DNA of 63,994 nt, from assembly GCF_000143415.4 (NCBI RefSeq), contig NW_003314335.1:870661-934654 (forward strand). The letters are read 5' to 3'. The notes under the pieces are model-generated. The model searched no databases and was not told the origin of the DNA. It was given only the letters and a program-made list of their open reading frames with translations. This DNA is from Selaginella moellendorffii (Eukaryota; Plantae; Lycopodiophyta). Position 1 is the stretch's first letter, and each line of letters opens with the position of its first letter. The translations under genes were made by a program, and so were the position numbers. Below, one piece after another: positions 1-63,994 of this stretch.

Positions 1-1154
1 CTCTTCCTAATTCCTTCCATTCTCTTCAAAGTAAATGAATGTAGGTTGACAAGCTTTAGTTAGTTGTGCCATACTTACCATTAAGGAAGAGGTCATCATG
101 CACAAGGATGTTGGGATTCTCCAAATTTAATCAGGCCAAAGTGATCATCCCCCAGAGGGGGGGAGAGTGGGGGCTGAGGGCATTCCAAAAGTATAGTAGG
201 GAGAGTGAGGGTTGGACTTTAGTAAAACAAATTTAATTAGGAAAGGTTAATATAACTTAAGACCCATGTGGTGGGTGATGATATAACCATTAAAGAGTCC
301 AAGGCTAGAGTAACATAGATGGACAAATAGGGTAGTTTGATGAAGTGTTCAAGAACTAACTTTAATTCCCTCAAAAGATCGTGCTTTCAATCCAAGTGTG
401 GGTGGCATTACCTACTTGGATATCTAGTGTGACTCATTGAAACTTTGTATAAAGGAAATGACTTGAAAGACGATCCATGGGGTTTAAATATAGAGGAAAA
501 GGGCCCATGAATAAGAGTGCACCCTATTTTCAATCGATTAAGGGTTTTAAGGTATTTAGGGTTAATTGTCATTAGGGTTGAATAATATTGGGTTGGATGA
601 CCTTTCAGGAAGTTTAAATTTAGGAGTTTACACCTTACTCTAACCATATGGCTAAGGCACCTAGAGGTGAAAAGTGTTCCCCATGTCTTTAGATATCCTA
701 AAGATACTAAGATGTGGTTCTAAGATGACTACTCATGGATAAATGGTTTAGTCTTTGAGAGATATAACTATAGTACAGGTGGTCTTAAACTACCAATGAG
801 ATGAAAGTGAATGGTTATAGCCTTAGTATAACGGGTTAATATATCAATAAGACGAAAGTGAATGGATATGGCTTTAATATAACAGGTTAATATGTCAATG
901 AGACAAAAGTGAATAGATATGGCCTTAATATAACGGGCTAATATGTTAATGGTACCTTTGGGTGTCTGTCGTAAGATCAGATATGTGAAGCACTTAGATA
1001 AAGTGCAAAGGTTGAATGGTATAAAGGCCATTTTTGAGGCTAGTAAGTTTTTAAGTTGGGAATGGAATTTATAGAGGTTGTAATTAAGACTTCTTCAAGT
1101 GGTTAAAGGTGTGGTTAAGTGACTAAAGTAGAATGGAAAATTTAGTCGCTTACA
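1..1154. mobile_element. Decayed LTR-like sequence (family A); terminus ...GACTAAAGTAGAATGGAAAATTTAGTCGCTTACA at 1154; left boundary unknown
   Basis: About 905-1154 matches the reverse complement of 56744-56994, and the last ~35 bp match the end of the TSD-flanked element at 48178-48315. It ends in CA. Confidence 0.6.
794..950. repeat. Tandem repeat, 51-bp unit, about 3 copies
   Basis: Units start at 794, 845 and 896 (CAATGAGAYRAAAGTGAATRGWTATRGCYTTARTATAACRGGYTAATATRT-like). It appears as a 17-aa periodicity in the spurious ORF 768..1031. Confidence 0.85.
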
Positions 1155-2393
1155 CTTACATATGATTTCAATTGGAGCAACACGAGAATTTAGAAATATT
1201 AAAGTTATAGGTAAAACATTTGTAAAGCTTTTTAAAGGTTAGATTCTTTACTTTTTTTTTCAAATAGTGAACTCACATATAACCTCTCCAACTATGCCTG
1301 AAGGAAGAATGGGAGACATGTGAAGTGGTTTTGGGATGAATATAATGCACACAAAAGAGCTGCAAGGATTTTACACTTATCATTGCATTGCTAAAAAATA
1401 ATGTACGTTAGTCATGTGAGTATTTTCCAAGTTAATTAAGAAATCTCTAATTTTTTTCAGAGCTAAATTGATATGTATTTTGTTTTTATGCTCCAGTTTT
1501 GTATATCAATCTAAATTTTAAAAGAAACAAAAAATACAAGAATATTAGGTAGCTAAATTGTGATCACATCTCCACCGTCCGTCTACATCATCCCAGCCAT
1601 CAAAGCTAGGTCCAAACTGCATTGCCTAGGGTTTTCTCCAGGGAGTAGGTTTTCATTTGGGGGTTCTATTACTCACTTGTGGGATGATGGGCAAGGATCC
1701 ATTTGAGGGTCATTATCTCTTCCTTGAGATGCACAAGGAAGACTTTGGCATAGGGAGATGTCACAGTACTGTGGTCCAGAGAAGCATATCGCTATTAAAG
1801 ATCTCTCAATTAACTTATATAGATAAAGAGTGTGTTTTTTCTTAGCAGTGTAACAAGAATTATAAAATCCCCACAACTCTCTGAGGATTATGTTGTATTC
1901 ATCCTGAAACCATTTCAAGCATCTCACATTAATCACAATGTCATTTATTATAAATAATTGCTCAACCACTTCCTTCAAGCATAGTTGAGAGGTTGGATGT
2001 GTTAAATTTAACATTTAGAAAACTTTATAAGTGTTTTACTTGTAACTTTAATACTTCTAAGTTTCTAAGTTGCTTTTGCATTTAGGCCAAAATTTTTTCA
2101 AAAATGATTTCCACACCATCACTTTAAAACATGAAGAGTTTAAAACATTATATTATACCTTATGCTTTTCCAATCAGCCATTTATGCCATCTTTTCACTA
2201 TCTATATTTTTGTGCTATCTTTTCACTATCCTTATTTTTGTACTTCATTAATCCTCAAATCCCTTGTGACGTTGTCTCAATACATGACTTCATATCTCTG
2301 ATAATTTTCAGCCTAAAACATCAGATATAAATATCAACTTTGTAATTTCAGTAGCATACATCATAAAATACACACAGCAAATCACCAAACATC

Positions 2394-2493
2394 NNNNNNN
2401 NNNNNNNNNNNNNNNNNNNNNNNNNNNNNNNNNNNNNNNNNNNNNNNNNNNNNNNNNNNNNNNNNNNNNNNNNNNNNNNNNNNNNNNNNNNNN
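2394..2493. other. Assembly gap (100 N)
   Basis: Run of n characters. Confidence 1.
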
Positions 2494-4899
2494 TCCAACT
2501 CCTTTAGCTCCAGCTGGAATTATATATAAACTCTATAAAATGCATGGAACTTACCACTCACCCTTTTCAAATTTGTGGATGCACTTTAACTCTTTTACAA
2601 TGCTCTATTGTTCCTCCAACTCTTAAATTATATATGAGTTTGCTTCCCACACAATTTATAATTTATCTCTAGAATGTATATGGGCTTTTCAATGGTGATC
2701 CAGCTCTTGCTCCACAAGAAGACCTCCATGGAAAGCTTTAAGCTCCATGAAAGTCAAGATTGTGCTCTTCCCCTTCACTTAGGGCTTTGGTGCTCCTAAC
2801 TCAGTTGCTCCTTAATGCCTTAGAACAAAAGCTTAAGGAATTTTAACCCTTACCTTTTATACTCTAATATCACATATCTTATCCACCTTTACCAAAGACC
2901 ATCCCTGAGCTTGAAAGCAGCACTCACTCCCAATGAAGCTGGAGTGTATCCTATGGCTCTCATTTTGTGCAAACCTTGTGGAAAGATTGAAAGCAGTTGG
3001 ATCATCTCCTCCTCTTTGAACTGCAAGTAACAGTCAACTCACAATCGGAATAATCCAAAACAGCTTACTTGTCTTGCTTCTGAACATGAAAGACCCATTT
3101 CCAAAACTTTAAGCAACTTTAAACAAAAAAAAAAGCTGTGACATAAACTTACATATCTTCTCGGGGCTTATACCATCTCCATGGACTGCAAGAGCATGCA
3201 CACGTAAACTCAGATGATCACTGCTTGAACAAGAATGTTAACTTTTTGCTTCTTTATTTTCTCATTTCCTCTCATTTCACAAGTAACTCTGCCACTTCCA
3301 CAAAGTCACCAATTTTCGTGATGGAAGCCCATCACGAAAATGTGATGAGGTGTGTTCCACAGATCTTGGAAGCAAACCTTGGCCCAATTGATAAACTCCA
3401 CTCTATCAAACATTGACCTGGATCCTGATACCCTGGATCAAAGGTGACTTAGACAGGATCCTAGCTCTTACCCATGGATCTAACACTATGGAGAGGGACT
3501 CAACATCGCCTGTCAAGAGAAGCTGGGACTCGATAGTGCCTGCTGAGAGAAGCTGGGTGACAGCACCCACCTCACGAGTCTGAAAAATCAACGCCACAAA
3601 TCCATGACTGGGTGAGTGAGCGCAGGCAGATTGATCAGACCTGGGCTACATGGCAATGACAGCAGCAGTGTGGCAAGGGTGGCATGCTTGAGCATTTGTC
3701 AGGGTTAATCCTGCCCCCCAAATTCAAATAATAGGGTCCCATCAGCAGTGGTAGTAGCGCTTGTCGTCACTCCATCGACAGCAGCGGGTCAAGCATTCTA
3801 GGATATTTTACGCTTACAAAGTGGTCATATCACTCGTGAAAGTTAGCATGTTGAAATAAAAAACACTGAATAGTCATGTTGTAGTTTCAACCGGCTTGCT
3901 CCTGATCTAGTGAGTTTGAATGATAAAAACATACAAAAAACTCATCAATCAACTACCCAAAATTTTGTTCTTGGTTTTGGCTTGTTTGCACATCATTGTT
4001 GTGGTTTCAATCTTGTCATTACCATGTGGTCTTGGCTATCAGGCTCCCACTTCTGCTGCTACAAAGCACTTGAATCTCCATAAACATCCTTTTTAATTGC
4101 TATAAATTCTTGAGAGAATTACTATGCAATGTTCTTGAATCATGGCCCAATTCTTGATGTAGATTATTAAAACCTCTCAATCTCCCACTGGTTTTACTCT
4201 CTAGTTGCTACTGTTTGCACCTTTGTATAATGCAATGCCTCAAGTATTCAGTGCATCGAACGCCTTGAAGGCTCATCCTCCTCCTTGTCACTAGCCTCTT
4301 GGCCAGCAAGTGCCATGCCCAAGATCAACGAGCCAATGCTCTAGTACTATGAAAGTAGTGAAGAGACATGAGACTACCACATGGACTAGTATACTAAATA
4401 CTGTGTTGTGCACTATGTGTACATCTGCCCAGCTCCAACCAAGCACACAGCTGTTTCACACAGTATAGAGGAAGGGACACAACCAACCTTGAACAGGATG
4501 AAATCGATATTCATAAGAAGCTGGACAACCTGAGGTGGAATGACGGAGAAAAGAGTGTCTCATGTACCAGCAGGGCTGTCAAGGTAGTCCTAAGACTCAA
4601 GAAGCAGGAAGTCTTGAAAAATGCCAAGAAACAACCACAGAGCCAAGGCATGGCTAGGAAACAAGTACTGGACCAGGCCTAAATAGTCTAGCCCACGAAA
4701 AAGGATGAGATTGAGGGATTATAGTAAATTATTTTGATGATCTCTTAAACTGTTCATTTGCTGAACTTTTCCAGACTAACCGCAATCTTTCCTCTTAAAT
4801 TTTTAAGAATATTATCTAATATTTAAAATTCATTCATTTATTCATATTCTGTTTTACATGGTTTTGCAGCACTCAGATAGAAACACGAGACTGAGGGAT

Positions 4900-6078
4900 T
4901 TAAATAAGTTGCCCAGATGATCGATGCATTTCTAATACAGATAAGAAATCTAGTGTAATAACCACCTTGACTTCTGCAAAACCAGCAGCATTTGCTAATG
5001 ACTCAAACTCTTCCAAAGTTCTCTCCTTCCCTCCTGTATACGCTAGCATGAGCAAGTCCATGTTAAGTGCAAATCTAGAGCCAAAGCTGTGGTTTGTCCC
5101 AGATGGCAATATAGAGTCCACCACCACTACCTTTCCTCTGCTCGGGAGTGATTCATAGCAATTCTTCAGTAAAGTGATGCATGCTTCATCCTTCCAATCG
5201 TGCAAAATCCACTGTGCAAGATAAAAAAATGAACGTTTCAGATCCCAAAAGAATCACAAATCTCACCTTCATAAAAATTACATCACCCTGTGGAACTTTA
5301 TCAAACATATCACCGCTCACATGCTCCACTCCTGAATCCAAAAGAAGTTACAAAGGAGTAATGAATAAAATCAGAGCGTACCCGGGAAAGCTGGAGCTTT
5401 AGATATAACATGAGGCAAATCGAAATTAATCCCTTTGATTCCTTTGTGGCGACCAAGAATAACTCTTAAGCTGTTTCCAATACCTCCGCCAACATCAACC
5501 AGAGTTCTTACCCCCTGGAAACCATCGTAAGCTTCTACAATCAATCGCATGTAAGCATTGGAGTTATCGGACATGGCAGAGTCGAATATCCCCCGAAACC
5601 GCGGGTTATCGGCTGTAAGATCAAACAGCGGCTTTCCATGCGCAGCAGTAAAGGGGTCAGCTCCAGTGGTCACAGATTGGTACAAAAACTCCCAAGTTTT
5701 CATGAAAACCACGTCTTGGTTGGCAATCACCCAGGAAGAAAGTGGCAATCCACCATTGCTGGGATTTGTGACGAGGTACCTGCAAAGAGGAGTGACTCCA
5801 TACTTCCTGATTCCTCCATCGTGGAGAGACTCTTGAAAGACTCCAACGCTGGACAGGACTCGGAGTATCCTGTCCAAGTTGGCTCCACTTCCGGACGATC
5901 CACAGGCCGGGATTTGGGCGATGATTTCAGCGGAAGAAAGGGGGGCGTCTTGGGAACTTGAAAGGATATCTGGAATTCCCAGCTTGATCACTGCGTTTAG
6001 AGCGGATGGAATGCCACACATTGTGCCGAACTCCATGATTCTGAGACGATCATCGTCCTGTAAGACCAAAGAACCCAT
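4900..6078 (-). CDS. COMT-like: Caffeic acid O-methyltransferase-like class II plant OMT; 3 exons: 6078-5382, 5331-5267, 5211-4900
   Basis: Starts MGSLVLQDDDR; dimerisation region LDRILRVL; SAM motif LVDVGGGIG; GINFDLPHV; GVEHVSGDMF; WILHDW with catalytic His; GGKERT. GT-AG introns keep the frame. Confidence 0.93.
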
Positions 6079-6214
6079 CGCGTTGTAGGCAGCTCTGTCT
6101 CTCAAGTTCTTAAATATTCATATAGTTCAGATAATAAGCTCTAATCTTGCAACACCCACCTATTGAATAGAGAAGTTCCACTTGCATATACAAACGATTC
6201 CTTGGCAGAGCCTT

Positions 6215-8371
6215 ATGGATGTTGATTTTCGGTCTTCTGTGGATATTGTCAAGTCGTGCACCATTTCCCGAGACCTTTCCAGAGGGAAAGAAATTCACGC
6301 ACAGGTAAGTGCTGGGAGGCACTGTAGGAACCGATATCTCAATAACTTGCTGGTGGAAATGTATGGGAAATGTGGAGAAACTGAGCAAGCCCGTCGTGTC
6401 TTTGACACGATAAGAAATCCGAACTTATTCTCGTGGAACAACGTCTTGATTGCATATGCCCAGAACGGGAAGCTTCGAGAGGCTCAAAACATGCTGGAAA
6501 AAATGCCGCAGAGAGATTCTGTGTCCTGGACCGTCGTGTTATCAGCATATGCCGCTTCAGGGCATTTTGAAAAGGCCGAGCTGCTGTTCAATGAAATGCC
6601 GGAAAAGGACGACTTTGCGTGGAATACTATGGTTTCAGCTTACGCTGGAGGCGGGTTTTTGGAAGAGGCTGAATCTGTGCTTAAGGCAATGCCATACAAA
6701 GGCCCTGTTGCCTGTACGACTATGATTGGAGCATATGCCCAGGCTGGGCATATCGAAAAAGCCACCGAGATTTTCGACACGATGCCTCACAGGGACGTGA
6801 TCTCGTGGAATGCAATGCTGGTGGCTCACGCGGAGAATGACGATCTCTTAAAATCAGAGCAACTGTTCAATCAGATGCCCGAGAGGAGTCTTTCCTCATG
6901 GAATGCAATGTTGGCTGCGTCTGCTCGGCATGAAGATTTGGACAAGGCTAGAGATTTGTTCGAGAGAATGCCGCAGAGGAACATCCTCTCGTGGAACACA
7001 ATGATACAGGCTTGCATCGAAGCTGGGAATTTCGAGAGAGCGTCTGCCTTGTTCCGTATGATGCCCGTACAAGACACGGTATCGTGGACGACGATGATAA
7101 CGGGTTATTCCCGCGAGGGACGTATTGACGTGGCGAGGAGATTATTCGATGCGATGCCCGAGAGGGACATCGCCACGTGGAATGCAATGGTTGGAAGCTA
7201 CACCGCGAGCGGACAGCTGGCGGAGGCACAGAGGCTGTGTGACAGAATGCACGTGCATGACGTGATTACGTGGACTGCCTTGCTGGCAGGGTATGCTCAG
7301 GCCGGACAAATGGAAACAGCGGAGAGTATCTTCTACAAATTGCCAGGTAAAAATATCGTATCGGCAAATGTGATGTTGATGGGATACGCTGAGAGTGGCA
7401 AAATATTAAAAGTAAAGGCACTATTTGATAGGTTACCGCGGCATGACACAATGACATGGAATATCACCATTTTTGCATATGCCCAAACTGGGCATCTAGA
7501 AAATGCCAGAGTTTTGTTTGATAAGATGCCATGGGCGAATTTTACGTCTTGGAGGTGTATGATATTAGGCTACGCACATCATGGAAACATTACAGAAGCT
7601 AAGAAAATCTATGATAGCATACGAAGAGAGAACATAGTTTTGTGCATAGATATGATCGTAGGTTATGCCCAAAATGGGTATCTTGTAGAAGCCAAAGATT
7701 TATACGATGAGCTTGAGTTTGATAGCATCGTGGCATCTACGGCCATGGTAACTGCATATGCCCAGCACGGGCATATCACCGAAGCGCAAAATGTGTTTAA
7801 ATCTCTGCCGTTCAAGAGCCTGATGTCGTGGACGGCTATGATCGCAGCATATACCCAAAAGGGGCATTTGCATACCGCAATGGAAATGTTCGTGAGAGTG
7901 CCCAACCGGGACGTGACGCTGTGGAGCGCGATCGTGGCCGCACACTCCCACCACGGGCATGGGAAGCAAGCGGTGGAGATCTTCCGGAGGATGATCGTGG
8001 GTGGCTTTCTCCCAAACGAGACCACTTTCGTGTCAATCCTCGCTGCTTGCAGTAGAGCCGGACTGGTGGACGAATCGATCGAGTTCTTCGTGACCATGAT
8101 GGCCGAGTGTGAGATTCCACCAAGCTCCAAGCACTACGAGTGCTTGGTGGATCTACTCGGACGCTCGGGCCAGCTCAAGGAAGCAGAAGAGTTATCGCAG
8201 AAATTCTCAAAAGGAAACTTACCGGGGAGGAAGTCGACACTGCTTGGTGCTTGTTCGCTCCACGGTGACGCCGCGAGAGGGTCGCGGAGCGCTCGAGAGA
8301 TGGATCCCTGGGACTCGGCAGCTTATGTCTTGTTGTCAAACTCTTGCGTTGGAAGATCGAGAGGAGTGTAA
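6215..8371 (+). CDS. PLS-class PPR protein with a long run of 31-aa (SS-type) repeats, degenerate E region, no DYW
   Basis: Intronless ORF with repeated SWNAM..AYAQ.GH...A..LFD.MP.RD motifs; C-terminal HYECLVDLLGRSG...AAYVLLSN. First ATG is at 6215 (the ORF track starts at a TTG at 6182). Confidence 0.93.
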   Translation: MDVDFRSSVDIVKSCTISRDLSRGKEIHAQVSAGRHCRNRYLNNLLVEMYGKCGETEQARRVFDTIRNPNLFSWNNVLIAYAQNGKLREAQNMLEKMPQRDSVSWTVVLSAYAASGHFEKAELLFNEMPEKDDFAWNTMVSAYAGGGFLEEAESVLKAMPYKGPVACTTMIGAYAQAGHIEKATEIFDTMPHRDVISWNAMLVAHAENDDLLKSEQLFNQMPERSLSSWNAMLAASARHEDLDKARDLFERMPQRNILSWNTMIQACIEAGNFERASALFRMMPVQDTVSWTTMITGYSREGRIDVARRLFDAMPERDIATWNAMVGSYTASGQLAEAQRLCDRMHVHDVITWTALLAGYAQAGQMETAESIFYKLPGKNIVSANVMLMGYAESGKILKVKALFDRLPRHDTMTWNITIFAYAQTGHLENARVLFDKMPWANFTSWRCMILGYAHHGNITEAKKIYDSIRRENIVLCIDMIVGYAQNGYLVEAKDLYDELEFDSIVASTAMVTAYAQHGHITEAQNVFKSLPFKSLMSWTAMIAAYTQKGHLHTAMEMFVRVPNRDVTLWSAIVAAHSHHGHGKQAVEIFRRMIVGGFLPNETTFVSILAACSRAGLVDESIEFFVTMMAECEIPPSSKHYECLVDLLGRSGQLKEAEELSQKFSKGNLPGRKSTLLGACSLHGDAARGSRSAREMDPWDSAAYVLLSNSCVGRSRGV

Positions 8372-8440
8372 CGAAAAGCTTTTGTTTTTACCTCCATGGT
8401 TGTGTGTGTATATGGTACAGGGAGAGCTTTCTCAAAGTGA

Positions 8441-9147
8441 CTAAGAGCTTTGTGTTCCTCCGCTGTTCATTCGTGCCCTTGCTTCCGCAAACATACGTTG
8501 CTGCGCGGCGATGGCTTCCTCCTCCGTCATCCCCGAGCCTGCTTCTTTACCCCATTTGCCTCCAGCTTTTGGAGAATCCTGTGGAAAAGAATAGGAGTCA
8601 AGCGCGAAGAGAAGAACAAAAGAAAAAGAGAAAAGAAAAGCTTGTACCAAAGTTTCGTTTCGGTGTTGTTCATACGCTGCATGAACTTCTTCAATGTATT
8701 CTCCAAATCCGAGAATCTGTACAGGAGAAAAGTTAAGAGAATCGAAGAAAAGTTAGAGAATCGCGTTACCTCTAGAGCTTTTAGAACATGCTCTGGAGCA
8801 ATAGTTCTTTTTTCTTCCTTGTTGCAAATCTCGTTCGACTCGGACGAGATAAGATTGATAAACTCTGGACAGGCAAAAACTTAGCTCAAACCCAGCAAGA
8901 AAGAAAAACGAGAGGAAAAATTTTTCTTACCAACACAGCAATCTACAAGTAAGTCCTGAGCGTCTCGTGCCACTCGAACTTCCGGTGGCAGCATTTCTTT
9001 GATGATCTTCGTCATCGTAGCTGGAAAAGAAAAGGAATTTTTTAGAACCAAAGGGCTAAGCAAAAATTTTGAAGCACTTCGTTGAGAAATTTTACCTTTA
9101 GGCAGTGAAACATCCTCCTTTGATCTGCTAGCAGCATCCATGGTCAT
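8441..9147 (-). CDS. DR1: NC2beta / Dr1 homolog (histone-fold TBP-associated repressor), about 5 exons
   Basis: Spliced protein MDAASRSKEDVSLPK/ATMTKIIKEMLPPEVRVARDAQDLLVDCCV/EFINLISSESNEICNKEEKRTIAPEHVLKAL.../MTEEEAIAAQQRMFAEARARMN. Start ATG is at 9147 or 9141. Confidence 0.92.
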
Positions 9148-9358
9148 GGAGAACAAGAGAGGAAAAACACCTCAATTCAGCCCAGAGGTGGAGATTATCT
9201 CATGACCAAGCGTACCAATCCACGATCGAGTGGATTGAGCCTCTACCTGGATCACGCGAGAGCGTCAAACCCTAGAAACAACGAAGAACCCTAAATTCTC
9301 TTTTTTGTTTTAAGGGGGGGAAATTTTCTCGAGGCTATGATCGCGGCGCGGCGATCGA

Positions 9359-12300
9359 ATGCCGTGGAAGCGCTTGCTCGTCGCCACCGCCAGCATCGAT
9401 TTCCTCCGCCGCCGCCGGATCCACTCGAGCTCTGCGAGAATATTTTCCAGCGAGGCGCTGGAATCGGTGCTCAACCAGATCGAGCAGGGCCATCTCACGG
9501 TGAAATTCGCGGATTCCTACGCCGATCTCATCCGCCGCTGCTGTGATTCGGGGTCCCTGGATCTTGCCAGGCGGCTCCACGCACAGGTCGTGATCGCGGG
9601 GCACGGCGAGAGCTCCTACATCGCGGGGCTGCTCGTCCATCTCTACGTCAAATGCGGGGATCTGGAGGGCGCGTGGCACGTCTTCGATGCGATCGCCGTC
9701 AAGAACCGGGCGGTGCTGTGGAATATCTTGATCGGGGAGTACGATCGCGTCGGGGATGGATGCCGCGCGCTGGATCTCTACAAGAGGATGGAGGCGGAGC
9801 CGGACAAGGTCACGTTCGTGCTGGCGCTGCGCGTGTGCGCGGGGCTGAGGAGCCTCAGCGAAGGTATGGCTGTTTACGAGCGATTGTGTTCTTCGATTCA
9901 TCTCAAGCACGACATCAAATTGCAGAATGGAGCGATCAGCATGTTTGCGAAGTGTGGCGCCTTGGATCTGGCAGTCCGGGTTTTCGATCAGATGCCGGAG
10001 AGGGACGTGGTATCATGGAACTCGATCATCACAGCATTTGCCCAGTCTGGGCATTCCATGGAGTGCGTTGGTTTCTACCACCGAATGCTTCTCGAGGGAT
10101 TCCGGCCGAATGGAGTGACCTTCTCTGGTGTCGCTAGCTCTTGCTCGGGCAGAGAAGAGCTCGATACGATCCAGGCATCCATCGCCGCCAGCGACTTCCA
10201 CAGCAACGTGGTTGTGAAGAACTCCCTCGTTTCGGCCTATACGAGGAGTGGGGACCTGAGATCCGCGAGAAAGGTGTTTGATAGCATTGAGAACAAGGAT
10301 CTCATATCCTGGAACTCCATGGTGGTGGCGTATTCCCAGCACGGTCACGGTGAGGAGATGCTGGAGCTCTTCCGGAAGATGGACGTGGAGCCCGACTCTA
10401 TCACTTACGCAAGCATCCTCGGGGCTTGCTCGGCGATGGAGCTGCTAGAACTTGGGAAGGAAGTTCATGCTCGGGTGTCGAGGAGCCGGTTTAAGTCGGA
10501 TCCAGCGCTGGCGGCTGCTCTCATCAACATGTACTCCAAGTGTGGAGTGCTGGAGAGTGCCAGAAGAGTTTTTGACGGGATCCAGTCGGTGGATCCTTCG
10601 CCGTGGAATGCAATGATCTCGGGGCTTGTTCAGCACGGGAGAGCTCGAGAGGCTCTTGGGCTTTTTGAAAGGATGAAGGCCGAGAGCGTTCGGATTGACA
10701 AAGTCAGCTATCTCACCATCCTCAGTGCTTGCTGCGCTTTGGAAGATCTACACGAAGGCATCAGGATCCACGAGCATGCTTCTGCGTGTGGGATGGACAA
10801 AGACTTGGTGGTGGAAACTGCGGTGTTCAACATGTACTCCAAGTGCCGCCAAGTCGACTTAGCTCGGAAGATGTTCGATGGGATGAACGAGAAGACTGTG
10901 ATTTCTTGGAACGTGATGATCGCAACGTACTCCCAAGCTGACGACAAGCTTCTCAATCGGCAAGGACTAGATTTATACGGATTGATGGAGGCTGAAGGCG
11001 TTCAAGCCGACGAGAGAACTTTCATCCACTTGCTGAGTGCCTGCGTCAACTTGGGAGCAGTGGAAGAGGCTCGAGCTATTCACAAGAGAATCCTGGCGAG
11101 CGGATGCAAGGCAAGTGAGGTTCTGGAGACGGCAATAGTTACCATGTACGCCAGGTTCGACATGCTGGAGGCTTCGAGGAGTAACTTCGATAGGATGGAG
11201 AAGAAGTCCGTGACTGCGTGGAACGCTATGATCTCATCGTATGCTCAGCACGGGCAGGCCAGCAAGTCGCTTCTACTTTTCCATCAGATGAGTTTGGAGG
11301 GTGTGAAGCCGGATGCCAGAACTTTCGTCAGTGTTATTGGAGCGTGCTCAAGCCTCCAGGCGCTTGAGAAAGGCAGAGCGGTGGAGGAACAGGCAACCTC
11401 TATGGGAATTGAGGAAGGAAGGACTGCGCTTTTGAGCTTGTACGCCAAGTGTGGAAATTTAGAGGCGGCAAGGGATATCTTCGACAGGCTCAAGTATAGA
11501 AAGAACGTGGTTTCTTGGAACTCCATGATAGCTGCTTATGCTCAGAGTGGACGCGGCAGGGAAGCTCTAGAACTATACGAGCTGATGAAAGAAGAGGGGG
11601 TCCAGCCAGATGATATAACTTATGCTGGTGCTCTTGGAGCATGCACTAGCTATGGTGGATCAGCCAAAGGAGCAGAGATACACTCAAGAATAACGGAGAG
11701 CAAGATCAGGACGGACGTATTCCTCGACACTGCGATCGTCAACATGTATGCGAAGTGTGGAGAACTGGAGACCGCCATGAGCTACTTCGAGAAGATGCGA
11801 AGGAAGAATGCTGTGACTTGGTCCGCAATGGTGGGAGCATTCATCCAACAAGGCTACGATAGAGAAGCTCTAGATCTCTACCTAAGGATGGTCTCGGAAG
11901 GATTTCAGCCGAGTGAAATCACACTTGCCGGGGCCTTAGCAGCGTGCTCGAGGATCGGTGCTCTCCAAGAAGGAAAAGCTATACATTCGAGGATACAGGC
12001 AACGGAGACGCTCCAAAACTGCCTCTTTCTTCAAAACTCGCTCCTCAACATGTACGCGAAGTGCGGCTGCCTCGCCATCGCAAACACCATGTTCAGCAAT
12101 CTCCAAAGGAGGGACTCGTTCTCGTGGAACACGATCATAGTCGGGCATGCACACCATGGAGACGTGGACGAAGTTCTCAGCTTGCACGGCGAGATGGTAC
12201 AGGACGGTGTCGACCCGGACTATGTCACTTTCGCCTGCGTTCTACTCGCGTGTAGCCATGCGGGCCTGCTCGACAGAGGAAGGAGCCACTTCCTGTCTAT

Positions 12301-12662
12301 GGAGATGGAGTTTGGAGTGGCCCACGACACCGAGCATTATCTCTGCATGGTCGATCTTCTTTCTCGAGCCGGACGAGTTGAGAGTGCTGAAGAGCTCGTC
12401 CACAGTATGCCGTATGAGCCTCCAGCCATGGGCTGGACTACTTTGCTCGGCTCTTCCGAGGTGCAAGCTGATCTCGATAGAGGGTCACGCTATGCCGAAG
12501 TTGCTGCTGGTCTGGAACCGGGCAGCAGTTCTTCCTACGTGTTGCTCTGGAACATTTACAGCCGCAGCAAGGTATGTCTTTGTTTTTTTTTTCTCTTCTC
12601 TTGGTGATGCTTTGTTGTATTTGCAGACGGACGCTTCCGGCCTGGAGCATTTGTTTTTATAA
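9359..12662 (+). CDS. PLS-class PPR protein (about 1080 aa) with E domain, no DYW; Arg-rich putative mitochondrial presequence
   Basis: ORF 9359..12607 of P-L-S triplets. A probable terminal intron 12572-12626 (GTATGT...TTGCAG) gives the C-terminus TDASGLEHLFL* at 12662. Confidence 0.92.
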
Positions 12663-12797
12663 CACTGCCAAAGGCGGATGTGTGTTCTGGGAGTTTTGGA
12701 ATCACCAGGACTTGTAAGTTCGTATCAAGTTGATAGTTTTAATCGTTAACTTCACTGTGGAACAGGTTGCAAGGTCAATCATATGACGTTTACTTAG

Positions 12798-15608
12798 ATG
12801 GGATGCTGGAGGGCACTGGACGAAGCTGTCGAGCAGCTACACCAGCACGAGCCAGGAAAGCTTTTCGGTGCTTACAACACACTGATTCGAGAGTGTGGCA
12901 ATGCCAGGTCGCTCTCTCATGGCAGGCAAGTCCACCAGCATATTGTTTCGACTGGGTATGGGGGGAATCAAGCACTGGGTGATCTGCTCGTCCAGATGTA
13001 TGGAAGGTGTGGAAGCGTTCAAGATGCAAAGGCCACCTTCGACCAGCTACCCAGCAGGCAAGCTTCGTCTTGGAACTTCATGGTCAGAGCTTACGCACAG
13101 CAAAGGGATACCACCACAGAAGCGTTCGATGTTTTCGATCAGATGGTCTCTCAGGAACAACAGGTTGACGGATCCACTTTAGCGAGAGTTCTTGCTCTGT
13201 GCCGCGGGCTCGGGGATCTAGAACGAGGCAAAGCACTTCACAAACAGGCTGTTAACTCTGGGCTTGCAAACAATCCAGTCGTTCAGAAGGCACTGGTAAG
13301 CATGTACTCCAAGTGCAAGGCTTTGGAGAAGGCTAAAGAAATCTTTGAGAAGAGCTCCAAGCGAGAACTGGGAGTATGGAACGCGATGATCGTCGGGTAT
13401 GCCCAGAATGGGCATCACTTAGAGGCACTGAAACTATACAAGAAAATGGAGCTGGAGCCAAACGGGGTGACGATCTCCAGCATTCTCGGTGCGTGCTCAA
13501 ACGTGGGAGAGCTTGAAGAAGGCAGGAAAATCTACGCGCGTGGGAAGCATTTAAAAGACTTGGTTGTCGATACTGCTGCTGTCAACATGTTTGGAAAGTG
13601 TGGAGATTTGGAGACTGCGAGGCAGATTTTCGATGGAATGGAGCTGAAGAACGAGGTGACGTGGAACTCTATGATGGCGGTCTATGTCTACCAGGGAAGA
13701 AGCCGGGACGCTCTTCATCTTTTTGAGAAGATGAAGTCCACAGGGATAAAACCATCCAGCTCTACATATGCTACGGTAGTTCATGCGTGCTCAGATCTCA
13801 ACGACGTCACAAAGGGAACGACCATCCACTCCGAGATTGTCAAGGCGAGCATTCGGCAAACATTGATCTTGCAAACCGCGCTGGTGACCTTGTATGTCAG
13901 GCTCGGGATGTTAGACTTCGCGAGGGGACTGTTTGACAAAATGGAAGAAAAGAACGTGGTGGTCTACAACGTGATGATCTCGGCACTTTCACAAAGAGGA
14001 CTTGGGAAGGAAGCTCTCGAGCTTTACAAGAAAATGGTTCACAAAGGTATTCGGCCCGAAGCTGCCACCTTTTGCAGTGCTCTTGGCGCTTGCTCGGGTG
14101 TGGATGATTTGGAGCAGGGAAAGTTGATTGAGTTGGACATCAAGGCTGACGAGTGTAAAACGGACGTGAGAGTTCTAAACGCGCTGATGAGTATGTACGG
14201 GAGGTGTGGAAACTTGGAAGCTGCCAAGGACATCTTTGACACTCGAGACGAAAGGGACGAAATCTCGTGGAACGCCATGATCGGTGCTTACGCGAAGAAC
14301 GGACAGGCTCGCAAGGCAGTCGATCTTTTCTATCAGATGGCAGAGCAGCAGGAGGTGGAAATGGGTGAAGTTACTTTCAGCACAGCCCTCTACGCATGCT
14401 CCATACTTGGGGAAGTTGACGAATGCAGGAAAATTCACAGGCTCTTGAGCACGAAGAAGAAGCTGGTGGCGAGTGTGGAGGTTAACGTATCGCTTATCAA
14501 CATGTACAGCGAGTGCCAAAGGCTGGACCTTGCTAGAGGTGTTTTCGAGAAGAACTCGTGGCCTTGTCCCGGCCCCTGGCTCTCGATGGTGGCGGCTCTC
14601 GTGAAGAACGGCCGGGGTGCAGAGGCTCTCGAGACCATGGAGAGAATGCAGCTAGAGGGATGGAAGCCCGAGGCTGTAACGTTTGGCCTGGTGCTAAGTT
14701 CGTGCTCGAGCTTGAGAGATGGACGGACCATCCACTCGATGGTGACAGACAATGGTTACGTGAGGCTCAGGCCTGTCGCGGACGGACTGCTGAGCATGTA
14801 TTCCAGGTGTGGTCAGCTCCAGCAGGCCAGAGAGATTTTCGACGGCATGGAAGCGAGATCGGTGGTGACTTGGACGCTCATGATCTCCGCTTACGAGCAG
14901 CGAGGACTGTCTAGAGAAGCGCTCGATCTGTTTTACGCGATGAAAGACGTCGAGTCGGACGACATTCTGTACTCGACTGTGTTTGGAGCCTGTGCCACTC
15001 TTGGAGTTTTAGCCGAAGGAAGAGCTATCCACGAGCAGATCAAGGAGAGAAAAGTCCAACTGGGGGTGTTTGGCGCTACAGGACTTATGAACATGTACGC
15101 AAAGTGTGGAAAGATCCAGATAGCTCGGGACGTGTTCGAGGAGATGAGAACTTTCAGGACTTACGTCTCGTGGACGTCCATTATCACTGCGTACTCCCAT
15201 CGTTCTCAAGCCGATGAAACTCTAGAACTCTCCAGGAGAATGGTCCAGGAAGGAGTGATGCCAGACGGGATTACCTTCATCAGCGTTTTGATGGCTACCA
15301 GCGAGAGCCCCGACTCAACGATGGAGAACTTCAGGTCCATGACTGGTGACTATTGCATCAAGCCAATGCTCGATCACTACGAGTGCTTGGTGGATGTCTT
15401 GAGCAGAGCTGGGTGGGCTCGAGAAGCGGAAGCTCTGGCTATGGCCATGCCTTTCACTCCCAGGCCTGTGACTTGGACAACGTTGCTGGGCGCTTGCAAG
15501 CTGCATGGAGAGACGAAGAGAGGGGTCGAGGCTGCAAGGAGTCTGCTGGAACTTGGTTTCGAGTGTTCGAGCTCTTACGTGCTACTGTCCAACTTAGTTG
15601 CTGGCTAG
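12798..15608 (+). CDS. PLS-class PPR protein (936 aa) with E domain, no DYW
   Basis: P-L-S triplets; ends HYECLVDVLSRAG...WTTLLGACKLHG...SSYVLLSNLVAG*. Confidence 0.93.
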   Translation: MGCWRALDEAVEQLHQHEPGKLFGAYNTLIRECGNARSLSHGRQVHQHIVSTGYGGNQALGDLLVQMYGRCGSVQDAKATFDQLPSRQASSWNFMVRAYAQQRDTTTEAFDVFDQMVSQEQQVDGSTLARVLALCRGLGDLERGKALHKQAVNSGLANNPVVQKALVSMYSKCKALEKAKEIFEKSSKRELGVWNAMIVGYAQNGHHLEALKLYKKMELEPNGVTISSILGACSNVGELEEGRKIYARGKHLKDLVVDTAAVNMFGKCGDLETARQIFDGMELKNEVTWNSMMAVYVYQGRSRDALHLFEKMKSTGIKPSSSTYATVVHACSDLNDVTKGTTIHSEIVKASIRQTLILQTALVTLYVRLGMLDFARGLFDKMEEKNVVVYNVMISALSQRGLGKEALELYKKMVHKGIRPEAATFCSALGACSGVDDLEQGKLIELDIKADECKTDVRVLNALMSMYGRCGNLEAAKDIFDTRDERDEISWNAMIGAYAKNGQARKAVDLFYQMAEQQEVEMGEVTFSTALYACSILGEVDECRKIHRLLSTKKKLVASVEVNVSLINMYSECQRLDLARGVFEKNSWPCPGPWLSMVAALVKNGRGAEALETMERMQLEGWKPEAVTFGLVLSSCSSLRDGRTIHSMVTDNGYVRLRPVADGLLSMYSRCGQLQQAREIFDGMEARSVVTWTLMISAYEQRGLSREALDLFYAMKDVESDDILYSTVFGACATLGVLAEGRAIHEQIKERKVQLGVFGATGLMNMYAKCGKIQIARDVFEEMRTFRTYVSWTSIITAYSHRSQADETLELSRRMVQEGVMPDGITFISVLMATSESPDSTMENFRSMTGDYCIKPMLDHYECLVDVLSRAGWAREAEALAMAMPFTPRPVTWTTLLGACKLHGETKRGVEAARSLLELGFECSSSYVLLSNLVAG

Positions 15609-15669
15609 CTTCGTCAAAGCTCCACCGCAATCCCATACATCCAGGTAACTTACATCGTGTTTGAAAGCT

Positions 15670-17142
15670 TCATGTTTTTGTAATGTTTCCATGGATTTTA
15701 CAGGCAGCGACCAGAGATGTCCAAGCAACGTTATCAGGGAGCTGCTTAAACAAGTCGCGAGCCTCACTCACCCATCCTACTCTTCCAAACAGATCGCTCA
15801 AGCAGTGGTAATGTTCTTCGGAAGCTTTTAGTTCACATCCGTTTATCATGAAGCTAAAAAACTCGAGACTGTTCCGCAGGAGTCCCGCGTGGCTACACAC
15901 CGAGAAAATGACTGTGAACGTGAGATCGTTTGGCATCAGGCCCTCAACGCTCATCATCCGAAACAGGTAAATGGCTTGCTTGGAATCACCCAGGGAAGAA
16001 TAAGACGCGAGCATCACATTCCAGAGAATCGTGTCGCTGCGAGGAATAGTGTCGAAGATCTTCCTAGCATCCACCAGACTGCCACAGCGAGCATACGACT
16101 CGAGAAGAGCTGTAGCCACTTTCATCTCGGATCGAAGCTCGGAGCTCACAATTCTAGCGTGGATCGACTTTACCTCCGCCAGATCGAAGTTCACGCCATC
16201 CAGCAAGCTAACGAAGGTAACAACATTTGGAGCGATGGAAAACTTACTCTCCATTTCCGTGAACGCAGTGAGAGCTTCTCTCTTCAACCCGTGACTGGCG
16301 TATGCCCCAATCAGAGTGTTCCAGGACACAACATCTCGATTTGGAATCCTTTGGAAGAGATCGAGAGCTTCGTGGAGGTAACCATTTTGAGAGTACGCTG
16401 CGAGCATTGCATTCCAGGAAATCTCATTCTTCTCTGGCATTGTATCAAACATATGCTTCGCAGTTTCCACGTCTCCAAACTTGGCATGCATGTTGAGTAG
16501 CGCTGTTGCAACCATAACTTTGGTTTGTAAGCCATGGCTTTGGATGCACGAGTGGATGATTCTTCCATCTCTCTTTGCAAGACAGTTTGCGCAAACTTCC
16601 ACAATGACGAGGAAGGTGAGCTCTGTCGGAGGAAATCCCTCCAAATCCATAAGCTTGAAGATAGCCAAAGCTCTCTCGCCATGCCCATTCCGGGCATACG
16701 TACTCAAGAGAGAATTCCAAGAGATTGAGTCCTTGCAAGACATTCTATCAAACAATGATTTTGCTTTTTTCACATCACCTTGTTGCGAGTACGCTGTTAT
16801 CATAGTGTTCCAAGTTGTTGCATTCTTTGCCACCGCCTTTTCGAACAACACTTGTGCTTCATCAATATGCCCAGATTGGGCATATGCGGCAATCATAATA
16901 TTCCACGAGAAAACATTCGTGAAACAAATTTTATCGAACACCCTGCGTGCGCTGCTCAAGTTGCCACACCTCCCAAACGCCTGGACAAGCAAATTTCCCA
17001 AAAAGGTGTTGGAAATCCTACCATTGTCATCCGAGATGTGGGCATTTAACTTGCGAAGAGAGGAGTCCTGCTTTGAGATTCCACACTGTTTAATGATCAA
17101 TGCAAGTTCTTTCTTTAACTCTACTTTGGATTGTGAGGCCAT
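15670..17142 (-). CDS. PLS-class PPR protein (490 aa), truncated in the E region
   Basis: PPR motifs; ends HYHCLSDLFGRVG...AWTSLVAACKIHGNITKT*. Confidence 0.9.
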   Translation of the reverse strand: MASQSKVELKKELALIIKQCGISKQDSSLRKLNAHISDDNGRISNTFLGNLLVQAFGRCGNLSSARRVFDKICFTNVFSWNIMIAAYAQSGHIDEAQVLFEKAVAKNATTWNTMITAYSQQGDVKKAKSLFDRMSCKDSISWNSLLSTYARNGHGERALAIFKLMDLEGFPPTELTFLVIVEVCANCLAKRDGRIIHSCIQSHGLQTKVMVATALLNMHAKFGDVETAKHMFDTMPEKNEISWNAMLAAYSQNGYLHEALDLFQRIPNRDVVSWNTLIGAYASHGLKREALTAFTEMESKFSIAPNVVTFVSLLDGVNFDLAEVKSIHARIVSSELRSEMKVATALLESYARCGSLVDARKIFDTIPRSDTILWNVMLASYSSLGDSKQAIYLFRMMSVEGLMPNDLTFTVIFSVCSHAGLLRNSLEFFSFMINGCELKASEEHYHCLSDLFGRVGWVSEARDLFKQLPDNVAWTSLVAACKIHGNITKT

Positions 17143-17879
17143 TCTGTTACCATCTCTTGCTTTTATGAACCACCTTTTTTTGCAAACTCAACAAATTGTT
17201 TAAGTAATGTAGACCAAAAGTATGCTTCTCTCCCAGTGCGAGCTACAAATATGTTGGATTCGAAGACGCTCTTTCCCCAATTCACAAGGAGATGCTCGTT
17301 GCCATCAGGTGGCACTAGAAATCCTGGAATTCCACTCAGTCTGGCTGTCCCAGAGCTGATGGCCTGGCTGTGCCAGGAGCAATCACCTCTGGGACGCTAC
17401 ATTCACCAGTATGTAATATTGGCAAAGAATGAGGGAAATCTTGGAATTCCACTCATATTATGTAAATGTGTTAAATCCCAAGATGAATATATGAATTACT
17501 AGAGGAAGCCTGTGCAGGAAATTATAGAACATTTTGCTAAAGACATCATAGCCAAGAAAATCGTAGAAGCTGACTCACACCTTGGAAAGGTTGTGCTTAA
17601 TTTTGCTGTAGATGTGACATATGCTAAAAATTCGAATTTCTACTAAAGAAACAAAGCCAAAAACTCAACCTAATAACTAGATTTTATAAGTCCCTTCACA
17701 ATGACTAGCTAGGGAAACAAGCATATCCTGAAAAATGGGCGTAGAAAAGCATGAGATATTCTAATCTTGTTTGAATGTTAAATCTTTTTTAGGATTTGAA
17801 TTATTACCCAGATTTGACCACATTAAACCAAAAAGGAAATTTTATCAGATTCTATATTCAAAGTGATGAATACAACATG

Positions 17880-19130
17880 TGCATATCTTAATTACTGATG
17901 AAATAAATTTAATTAATATTAATTTCAAATACTTATATTAGATATACTTATATACCTTGATATATTGGTAATCACCAGTTTATAGAAGACTCATTTTTAA
18001 GCCCAGAAATGGCTAATAAGTTTGGTTTTATTATTGGCTCTAATTATTTTTATAAAAAATAAATTCTATTATTTCAATATTATTTTTAGTTTAAAAATAA
18101 AGTGTTTCACAAATTTTTAGTTAATAAAATTAGAGTATTCTAATTACATCATTTCTTTCTCTAGAACATAATTTATTAAAATGATTAATTACCAGATATA
18201 ATAGTATAAAAAGATTAACTAATAATAAATACCAAATCAAACATATTTTATATATAATATTAAATAGTATTTATTTTTTAAATTTTAATTTTAATTTATA
18301 ACTGATATATTTGCTAATATTTATAAAAACCTAATATTGAAGACATTCATATATTATACTAAAAACATACATACCATGAGTAATTATCGCATAAAGTTGT
18401 TACAAATATTTTGCATAATAAGTTTTAGTTTTTTATATTATAATTTTATTATACACATCAGCCAAAAACTATTATAATGTTTTTGATAAGGATGTGTGAT
18501 TTATAACTCAAACATGAATACAAATTTGTGTTCATATTTAATTATATAATTACATGTGGGAGTACTCCGATTGGCGATGTATTCTGGTACTTATAACTCA
18601 TAATCCTTTAAGACGAGCTGATTAGGAGAATGAAACTTTCAGATCAATTTTGTAGCTTGTTCTGATTTATATCTATATTTTATTAGTTTTATTAAAATAA
18701 AATTTTAGAAATTTTTATAATAATCATTTTGTTCTTCTCTATTTTTTATTCTAGAAATATCAATAAAGAACTTGAATTCAAAACATTTAATAATAAGAAA
18801 ACAGTAAAATAAAAATATATAGTGAAATCATGAATGTTTAAAATTTATAATAATAAATAAAATATTACAAAGTCATGTAAAACTTAGTCTCTAGGTTTAA
18901 CTTAGTTCACTTTATTCGTTAGTGAATTATAAGTAATTTATGAAATATTAAATATAAAAGTTTTAGTCACTTTTCTTAAACTATTAAATATAAATAATAA
19001 ATTTATATATTTAATTTTTAAATATAACTAAATATACTATTTGTTTTGACCTATTTAATGTTATTTGAAATCTTTTTTGTTGAACTATATGAGATAGTTA
19101 TTTTAACAAGAACTTTAGCAAAGCTGGAAA
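17880..19130. other. Extremely AT-rich non-coding tract
   Basis: Visibly almost all A/T, no ORFs of 60 aa or more, abrupt change from the flanking genes. Confidence 0.8.
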
Positions 19131-19246
19131 ATGTTAGATTTCAACACCTGGCAGCACAGCATTTGCTGGCCAATTGTTTGCCAAGACAAAAATTATAAAT
19201 TTTCTTTCAGAGAAGATTACAGGCAACAAACTTCATGTCGGAAGCC

Positions 19247-22200
19247 TTATTCTCTTCGCATAGAGGCTATGAGCCGCGTCGTCTGTTTGCGTCTCAGCAA
19301 GTGTACCAGCGTCGAGTGGAATTCCTCCGTCGACTCGCAAGAGTTGAGATGCAGCGTCACGTTTCTGAACGGTGATGGCGGCGCAAATCTGTTGCTGCTG
19401 CTGCTACTGCTGCTACTGCCGCCACCCCTGTACTGCTGGCTTACCTTGCTCGCCAGCAGCGCGTTTGGCGAGCAAAACAGCACGTCCAGATTGTTTTCCT
19501 CCCGATATATGTACAAAATGTCCTCCACGTTGTTCTCCGACAGCAGGCTCCACTCGCAGCCGCTCGACTCCAGCTCCTCCCCGCTGGTGCTCTTGACTTG
19601 GACGAGCAAGTTCTCCGTGAGGAGAACGAACACACCGCGCTCGAAGAGAGGCTGGCATGTTATGTATGTCTGCAGAGAAGAACAAAAGCACTAAGTTTCA
19701 AGCTTTTCTCTACACGAAGTTACCTCTTCTCTGAATCGGCCATCGTCGGCTTCTCGCAAAACCGCCGTGCCAAGTGCCTCGTTCCACGAATATGGGAGAA
19801 GTGGCGAGCCTGGCTCGAGGTGTCGAGGAAGCCTGAGGCGCATGATTCTCGGCTGGGAAGGCTGGCTGCTGTTTCGGATGCTTTGAGCTGTTTTTCCAGC
19901 CACTTCGAGCATACTCGCCGCCGGTCTGGCCACGGCTCTTATCACACCGACAGCCATTCCTACGAAAAAAGATGCAGTGTTAAGAGGTGTTTAGAACCGA
20001 CTTGGGATATCCAACCTGAAAAGACGCCAGGAATTCCATGCCTCTCTGCCCCCCTCACGGAGGATTGGAGTAGACCTGTCAATCCCTCCAAAAACTCGTT
20101 GACAATGCTGCTGTCTCGAGACCACTGGTTCTCGCCTTCGTTCATGTAGTCTTGATCAAGCGCCAGAGCCGCCATTCCCTGTAGCAAATGATCGATAACG
20201 TAAGAAACAGTTAAGCAACGACAAAACCACGAACCTTGCGAGCTGCCTTGCTCATTTGCGTGGCTGCATTGCTAAATGCAAAAACTGTATTTCTAAACAA
20301 ACTCCTCGTTCCTACTGTAACACCCTGTACAATTTGTCCCGGATTCTGCAGTGATCGAGCTATGCTTAATGGACAGAAACTAGTATGAGCAAAGTGGCGA
20401 ACTTTTACCTGTCTGATGCTTGTGGCAGGAGCGTGAACGAAATCCCACACACCAGATCCAAGGCTTCTCAAAAAGCTCATTGGATTCCCGAAAACATCCG
20501 CCGAGCCAAGAACCTGGAAGAATGCAACATATGAAACAGAACCTAGCAACGTAAAAAAAAGAGAACGCAAACCTTGTAGAGTTCGTGAAGCAGCTGGCGA
20601 GTATAGTGACGCTGTATGATTCCTAGGATTGAGTTCCAATTGGCCATGGGATGTGCCAACGTTAAATGACGAAGACGAATAGGTGCTCCTTCCACATCGG
20701 CCAAAGCAATCAGACGTCTCTGTGGGATTTTAAGAGTTAAAAAGCTTGCTTTACGGCACGAAAACAAAAGAGAATACCTGTACCAACGATCCTGTCACCC
20801 ATAACAGGGACTGTGCAGCTACACCACGGCTCTCCTTCGGAAGCCAGGGAATGCTTGAAAAGCTGCACATAAGAAAAGGGAACTTTCAAAAACAATGTTC
20901 AACTTGCAAAGAATCTCAGTGTTTTTACCTCACAGTAAGCTCCAGCGGGTCGATATGAAAAGCCTCAACGTAGACCTTCCTCCTCTGCTTGACAGAGATG
21001 ATGAGCTTCTGTGTCGGACCTTTGGCAGGCTCTACTGCGGCATTATCGGGCCATGTTTTGTAAGACTCAATAGGCTCCATCGTCTCGACGAATCTCAAGC
21101 TGCTCAGAACGTTTGAAGAACTACCCCATTCGGAGCGCTGTAACTTGAAAGACATAGATTTCTCGGTTCCCGTAGCAGACCCTCCAACAAAAAGACCTTT
21201 GAAAAGTCCCAACAGGCAGGTTAAGTTGCGTTCTTCCAACTGTAGACGCAATGGAGCAATGCTGTAAGATAACACATTGTAAGAAATATCACAATGCTCG
21301 CACAACTCAGTACCTCAAGTAGATGCATTGGTAGCAATGAACCGAGCCGATTGGATGCCTCCATTTTGAGACAATAGCAGAGAGTGCGGGGTTCTCGCTC
21401 TTCTCCTGTGCTAACTGTCGAGACGAGTTCCATTCACTGCTTATTATGTCTCTCATCAAGATGCCCGAAGACTTCGCCGTAGAAAGTAGGACGGGATAAA
21501 TGGCATGGCGGAGTTGGTTGTCGACTTGCAGCAATGCGATTTCCATTTTCATCTTCTGCTCCAACTGAGTTTGGAAAAACTGCAACTCAAAGCCTCTAGC
21601 TGATGCCAAAGCAAGTTCCTGCCAATAATTTTCGAGTCATATCAGTAGCGACACACATAGAGCAGTACCTGGGGAGTGGTGTCCACAAGCGAGATTGCGA
21701 TAGATGCCAGTTTCAAAGAAAAATCTTGTGAAGAACCCTTTCTGGAATCTCTGAAAGTCTCTTCTATGCGAGGATTTAGCATTCGTAAGTCCTTTGTGGT
21801 ATGGAGAAGTAAGTCGACAACGCTAAGGACCTGATAAATGCAAGTCAAATGAATAGATGGATATTACAAAATTGCTTACTCTTCTTGAAGCCTCTGCATG
21901 CACAGAAACAACAAAACGGCCCTCTGGTTTCTGTAAAATCCCACACGAACCATTTGATCGCAAACAGTGATATTAAATTGTCTTACAAACCTGTCCAGAA
22001 GCATGGAACTGGATGGACGGATAAGACTTGACAACGTCCAGTGGATATGTTCCAAGAGTTCCTTCGCCTGGAACCTACAACGGGAATCAAAGACAGAAAA
22101 ACAATGCTGAGAGATAGTAGTGAAGACTAGAAAGCTTTACCTCAATGACAAGCTGTGGAGGCAGGCAAGGCTCATCCCAAGCATAGTCACACGAACTATA

Positions 22201-25200
22201 AGGCTGCAACACGTTCTCAGTTTTCTCGCACTTCTTCTGGTAGAATCTCAGCTTCTGATATAAAAACAGAGAACATAAACACAGCTAAACACGACACAAG
22301 CCAGCATACAAACCTCCTTCGAAAAGTTGTCGATTCGATAAGGCATGAAGCCTGTTTCATCATTTGTCACGATGATATAGAACGTCCCGAGCCTGTCATT
22401 TCCCGAACCAATGCTGTCACCCGCGGCATTTGCGTCGCTGACCACCACCCGAAGCATCTCTTTCACACCAGTCAAATGGTTGTAAACTTTAACTTGGGTG
22501 TCTCCAAGCCGATCAAGTGCAAATCCGCCAGACCAATCCCAGCCGTGCTCGTTGTACCGCAAAGACAACAGCAGAGTTCTGCACAAGAAAAAAATGATAA
22601 GTTTCCATCTACAATGCAAAAATGTTATGACCTGGTTGTATCAGTCCAGTGGACGTTAATGTTTTGTCCAACAGCTAGGGGATAAAAAATATCAGTGCCT
22701 TGCTGCTTAAAACAGATATCTTGTCGAGATGCGTTTGCCAGAACAAATCTGAAAAAAAAAAAAATTAGAGTTGACGTGATAATGAGCTTATGCCTGGTTT
22801 ACCTTGGCCTGAAAGTTACGGTTTTAGTTTTCCCTGAACAGCTTCCCATTGCAGGGATAGAGGTGATCGAAAGAACGTATGCCCCTTTACCAGTCGGTTT
22901 GGGAATGACTATAGGAGCATTCCCACCCGGTGGATCGAGTAGAAATGGTTGCGACCAAAATGGTGTGGTAGACTCCAAAAGTTGAGCAGCACGTAACCGC
23001 ATTTTGCTTTCACCAACTTCGCGAGTAGTGGGAGAATATATGCGTGCAAGCGGCAGAACGGAATCGTTGCAATGACTGTCAGCGGCTGCTGGTGATGTTT
23101 CTGCCGCTGGAGTAAAAATTTTGCACGAAGGCAAGTGCGAGAGCATTCGGCCAGATTGATTTCGGCCGGTGGAAGTCGCGATAAGCGACTGTATACCCTG
23201 AGCTTCCGTCGCAGCTGCTGTGCCTCCGGCGCTGTATGTATCAGGAAGGCTCTGCTCTTTGGCGACATGTACGTCCACTTCCCCGTCCAGAAAAGATAAG
23301 TTCAACCCGCTGCAGTTGTAAATCCAGTAAGGAACGATCAAAGAGAGTCTGCGTGCCCCGCTTCTGAGATCCGTCACCTTATCAACCCGTGCATAAACAG
23401 GAAGACCTGACCAATACAATAAGTTAGACCAAGAAAAGGATACAAACATAAAATTCACCTGAAGGATTTTCGGGATCAAAGATGGTCATTTCATCGTTGA
23501 TAGGCCTTTCTGTTCTTTCCACTCTATCTCTAGATGCAGCGCGTCCGAACTTGACAGTTCTCGGTAAGAAGCTAGAGATAGTAGCTTTTATGTTCAGGTC
23601 ATGCACGACGTCCACCTCGTAAAAGAAGCCAGAATCGCCCTGGAGTTTTTACCAGCAAACCTTATATCATTTTAGCTTGTAGAAGCCAAGCATACCTTTG
23701 GGATGGACGTATGAGCATTCACTCCAGCACCACTTTCGACGATCACGTCCATGGCGCATGGAAGACAATTCATAATAACAAGTGGAGCCTGAAGCAAAAC
23801 GTTCCACATCTTCCATCCTGCTGACTGCTCTGAGGTTACTGGAAGCTTGTCTGACGAAGACTTTGAAGCATATATTGCAGCCGACACTTCCTTCTCCTCC
23901 ACACTGACGCAACAGCGGAATGGACCTTGGCTGGGCCGAGCTGGATAGCAGACGAATGGTCGCTGTGACGCCCCGCGATAGTTCGTCGATAGCAACTTTG
24001 ACAAAGGTTGTGCTTCGCTCCAAAGATAATCCTTCTTGTAGGGACGCCAGCTAATGCGGCCGGTTTCTGCCAGGTGAACAGGGAGCGGGATGACTTCACT
24101 GGGAAGAATCGGGTTCATTATCTGGAAACAAAAAGAAACAATCAAGTTTCAAAGAACGAACATAACGGCCTTACCTTCGGAGCAATGCCGAAAGGTATTT
24201 CCAGACGAACTTCCATAGGAACAGACGTAGAATTCGCGACAGTAACCTTAAGAAGAAAACAAAATAAAGAAGAAAAACAAGTCAGATTGTCAAAGAAAAA
24301 CAAGGAGGAAAAACTTACAGTCGAATGCAATCTTATAAGCTTGCTATGATGTTGAAGAGAAACTTCAAGCACGGCATGCGTGCTGAACTGCTTCCCCTCA
24401 TCGCTTCTGTCGGTTTCTTTGCCCGAGAATGAAACTTCGAAAGCTCGGCGGCCAACTAAGTCGATGGACATAGGAAGAGAAGCTCCGGACGTCCCTTCAA
24501 GACGGACTCGTATTCTTCGATGTGACATGAGTCCAATTTTCTTTTGTTCCGAAACCCGGCTGGAGATCCAGCGAGCCTTTTTCTTGTAACGTATAGAACC
24601 TTCGTCTTCACTCACAAACAAAGGTACCGATGACCCAGCAAGAACCGTTCGCCATTGCCAAGTTGAATCGTTCTCTAGGCTCTTATCTCCATTCCAACCA
24701 GGCCAGATGAGAGAGTATGAGACCGTCATGCCTGTATCGTTCTGGAACCAGTATGGCGCATACTGGGAGAAAACGTTCTGTTGTAAGCTCTCCACTACGT
24801 GACGTTGTAAGTCCAGTATCCGGTTGGAGGTAATCATTTCTAAAGCCCGAGTGCTTGCCTAAAGATAAAAGCTTGACGAACATAAGATACTAACCGAATT
24901 TCTAAACACAAACCTGCGACAAAGCTTCTGTCACGTTGATATTGAGATTATTCGCCGATTCTATCTCCACTTTTGCGGCAGACTCAGCGAAATGAAAGCT
25001 ACCCGTAAACCTCCATGGCTCAAGGAAAGGTTCCCACACAACCTGCGTAAAGTATTATAACCGAGTAAAAAAACGTAAATACAATGGTCACCTTCTCAAT
25101 GTTGTGGTAGCTTATTTCTGTGACAGTCGACGCCAGAATGTCGACACTTCCCCGACTAAAAGATAGCTCCAAAAATGTTTTCTCAAAAATCACTTCCATA

Positions 25201-28200
25201 AGAGGACAGTTATAGTTCCACTGCAACAAAGAGTAGCTGAAGAATGAAGAAAAAAAAGTGAAAATGGACATACCCGACCGTCCGTTAGCAGCAACGAGAG
25301 CATTAGAATCTCCGCTTTCAAGCCGACTTTATACTCGAGCAGCAGACTCTCCTCTTCTTCCTCAATACTAGACTCGAGTTCAAAAGCGTTGAGAAACTGA
25401 AGAATAGGATACGAGCACCAGCAGTCGATGGAGTCGACACAAGCAGTAAGTGCGAGAGAAGGAACAGGGAATTCCAAAAAAAATGCTCCTCCGATATGAA
25501 TATTAGCAGTTGCCAGGCAAGGATAACCCGAGAGCTGTCTCGTCTTTGTCTCTGCTTTCACTTGTGTAAAGCGAGCTGAAAAGGTGCATCTGGAATCGAG
25601 AACCTCGAACTCGTCGATAAAAAAGGAGGAGGTGAACAGCACAGCCTTGCCCAGCTCGTCTTCTTCTGTCAATCTCTGATTTTCTGAGCTGCAGTCCGGC
25701 AGAAAAAACATAAGTGAAGGAACTGTAGTTTTCAAGTGAAGTACGCTGCCAACCGTCGTTCCCATCTCAAGTAACACGGCCACAGTATCTGCTGGAATAC
25801 TTGGTGTTGTGTCGAGCGGAATACATACGAACATCCAGGAGATTATCTTGTTCCACGACGAAAAGCGTAGCCACACTTCCAGTCGAGGGACCAGAATGTC
25901 CACTTGGATTTTCGACGGATTTAATGGCAGCGCCTCGATCGCAATGTTCGAAGTCTCTGATTTCACACTCACCACCAGTTTTCTCCTTACGTTGCCATCT
26001 TTCAGCTTGTAACTAGGATCGAAGATGACGACGTTGTCCAGTTTCAGCCCGAAGTGCTGAAAAACTCCTGCTTCAACACTATATGCGGCGGTAGTGCTTC
26101 TTGCTTCCAGAACTGCCACAGTATCAAGTAGACCGGGCTCTCCTTTTCTCGACAGTTTCAAGGAACTCGTAAGTTGATCGTTATGCCACTGTAAGTTGAA
26201 AGAAGGCTTGCTTTTAGCCGTCTGCGTTACTATGAACGGCTTTCCCGAAATGATGCCTTCCCAAATATCCGTGGCATGCAGGGACTTCCATCCCACAGAA
26301 GCTAGCTCCATCGACAGAAAATCAACCCACTCAATTTGTCTGTGAAGCGCGTGTCCTGGAAAGGCAAAGAAAAACTTTTCGTAAGAAATTCCAGCATTTT
26401 AGTCAAGCTTACATACCTATGCAAGAAAGTTGAATAACTGGAAACTTGATATGTATATTCGTCAACTTGTTTCTCCTGTCGCTAGTGTCTGGAGCTTCAA
26501 TCAGAATGTCACCCGTTAACATATCGATCAATGGCATAAACCATTTATCGCCGCTCCACGGTTCCAAACCGTAGTTCGATAGTGTAAGTTGTCTTCCCCT
26601 GATATAAAACAGCTTGAATGGGCTGTCGCTTGCATCCTCCACGCTATACCACTCCGGATGTGACTTCCGGAAATTCCCCGTCAACTTGAGCGGAACAAAT
26701 GAAAAGCAGAACTCGGGTATACCAATGTCGAAGTGGTGTCCTCCTCCAATCGGTAATATCAGCACAGAGTTCTTTACTTTCACCTGATAAGGAACAGATA
26801 GTTGTGTAGGCTCGACTGCCGGTGCTGAGACGTAAGTAGATTTCCACTCGGAAGATCGAAAGAATCCGATAAGGAGCACCAAGTAGTCGCTGTGCAGAAT
26901 GCATTCAATGCCTTCGAGGTCTGCCTGAATCTCGAGAGTTGGAAAAGGAAGACTCTTTTTAACCACGCTCAGATGAATAGATGATGGCTGTTGAGAGTTG
27001 AGGCGACGGAAAGGAATACCGTTCATGCCGTGTGTAGCAAACTCTGGTGCGGAAATCTGAAGGTCGGAGGCTTTGCCTTCAAGCTCCCAGTCTTCTGGAG
27101 CGGAAGATAGCATAAAAAACTCTGACTTTGATAGTACCAACGTAGCAAGAACGCCATAGACGTCGTGCATCAAGAACGAAACGTTGTCAAGTTGTAAGGC
27201 CAGAGAAAACGGTGCTTGATGAAGAGAACTTTCACCGGTTGCAGTCGGCCGAAGTTCAGAAATCTCGAGCACAAACCCAGTCAAAGCGGCAATCACGTTT
27301 CGATGGATATGGCACTCAGCGTCTTGTAAAATTAATGCCGATCTCACTGGTCCACCTTCATTCCAATTCCTTGTAATTGTAATAGACAGTCCATTACTGT
27401 CGTTGAGAGTCGAAAACAGGCATCTATCCAGGCTCTGTGAATCCATATTTTCCATGTACAGTTTTCCAGCCAACAACGCGAACTTATCTTGCAGTGCATC
27501 GCTGGAAAACCTGCACAGGTAAAGGTGAGCTATAAAAATACAACAAATGTGGCACGTACCTTAGTTTCAATGGTTCAATGTGCAAAGATATAGCTTTCAC
27601 GGAAGCAATTGATCCTTCGTCGCTTAAAACAAGCTGTACGCTGACATTTTTTATAAAAAGCTCGCCAGATATTGGTTGCGTGGTTGACTCCCTTCCTTCT
27701 CTCCGCGATTGAGACTGCAAGAAAGGCTTTGCGGCAGCGTCTATAATGGCTCCCAAGCCGGAGTAAACTACAGCTGAAACCAGAACCGTAGTTGCTGACA
27801 AACTTCCGTCAACCTACAGAACACTAGTGTTAAGTATTCTGCATCCGCATTGCAAACACTGACCTTCCATCTAGTATCCCATGAATCCTTGATCTTCTTA
27901 ATATCAAAATCTGCGTTGAACTTATCCATCACGGTCACCCAACAAAAACGACTCTCTTCACCGCTATTAGTTCCTTTAGCAAAACGAGCCTGTAAAAATA
28001 TTCAAGTAGCAAATTAAAGATTTCAATTCTTGTACCTGTATCCCAGCCAACTTCACTTCAAAGTGATTAATCACAGATCCTGAAAAATCTTTCAAATGAT
28101 TTTGAGACGCCGCTAGAACAGCTTGACCATGTTCTTTTGAAGGGAAGCCAATCATATTTGCCATCGAGAAATGCATAGACTCCAAGGGAATAGCCTGTAG

Positions 28201-31200
28201 ACAACTGTGAGAACTAATATAAGGACAAATAATTGTTTTACCAAAACCGAGTTTGAAGAAACACTATCGTTGGGTATAATGAAAACCACGTCTCTGGCAT
28301 CAACATTTAGAGAAAGCCTCGTCCTGGTAATGCAGAAAAAGCTTAGAATGCACAAAAGAAAAGAAGCTGAAACACATACAATAATGCTGACTGAATTTCC
28401 CTCGAGTCGTCTGTGTAGAACTGAACACACAACTTAAGTCGCAAAGCAAATAAAAAGCACAAAACACAAAACGCACCTCCTCTGCTTCACAAGAAGTCGG
28501 AAGTTTGAGGAAATTAAGTAAGCCTTCAGAAACGCTACGGCTGTAAATGACCTCGAATGGCCTCATGCAAACCTGCAATTTCATTCTTCCAATTAAAAGA
28601 AATCACAAGGCATTTACAGCTTACCGAAACCTTGACACCAAGATCTTCAGAAAGCTCAACGTCGATACGAATCGCTGCGTCGCGTTGGCTAGCTCCATTG
28701 CCGTTGGCAATATACAGAGAAGATACAGCTTCCGCATAACTTCCACGTGTGCTCGCTGCATAGTTTGAATAACTGCCCTGTATAGGTACTAAAGCATGCA
28801 ACGCTTGGGACGATGTGCGCAAAACTGTGAAATACATACCTTTGATATTGCCACATGAGGGTAAAGGGTGCCTTCGGTGCACACGTCTTTTACTTCAAAA
28901 GCCTTGCATGCAACAGCGCCAGTAGCTACATCCTGCAGTTTTCGGAAAGTAGTGAAGATTCCCGAAGTGACAACCTCCACAATGCCAAGTTTCGTGCAGC
29001 TAAAAAGAATAAGTATTAAACGTCATTCTACAAAGCAATGAGAAGCAAAGACTCACGAGTTTTCCAGCCGACCAACAGCTTGCCTCAGGTGTAGATTCAT
29101 TGACAGTAGACAATAGCCTTTGGACGAGTCGTTCTCTAAAAGTAGCGCCGGATGAAAATTGGTGGCCTTGTAAATGTCCTGTTACATCGCAACATTAAGC
29201 AAGACATCATGAAAATCCAGTCTCACACCTTCATAATCTCATCGGATAAAGGACCTGTAAATTCCGCCGCAGAATCCATAGTCGCGGACTTCCCCAGCAT
29301 ACCAAAGGAGAAAACATTTAGCCAGCCACGGGGGTGACTAACCGATTCAGAAACCCGATTATGTCCCTCATTGTCTTCGTCCGGCATTTCCTGCCAGTAT
29401 CTTTTCGTTAGAGCCACCTTAAACTGATTTGAGATCCCTTACTTCAAGTTCGTATTTTCTCTCTGCAAGATCTCTGAAAGAGGAGATCATCTCTAAGTCA
29501 AGCTCCTTCTCCAGCTCTTCCAGATCATAAATTATATCGTCTTCTGGAGCCTGGCCTTCTTGAAAGCACAGAAGCTTTTCTTTATATAAGGTGACATAGC
29601 GCCGGCGACAATCTCTGCAATCACAGACAACATGAGCATTACCGAGATTGCAAAAGATAAGTTGCTTACAGACGCCATGCCAAGTATCTCCAAGAGCTTC
29701 GCCGCAGCCGTTTCCGCACGTCAGAGAGCACAGCATTGATAGCATATTTCCACCAAAGGTGTTGCCAGTGGCAGGAGCTTCGCTCTTCGGTCGACAAGCC
29801 TACATGAGGACGGAAACGACCGTATCTGCTAAACGGGATTAGCAATAAAAAAAACGCAGCTGTTTTGTTCACCTTTCTCGTATACGAGAGATTTCGAACG
29901 AGTCTATCAGTAAAAACATCTCGTATAATTGCCTATCACTCAGATTAAGATCCTGCCATCAAACATTATATTGTATCGACCAGGAAAAGCTTGCATCATA
30001 CCAGTTTATCCATGCTCATGGCCAACGCATAGAGTGGAGCGCCACCATCTGATGTAGCAGACCGGTTTACCTTGAAGAAACAACAAAAGCTCGCTTCTTT
30101 TAGTCAGGAAAAACTGGCACAAGCTTACCGTAAGCTTTATTGACGCATCCATGGGATATAAAATGTAGCTCAGATTCTCGTCCTTTTTAGCGAAGCATCT
30201 ATTCAGGTAATTGCCAAGCGTACTCGTTGAGTTCCTGGAAACAGTGGGAGCGGACGAGGAGGAGTTCCAGTAGACGGACAACTTATTGATCTCCACGGAC
30301 TTATGAACAAAACCACTTTTTGTTTTCGCAGCCGAATTTCTACCATGGCCCAAAAGATAGTCATGAGAAAAAACAACTATTTGGAGATTAGCTTACCCGG
30401 CACCGCGGGCATCCGTGGTACCAACACTGAGTCCAGCAAGTTTGACACCAAAGTAAAAGCTACCCTGCAGTACAGAAACATCAACACTTGGAAATGTGCA
30501 CGGACAGTACCTCTGGATCATCTTTCTTGTCCACGTATCTGATATGAATGTTTCGTATTGTAACTTGAATGTTGTCAATAACCTGTGAACGAAAGCAGAG
30601 TAACAAACACAAAAGAAAATAGAAATAGCCGCACCTTTGCAAGGAGATGAGATAGCAAGGACTGGCGAACTTTCTCATCTGAAAGACAAAGCACACCGAG
30701 AAGAAACATTGGCATGTTTTCTTTTCAGCGCATCGCTTAGAAAAAAAGTACCTGGTACTTGTTTGGAGAGCTTTGTAATCTCTGCCGCTGCCAGTTTCGC
30801 CTTTTTGGCAGCCAATTCTCTGCTCTCCGCGGCAGTGGCATTCCACTGGAAGCAAAACCACCCTTTAGACTTCCAAAAACGACGTAGTTTCTACCACACA
30901 TACCTCTGATTCATCACGAGGACAAGCACATATATGTACATCTTCCAAAGCAATAAGAATAGGCTCCCAAAGGAGTGTTTTCCAAGAAACTTGGAGCCTT
31001 AATTTCCCAACAAAGCCTGCACAAAATTTCCAGAGTGATCCTCCACGACTAAGAATCAAACGCTACCTTGCTTGATCGCGAAGGGGAGCTGCAAGTAATC
31101 GAAAGCCTCGAGGCGCAGCTCGGCATTCTCCAGCAGCGCCACGCCTGGCAAGAGGAAAACAACCAAAGCTTTAGAGCGACAGGATCGGGAAGAAGAATCG

Positions 31201-31304
31201 CTCTCACCGCTCCACAGGCCGATGCGGAACTGCTCGCGATGGATATCTTTGATGTAATTGCCCAGATATCCTGCCACCAGAGAAAAGACCCATCCCTCAA
31301 ACAT
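19247..31304 (-). CDS. VPS13: VPS13-family bridge-like lipid transfer protein, VPS13S/SHRUBBY-like; many exons (exact splice map not resolved)
   Basis: Chorein_N start MFEGWVFSLVAGYLGNYIKDI...EAFDYLQLPFAIKQG/GKLRLQVSWK; WEPFLEPW; SHR-BD/VAB region (VPYWIYNCSG, KTVTFRPR, PYRIDNFS); C-terminal LADVEGA...HYTRQLLHELYKVLGSADVFGNP...GLTGLLQS...ARPAASMLEVAGKTAQSIRN; stop at 19247. Confidence 0.92.
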
Positions 31305-31481
31305 CGCACTGCGCTAGGAGAGCGCAGCAATACCATAAGCCCTAATCATCAAAATAATTTCTTAGGGCAAAGTTTCTATGAACAATGGACAATTTCTTTT
31401 CTTTGGCAAATCTATATCATTTCCATTCGCTAAACAAAATTAGCAATTGACGGCCTTTAGGAGAAGACACTATCTATGATT

Positions 31482-32593
31482 TCATGATTGGATTGGAGTG
31501 AGAAAAGCTTGTATGTGCTTGTTGAATTCCTTGGGCCTTTCCACTTGTGGGACGTGTCCTGTCTTTTCAATCACAACCAGCGTCGCATTCTCGCCCAAGT
31601 GTCTGGAAAGAAGCTCAAGTGAGATCCAAGAACTGTAAGGCTCGATTGGCAATCAATCAATCACTCACGCTTTTAGCCGTTTGGCGAGCTCCAGATCGAA
31701 GATCCGGTCGTGCGATCCCACGAGAATCAAGACCTCCTGTTCCAAGAAAGTTCTGTAAGTGTCAGAGAAATCCTTTCCAAGAGAGTGTCCTTGCCTGTGA
31801 AAGCTTTGGCAGCGGCTGCGCGGCCTCGGTGCCGATAACCAGGCCGTCGAGGAGCTCAATCCTCTCCTTCCTGTTGCCGCCATACACCTGGATCCAAGCA
31901 CAGTCAACGCACGGTCAGCAAGAGTCAATAAGGATTCAACGCGAGAGCCTTTACCTCCATGAGATCCCGGACCAAGCAATCTGGGAGCCACAGGCGCCTG
32001 TAGAGGCAAAGCTGGATGCTTTTCTTCTGGACCGCGACGGAGGTGGGCATGAGGACCTCGTGGATGTGCCTGGCCTGGAACGCGTCCAGGGTCGCATCGT
32101 TGCTGTGGGGATCCATGCAAACGCCCGAGCTCGCGATCACTACCTTCTTGACGCGCACCGGATCCAGCTCCGCCATCCGGAACGCCACAAATCCGCCGTA
32201 GCTCGTCCCCGCCACCGCCGCCCCGTCGACGCCCTCCGCCTCGAGGATTTCGAGCATACAGCGCGCCTGGAAGAACTCGGACCGCGCGCGCTCGTCGCTG
32301 GTGGTCGATCCGCCAAAGAAGACGAGATCGGGCACGTAGAGCGCGAAATTTCGGGACAACTCGGACAGCTGATGCTCCCACCCGGCGATCCCGTTGGCCG
32401 CGAAGCCGTGGACGAGCATGAGCGGCGGCTTGGAGGGATCGTAGCCCGGGCTCGCGCGATCGGGCACCCAGCAGCGCATCACCGTGGCGGAATCGCGCAG
32501 GGTGAACGTCTTTTCGATCAATCCCAGGCGCCGGCACCGCTTTTCCAGCCGTCGTAGCATCGATCGAACAAGCGAGAAGCCGAAGCACGCCAT
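31482..32593 (-). CDS. Alpha/beta hydrolase (MAGL/ABHD6-like lipase family), 4 exons
   Basis: LVHGFAANG oxyanion motif, YVPDLVFFG, nucleophile elbow GTSYGG, acid in GSHDRIF, His in KTGHVPQVERP; stop TGA at 31482-31484. Confidence 0.9.
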
Positions 32594-32737
32594 TGCCCTA
32601 TAATTCCTTTGTCCGAGAACCCTTTAAATACATTGTGAAGAACAGAATATGCTTATTTCGAGCGAAGAATATGCTTCTAGGGTTAGGTCAAGTTCGCTCA
32701 ATTTGGAGGCTCTTGTCACTTAAAGCTTCTACTTTTT

Positions 32738-35700
32738 CTAGCTGTTCAAGAAAGTCATTTGCTCCAAGAGTCGAAACTTGGTGTCCGCCATTCCAAGCCA
32801 TCTCCTCTTAACTCGAACCTGCAAGAAATCCATCCAGGATCTAATCACTGCTGCTAAGATTGAAACAAAACGAAACGAAAACAACGATCGTACTGGAACT
32901 GGGAGAAGCTGGCCGACTGCAAACGATGCCTTGATTGGGTCTGATATGGATCCGAGTAATCCAGGGACAGTATCAGCCTGGGATAAACAAAAGCACGATC
33001 AAAACGAAGCGTAGCGATTGAAGCAAACCTCGGGTAGCAACTGGCGACAGCGATCCACGACTTGCTTTGCCAGGTCCAGGAGCTCCTCCGTGTGCTCGCA
33101 TTCAATATCGTCGAAGAACTCCACCTGTGAAAACTAAAGTTTATAACGAGCGAAAGGTATAAGCGTACCTGTCCGATGTTGAGACCAAAAGAGCCTGGTT
33201 GCACCCACATCCTGTGCACAAAGTCCATTCAGTGTTTCAAAAGGGTGTGATCGTAAACGCTTACTTGTCGAAAGGAAGACGAAACCTCTGGACTCCGTGA
33301 GCAACGACATAAGATCGGCAATCCTTCTCGAAAAGATACACCTTGAGGTTCTGGCACACGTAACAAAGTGGCATCAGTTAAGATGAAATCCGGAGATATG
33401 AAATACTCACAGCCATGGTTCCCACTAGCTCTTGCGCAGTTTGCCAGTGCCAGTAGCTGGTAAGTCCGAATGGTTTTCCTTCTTCAACGCAGTGTCGAAC
33501 CTGGAGGAAGACTAAAATTTGTTAGCACCTGCGTGTCGGAATAGAGAAAAAAGAAAAGAAAGAGACCAGATGCCTGTATCGAGGTTCGTGCATGTGTAAC
33601 GGCATCGACCATCCTGGAAACAATACCGTGTCCAGCAGTGCGAGAGGCATCTTCACCGAGCTATCGGAGCAATGAGATTCATATGGAGCCGGAGCCGGAG
33701 TCGCAGTCGCAGGAACTTCGTACGAGCTCTTAACCTCCACTGACGTTGTGGTGCAACAATTGCTACCGTTGGTAACCTTCAGAGCGTTATCCTGTTCTGA
33801 GCTCCCCGACGCTCTAGCACCACCAGCCTGAGTCTGGACTTTACTGTGCCTAAGCAAGTAAGTATGTAACCGCTTAAGAAGCGAGCCAGGATCCACAGGA
33901 GCTGATCGCGGGCTGGTGTGCCGCTCCGCAGCTGCGTTCTTTGGGAAAAAGAGAGAGTTGCTAATAGCGTTACTGTAAGCAAGGAAAAGAATCGGTTAGT
34001 ACCATGTAGCTGGCAGTAAAATTCATACAAACCATACTCAAAAAAGTTATGACCGGAAATTCGTGCCATTCCTAATGTCATACGAAGAAATTCCGTAAAA
34101 GCATCTATCGGTAGCTTTCTCTGATCATCTGCATCAAGAAATCAGTAAACGAAAATTATACACGTATAGGAGCGTACCATCAGACGAAAGTGACAAGCCA
34201 ACAACACCAGCAGTGAGATGCCCCGTTCCAGCAAACAGTGGTCTTAAGCTGTTTATGATCTTTGGCCTTGGGACCTTTGGGCTAGTATACAGAGGAGCCA
34301 AAAATGCGCCTGCTCTGCAACCTGGACAATAACATTAGCCATCGTTGTTCGCTGCACGGAAACACTCTCACCTGCAACTTTCGGGAAACATCACGGACAA
34401 ACGCTGTACAAACTCTGGGTAAGGATATCCTGAATACGTACATGGAAAAAGTTAGCCAGGGAAAAGAAAACATTACAGTTACCTGGAGCGCCTAGTAAAA
34501 TCATGTGAGGATTGTTTCGAACGATCGCAGCTTCCATATCTGGCAGATTGGGAAGACCCGTTGTAGTTGTATGGAAAGCTGTGGCTTTTGTCCCGGGCAG
34601 ATATGCCACACACAAAATCATCCGATAACCATCGTCTATGGTGGCCACGGACTCGTCACTCATTGGAGAGGCCTGGCTTGTGGCACCGCTGGAAGCTCCT
34701 CGAGGCACTCCACCTGGACCACCCTCGGCGACAGCTTCCGAAACTACAATCCTCTCAACGTCTGGCACGGCACTTGTGTTTCCTGGACCGGATGATTTCG
34801 TGTTGAGAGACGCCCCACCGCTTTTCTCTTCTTCCTTCTCCAATGCTAGTTCTCCATTCTTACTTTCCGGATCCTTCTCCATCTTCTTACACTGAAGTGC
34901 CTGCTCTTCGGACTTTCCGACTTCTTCAGGAACTTTCGCATTGCCAGCTAGAACATCCGTCGCGCTAGAAGCCTTGAGTTCCTTGTCAAAAGCAACTAGA
35001 TCTTCGTTGTCCGGAACCACGCCGGGATTCTCTCGCGTCCACCGAGCACAGTCCCCAACCAGAGCTTTGAAATCTTCCACTGTATCCTCGTCCGGAAACG
35101 CGCTAGCAGCTCTCAATGTGAGACCACCCTCATGATCTTGCTTGACAGCCAGAGCTCTCACATCGCCATCCCCAGCAACGTCCACACCAGCAGCCTTGTA
35201 CCCGGAAGAACTGGAAACCGAAGGAGCACCGAGCTTCTTCTCGGCACCACCGCCTCCTGGGCTTGTAGCAGCCGGAGCAGCGACGTTCCATAGATCCGCC
35301 ACGCAACCAATGAATGGAGCAGCGATCTTTGCTGGAGCACTACCACCTTGTGCTGTTAAAACCTCCGAAAATGATCGTCCCAGTTCTTCCAGAGCTGCCG
35401 CGGATGATGGATTGTGCTTGGAAACAAATGCCACGGCGAGAGTGGGGGCATTTGTCCCGACGAGCGAGCAAGCTTGCGACCAGGCCGGCAATGCAGACTG
35501 GCCCTTGTCGCTGTTGACAACCACGGTCGCAAAGTTGAAGATCCTTCCATCGGCATCAACCTGGCTGCGGTAGAAATTTCCAGCGACTGGAGCATCGCAT
35601 TCCCCTGTGGCGATCGATGAGCTCCACCGCAGGCTTACCCTAGCTTGAAAATCTGGAAATACTTTCCTGCCTCTGCCGCCACTGTGCCGGTTCGATCGAG

Positions 35701-35782
35701 CTCTCAGCAAAGACGCAGCTGAGAATCCCCCGCGATGCAACATTTCCCTCGCGCAATCTGGCGCTGGAAGGCGATATTTCAT
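32738..35782 (-). CDS. Multi-exon gene: putative transit peptide + FIST_N-like domain (split by a long low-complexity insert) + C-terminal Lon protease N-terminal substrate-binding domain
   Basis: LON-N signature MPLALLDTVLFPGWSMPLHMHEPRYRHLV..CVEEGKPFG..VGTMA..VAHGVQRFR..VEFFDD..KRRWLGMADTKFRL. FIST-like segments PTLAVAFVS..PFIGC, LCVAYLPGTKATAFH..LPNL, PHMILLGAP and LFAGTGHLTAGVVGLSLS. Start ATG is at 35782 or 35743; stop TAG at 32738. Confidence 0.8.
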
Positions 35783-36066
35783 CGATCGAGGAAAGAAGGA
35801 AGCGCTTACCGCCCTAGCGACAAGGCGCTCGTCGAGCGCTTTGAGCGCCTTCTGCCCTAACCATTACCCCCCTTCCTCGCTTCACACAAGATTTTAATTT
35901 CCTTGGATCCAATCCTAGGTTGCGCGGGAAGAATGAAAGGAGAGATCCTCGTGACAATCCAAAGATCTTGCTCTCTAGATTCCAGTCGACAATGCAAGAG
36001 TTCTAGAACTAGAATCTCTTCCAGAATTTCTTCCGTTCTAGATGAGGAGGTTCCAATTGCTAGGGA

Positions 36067-37650
36067 ATGAGAATCGATGCCCTCGCGAGCAGTCTACGAT
36101 CGTGCTGCGCGGCCAGGAATTTGCTCCAGGGAAGAAAGATCCACGCGCTCATCCTCGAGCGCGGCCTCGAGGATCTCCACCTCCACAACCTCCTCGTCCA
36201 GATGTATGGCAAATGCGGCAACGTCCACGACGCCCACGCCTCCTTCTCCCAGATCAAGAACCCTAATCTCTTCTCGTGGAGCGCGCTGCTCGTGGCATTT
36301 GCCCAGAATGGGTATCTGGAGGAGGCAAAACGGGCATTCGATCGAATGCCACAGCGCGACGTCGTGGCGTGGAATTCGATCCTGGGCGCCAACGCCCAAA
36401 ACGGGCAATCGATCGATGCTGAGAGATTCTACGAGAGAATGCCTGGGCGTGACGTGATCTCCGCGAATTCGATCGTCTCGGCGTTTGCCAGGAGCGGCGA
36501 TCCGGCCGGCGCGTGGAGGGCCTTCGAGGGCGCCGCGCGGCGCGACGTCGCGCTGTGGACGTCCATGGCGCAGGCGCGCACCGCGAGAGGGCAGCTCGAT
36601 CTGGCGCTGGAGACGCTCCATCGCATGGCGCTGTGGAACGTCTTCTCCAGCACGGTGATGATCGCGGCGCTGGGAAGGAGTGGCGATTTAGAAGCCGCGA
36701 GGGAAGCGTTTGATGCCATGGGCGAGCGCAATGCAGTGGCATGGAACGCGCTGCTCACCGCCTACGCGGATGCCGCGCGGATGGACGCGGTGGGGGAGGT
36801 CTTTGCACGGATGCCGCAGCGGGATACCGTGCTGCATACCGCGCTGCTCGTGGCGTATGCCCAGGCCGGGCATCTCCACGACGCGCGGGAGCTCTTCCAC
36901 GGCATGCCGCAGCGTGACGTCGTGTGCTGGAACGCCATGCTGGCATCGTCCGCGCGGTACCGCCATCTACCGGCGGCACGGGAGTTCTTCCGCCGGATGC
37001 CGCAGTGGAGCGTCACGAGCTGGAATTCGTTCTTTACCGCCAGTGCCCAGAGAGGGCATTTGGATCACGCGAAAGAGCTCTTCGACGCCATGCCCGGGAA
37101 GAATCTAGTGTCTTGGAACGCGCTACTGGCAGCGTTTGCGCGGAATGGACACGCCCATGACGCGCGATTGATCTTCGATTCCATGGAGGAGAGAAATCGC
37201 GTGAGCTGGAACGCGGTGATCGCCGCGCATGCCCACAGCGGGCATGGCGAGGAGGTTCTAGGGCTCTTCCGGGCTATGGTGCTCGAGGGCGTGGATCCGG
37301 ACGAGGCATCGTTCGCGAGCTTGATGCTGGGATTCAATCACCTGGGGATGGTGGGCGTTAGCCGCGGGCATCTGGTGGCCATGCGCGACGATTTTGGAGT
37401 GGCGCCAGGGAGGGATCACTACTGCTGCGTTGCGGATGGATTGGGGAAGAGTGGGCGATTGGGCGAGGCGGAGGAGCTGATCAAGACGATGCCGTTTAGC
37501 GCGGATGGATTGGCGTGGGGGAGCCTTGTGGCTGCCGGATTGATCTGCTTGGAGACGGAGTATGCCGCTCACGCCGCTCGGCAAGCAGTGGATCTAGATC
37601 CCAGGGATAGTGGCAACTTTGTGCTTTTGTCAAACGCTCATGCTAGCTAG
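36067..37650 (+). CDS. PLS-class PPR protein (527 aa) rich in SS-type repeats, GC-rich, E region, no DYW
   Basis: Intronless ORF with 31-aa repeats; ends HYCCVADGLGKSG...GNFVLLSNAHAS*. Confidence 0.92.
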   Translation: MRIDALASSLRSCCAARNLLQGRKIHALILERGLEDLHLHNLLVQMYGKCGNVHDAHASFSQIKNPNLFSWSALLVAFAQNGYLEEAKRAFDRMPQRDVVAWNSILGANAQNGQSIDAERFYERMPGRDVISANSIVSAFARSGDPAGAWRAFEGAARRDVALWTSMAQARTARGQLDLALETLHRMALWNVFSSTVMIAALGRSGDLEAAREAFDAMGERNAVAWNALLTAYADAARMDAVGEVFARMPQRDTVLHTALLVAYAQAGHLHDARELFHGMPQRDVVCWNAMLASSARYRHLPAAREFFRRMPQWSVTSWNSFFTASAQRGHLDHAKELFDAMPGKNLVSWNALLAAFARNGHAHDARLIFDSMEERNRVSWNAVIAAHAHSGHGEEVLGLFRAMVLEGVDPDEASFASLMLGFNHLGMVGVSRGHLVAMRDDFGVAPGRDHYCCVADGLGKSGRLGEAEELIKTMPFSADGLAWGSLVAAGLICLETEYAAHAARQAVDLDPRDSGNFVLLSNAHAS

Positions 37651-37866
37651 TGCTCTGTGTATTCTCATTGGCCACCTTTCAGCCAAGTAGTGTTTGGTTA
37701 ACTGATACTGTGGATTTTTTTCTTTCCTTTTTGGTTCCACCAGAGTTTTCTCTTCTATTTCCACAAAAGATTGGATCCATTGATCATTGGAGGAGTGTGC
37801 TTTGGTGTGAAGTTGGCTGGCCAACAATGAAAAAGATTTTGCTTTGAAAAGTCAATTTTCCCACAC

Positions 37867-37875
37867 TATATAAAT
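37867..37875 (+). promoter_or_regulatory. TATA box of the dirigent-like gene
   Basis: TATATAAAT about 70 bp upstream of the ATG at 37945. Confidence 0.65.
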
Positions 37876-37944
37876 GCATGTTAGGACTAGATCAGACACA
37901 TGCCTATTCACTTCAAAGCTTTTTTTTCCTTCAGTCAGAGTACA

Positions 37945-38462
37945 ATGGCTTCCAAACTTGTTTTGGTCTCAATTCTTACTGTTGCTCTCTTTGCTTTTGC
38001 ATCTGCCACCATAACAAAGGTTGTACAGTTATATGTTAGGAGCATGATCTTGATATAATGGTTTCTTCTTTTCTTTTCCAGTGCAATACCTTCACCATCC
38101 AAGGATCAGCCCAGTTTGTTTTCGGGCAAAACGAGTTTCAAGTTGTTGCGAGTGATGGTGTCGGGGATCGAGATGGATCCGTCCAAACGTTTGCAGCCCC
38201 TTTGACTGGAAACCCGGGATGCATCTACCAAGGAATAATCGCCGACACCGGCAGTCTGGATTTCCAGGTCTCCCAGATCAAGTGTGGCAATGATCGGGTG
38301 GAGTTCATGGGTGACGCTGGAAGTTCCACCCAAGGCTCTTCAACCACGTACGCGATTGTTGGTGGTACTGGCCGATATGTTGGAGCCACTGGAACTGTGA
38401 CAGAAGTTTCACTGGGTGGTATGAACTATCAAGTCACTGCTAATATCAAAGTTTGCAACTAG
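37945..38462 (+). CDS. Secreted 151-aa dirigent/allene-oxide-cyclase-barrel-like protein; exons 37945-38019 and 38082-38462
   Basis: Signal peptide MASKLVLVSILTVALFAFASA; phase-0 GT-AG intron; motif YAIVGGTGRYVGATG; beta-strand-rich; 4 Cys; AATAAA downstream. Confidence 0.75.
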
Positions 38463-38642
38463 AGAGATTTGAAGAATGTAATAAACTATAATAAAGTTGA
38501 GCCCCACTTTTAGTGGGTAAATCAAAATCTTGTTTCGCGTATTATAATCATGGGATGATAATTAGATAGTGATACATTTTTTTGGTCTTTTATTGTCAAT
38601 GAAGGACGCAATAACTGGTCAGACGCATGCTCTTCCTATTGC

Positions 38643-38713
38643 AAAAAGGTTTGGGTATTGATCAGTGCCTCTCGCATGCTAAGCGAGTGCTCTACCATCT
38701 GAGCTATCCATTT
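38643..38713 (-). pseudogene. tRNA-Ala(AGC) pseudogene or tRNA-derived fragment
   Basis: Minus strand reads TAGCTCAGATGGTAGAGCACTCGCTTAGCATGCGAGAGGCACTGATCAATACCC then AAACCTTTTT. The D and anticodon arms match plant tRNA-Ala(AGC); the acceptor and T stems are broken. Confidence 0.8.
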
Positions 38714-38869
38714 CCACGATGCAAACCCTCCCGGGTGCTCGATACCTATTGGGAGCTATATATCCCACTCTGAGTGGCAGAAATTGGGACATATTTTGAT
38801 GTAGACTGTGAGGTGAATGCAATCTCGAATCAGACTGAGCAGTGCTAGTGATTTAAGAATGACGCGAGA

Positions 38870-39000
38870 GGCAGCAGCTTCCTAGTGGAAGCCAAGAAGA
38901 TCTTCAAGAAAATGAAGAAGCACAATATGGTCCCTTAAACTGGACTTTGGCTATGCGAAAAAATGGCTGTATTTGGAAGCATGAGGTGTTGAGAGATGTC
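38870..39000 (+). pseudogene. Small decayed PPR fragment
   Basis: SFLVEAKKIFKKMKKHNMVP* followed by frameshifted GYAKNG. Confidence 0.45.
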
Positions 39001-42000
39001 AAATCAAAGAGCTGGATAATATTAATACCATCCTAAATAAAATTTACATTAGAGGATCTTTGCAACAACAACACTTGTTACTACAAGTGTCATGCATATT
39101 CTTCTTATATTATTGATTTTATTTAAAACAATAATTCATACTGTGAGGTCCAAATGTACGGCTATAATGCCGTATACTAATATTAGCGTAGTGGGATTTT
39201 GGTAACTGTCAGATTGATTTCAATCTGAACCATTCGCTCCTATATATAAACTAGGGTTTTTGCATTAACTGATATGTATATTTTTTATATTCCCTTTCCA
39301 TATTCCATATACTTATATTAATGGAGATGAGGGGCACTTTTGATTGTCTCTGAGGAGTGTTTGGGTTTGGGATTTTGGTTTAGCTCTAACTTTTGCATCG
39401 TCTAGATCTAACTTTTTCCATTTCCTTTCTTTTGTTCTTTCTTTTTAGGATTTTGGTTTACATTTAACTTTTGTATTCTTTTCCTTCTAGCTTTTTTTCA
39501 TTTCTCTTCTTTTGCTCTTTCCTTTTCATTCATTTTTATGGTAGGGTAGTAGTCTTTTCCTCCTTTGACTCTAGAGCAACAATTAATGCAATTGCTTGAT
39601 GCTATGTGATTGCAATTGAACAACCAAACTCAGTTGATAATGGTATTTATAGCACGTGGTACAGCTCCTTCTACTGTTGGTGCAAATCATCACGTTCAGC
39701 CGGAGTTCTTTCATGGAAATCCTGGGGATGATGTGTATTATTAGTTTGATCACTTCATGGTGATTGCCATATATCATTTTTGGGATGATGCTTGATGTTT
39801 GTGGGAGTTTCCTACGTATCTCCAAGGGACGGCACTGTAGTGGTACAACGGTTTGAGCATAGCCACTCATGAAAACTGGAGTGTTCTTCTGAACGTCTTT
39901 AAACGCACATTTGGATATACCAACAATTGTGATGATGCCTTCCAATAATTACATCATCTTCATCAATGGCTCTTTAAGTTAGTGATGCAATTTAGCATTC
40001 GTTTCCGAAACCTCTTGCTTCATGCAGAGCTAAATATGTTAGAGTGAATCAAGTTAAGAATGTTGTGGCTAACACTTTGTCAAGATCTTGTCAAACTTGT
40101 GCATGCACGTGCTCCAGCCACTCTTGATGATGCTCTTCGTTTAGCACAATGTTATGAAATATCGCCTCTTTTAGTTCTTGTTGCACACCCTTCAGCTCCA
40201 CTTTTTGTGGGTGATGGTTCTGTTCCAATGGAGGTTGAAGCTTTTGCTGCTCAAGTTCAAGGATAAAGGCAAGGACGTGGTTGTGGCCGTGATGTTCGCT
40301 ACTAGGTATGTGATGAAGTTGGTTACACTTATCAGTATTGTTGGCATTTTCTGGATTGGCGGCCTCTATTTCCTGGGTGGAGACTTTGGCATCAACAACG
40401 TCCTATTGGGGTTGCTGCAGTGGAAGGTCTGAACACTGAAATACATATGGGAAACAAAGAGTCACACGAGTAATGGAGGGACCTTGCACGAATAAGTTAG
40501 TGCCTTTTCCATTTTTTTTTCGAAAGTATTATTAAGGGGTTCATTTGGCACCAGTTCATTTAGTGTTTACTTTCCAAACTCATTTTTATAACAAAAGATC
40601 TCTTATTGTTCTTTCTATATTGGTTAATATAGATTCAAGTTGCTCGACCTGTTGCCATATGTTGCCATTTACACTTGCATCGTGGGGAAGAGTCAGTTTT
40701 CATTCTTTATGGCAATGGCCGTATACATGCATGTACACGGGATGAGGCAAACCTAGTTATGCATGTGGGCGATCTCAAGCTTGAGTTGTAATCATTGCAA
40801 GTGGTGTTGAGTCAAGCTTTTGACCTCATCCTTGGTTGCAGCATAATCATGCTAAATGTGACTTTAAGGCTTCTCCCCCTTGTCTCATACTTCCTTATAT
40901 TTTATTCATTTCTCCCACTTCTATACTTTTTTGTTCTTTTTCTTTTACCTTTGCTTCTATTACTTTTGTTTCTTTATTACTTCCTTCTATATTTCTATCT
41001 TGTTCTGCTCTTCCTTTTTTCGATCCTTCCAATAGTATTTGTGTTGCAACAGTTAACTAGCTCATGAAAGAGTATGCCAATCTCTTTGAATTTGACCTAT
41101 CATCTAGAGCCAAGATTGCCACACATCATCTAATTCCAACCAGTGATGCTCGTTCAATCAAAGTTCCTGTTCATCATTGGTCACCCAAAGAGATCAAAAT
41201 TTTACATGCAAAAATCAAGGAAATGTTGGAACAGGGTGTTATTCGAAAGTCACAGAGTCCTTGAGCATGTGAACCTTATCTTATGATAAAACCTGATGGG
41301 ACTATTTGTTTTTGCATTGATTATCGTCCATTAAACGAAGTGACGATCCAATTGTGTACTTTCTTCCTCAGACTGTTGATCTCTTGGATTGTCTAAGGAG
41401 AAGTCATTGGTTTACCAAGCTAAATCTTGCTTCTGGGTACTAGCAAGTACCGATGCCCGAAAAAGATATTCTTAAGATTGCTTTTTGCACTCTATTTGGT
41501 TTGTACGAGTTATTAGTCATGCTGTTTGATTTGAACAATGCTTTAACAACTTTGTAACAGATGATGGATGAGGTTCTTTGTGATATGCCAGAAATGATTA
41601 CTGACCTCATTGATGATGTTTTGATCCACTTGGAGGGGACATAGGAGGAACACGTTCGTGATGTTTGTAAAATGTTGGATCAGCTATAGGATATTGATTT
41701 AAAGTTGAAGTGGTCAAAGTGCATGTTTGGGTCCAAGGACACGACTTATATTAGGTACTGTATTTCTTGTAAGGGTTTGCAAGTTAATTCTGACAAACTT
41801 GTGGTTATTCTAAAGTTCCCTACTTCAAATTGTGTGAATGATGTGCAATGCTTCTTGGGCAAGGTGCAATATCTCAGTTATTTTATGGATAATCTTTCTG
41901 ATCGCATTGCACAATTGCGAGCATTGCTGAAGTTATCAACGTCATCTTTCATTTGGTCTTTAAATTATGAGCGGGTGTTCATGGATCTCAAAGTGTTATT

Positions 42001-42473
42001 AACAACTCCTTCGGTTTTGGCACATCCTGACTACACTCGACTTTTCATTTTGTGCATGGATGCTTCTAATATTGATCTTGAAGGTGTATTGATGCAAGAG
42101 AGCCCGAGTTTACCTAGTCAACGCCATCCCATTGTATATATAAGCCGTATATTACAATCAGCAGAGGTAAACTTTTCCACGATAGAGTGTTAAGTAGCAG
42201 TCTAGGGTTTCAAGAAACTTTATGTATATCTATATGGTTCTCAGACATTAGAGCTATTATTACTTCATTATTGAAGTGGTAGAACCTAATTGGTCATACT
42301 GCTCAGTGGGCTTTGAAGCTTCAAATATATGATTTTAATGTTATTTATCGCCCGGGGAGTTTTATGGCTGATGTTGTTGCCCTTTCTTGAGCTCCTCTTC
42401 CTTCTTCACTGTCTTTTCATATTTCTGACAAGCTTGTTATTTCAGCATTTGTGGATTTTCTAAACGAGGATTC

Positions 42474-42809
42474 TGTCAGGAATCCCCCAATTCTTGCCAC
42501 ATTCCTGACTCTCGCTAGATTCCTGACCTGCAGACCACATTCCTGACTCTCGAGACACTTCCCGATTCTTGAGTCTCGAGCCATATTCCTGATGATGATG
42601 TGGCGCCTCCTCGACCTCAGCTATATTTAGGCCGTCCTCGATCCAAAAGTGGTGGAGCTTCATCAACCTATAGTATATATAGGTTAGCCTTGTTCCATTT
42701 CTCCACAATCTGAATCAACGCCAGTCTAAGGTCTCTTCTTTGTTTCCACTAGCTTTTTCTCTTTGTCTTTTTGCATTTTCCAGTCTTGATCTTGTCGGGG
42801 GTCTTGACA
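42474..42809 (+). repeat. 5' LTR of the nested chromovirus
   Basis: TGTCAGGA...TCTTGACA; 11 substitutions against the 3' LTR by manual count (about 96.7% identity); internal ATTCCTGAC subrepeats; TATATATA at 42674-42681. Confidence 0.97.
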
Positions 42810-42907
42810 GTTTGATTCAGATTGTGTTTTTTCATTTTTTGATTTAACTCGTTTTGATTGTTTGATTACCTTTGCCTTTTTTCCCCCTTTTTTCTTTCTT
42901 CTTGCCG

Positions 42908-43879
42908 ATGGAGTCTCCAAGTCATCCTGATTTCTTTGCTGAAGTCCTTGCAAAAATCCAGTCTGAGAATATCTAGTTGAAGGCAACCCTTCTTTGCATG
43001 CAGCAGGAACTTGCTTCACTTTTGGCTCAAGGATCCAACAAAGTTCCTGAACCGAATGTGAGTTTCTCGGCGAAATTTTCAGGCAAGCGTTCGGAGCTTC
43101 GCGGATTCCTGAACCAGATGGAGTTGATCTTCGCACTTCAACATCGGCGGTACCCCACTCCCGAGTCTCAAATCGGCTCGATTGGGACGTTGCTCGAAGG
43201 TGCAGCCTTGTCATGGTTTTCTCCTCTTCTGGAAAAGAGCATGAAAGGGGTCGTGGTTTCGGAGCTGATGGATCTTCAATTGTTCAAAGAGAAGCTCGAA
43301 GCATGTTTTGGCGAGACGGATCGGGTTCGGGCTGCTACCACAAAGATGAGACGTCTCTCTCAGGGGTCTTGTCCTGCCTCGATCTACGCTGTAGAGTTCC
43401 AACTCCTTGCTTTGGACACTCAGTGGGATGAGCGGGCCCTGATTGACCAATTTCGTTTCGGCCTCAACAACAGTGTCAAGGATTTGTTGCTCACCATGGA
43501 GGATCCCAAGGACCTGTCGGACGCCATCAACAAAGCTGTTTGATGTGACAATCGTCTCTTTGAACGTCGTCAGGAAAGTCGCCGTGCCGCTGTTTTTCCG
43601 TCCCAGACTCAAGAATCCCAGCTTGAGTCTTCGGGGCATACTCCTGAACCTACTGCTCCGGTTCCAATGGATATTTCTGGTACTCCTCGACTCATTAGAG
43701 GGAAGTTGAGTCCTGCTGAGAAGCAACGTCGAATATCTCATAATCTTTGCCTCTATTGTGTTGATCCTAATCACAAAGCAGCTGTATGTCCCGAGAAGCC
43801 TCCCCGACTGCTCGAGTTCACTCTGCCTCAAAGTCCACCTCTATTGCAGTTGGGAAACGACCCTGTCCAAACAGAGTAG
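42908..43879 (+). pseudogene. gag: gag of the nested chromovirus (in-frame stops at 42974 and 43541)
   Basis: ATG at 42908 is in frame with ORFs 42977..43543 and 43667..43879; retrotransposon gag motifs and zinc knuckle. Confidence 0.9.
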
Positions 43880-46800
43880 GAGCTGTCTATTTGGACTCCC
43901 CGAATAAAAATCACTTTTCTTCTTTATCAAGCTCCTCACCACCTTTCATCAAAGCCACCACCAATTCCCGCAACTTCTGTGTCCCATGTCTCCTTTCTTT
44001 TACCAGACAATCAGGATTCAAGGCTCTGGCGCTACTAGACTCAGGTGCAACTTCCTGCTTCATGGACACAGACTTTGCTGCCCGACATCACGTTCCTCTT
44101 TCTCCTACCATACGGGATTTGAGGGTTGAAGGCATCGGCGGGCATTTTGTGTCTCCATCTTCTGGACTTAGGGAAACATTGCCCGTTCGAGTACACATCG
44201 GGTCCACTGTCACCGATATCGCCTTCAACATCATCAACAACAAGTCCTCCTCTGTGGTGCTCGGTCTTCCTTGGTTCCAACTACATCAGCCTCAGATCTG
44301 TTGGAAGGAATTACAGCTCATCTCTCCCACGGCTTCCCCTGCTGTTCATCGAGTCCGAATCAGGAATTGGGGTTTTGTTCCTGACTCTACAAAGTTTTCA
44401 CCCTCTTCTTTTTCCTCTCTTCCATATTACACTGGACCGTATCCTCGTGTCATCATTCCATTTAGTTGTACGCCTCCTCCTATCTCCACAATCACTATGA
44501 AAGAACTCCTTCATGAAGAACCTCTTTTCCTTTTTGCTTTGCATGTTTCTCCTGTCAGTCTTCCTGAGAAGTATCATGATTTTGGGGATGTGTTTGACAA
44601 GAAAAAAGCTAGTGTACTGCCTGTTCATCGGCCTTATGATTGTCCCATTGATTTACAGGAAGGAGCGTCACCTCCGTGGGGGCCTATCTACGGGTTATCC
44701 CCGTCCGAGCTTAAGGCCCTCAAAGAGTACGTGGATGAGAACCTTGCCTCGGGCTACATTCAGCATTTGTAGTCCCCGGCTAGAGCACCTGTCTTCTTTG
44801 TCAAGAAGAAGGATGGGAGCTTGCGGCTAGTCATCGACTACCGAGGTTTGAACAGGGTGACTATTCGGAACCGTTATCCGCTGCCCCTGATCTCAGACCT
44901 GTTGGAACGCCTCGGCGGTGCCCGCTTCTTCACCAAGATCGACCTCTGTGGAGCATACAACCTGATCCAGATCCGACCTGGTGATGAATGGAAGACTGCG
45001 TTCCGAACCCGCTATGGCCACTTCGAGTACACTGTCATGCCATTTGGCTTGACAAATGCTCCAGCAGTTTTCCAACACATGGCGAATGACGTCTTTCGGG
45101 AGTTTCTTGATCAGATGGTGATCGTCTACCTCGATGACATCCTCATCTACTCAAAAACTTAGGAGGAGCATGACGAACATGTACGCAAGGTGCTAGCGAA
45201 GCTGCGAGAACACGGCCTATACGCGAAGCTTGAGAAATGCTCGTTTGATCAGCAGTCTGTGGAGTTCCTTGGGTACATTGTCACTCCTGAGGGTATCACG
45301 ATAGATCCTGCCAAAGTCAAGACTATTCTCGAATGGGAGCCTCCACAATCAATGTCAAACGTCCAAGTTTTCCTTGGCTTCGCCAACTTCTACCGCAAAT
45401 TCATTAATCACTACTCTGACATTGTCCTTCCTCTCACACATCTCACTCGCAAGGATGTTCCCTTCTCTTGGTCTGCTGCTGCCCAGCAGGCCTTCGACAC
45501 ACTCAAGGCGGCCTTCAGTTCTGCTCCCATCTTGATCCATGCTGATTCCTCACAACCTTTCTTCATCGAGGCTGACGCCTCCGACTTTGCCATTGGTGCT
45601 GTGCTGTCTCAACTCGGAGCGGATCACGAACTTCATCCAGTCGCTTTCCATTCTCGAAAATTTCAGCCTGCAGAGATCAATTACGAAATCCACGACAAGG
45701 AGCTCCTTGCCATCGTGGATTCCTTTGGAGAGTGGCGCCGTTTCGTGGAGGGGGCGAACCATCAAACAATAGTCTGTACGGATCACAAAAATCTCGAGTA
45801 CTTTGCCACTTTCCGAGTTTTGAGCCGTCGTCAAGCAAGGTGGGCACAATTCCTGAGTCGGTTTGACTTTGTTATCAAGTACAGACCTGGAAAGCTTCAA
45901 GGCCTTCCTGATGCTCTTTCAAGGCGCTCCTATCTCAGTCTCAGGCCTGGTAATCCTGCCTTCGATCAACAGGATCAAGTTATCCTCGGTCCTGATCGGC
46001 TTCAAGTTATGGCAATTTCCCTGGCCCCTCAGGACTCCTCCTTGATGGATGCAATCAGAAACGATCTCCAATCCGAGGACCTCGCCAGCGATATTTTCAC
46101 CCATCTTCAGGCTGGACACCCAGTGACTCCCAACTGCCGGCGATTTGACGAGTTCGAGTTCTTAGATGGCTTATTGTACCGTGGGGAGCAGCTTTACGTT
46201 CCTGAAGGTGATGCTCGAAGGTTGGTCCTGATGGCATGCCACGATAGCCCGACTGCTGGTCACTTCGGCATTGCGAAAACCTATGAGCTAGTTGCACGGG
46301 ACTTTTGGTGGCCTCACATAGATGACTACATCAAAGCGTTTGTTACCTCTTGTGACACTTGTGCCCGGAATAAGGTACCTCGCCACCTTCCTTCAGGTTT
46401 GCTTCGTTCCCTCCCGGTCCCTTCAGGTCCTTGGGAATCCATCTCCATGGATTTCTTGAGTGATCTTCCGAGTTCTGGAGGCTTCAACAGTATTTTAGTC
46501 GTGGTGGATCGCTTCACAAAGATGGCGCACTTCTTGCCATGTACCAAGGAATTTTCGGGCGAGGACATGGCAAAACTGGTATTCAGGGAAATTTTCCGAC
46601 TTCATGGGATTCCTACAGATGTGGTTTCAGATCGGGGGCCTCAGTTCATCTCTCATTTCTGGCAACGGTTTTTGCAGCTGCTTGGAGTGAAGGCCAACCT
46701 CTCTTCGGCATATCATCCTCAAACTGATGGACAGTCCGAACGAACGATTCAGACGCTGGAACAATTCTTGAGGTGCTTCATCAACTATCATTAGGATAAC

Positions 46801-47592
46801 TGGTTCGATATCCTTCCCCTTGCTGAGTTCTCCTATAACAACTCTGTTCACTCCTCTCTTTGAGTTTCCCCCTTCTTTGCGAACTTTGGCCGAAATCCCC
46901 GATTCAATCTCTCACTTCCTTCTCCATCTGAATCCTCTCGTTAAAATCCCCGCTCTGAGGCATTTATCTCCAACCTCCAGGAAATCCACAACTCCATCTC
47001 CTTCCACCTCCATCGTGCTCGGGAATCTCACAAAACATTTGCCAATGTCCATCATCAGGATTGTCCCCCTTACAATATCGGGGATAAAGTCTGGCTCCTC
47101 AGGCGAAATATCTCTACCACCATGCCCTGTCCAAAACTCGATTTCAAACGCCTCGGTCCTTTTCCTATCACTGCCATCATTAATCCTGTCACTTATCGCC
47201 TTGCACTTCCCTCCTCATATCAAATTCACCCCGTTTTTCACTCCTCTCTCCTTGAGCCTTATATTCCCAGTCCTATTCCAAATCGGGTCATTCCTCCGCC
47301 TCCACCAGTGCAGCTCGAGGATGGGTCTGAGTACGAGGTTTAGGACATCCTTGATTCCAAGATTTCACGGTCTAAACTCTACTATCTGGTCGACTGGAAG
47401 GGTTACGGACCTTAGGAACGCACTTGGGAACCTGCGGACAACCTGATTCATTCTCCTGACCTTGTTCAGGACTTCCACCGCCGCTATCCTTCTCGTCCCA
47501 GTCCTCATTCTTTTTCTCCATCTCCCATCCCTCGCCGCTCATCTCATCCTCCTCTTCGTTCTCGTTCACATCCTTGTTCCACTCGTTCTTGA
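43852..47592 (+). pseudogene. pol: pol (PR-RT-RH-INT-chromodomain), single -1 frame, interrupted by 7 stops
   Basis: ORFs starting at 43786, 44821, 45190 and 47122 share one frame. Chromodomain EYEV*DILDS..YYLVDWKGYGP*ERTWEPADNL at 47329-47500. Confidence 0.93.
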
Positions 47593-47603
47593 GGAGGGGG
47601 TGC

Positions 47604-47939
47604 TGTCAGGAATCCCCCAATTCTTGCCACATTCCTGACTCTCGCCGGATTCCTGACCTGCAGACCACATTCCTGACTCTCGAGACACTTCCCTATTCCT
47701 GACTCTCGAGCCATATTCCTGATGATGATGTGGCGCCTCCTCGACCTCAGCTATATTTAGGCCGTCCTCGATCCAAGAGTGGTGGAGCTTCATCAACCTA
47801 TAGTATATATAGGTTAGCTTTGTTCCATTTCTCCACAATCTGAATCAACGCCAGTCTAAGGCTTCTTCTTTGTTTCCATTAGCTTTTTCTCTTTGTCTTT
47901 TTGCATTTTCCAGTCTTGATCTTGTCGAGGGTCTTGACA
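47604..47939 (+). repeat. 3' LTR of the nested chromovirus
   Basis: Near-identical copy of 42474-42809, followed by TSD GATTC. Confidence 0.97.
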
Positions 47940-48177
47940 GATTCTATGCTATTTGTGGTTGTTGTACTTGATGTTCAATGTCCATAAGGTGTAGAGCAAG
48001 AGCTACCTTCTCTTGATAAGGTTCACAAGGCTCAAAAGATTGAACTATAGATTCGAAGGCTTCAAGATGGGTTTGAGAATCTTGTATCATTTGCTGATGA
48101 TTTGCCATTTTGGCATTTACATTCTCAATATCACCTTAAGGATAGCCTTCTTTATTTTATGGGGACAGATCCTGATG

Positions 48178-48315
48178 TGTGAGACAAAAAATCCCTAGGC
48201 TATCGGATAGGTTCATCCCTAAGAATACTTGTTAAGGCATGATAGAAAGTGCAAAGCTATCCTCCTGGTCTGGAGGAGAATGACTAAAGTAGAATGGAAA
48301 AATTAGTCGCTTACA
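48178..48315. mobile_element. 138-bp miniature or internally deleted solo LTR (family A)
   Basis: TGTGAG...CTTACA termini; perfect TSD TGATG (48173-48177 and 48316-48320); removal restores the host integrase frame (GTDPDDHLRLVVP). Confidence 0.85.
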
Positions 48316-50119
48316 TGATGATCATTTACGGCTGGTGGTGCCTTCCGTCTTTATTCCACAGTTTCTCCATGCCTACCATGATTCTCCTGTTTTAGGCAGG
48401 CATATGGGATATCGTTGTGTGACCAAAAAGCTGCACATGTATTTTTATTAGCCAGAGATGTAATATAATATTATCTGGTATATGCGTAGCTGCATTTGGT
48501 GCTAAGCTTGTAATACTCCCCCTCGTGCTGTGGAAGAAGGATTGGAGTCAATTGCAATTTTCCGTCCATTTGAGTTGGTGGCATTTGATCTTATGGGACC
48601 TTTTCCATGATCAACTGCTTGCAATGAATATATTATTATTGCTTCTAACTCTTTGACTCATTGGGTGGATGTTGGTGCTCTTGGTAGCGCCTCTACAACT
48701 GCTATTGGATACTTCCTCTTCAAGCGAGTGGTGTTCCAGCAATTTTGTCCAAAGCGGATTCTTTCGGATAATGGCATTTATGGCTGAGGCATTTCATGTT
48801 TTGATATCTCGATTGGGGATATGCCACACTTTCACGAGTATTTATCATCCACAGTTAAACAATTTGGCAGAATAGCTCATTTAGACATTCAAAAGAATGA
48901 TCATGAAGTACGTGAACTTTTAGCATTCGGATTGAGATAGTTATTTGCCATCTCTTCGGTATACATATGTCATAGGGGTGTAGAGTTCTGTTAGTGCTTC
49001 ACTATATAAATTTTTATATGGTCATAATCCAATATTACTAATAGAGTTAAGTTTACCTTCACGATTGCCATGAGTTGCTGATGCTAAGTTGTGTAATTAG
49101 TATTTAATGAGCAATATTCCACTTGTGCGAGTAGAGTCTACCGAACACTTAAGCCGCATACAATTGGGACAACAATAGCGCTACAACTCCTATCATCATC
49201 CACCAGCAAAATATAAAATGGATAACTTAGTATTAATCTATTTTCCCCATCTTATAGTATGTGGTTTATCTAAGGGGCTCCTTTCTTAGTGGAAAGGACC
49301 ATATCAAGTGTTAAGGCAAGTTGGATCACAAGTTTATGAAGTTTAGCATGATATCTAGCATGCCAATCCTCCAGAAATTGTGCATATGCAATGGTTAAAA
49401 CACTTTGTACAAAGGGATCAGAAAGAACTAATACCACCTATAGATCTGCCAATGCCTCCTCTTGATGTTCCTCTAAGTCTTGGTCTATCTATAAGAGAAC
49501 CTTGATGGTCTTCCATTATTCCGAGAGGAGGGGATGATGTGAAATCCAAGTGTATGGCTACTATGCCATATACTAATATTAGTATAGTGGAATTTTGGTA
49601 GCTGTCAGATTGATTTTAATTTGGACCACTCGCTCTGTATATAAGCTAGGGTTTTTGGGTTAATTCATATGCACATTTTTTGTATTCCCTTTTCATATTC
49701 TATGCACTCACAATATTATAAATTAATAATCCAAAAAAACTACCTTGTATTTTCTTATTTAATTAAAATAATGATTGTGTGGATATTTATTATTAATAAT
49801 TTGATCGTATACACAATTATCATGCAAAGTAGTAAGTTTTTAATAGTTTTCTGCACTGTATAGCAATGCTTTGGTTCTTTTTACATAAAGGAATATGTAA
49901 AGTAATTCTTTTGTGCAAATAGACCAAAAATTTAGAGCAGATATGCATTGCTCCTCAAAGCTTTACTTTTCATCTTGGATATTTACTTCCACAAATTTAT
50001 GAGTAAACAAAACATTACATAAGCACAATGCCTACTGCAAAAATTTAAGGGCGATGACACTATTATACATAGTGAGTACTTGCACAGCAAATGCTGGGTG
50101 GTTTACAAAGAGGTGGACA

Positions 50120-50570
50120 CAAGGAGAGTCTTCGACTAGATAAAGAGGCACAATGTTGTCTTGTGGACAACGCTGATGCTTGGATACGTCCAGGCAGAGC
50201 AAGCACCAGCTGCACTGGATCTCTTCTCGCAGATGCAACAAGTCCAAGGCCTGGTACCCAACACTCCAACTTGTGCTACCGTGCAGAAGCTCCATGGGCC
50301 TGCAAGAGCTCCACAGCTCTCGAGACTAGAAGGGCCATCCACCAGCAAATCTGTCACACCGAGATGAAAGCCAAGGTGGTTGTCGTGAATTCTCTGCTGG
50401 GCTTCTACGGATGGTGTGACTGCATGGAAGAATCTCGCAAAGTTTTTGACTCGAAGGCCAGCACAAGATGCAATGCCGTGACTTGGAACACAATCATCGC
50501 CAGCTACTACCACCAGGGAGACGTAGCCTCGGCTCTCAGGATCTTCGAGAGGATGGAGGATCATTGGTAG
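50120..50570 (+). pseudogene. PPR (PLS) pseudogene fragment
   Basis: RRVFD*IKRHNVVLWTTLMLGYVQ..ALDLFSQM, then a frameshift into VVNSLLGFYGWCDCMEESRKVFD..TWNTIIASY. Confidence 0.8.
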
Positions 50571-51641
50571 CATACTTTAGCTTCCCCTCCTTTGACAGCT
50601 CAAAGTACTCCCTCGATGCCTTCAAGTCACACACACCTTCAGGTCTTTGCATCACCCACACCTGCTACCATGGTGCCAGTCAGCTCCAAGATTTGAGCAT
50701 AGCCCAACTCTTCATTTCTGGCACACTCTCCCACTAGCCCTACCTGTGGTGTTGCTCACGCACTGCACCCAAGCAAGTTGATCCAGAAAGGAGTCTAGAT
50801 TGTATGCCTGACTACCATTCTACTTGCCCCTATTATCCTCATGAGCACCTCCTCTAGGAGCTTACAGGTGCATAAACTCTCATAGGAATGCCCACACAAC
50901 CACGTCCAAGAAAAGCAACCATGGAGCCTTAGGAGTGCATGGTGTAACCATGCCCTCTTCCCTTCCTGACCACACATGCATCCCACTCATTGGCTGCCAC
51001 AACATTGAGTCAATATTCCCACTAACCATAACCACTAGCCCTGGCCCGGGCCTAAGGTGGCCTCCCCTTCCTAAGAACCATGGCTTTCGAGGCTGCCTCG
51101 AGCCCAGGATCGGACGGCTGTGGGGGTCTAGGCCCTTCATTCTTACTATTATAGATTCTTCCGGCAGATTAAAGAATATCCCAGAATAGTCCTAAACCGG
51201 ATATTCATCCATGTGGCATTTGACGGCACTGTCAATGATTCAAATATCTGGCAGTTTTTCTTATATTAGCGCTTGCCTGGATCCAAGGCAACCTTAGAAG
51301 AACAGGAGCTTGTTTTCTTCCATGGTGCCATGCTAGCTTTGTCTTGAGAAAAGAGAAGGAAAATGTTGCTAGAGAAATTAGGCACAAAATGATGAGGAAA
51401 TTCCTTCATGTTTTACCCTGAAAGTGACTCGGATTTTATAGATAGTGACCACTAACTAATGCTGTAAAATTTTCAAATTTTTCAAAATCATACCAGCTCA
51501 ATTTCTGTTGGTTTAATTCCATTTTGTATCAACGACGGCCTAGCCATTCTCTCAATATCTAGGTCAGGGCTATCATTGGAGAGTCGCAATTCTTGTTTGA
51601 TCGATCGTGCAGCCAAATTTGTGTGCACAATTCTCACAATT

Positions 51642-51665
51642 CTCTCTCTCTCTCTCTCTCTCTCT
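51642..51665. repeat. (CT)n microsatellite
   Basis: About 12 CT units. Confidence 0.9.
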
Positions 51666-51917
51666 ATATGGGATGCTTAATCACCAAATAGATTGCAAGG
51701 ATGAGCTCCAGCCCTAGGCTTTCGATCTTGTAGTTTCAGCATTCTCCATCCACTGCTGCCATAGCAAAGAGAGAGAAGAAGAATAGGAGAAAGAAGAGGA
51801 AGAAGTTGGACCAAGTATGGCTGCATTTCATTCTTGCCTTGCCACAAACTCCATATAGAGATCAAGATGATGCTTTTCCCATGGATTTTACAGGGTGAAC
51901 CATGGCTAGGAGGGAGT

Positions 51918-52035
51918 GATGCTTCACCTCCAAATGCACAAGAGGATGCTTCACTGCTAGACAAGAGGACATAGTGATGCTTCACCTCCAAATGCACAAG
52001 AGGATGCTTCATTGCTAGACAAGAGGACACAGCTG
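51918..52035. repeat. 58-bp tandem duplication
   Basis: GATGCTTCACCTCCAAATGCACAAGAGGATGCTTCAYTGCTAGACAAGAGGACA at 51918 and 51976. Confidence 0.85.
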
Positions 52036-53042
52036 GATGCTTTTAGCAGTGACAAGGTGCTAAATTTCTTTTGTATAATCTTACATATGGTGATTGTTAT
52101 GGATTGACTATATGCTGGAGTATTTCATCCAGCAAGAGCCTATCAAAGTGCTACTTGATGATCCTCATCGAAAGTCATTTACTACCACACAAGTAGTACT
52201 ATAGTGTCCAGATACGCTCCTAGAGTGTGGCACACCAAGGGAGTTTGCCATGTAAAATATTTCAGTTTTATTTTGCCATAATGAATGCTTTTGTAGATTT
52301 GTAATGCTTTCCAACATGCATGAGAAATGGAGGAAGTACCTACATGATCAGTAGCTCTGGAAATAGACAATCAAAGTCCATAAACAACATATTAAGGAGA
52401 TGCCTAAAAATTAGCAAGTCAAGTTCTTAGACCGTAAGCATTATTAGTCAAAACCTAGTGTCATTCATTTTGCATGTGATCATATGCTTACTCTGTGGAG
52501 GGGAAATCCATAAACACCAAAACGAGTGAGCACGGAGAAACCATTGCTGCCTAGGGACTTGATCCTCCTTATGCTCCAGTGTTAATTACCATCATGGCCA
52601 TCTGAAGGTTCATCCTCCTTGGCATAGGCTTCTTTGACAATGTTATCGTTGCTCTCCACCACACCACCACTTACTCTTTGCTTTCCACCAAGTCCTCTAT
52701 TATATTTTGTCTCTCTTGATTGATATAAGGGTTTCCACCCCTCCCAAGTTTTAGGATTATTTCTAATCCCTCACTAATTAATTATACTTAGTCTAAAACA
52801 AAGGGAAGCCCATGATCTTGACTTTATCTCGGTCACGAGCACACTCTAGCCCTTTAACACACTCTCTATATAGAAGTCAATCATAATCTCTCGCACCTAA
52901 TCTTCACATAGAGGAAGCAACAAATCAACCTATGGGAGTAGCCAATTTAATGACATTGAAGACTGCAATAGCTTTTTTGGGTGAGTGTCCTCAAATGTCT
53001 ATGAAACCCATTCGGATTTATATCCTGGCAATGTAGAATAGT

Positions 53043-55481
53043 CATAGTTGCAGCTAGATATGCAAACGTTCCAAAGTGTCGACGTTTAAATACCGTTTAA
53101 AACGTTTTTTTCAGGACAATCCAATGTTTATATGTTAAAGCCTAAAATGATTAAGAAAACACTAATATTTACTAAAGAAACTTTAATCTGATATTAAGTT
53201 TATAAAACCTAACCGAATAACATTCTAAAACAAATGAAAGAAGAAGTCGTTTTAGTCGTCTTCTGATTCCGAATCATCTTCCATTCCTTCATCGATGCTA
53301 AACTCCTCAGCAGCCTAATTTGGTTCCTCAAAAGCTTCTTGCAGATCCAAAATCCTCTTCTAATGAGGCTCTAACTCTAGCTTGTTTATATCAATCTCCA
53401 GCATCCTCAAACCTTCACTCTCTAGCTTCTGAGCAACCCGCAAGTTTGTGCAAATGTAAACCAACTTCTCAGCATTTTTGGGAAGCAAGCGGGACTTGCA
53501 CTTTGTTTGTATCAAGCTCCATGAGCTTCAATTCTTCTCGCATGGAGAAGCGCAAACAACCTAGCTTAAAATCCAGAGAGCCATGCGACATAGATCAGGC
53601 ATCTCTAAACCAAAAGAACTCCACCAGGTTACTAGAAACTTTCTGGTCTCCCGATCCTTGGCAACAAGTAACCTCATTTGCTGTCCAAGCTGTTGCCGAA
53701 AACTCTCAAATTGTGCCTGCAATCTCAACTGCAAGTCCAGATCACCTCCATTATAAACATGCATATACTCCAACCAGTTCCCGCATGCCTCATTGTCCAG
53801 CTTGTCATTCTCTAGGTTATCCCCCAGAAACAAAGGATGAAGAGCAAAAGCAGCTCCATGAATGATATTGTGCATTTTATACCACCTTGCCTCCTTCAGA
53901 TTGTGTGATTCAAGTAGGAAATCCTTGATTTGACCCACTTCCTCATGTGCATAAATTCCGTTTCGAGCTCCCTCATCCATCTTCTCGATCAGCCAATCAA
54001 CAGCTTCAAAGATGAGGCCTGAAGTTGCCCCCTCCCGATCAGCAAGCCGAAGAACTCGAAGTAAAGGTCCAAGCAAAATTAACAAATTCTCGCACTGCTC
54101 CCAGAACGAGTCATTGAGAACATGAGATCGCAGCTCCAAGCCCTTTGGCTTCTTAGACCAGTCAAGTCACTCCCATTCTTGGCTCACCACCATTCTTCGA
54201 AGCCCAGAGAGATTCGTGGTCTCCAAAAGTTGAGACATCACGAGAAAAATATAAGCAAACCTCGTGGTCACAGGCTTTATCAAGTCCCGTTTGCAGAAAG
54301 TTCTATAAAGAGCTAGAACCCATGGCTTTGAGGTGATGAAGGTAACTGTCTTCACACAACCATCGACAAAAGGCTGCACCCAAGACAGAGCTCCAATATC
54401 TCCAAACAGCAAGTCCATAACGTGGCAAACGCAGCGAATGTGTACAATCTGTGGAAACTTCTACTGCAAAAGCTCCCCCATGACCACACAGTTGCTTGCA
54501 TTGTCCGTCACCACCTGCACAATGTTTTCCACACCAACCTTGGCAATCACTTGTTTCAGCTGCTCAAACAACCATGCTCCCGTTTTCTTCGTGTTCTTGC
54601 TGTCCACAGCCTTCAGGAAAATTGAGCCTCTCACAGAACTGACCATGAAGTTGATAAGAGACCACTTCTTGATATCAGACCAGCCATCTGTGAAAATGGT
54701 ACAACCATATGTCCTCCAACTTAGCCGCACATCTTCAAGCTTTTTTTGAACATTGTTGTAGATTCGCTGTAGCTCAGTTGTCCGCAACTTCTCATATCCC
54801 ATGAGGTTGTCAATCGCTAGATGCCCCACTTTTGCGGCAAATTTCAGCATTCTCTTCAAGTTGTCTCTTTGGATTGTGTTGAAGGAGATGTTCTCGGCAA
54901 AGAAGAACTCTGCAACAGCATCATCCAGTGCCTAAGCCAAAGCAGTATCAAAAAATGTCACCAAATTTCCATCTAAGGATCTGCGTTTCGCTGCTCTACT
55001 TGTCCCAGCACTGGACCAGTTCTCTGTGCTTGCCACCATAGATTCTGCTGGCCCCCCTAAACCCTGTGTGGCTTGCTGCAGCAGATGCCTATCATCGGCA
55101 TCTGCTGGGTCTGCTAGCTCGAAATCAAAAAAACTGCTGCGAGCTTTTTTAAGAACCTCATGAAGGATCTCCCTCATTGCCTTGCATGTTTTCACACCTC
55201 TTGCCCGAAGTCCAGCAAGATGTGCTCGCACTCGGTCTGCTCCCCCAGTGTGAATCTCATGACAATACTTATATGTCCAATGCCACTCTACTCGTATCAC
55301 ATGCTTCCAGCTCCAACATTCACGGTGTCCTCCAATTCCTGTCATGACCCTGAAGAAACCCTAAAGAAACCTTTGTCTCTTTTCGCAAATAGTGCAAACG
55401 CATTAGGAGTTTAGAATGGCATTTTTGAACGCGTTTAAAATGTTACGTTTTTTAAGTTTCACACGTTTTCTAGCAACTATT
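53043..55481 (-). mobile_element. Degenerate hAT DNA transposon (BED finger, DUF659 RNase H-like core, dimerisation domain)
   Basis: WKHV..YCHE..GGADRVRAHLAG..VKTC; GCTIFTDGWSD..LINFMV..VGVENIVQVVTDNASNC; PVTTRFA; WWSSFGLEMPDLCRMALWILS; many stops and frameshifts. Imperfect TIRs ATAGTTGC(AGC)TAGA and TCTAGCAACTAT; no clean 8-bp TSD. Confidence 0.88.
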
Positions 55482-55846
55482 CAATCTGAATAGTTCTGAT
55501 TGTAGCATCTGGAAGGAAGTAATTGCAAACAGTAACTTTTCTTTTTGGACTTTTTCTGTGAAGTGCAATCTTACATAGTTCTTTCAGGAAGAGAGCATAG
55601 TTGATATCCTCCAACTTGAGCTTATAAGGAAAACCTTTACGTGCGGCTGCATAAGTATGCACACACCTTGTTAGATAACTCATTCCATATCTCTCACTTA
55701 TTTGTCCATTTTTCCATCCTTCAAGCAAACACTTCTCACATTCAACACATGGATGACAATGTATGTGGATACCTGGAACCCAAACTAACACTTCATTTAT
55801 GAATGCAATATACTACAACTCTTCCAAACAAGATTCTAAGGAGATT

Positions 55847-56272
55847 TGTAGTGCATTCTATCTCTTTCCCCTTAAGCCAATTAGAAAAGGGGCAATTGCT
55901 TGATAAGAGAGCCTTTAGTGGCTATTTTATCCCCATTTATCCCCCAAGAATCCAAGGATCCATGATAATAATATATCCAAATCTCATCCCATGATCATAT
56001 GCATTACATTCACCCCCCCACATTACATATCTTGCTTAAGGGTATATTATATTTTTAAGTAGCCACTAATCAATAGAAATTGAATCAGTGCCATTTGCTT
56101 TGATACTACATATAGCACACCCTATCTCTCTCCCCGTAAGCTAATTGAAAAAGGGGCACTTGCTTAATAAGAGAACCCTTAGTGGTTATTTTATCCCTAT
56201 TTATCCCCCAAGATTCCAAAGATCCACAATGACAGTATATTCAAATCTCATCCCATGATCACATGCACTATA
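55847..56272 (-). mobile_element. TRIM (terminal-repeat retrotransposon in miniature), 426 bp
   Basis: 162-bp direct repeats at 55847-56008 and 56111-56272 with TGTAGTGCA...TGCATTACA-type termini; perfect TSD AGATT (55842-55846 and 56273-56277); minus-strand decayed Met PBS TAGTATCAAAGC and G-rich PPT in the 102-bp interior. Confidence 0.9.
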
Positions 56273-56497
56273 AGATTGAACAATATTTTTTGGGAAATTT
56301 TGCAGCACCTCTAAGTTAAATAGTCTCTGTCTAAATGGATATGCCTATCATGGTGTTTAGAATGATGGTTGAGAATCAGACCAATAGCAAATTGGTCCAT
56401 GAAAGGATTTTTATTATAGTTTGTGGAAGGAAATTTAAGTTGGACCTTTAATTATATATTATTATATTATAGAAAGCTGTATTTTAAAAAAATCTGC

Positions 56498-57643
56498 TGA
56501 GTGCATAGAATATAGAAAGGGAATACAGAAAATGTGCATATCATTTACCCCAAAAACCCTAGCTTATATACAAGAGCGAGTAGTCGAAATTGAAACCAAA
56601 CTAACGGCTACTAAAATCTCACTATGTTAATATTAGTATACAGCATCATAACTGTACACTTGGACCTCATATGATCCCCTCCTCTTGGAATAATGGAAAA
56701 TTGTCAAGGTTCTCTTATTGATGTGCTAGGATCTGGAAGAATATGTAAACAACTAAATTTTCCATTCTACTTTAGTCACTTAACCTCACCTCTGACCACT
56801 TGGAGGAGTCTTATTCACAACCTCCATAAGTCCCATTCAGGACTTGGGGCTTGCTAACCCCGAGAATGGCATCCATGCCACTCAACCTTTGCACTTGATC
56901 CAAGTGCTCCACATGTCCGATCCCATGACCGACACCCTAAAGTACCACCGACCTCTCAGCCTGTTACGCTAAGGCCATGCCTATTTACCTTGGTCAAACC
57001 ACATGTTGTAAAATTGGGAAAACAAACTAACACCAAGTCATTTGCTTTGTGCTCTACAAATGTATGATGATGGGAGTTGTAACGCTATTATTGTCCCACT
57101 TGTACATGGCCTAGGTGTTCAGTAAACTTTGTTGAGACAAGTGGAAGAATGTTTGTCAAATACTAATCCCATGATCTAGCATTTGCAATTCGTAGCAATC
57201 ATAAAGGTAAACCCAACTCTATTGACAATATTGGATCATGACCATATAAGAGTTTGTATGGTGAAGCACTAACTCTTTCCTATAGTGAAGGAAAGAACAA
57301 AAAAAAAAGAAATGAAAAAAGCTAGAAGGAAAGAGAAATCTAGACAATAAATTTAAATCAAAATCCCAAAAGGAAATAACAAAGAAAAGGAAATGGAAAA
57401 AGTTAAATCTAGACAATGCAAAAGTTAGATCTAAACCAAAATCCCAAATCAAGAACAATCAAAGATGCCCTTCACTTCCACCAATATTAATGCATGGAAT
57501 ATGGAAAGGGAATATAAAAAATGTGCATATCAATTAATCCATACAAGAATGAGTGGTCCAAATTAAAACCAATCCACGGCTACCAAAATCCCACTACATT
57601 AATATTAATATACAATATCATAACTGTACACTTTGACATCACA
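56498..57643 (-). mobile_element. Internally deleted non-autonomous copy of Gypsy family B
   Basis: Two reverse-complement copies of the family B LTR (56498-56671 and about 57488-57643), PBS TGGTGGAAGTGAAGGGCATC and PPT. The interior joins the 5' leader (matches about 39340-39545) directly to the integrase tail (matches about 48985-49270). Confidence 0.85.
56744..56994. mobile_element. Truncated family A LTR fragment inserted in the deleted family B copy
   Basis: Begins TGTAAACAACTAAATTTTTCCATTCTACTTTAGTCAC; reverse complement of about 905-1154. Confidence 0.8.
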
Positions 57644-58597
57644 TTGTGTGCTTTAATCTTATGTATTAATCTAATTAATCACTTGAAAGCTTATAACTTT
57701 AAACAAATCTTATTGAATATCAACCATTAGATGGTAGAATAGACTAGAATATACTAGAAGTGTTTAAAAAAGCTTATGTTTATAAAATATAAAGACAAGA
57801 TTAATCTAAATGAAAAATAACCATTATATGGTAGAATATCCAAAAATATCCTAAATATATTCATTACTTTACAAGAAAACCAAAAAACAATCCCTCACTC
57901 GATCAAACAGTGCATAGCATGTTTATTTTCTAATTTGCCAGCCCAAAGTTTCACATGGTAAGGTGTATCCTCTCCCTATTACCTTATTAAATTACTTAAT
58001 ATTTTATGCTTTAAAAGATATAACCATTTAACAATACATGTTCCATACAATGCTTGGTTTTATTTATTCTTTTATAAAATATTTTCAACCGTTAGACTCA
58101 GGAATATCCAACTCTAAGAATATTCACTTGCAGTTCCTTTTATCCTCCAAGAGACAAAAAAAAACCGGAGCCTCACTGAAAAAGCAATGCAGCAAAATTA
58201 GGCCTTCATTGCACCTAACCTCATAGTCGACCGAGTGCGTAGAGCAGCACAGCTTACTGGCGTTTGATCCTTCGTATTAAACCTTGACCTTGTGCGTTTT
58301 GTCGCTCCTGAAAGCACTGTGAATGTCCCCCTTCAATCTCAACACTGGAAGAGCAGTACCTGAATCGTTCGCTTTCCTCCGTTTTTTCTTGAAAATCTCA
58401 GGGTAACTTCCAGGCTGCAGAACATGTCGTTAAAAAAGCCAATAAAACTGTGGCATATGGCCATCAGTTTCTCGAAAACTGTACTCAGAACTTCTGCTCA
58501 CAACAGAGGGCCTGTGATCGCTGCATTAACACTGTTATGAAAAAAAGGTAAAGTTACCTACGGTGGTGTGCATCCCTCTTTTTCTTGGAAACCTGCC

Positions 58598-60118
58598 TCA
58601 CGCTGCTGGGACCTTCCATGACACTAAAGCACAAATGACAATGTCAAGGTGGCGATAGAACTGATGATGTATAGAGTACCTCTGAACCAAAGCCTCGTAC
58701 ACCTCCTTTGGAGTTGGGGAGACATTGTCGATAAGTATATGAGCTTGGCACACCCTTTCCCTGGCCACGGGCTCCCCCAACAGGGTGCTCTTGAGGTCAA
58801 AGTCACACATTCTTGCAAAAGCCGCATTCGACTTTGAGCTGAGACAGAAAGTGCAAGATCGTCAGATCAAGGAGATGGGCGACTGGCATAGTAAACATAG
58901 TTCCATTAGGAATGATGCGAAGCACGCGCAGCTCTTCTTCAGAAAGGTCCTCTTGAAATTCAGGAGGGACTGTGTCCGGTAATCTTCCGGATTCAGCAGT
59001 TTGACCTCCCTGCCCCTGGACACAAGTAAGCGAATTTACAAAGATAAGAAAGAGAAACGGGAGACTGTACGCTGTTGAATATAGCACTGCCCGCAGTTAA
59101 AAACCCCTGAACGACTTGTCTATGGGAGAAGGATTGCGAAGCATGTACCTGTAAGCAAGGAAAGCAAGACGAAGAAGGTAAGGATACAAGCAGAAAACTG
59201 AGTAGCTATACCAGAGTAGCTGGCTGCTGTCATGGAGCTTTTGTTTCTCAGTCACCGAAGCCTTTGCTGCTGCTTTGAGTTCAGCATCTGTAACATACAC
59301 AGAAGATAATGATAAACCAAAGCACGCCATACTTACAATTGAAGGAGCAGCCATAGAAAATATTCGCGTCTGCTTCTAGCAACATGAGCCGAGCATGCGC
59401 GACCGCGTCTTCAACTTTCTCCCGGTGTGTTAGGACGTCTGGAACAAGGCAAGGCACTAGCAAGTCCTCGATAAACGGTTCGGACTTGATGCTGCAGAGC
59501 AGCAGCTCCAGCTCTTGGTGGGTAGCTTGGTGATGACTGCCGTTCAACAATTTTAACTATATCATCCGAGAGGGCCTCGTAAACGGGTTGAGCTCGTTCA
59601 CCAAACCTTTCACTTGAAAGATCCATCTACATAAACTGGTAAGAGACACAAAACAGAAACAAAAGGAGGAAGGAAACACTCACCATTTTGCGCTGAGCAA
59701 AGCGATCAGACAGCAAAGCATCGCTGACAGCCATCCTTTGAGTCGCATCTTCTACAGAAACATGAATCAATTCAGCTCCACGATAAAACCACACAAACCT
59801 GTTACCTGAGTCCAGAAAACGTCGAGCGAGTTGAGGGCTGCATGGGTCCTGGAGAATCTGGCGAGCAGTCTGGAAAACCTCGTCGGAGATGAAATCTTGG
59901 AACAGATCCCAGTGCTGGTGGATGTAGAGCAAACCCAGCAAATGGGTCAAGTCTGGATCCTGAGCCACTGCATTGTACCTCGTGTTAACATATTGTTCCA
60001 CCAGCCTCTTCTCCTTGGCAAACCTCCTGAGCTTGTCATACTGACGCTCTACCTTGCTCAATTCCTTGATACCCTTCCGAAATATCCGATAACGCCGCCC
60101 GAGGTTTTCCATTGTCAC
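58598..60118 (-). pseudogene. Intron-containing orphan gene or pseudogene, no recognised domain; 3' end uncertain
   Basis: Chain of coding-like exons with GT-AG junctions (59627..60118, 59411..59626, 59281..59550, 58803..59087, 58598..58810), but with a frameshift near 59540 and stops near 59097 and 58803. Confidence 0.5.
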
Positions 60119-60179
60119 AAACCCTAGAAAGAAAGGTGGCGACCTTCACCATTTTTTCTTTACATAAACCCTAAGCCCC

Positions 60180-60970
60180 GGGACGAGGTGCATCAAACTT
60201 TTGGAGCATTCACAAGGCAACGATCGATGGCACTGTTCTTGGAGATGTGGTGATTGTTGTCTCGGACAAGCAAGGTTCTTGGTTTTTTTCCATTGCTAGA
60301 ATCCATAGCAATCCAGCTAGAGTTTAGTTATTCCCATTCCTTTGTCCTGGATTTAGATTGGCTCGAGAGCACGGGATTTCGCTGGCATATTTTCCAAGAG
60401 CAAAGTTTGCTCCTCATGGAGTCTCTCCAAACGAGCTCGTGGGAATTCTCAGGTTCGTTTCATGCTTTTCTTTTGCTAGAAGTGTTTATCTGTGATCGAT
60501 CTTTCGCAGGCATCAAAAAGTGGATTCCGTGCTGCTGGCCGGCTACTTAAAAGTTTATATCCAGAGAACTCGTGGAATTTGGAGGCAAAGGTTTCTATGG
60601 AATCAAAGTCCACGAGGCTGTCATTGCTTCCGGCGCTCGGTAACTTCTAGCTTTCATCGTTCTCTTGCCGCGAGATCTCTAAAATCTTGCAGCTTTTAAC
60701 AGTGTCTCTGGCCCAACGATCCATTTCGAAGTATGATCACGGGAGTATTCTTGCGCAACGAACAGTTCCTGTTCTAGAGACGGTCACGCCGCAAGACTTG
60801 GCAGCCGGAGTGTTGGAACAAGTACGTGGTTTGATCGCTCTTTAGTTCGATTGGTTTTTGGATGGGATTTGCTACCAACAGGAGCACCCGCTGTATGTGG
60901 ATGCCGCTGCGAAGAAAGGATTGAATGGAGTGGCGATGGAGTGCCTCGCATGCTCGAAAAAGAACTAGCA
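60180..60970 (+). pseudogene. purN: Phosphoribosylglycinamide (GAR) formyltransferase pseudogene
   Basis: GASNFWSIHKATIDGTVLGDVVIVVSDK; VDSVLLAGYLK; FGGKGFYGIKVHEAVIASGAR; SGPTIHF; YDHGSILAQRTVPVL; EHPLYVDA; CEERIEWSGDGVP. Introns are retained, there are frameshifts, and the catalytic ILNIHPSLLP segment is missing. Confidence 0.85.
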
Positions 60971-62311
60971 TGTATTTCGATCTTTCTATATGTTATCCAA
61001 CCATTTTTCATAACAAACATATTCATCTGCGGGCCAAATAGGAATTCGTGAAAGTTTCCCTCGCGACTACAGAAGAGCTCTCAACGAGGAGAAGGCCAAG
61101 AAAAGAGCGGCAGAGGAGGAGGAAGCGCGACTGGCCGCTGTGGATGCTTTCCAGGAACTGAAGAAAATGGCTGAAACGGAGGAGCAAGTAGAAAGATCTC
61201 CAGTGAGAACATTACCATCACTATTTAAATGGTGAAATAAAAAATTGGTGGTCAAAACCTGGCAGTGATGTTCACTGCAGAAGCTTTCCATCTTGCTAGG
61301 ATTACTTTACATTACAAGATATTTGTGAATGTCATGAATTAAACTTGAATATTCATGTGCATATTCCTCTCAGGTGCATATTACTTGTTCAAGCATAGTT
61401 AGAAACGAAAACTATGGATTATGTATTTGAGATTTGTGTGCGTGCCTTGAGTGTCTTGAGTGTTGCGAGATGCATCTGCGAAGAGCATCAAGCCAAAGGG
61501 AAGGCGGGAGAGTGCAAGAGATTTGGCCATTTTTTGGATACTAAAGATATGTGAAGACTATGTACAAAAGGAGTGACTAAACATTTCATGATGTATCTTG
61601 ACAATCTGATCGAATTCATAGCTTTGGAAAATTTGTAATGCTCGTTACTTTCTTCTCTCAAGAAAAATTGGCCATTGAATTTTATAAGCGCTAATGTTAA
61701 TATTTTAACTGATTGCCCAAATCTAATTTACGAATATGCTGCGAATATGCCTTATAAGAGTCAGGGTCTAGGGCAGGGAGTCGGCTAGGGCAGTGATGAA
61801 TTCGTGCTTTTCTTATGTCTGGACTTCTGAGAAGCTGTGATATTCTCTTTCGCGATTTCTGAGCTCGTTGGTTTCTCGCATCTCTACCAGCGCTGCTGTG
61901 CGTCAAGACAAATTGGGGGGAATTTCTTCTCCTCTCCGCTCTTGGCGTAGGGTTTTCAGCGGCGTTAAATCGTGATGCAAGACTCTTTTGCCGCAGATCT
62001 TACCGACCCATTTGATCTCTTGCCTCGCATCTGGTGTTTAATGATTCTGCGCCCATTTCTTTTTTTTCTTCCTTCCTTGGTGATGATCTTTCTACGCGAC
62101 GGGCGATCTGAACTGATGCCGTGTTGAATGTCGCGTTTGTTTGAAACTCTGAAAGGTCGAGCCCCGAGAGAGCAGATGATGATCCAGCAAATTTTATTCT
62201 ACACTCCGATTGGATCGTGAGGAAAGCTTTTTCACCTCTGACAAGCTGATGCTCTCCCCGGATTCTAAAAACCAAACTTTTGATAGATCACTGAATTGTA
62301 ACTGTCACTAG

Positions 62312-62630
62312 GCCACGTCAAAGCGAAACCGAAAACCTCTTGCTATCCCAATGGCTGCTTCTTGTTCTTGGTCTGCCTGGAAGCCATAGCCACACGCATG
62401 AGACAATGCAAGGCAGGCCGCGGCAGCAAAGAGATCTTCTCTACTTTGGGACGCCACCAACGCCGATCGCTCCCTCGCCCTCGATCGAGAGCTCGTACAA
62501 GGGAGGATCCTGGCAGGGGATCATCCTGGTTTTGCTCCTGCTCATCGTAGTCTTAGGAATAATCGGATGGAACACTCACAAGAAGAAGCAGAGGTTGCAG
62601 CAGTACGACCGGTTCCAGAATCCGTTCTAG
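62312..62630 (+). CDS. Small single-pass membrane protein (last exon; start not resolved)
   Basis: Pro/Ser-rich segment, TM helix GIILVLLLLIVVLGIIGW, basic stop-transfer HKKKQR, short tail ending NPF*. Confidence 0.5.
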
Positions 62631-62746
62631 CATTTGCTTTGTCCTGGAGCTTCTCTTTTTCTTGTTGCACTGGACAGTAGCACAGAGTTTTGGGCTCCTT
62701 GCGAGAAAAGAAGAACACCACTTACTTGCCTGTCGAGAGAATGGGC

Positions 62747-63795
62747 TTATAGTTTTTGAATGATCGTGTTGATGATCCGGTGGAAGTAGGACATGCGCTG
62801 CACGGCTTCTTTCGCAGCGTCGAGATCGCTTCTCTTCATTGCTTCCGCGAAAGTTTTCTGGTACTCGAGCATTCTCGAGTATGCCTGTGATCCAGAAAAT
62901 AAAAATGGATGTAAGCTTTAGAAAACCAACAATCTGACGTACTTTCTCTTTGAGTGCTTGGAGCTTGTTTGAGTCCGAGCAACTGCTGATAGTTTCTTGC
63001 ATTTCCATCACCTATCCATCAAAAGCATCGGTGTTGAGAAGGAAAAAAAACATTTCTAGATGTGATTACCTCCATCAGGATTTCTGGATCGGTGACAGTC
63101 CCTTCCTCTTCAACGTCTACCCCGAAAGTTTCCAGCTAGAGAAGAAACGAAAAACAAAGGCTTAGATTCGAGCTCGTCGTTCCATGGCTTTCCACTCACC
63201 AGATAAGTAGCTCGAGACAAAGGCTTCAAGAGGACCTGATACGCATTAATCACTTGAGAGGATTGATCGGCAGAGTATTCTTGCTCTTTCTAGAATGACA
63301 CCAGTGAAAGTATAAGGCATGGATCACCAAAAAGAATTTTTTCTTACCGAAGATTTCATGCTGTAGAGATCAGGATGAAGCTTCTTTTGCAGATTCTTGT
63401 ACCGCTTCTCGAGCTCTCCTGTATCGAGCTCGAATTCCTTCTTCCTGGAAAAATCACGTCAGCTCCAACGATGGATGGCCAAAGAAAAGCTCTTACAAGT
63501 CGAAAATATCGAAGAAATTCACCGATCGATTCGCCGGCTGGATGATCTTGCACGCCGGGCACAGCATGAACACCTCCGCCTGCGCGGCCGCCCCACACGA
63601 CCAGCATTGCCGCTGCTTACTCGTCCCAACCGAGGAGTAGCCGCGCCATAGCTCGAAAACTCTAGAACCGAAAGGCGCACCTCGATCGATCGAAATATCG
63701 CATGCCGGGGCGATCGCGCGCGTGGAGAACGAAGTGGAATCCCTCCATCGAGCGCCGCGCCTCCAGACCTGGCGGAGGATTCGTCGTCCCGCCAT
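62747..63795 (-). CDS. HSCB: Mitochondrial Fe-S cluster co-chaperone HscB/Jac1, about 6 exons
   Basis: Arg-rich presequence; CWSC..CPAC zinc motif; QP..NFFDIF; J-domain LEKRYKNLQKKLHPD; INAYQVLLKPLSRATYL; DPEILMEVMEMQE; VQRMSYFHRI; stop TAA at 62747. Confidence 0.92.
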
Positions 63796-63903
63796 AGCCA
63801 ATCTCAAACCGGTCACCGGTTCGACACCTCTCCCAAACACCTAGACGTCTACAAAAGGTATATAGTACGTGTCTTTGGAGCCCGTGGAGTTTGTTCGCCT
63901 GTC

Positions 63904-63994
63904 ATGGTAGGGTTCTTCAGCTACTTCACTGGAAAGCGCGGCCCTAGCGGCTTTGGATCATCCTCCACCGCGGAGGATGTCGCGCAAGGGATTT
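63904..63994 (+). CDS. 5' end of a TIC32-like short-chain dehydrogenase/reductase (runs off the window)
   Basis: MVGFFSYFTGKRGPSGFGSSSTAEDVAQGI matches the conserved GxSGFGSxSTAEEV N-terminus of plant TIC32-like SDRs. Confidence 0.8.
   Translation, partial: MVGFFSYFTGKRGPSGFGSSSTAEDVAQGI

Follow-up and report, generated by a model that had tools for sequence, protein, structure and literature searches.

The window, a 63,994-nucleotide stretch of Selaginella moellendorffii DNA, harbors on its minus strand a gene whose product joins a FIST_N-like domain to a LON N-terminal substrate-binding (LON-N) domain, a fusion that constitutes a new domain architecture assembled from known parts. The explanation favored here, with a probability of about 0.6, is that of an expressed nuclear gene encoding a binding-type organellar adaptor made up of a presequence, a split FIST_N-like domain devoid of FIST_C, and LON-N. 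FIST is among the least understood of the widespread sensor domains, and its characterized use in eukaryotes is the F-box protein FBXO22. The family offers a concrete candidate organellar binding or adaptor protein that can be put to the test, and tractable models, namely Marchantia polymorpha (orthologue Mp2g16260) and Ceratopteris, carry the gene. A literature search on the FIST_N-like plus LON-N family found no paper, and the public annotation of its members reads only "hypothetical" or "Lon N-terminal domain-containing" protein.

The structure of the gene was derived from RNA contigs of four runs from four studies, which revealed ten GT..AG introns of 44–75 nt each and a product of 823 amino acids:

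32738..35782, minus strand: whole coding sequence, 11 exons, 823-aa product, with the joints present in RNA contigs of four runs
35782-34483, 34429-34372, 34314-34178 and 34128-34038, minus strand: exons 1–4
33972-33567, 33500-33411, 33350-33265 and 33211-33169, minus strand: exons 5–8
33124-33029, 32977-32894 and 32818-32738, minus strand: exons 9–11, the last including the TAG stop codon
34315..34321, minus strand: 7-nt alternative-acceptor insert, included when the upstream acceptor of intron 2 is used (RNA joints)

The spliced translation was letter-for-letter identical to isoform X1 of LOC112341049 (S. moellendorffii, NCBI). The interval proposed by the sequence-only reading, 32738-35782, runs exactly from the first ATG to the end of the stop codon, and every motif it had listed was recovered in order on the minus strand. 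The first-exon ORF (35782..34391, 463 aa) contains MLHRGGFSAASLL..., PTLAVAFVS, PFIGC, LCVAYLPGTKATAFHTTTTGLPNLP and PHMILLGAP in that order; exon 3 encodes LFAGTGHLTAGVVGLSLS, and the end of exon 5 encodes VLFPGWSMPLHMHEPRYR. Since a single RNA contig of ∼1255 nt covers 34641 to ∼32900, the C-terminal part of the FIST-like region and the whole LON-N domain reside in one transcript. The sequence is far beyond what chance would produce, being expressed, spliced and conserved in at least 10 other plant species. The possibility that the two halves are separate genes, which the same reading had named as its own refutation, was ruled out by the RNA contigs together with the orthologues of the same architecture.

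Intron 2 measures 57 nt, or 50 nt when the upstream alternative acceptor is used. The latter choice shifts the frame, and the product, cut off at 465 aa, lacks the end of the FIST-like domain and all of the LON-N domain. The corresponding joint, 34319>34370 (+2), was observed in runs X5, X9 and X10, and the joint 34314>34372 in X1; the frameshifted isoform was the assembled form in three of the four RNA runs. Use of the 7-nt alternative acceptor would yield an isoform that is truncated or prone to NMD, and the level of the protein may be adjusted in this way.

Full-length orthologues were identified in Marchantia, Riccia, Calypogeia, Sphagnum, Diphasiastrum and Ceratopteris, along with a partial one in Adiantum. 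Liverworts, Sphagnum, lycophytes and ferns carry one and the same architecture, which has been inherited vertically across these groups, and the liverworts are monophyletic in the gene tree. No seed-plant member was detected by an exhaustive phmmer search over 1.84e9 proteins or by a word search whose length window excluded short LON-domain-only angiosperm proteins, in line with the earlier remark that this architecture was not recognized from angiosperms. When 185,579 prokaryotic genomes were scanned for the most conserved motif of the family (NPH..LLG), 25 pattern matches were obtained and 0 were confirmed; the scan consequently lends no support to a donor among cyanobacteria or other prokaryotes, nor to the endosymbiont derivation suggested by the sequence-only reading. 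A divergent family transcript, P0005, was found in SRR8128906-8, and an environmental eukaryotic contig, L001, contains both conserved blocks A and B (described below), with LON exons not detected.

In the Selaginella gene, the second ATG (35743, MLHRGG...) lines up with the ML(R/Q) beginnings of the orthologous proteins, and translation probably begins at this codon. All the orthologues begin with presequence-like, Arg/Ser-rich and acid-poor N-termini, the first 40 residues containing 0–1 acidic residues in most of them. Judged from this composition, the N-terminal extension is probably of the mitochondrial or plastid presequence type, as had been suspected from the Selaginella sequence. Beyond it, the protein was divided into the following segments:

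35603..35743, minus strand: probable organellar presequence, aa 14 to ∼60, Arg/Ser-rich and acid-poor in composition
35273..35587, minus strand: conserved block A, aa 66–170, with the pattern DGR.F.FATVVV...ACSL...PTLAVAFVSK...PFIGC
34634..35272, minus strand: loop insert of ∼213 aa, aa 171–383, Ala/Gly/Ser/Glu-rich, between the IGC strand and the LCVAYLPG strand
34124..34633, minus strand: conserved block B, aa 384–500, encoded by the end of exon 1, exons 2 and 3 and the start of exon 4, with two introns inside
33879..34123, minus strand: conserved tail after FIST_N, aa 501–560, with the pattern VP.DAFAEF.RM..GM.RI.G..F.D...S..LF.P.N
33654..33878, minus strand: variable linker, aa 561–635, with little conservation and a length that differs among orthologues
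32741..33653, minus strand: LON N-terminal substrate-binding domain (Pfam PF02190), aa 636–823, from the end of exon 5 to exon 11

The LON-N domain, already recognized as clear from the sequence, was identified by Pfam LON_substr_bdg (PF02190) over aa 639–822 with an E-value of 2.6e-14, covering profile positions 4–199 of 200 with a score of 54 bits against a cut-off of 28.7. The full protein passes this threshold, whereas separate exon translations gave the LON match below threshold only. PF02190 is present in 10 of the 12 family members, the other two being exon-1-only fragments, and occupies the C-terminus in Diphasiastrum, Riccia (two species), Marchantia (two), Calypogeia, Sphagnum and Ceratopteris, as well as in a Logan transcript. 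The modeled LON-N structure superposed on LON-N models with TM values of 0.83–0.88 over 185 residues. Stand-alone LON-N domains and the N domains of Lon proteases gave TM values of 0.86–0.88, and the plant LONRF cluster was a further structural neighbor (TM 0.83). In contrast to the stand-alone proteins and Lon proteases, the plant LON-N follows a FIST_N-like domain in one polypeptide and closes the protein, with no AAA+ or S16 module. As the sequence-only reading had stated, no AAA+, S16/Lon_C protease, F-box or RING domain was found by Pfam in the full 823-aa protein, LON_substr_bdg being the sole match; F-box, CULT/Yippee, TPR and RING were likewise not detected by Pfam in the 12 family members, a difference from FBXO22, cereblon and LONRF.

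Among PDB sequences, the LON-N part matched the Lon-like domain of cereblon and the stand-alone LON-N proteins 7cay and 1zbo (the latter Bordetella BPP1347), the best match of aa 630–801 being cereblon (E 5.6e-5). Both domain types occur in E3 substrate receptors, and block B structurally matches FBXO22 best (see below). These similarities to FBXO22, cereblon and LONRF could indicate a cytosolic or nuclear scaffold of the ubiquitin system, resembling a substrate receptor and recruited to an E3 through an unrecognized motif. However, F-box, RING, CULT and a DDB1-binding insertion were not detected, the conserved ML(R/Q) starts of the orthologues, with their Arg/Ser-rich and acid-poor N-termini, point to an organelle, and the nearest structural neighbors of the LON-N domain are bacterial stand-alone LON-N proteins (TM 0.88), which makes such a scaffold highly improbable.

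The assignment of the N-terminal half was approached through block B, which shows the family pattern LCVAYLPG.KA.AFH..T.LP.LPD.E....NNPHM.LLGAPG...F..RLS..FP..CRAGAF...PLF.G....GVVGLS.S. An exhaustive phmmer search with aa 55–575 returned only 12 matches among 1.84e9 proteins, including P0011 (E 1.4e-4), which passes Pfam FIST at 6.3e-19 over residues 34–213, and P0012 (E 5.7e-4), named a FIST sensory domain protein by JGI. Comparison of the plant block B profile by hhalign gave a probability of 97.3% (E 1.8e-11) with P0011 residues 88–179 and of 96.4% with P0012; against a joint profile of P0011, P0012 and a canonical Nonomuraea FIST_N+FIST_C protein it rose to 97.6% (E 2.9e-12). The canonical Nonomuraea FIST alone gave a probability of only 0.5% with the same profile, and the link to FIST therefore depends on the intermediates P0011 and P0012. 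In ESM Atlas, all the feature neighbors and all six structure rows for aa 395–575 were FIST families (TM 0.47–0.60). To our knowledge, FBXO22 is the only FIST protein with a solved structure. A Foldseek search against 350,542 PDB chains placed FBXO22 at ranks 1–2 with a probability of 0.95–0.96, an E-value of 4e-3 and a TM of 0.27, the query being a poor model with a pLDDT of 42. The structural match is weak because both AlphaFold models are poor, with a mean pLDDT of 40.5 for aa 55–600 (12 sequences) and 42.5 for aa 380–600 (17 sequences); the combination of AlphaFold and Foldseek proposed earlier thus delivered the FBXO22 ranking but not reliable models.

It could be argued that the N-terminal half has nothing to do with FIST and is a lineage-specific domain that shares a short motif, convergent or otherwise, with P0011 and P0012, the whole being a LON-N protein with a novel extension. 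Pfam FIST matched none of the 12 family members and no part of the Selaginella protein, even at E≤10, and this silence fits such a view, as do the 0.5% obtained with canonical FIST alone, the lack of signal in block A, the poor AF2 models and the PDB profile search, in which block B did not retrieve FBXO22 and its sole match was non-significant (E 0.2, to 2gs5 and 2hrx). It is nevertheless considered decidedly unlikely, as the match to P0011 extends over 92 aligned columns, correctly in register, within the Pfam FIST region of that protein and runs on to the characteristic end of FIST_N, LF.G....G.VG..L, the same motif to which the canonical Nonomuraea FIST, although weakly, aligns best; moreover, the language-model and structure neighbors, obtained independently, are all FIST, and FBXO22 tops the PDB chains searched. 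Hence, aa 384–500 are homologous to the second half of FIST_N, a relationship read from profile and sequence alignments. The FIST-like character initially proposed for the whole N-terminal half holds for these residues (phmmer, hhalign and ESM Atlas); the first half, unlinked by profile comparison, is a candidate, and Pfam FIST and FIST_C are silent. 2gs5 and 2hrx are presumably YqgE/AlgH-like, and a relationship to them was rejected as Pfam found no such family in any member.

Block A is conserved in all the orthologues, with IGC invariant. Its AF2 secondary structure, β-β-α-β-α-β at a pLDDT of 55–73, fits the first half of FIST_N, and the strand-helix pattern and the GC motif are those expected from bacterial FIST sensors. 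Comparison with the N-terminal part of P0011 by hhalign gave no signal (probability 0.1%), and the ESM structural neighbors were mixed (AIRS, OmpA and FIST). Block A is a candidate for the first half of FIST_N on the basis of its strand-helix pattern and the GC motif. Between the two blocks, the ∼213-aa loop is translated and not spliced out, the RNA contigs being colinear with the genome over 34612-35795. It varies in length and sequence among the orthologues and shows a pLDDT of 22–35 with one helical patch; it is accordingly predicted, from the models, to be a disordered insertion splitting the FIST_N-like domain. Pfam does not see the FIST-like half, and the family illustrates how a long disordered loop splitting a domain can defeat annotation by standard profiles. 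The conserved tail, located where FIST_C would be, matches no recognizable family. Even at E≤10, none of the 12 family members gave a match to Pfam FIST_C (PF10442); the hhalign alignments reach no further than GVVGLSLS, leaving the FIST_C of P0011 and of the Nonomuraea protein uncovered, and only ∼60 conserved residues lie between the end of the FIST_N-like domain and the linker.

Comparison with bacterial FIST sensors (PF08495/PF10442) showed that aa 384–500 are in register through LP..P...PH..LLG, FP...GG/AG and LF.G....G.VG..L. The plant family differs from them in the missing Pfam FIST match, the absence of FIST_C and the long loop in the middle of FIST_N. Furthermore, the output of the bacterial proteins is a kinase, GGDEF/EAL or MCP module, whereas that of the plant protein is LON-N, and the plant gene is eukaryotic, nuclear and intron-rich, with a presequence-like N-terminus on its product. 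NosP in particular is a stand-alone FIST_N+FIST_C protein partnered with a histidine kinase, in contrast to the multi-exon plant gene with its LON-N fusion. The FIST proteins NosP and CdpA bind heme or NO (PMC8846402, PMC12570481), and the N-terminal half of the plant protein could by homology be a true NosP-like sensor of heme, NO or a small metabolite that switches LON-N, making the protein a ligand-gated proteolysis adaptor. Consistent with this, the invariant His427 (NPH), the mostly conserved His405 (AFH) and the nearly invariant Cys160 and Cys391 are shared with the FIST relatives P0011 and P0012. On the other hand, FIST_C, which belongs to the NosP type, is missing in the plant protein, His405 is replaced by Val in Sphagnum and P0005, and the FIST region of FBXO22 binds a protein substrate, BACH1, and not a small ligand (titles of PDB 8ua3 and 8s7d); a sensor of this kind is thus regarded as unlikely. 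The fuller proposition that seed-free land plants have kept a bacterial-type organellar sensor, in which FIST_N binds heme, NO or a metabolite and gates Lon-N to place mitochondrial or plastid proteolysis under signal-dependent control, the alternative acceptor tunes the system and the whole was lost in the seed-plant lineage, is given a quite low probability.

The closest eukaryotic parallel of the FIST-like part is FBXO22 (F-box + FIST_N + FIST_C; 8ua3, 8ua6, 8s7d, 8s7e), an SCF substrate receptor in which FIST serves as a protein-binding module in a degradation pathway. The plant protein differs from it in having neither F-box nor FIST_C and in being probably organellar and not cytosolic or nuclear. 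Under the favored explanation of an organellar adaptor, the protein would be non-catalytic and act by binding. By analogy with FIST in bacterial sensors and FBXO22, the partner of the FIST_N-like module may be a small ligand or a client protein, and the LON-N module, like its counterparts in Lon and cereblon, may recognize proteins that are unfolded or carry a degron. Within the organelle, the protein would then serve the AAA+ protease system as an adaptor, anti-adaptor or holdase whose action depends on a ligand or client. Ligand binding by the FIST module, if it occurs, would make this the first sensor of its kind linked to substrate recognition of the Lon type. ESM Atlas clusters also showed FYVE-FIST proteins in oomycetes.

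The FIST/LON gene is rich in introns, and its main features, in window positions, are as follows.

32738-35782, minus strand: FIST/LON gene, 11 exons, 823 aa
35782..34391, minus strand: first-exon ORF, 463 aa
34315-34321, minus strand: intron 2, two acceptors 7 nt apart

The first-exon ORF contains an Arg/Ser-rich start followed by PTLAVAFVS, PFIGC, LCVAYLPGTKATAFHTTTTGLPNLP and PHMILLGAP, and LFAGTGHLTAGVVGLSLS and VLFPGWSMPLHMHEPRYR are located in reading-frame pieces downstream of it. Twenty public runs contain part of the window; in most of them the share of its words is about 0.4–0.66, which is what spliced RNA would give. Alignment of contigs from four runs of four studies to 32400-36000 revealed 10 joints, each with CT..AC on the plus strand and hence GT..AG on the minus, with skipped introns of 44–75 nt. 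A single contig of ∼1255 nt begins within exon 1 at 34641, crosses every small exon, and reaches ∼32900; exon 1 is covered to ∼35795 by overlapping contigs colinear with the genome. When the exons are joined, an ORF of 823 aa extends from the start codon at 35782 to a TAG whose last base is 32738. Its product is identical to P0001, the database entry 'uncharacterized protein LOC112341049 isoform X1 [Selaginella moellendorffii]'. The sequence-only reading had placed these motifs in a feature at 32738-35782; this observation is confirmed, since the spliced ORF spans exactly these coordinates from ATG to stop and equals P0001. The transcripts also join the two halves in one gene, as had been claimed.

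The in-frame acceptor of intron 2 (exon 3 from 34314) was observed in one of the four RNA runs (run X1) and in NCBI isoform X1. The upstream acceptor (34321) is the form assembled in the other three (X5, X9, and X10), the contigs giving no proportions. Its use leads to a frameshift and a stop after 465 aa, with loss of the end of FIST_N and the whole of LON-N. The two acceptors may represent regulated unproductive splicing.

Pfam analysis of the 823-aa protein showed LON_substr_bdg (PF02190; E 2.6e-14, aa 639-822, profile 4-199/200), well over the gathering score, as the sole match, which bears out the clear LON-N domain read from the sequence. AAA+, Lon_C, F-box, RING, and CULT were not found by Pfam, in agreement with the claimed lack of AAA+, protease, F-box, and RING domains. 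The PDB sequence matches of the LON-N part were the Lon-like domain of cereblon (E 5.6e-5) together with 7cay and 1zbo, two stand-alone LON-N proteins. For aa 632-823, the ESM Atlas model matched LON-N models with TM 0.83–0.88 over 185 residues, the nearest being bacterial stand-alone LON-N proteins of 200–225 aa.

The N-terminal half had been read as FIST/NosP-like, and this homology held for aa 384-500 by phmmer, hhalign, and ESM Atlas but was accompanied by neither a Pfam FIST match nor a FIST_C domain. Even at E ≤ 10, Pfam FIST matched neither the protein nor its parts nor any of the 12 family members. An exhaustive phmmer search of 1.84 billion representatives with aa 55-575 as query gave 12 proteins in all; beyond orthologues and exon fragments, these included P0011 (E 1.4e-4; Pfam FIST 6.3e-19, residues 34-213) and P0012 (E 5.7e-4; named 'small ligand-binding sensory domain FIST' by JGI). 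With a plant profile of block B (aa 384-575, nine species), hhalign gave 97.3% (E 1.8e-11, 92 columns) against P0011 residues 88-179, 96.4% against P0012, and 97.6% (E 2.9e-12) against a profile of P0011, P0012, and the canonical actinobacterial (Nonomuraea) FIST_N+FIST_C protein. Against this canonical protein alone (Pfam FIST 3e-35, FIST_C 2e-23), hhalign gave only 0.5%, the best local alignment lying on the homologous LF.G....G.VG..L motif. In ESM Atlas, all feature neighbours of aa 395-575 and six of six structure rows were FIST families (TM by query 0.47–0.60). Both AlphaFold models of the N-terminal half were poor (pLDDT 40.5 and 42.5); a Foldseek search with the poor block B model ranked FBXO22, the only solved FIST protein, first and second of 350,542 PDB chains (E 4e-3, probability 0.96, TM 0.27). 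Thus, aa 384-500 is the second half of a FIST_N domain.

Two features make block A (aa 66-170) a plausible first half of FIST_N: its invariant IGC, which resembles the FIST motif GCS, and the predicted beta-beta-alpha-beta-alpha-beta pattern in the model; a profile signal between block A and the N-terminal part of P0011 was absent. The two blocks are separated by a species-variable loop of ∼213 aa with a high content of Ala, Gly, Ser, and Glu, for which the structure prediction has low confidence. The hhalign alignments end at GVVGLSLS, which is followed by only ∼60 conserved residues of no recognised kind and a variable linker.

Eight further species have full-length members whose parts follow the same order and that carry PF02190 at the C-terminus.

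Full-length FIST/LON proteins beyond Selaginella moellendorffii
Diphasiastrum complanatum, lycophyte, 920 aa
Riccia sorocarpa, liverwort, 853 aa
Riccia fluitans, liverwort, 823 aa
Marchantia polymorpha (MPTK2_2g16260), liverwort, 882 aa
Marchantia paleacea, liverwort, 669 aa (N-terminally truncated model)
Calypogeia fissa, liverwort, 879 aa
Sphagnum, moss, 831 aa (cluster of 34 sequences)
Ceratopteris richardii, fern, 838 aa

The family further includes a divergent transcript from SRR8128906-8. In the SRR8128907 version of this transcript (Logan, L002), the stretch 150-510 encodes block A as well as a start resembling a presequence (MWRLCRTLSP...), in frame upstream of the called protein P0005; hence, the called start is too late and the true product ∼110 aa longer. 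This sequence forms a long branch in the tree. The Adiantum nelumboides protein (471 aa), P0002, and several metagenome ORFs terminate directly past ...LLGAPG, the first-intron position of the Selaginella gene, and are therefore exon-1-only gene calls. In the maximum-likelihood tree, liverworts group as expected and the other branches are unresolved; judged from these sequences, the family fits vertical inheritance. No relatives emerged when 185,579 prokaryotic genomes were scanned by motif, and the suggested endosymbiont origin, though conceivable, finds no support here. No seed-plant member was found in the exhaustive search or in a word search excluding short LON-only proteins; as the latter lie outside its length window, a FIST-less descendant may exist in seed plants. 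The same searches showed no member in Physcomitrium or hornworts, where absence is less certain. An environmental eukaryotic contig (L001; JGI metagenome 3300060285, Ga0590115_0000610) carries blocks A and B ∼3.5 kb apart (2580-2876 and 6406-6594) and, at ∼6700-6890, the end of block B a second time in degenerate form. LON-N exons were not detectable within 6 kb downstream, and the contig may represent a relative that is divergent or decaying.

Organellar presequences are typically rich in Arg and Ser and poor in acidic residues. Most orthologues start with ML(R/Q), and their first 40 aa contain 4–8 Arg/Lys, many Ser, and 0–1 acidic residues; the number of acidic residues is two in Ceratopteris and from the annotated start of Selaginella. 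The second Met of Selaginella (35743, MLHRGG...) aligns with the ML(R/Q) starts. By composition, the N-terminus fits a putative mitochondrial or plastid presequence.

LON-N serves in substrate recognition in Lon proteases and as a scaffold in cereblon. The 823-aa protein has two binding-type modules and no catalytic domain. FIST-FIST_C proteins sense NO or heme, by a poorly known binding mechanism (PMC8846402, PMC12570481), and, according to PDB entry titles, the FBXO22 structure was solved with its substrate BACH1. In an organelle, the FIST/LON protein might be an adaptor, anti-adaptor, or holdase whose action depends on a ligand or client, and could feed or shield substrates of AAA+ proteases; this sketch is tentative and rather doubtful. 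Identity and architecture have a probability of roughly 0.85, and the combined statement is somewhat favoured, since function is marked there as inferred. Public databases name the gene only as uncharacterised or 'Lon N-terminal domain-containing', and the literature search found nothing on the family or on FIST+LON architecture; the protein is a new domain architecture of known kinds of parts.

The loop-coding part of exon 1 (34612-34752) occurs in two contig versions in all four runs, differing at 34642, 34667, 34684, 34705, and 34722, which fits two haplotypes of S. moellendorffii. An intronless PPR gene (36067-37650, plus strand, 527 aa; PPR repeats and a sub-threshold E-motif match) lies divergent from the FIST/LON gene; the ATG-to-ATG distance is only ∼285 bp, and hence a common promoter region may serve both. 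An alpha/beta-hydrolase gene (first exon 31925-32593, minus strand; Abhydrolase_1, E 1e-16) starts ∼145 bp past the FIST/LON stop codon, a very tight spacing. Low GC (0.33–0.40) was observed at 1-4000, 18000-20000, 38000-42000, and 56000-58000, against a gene-rich background of 0.45–0.58.
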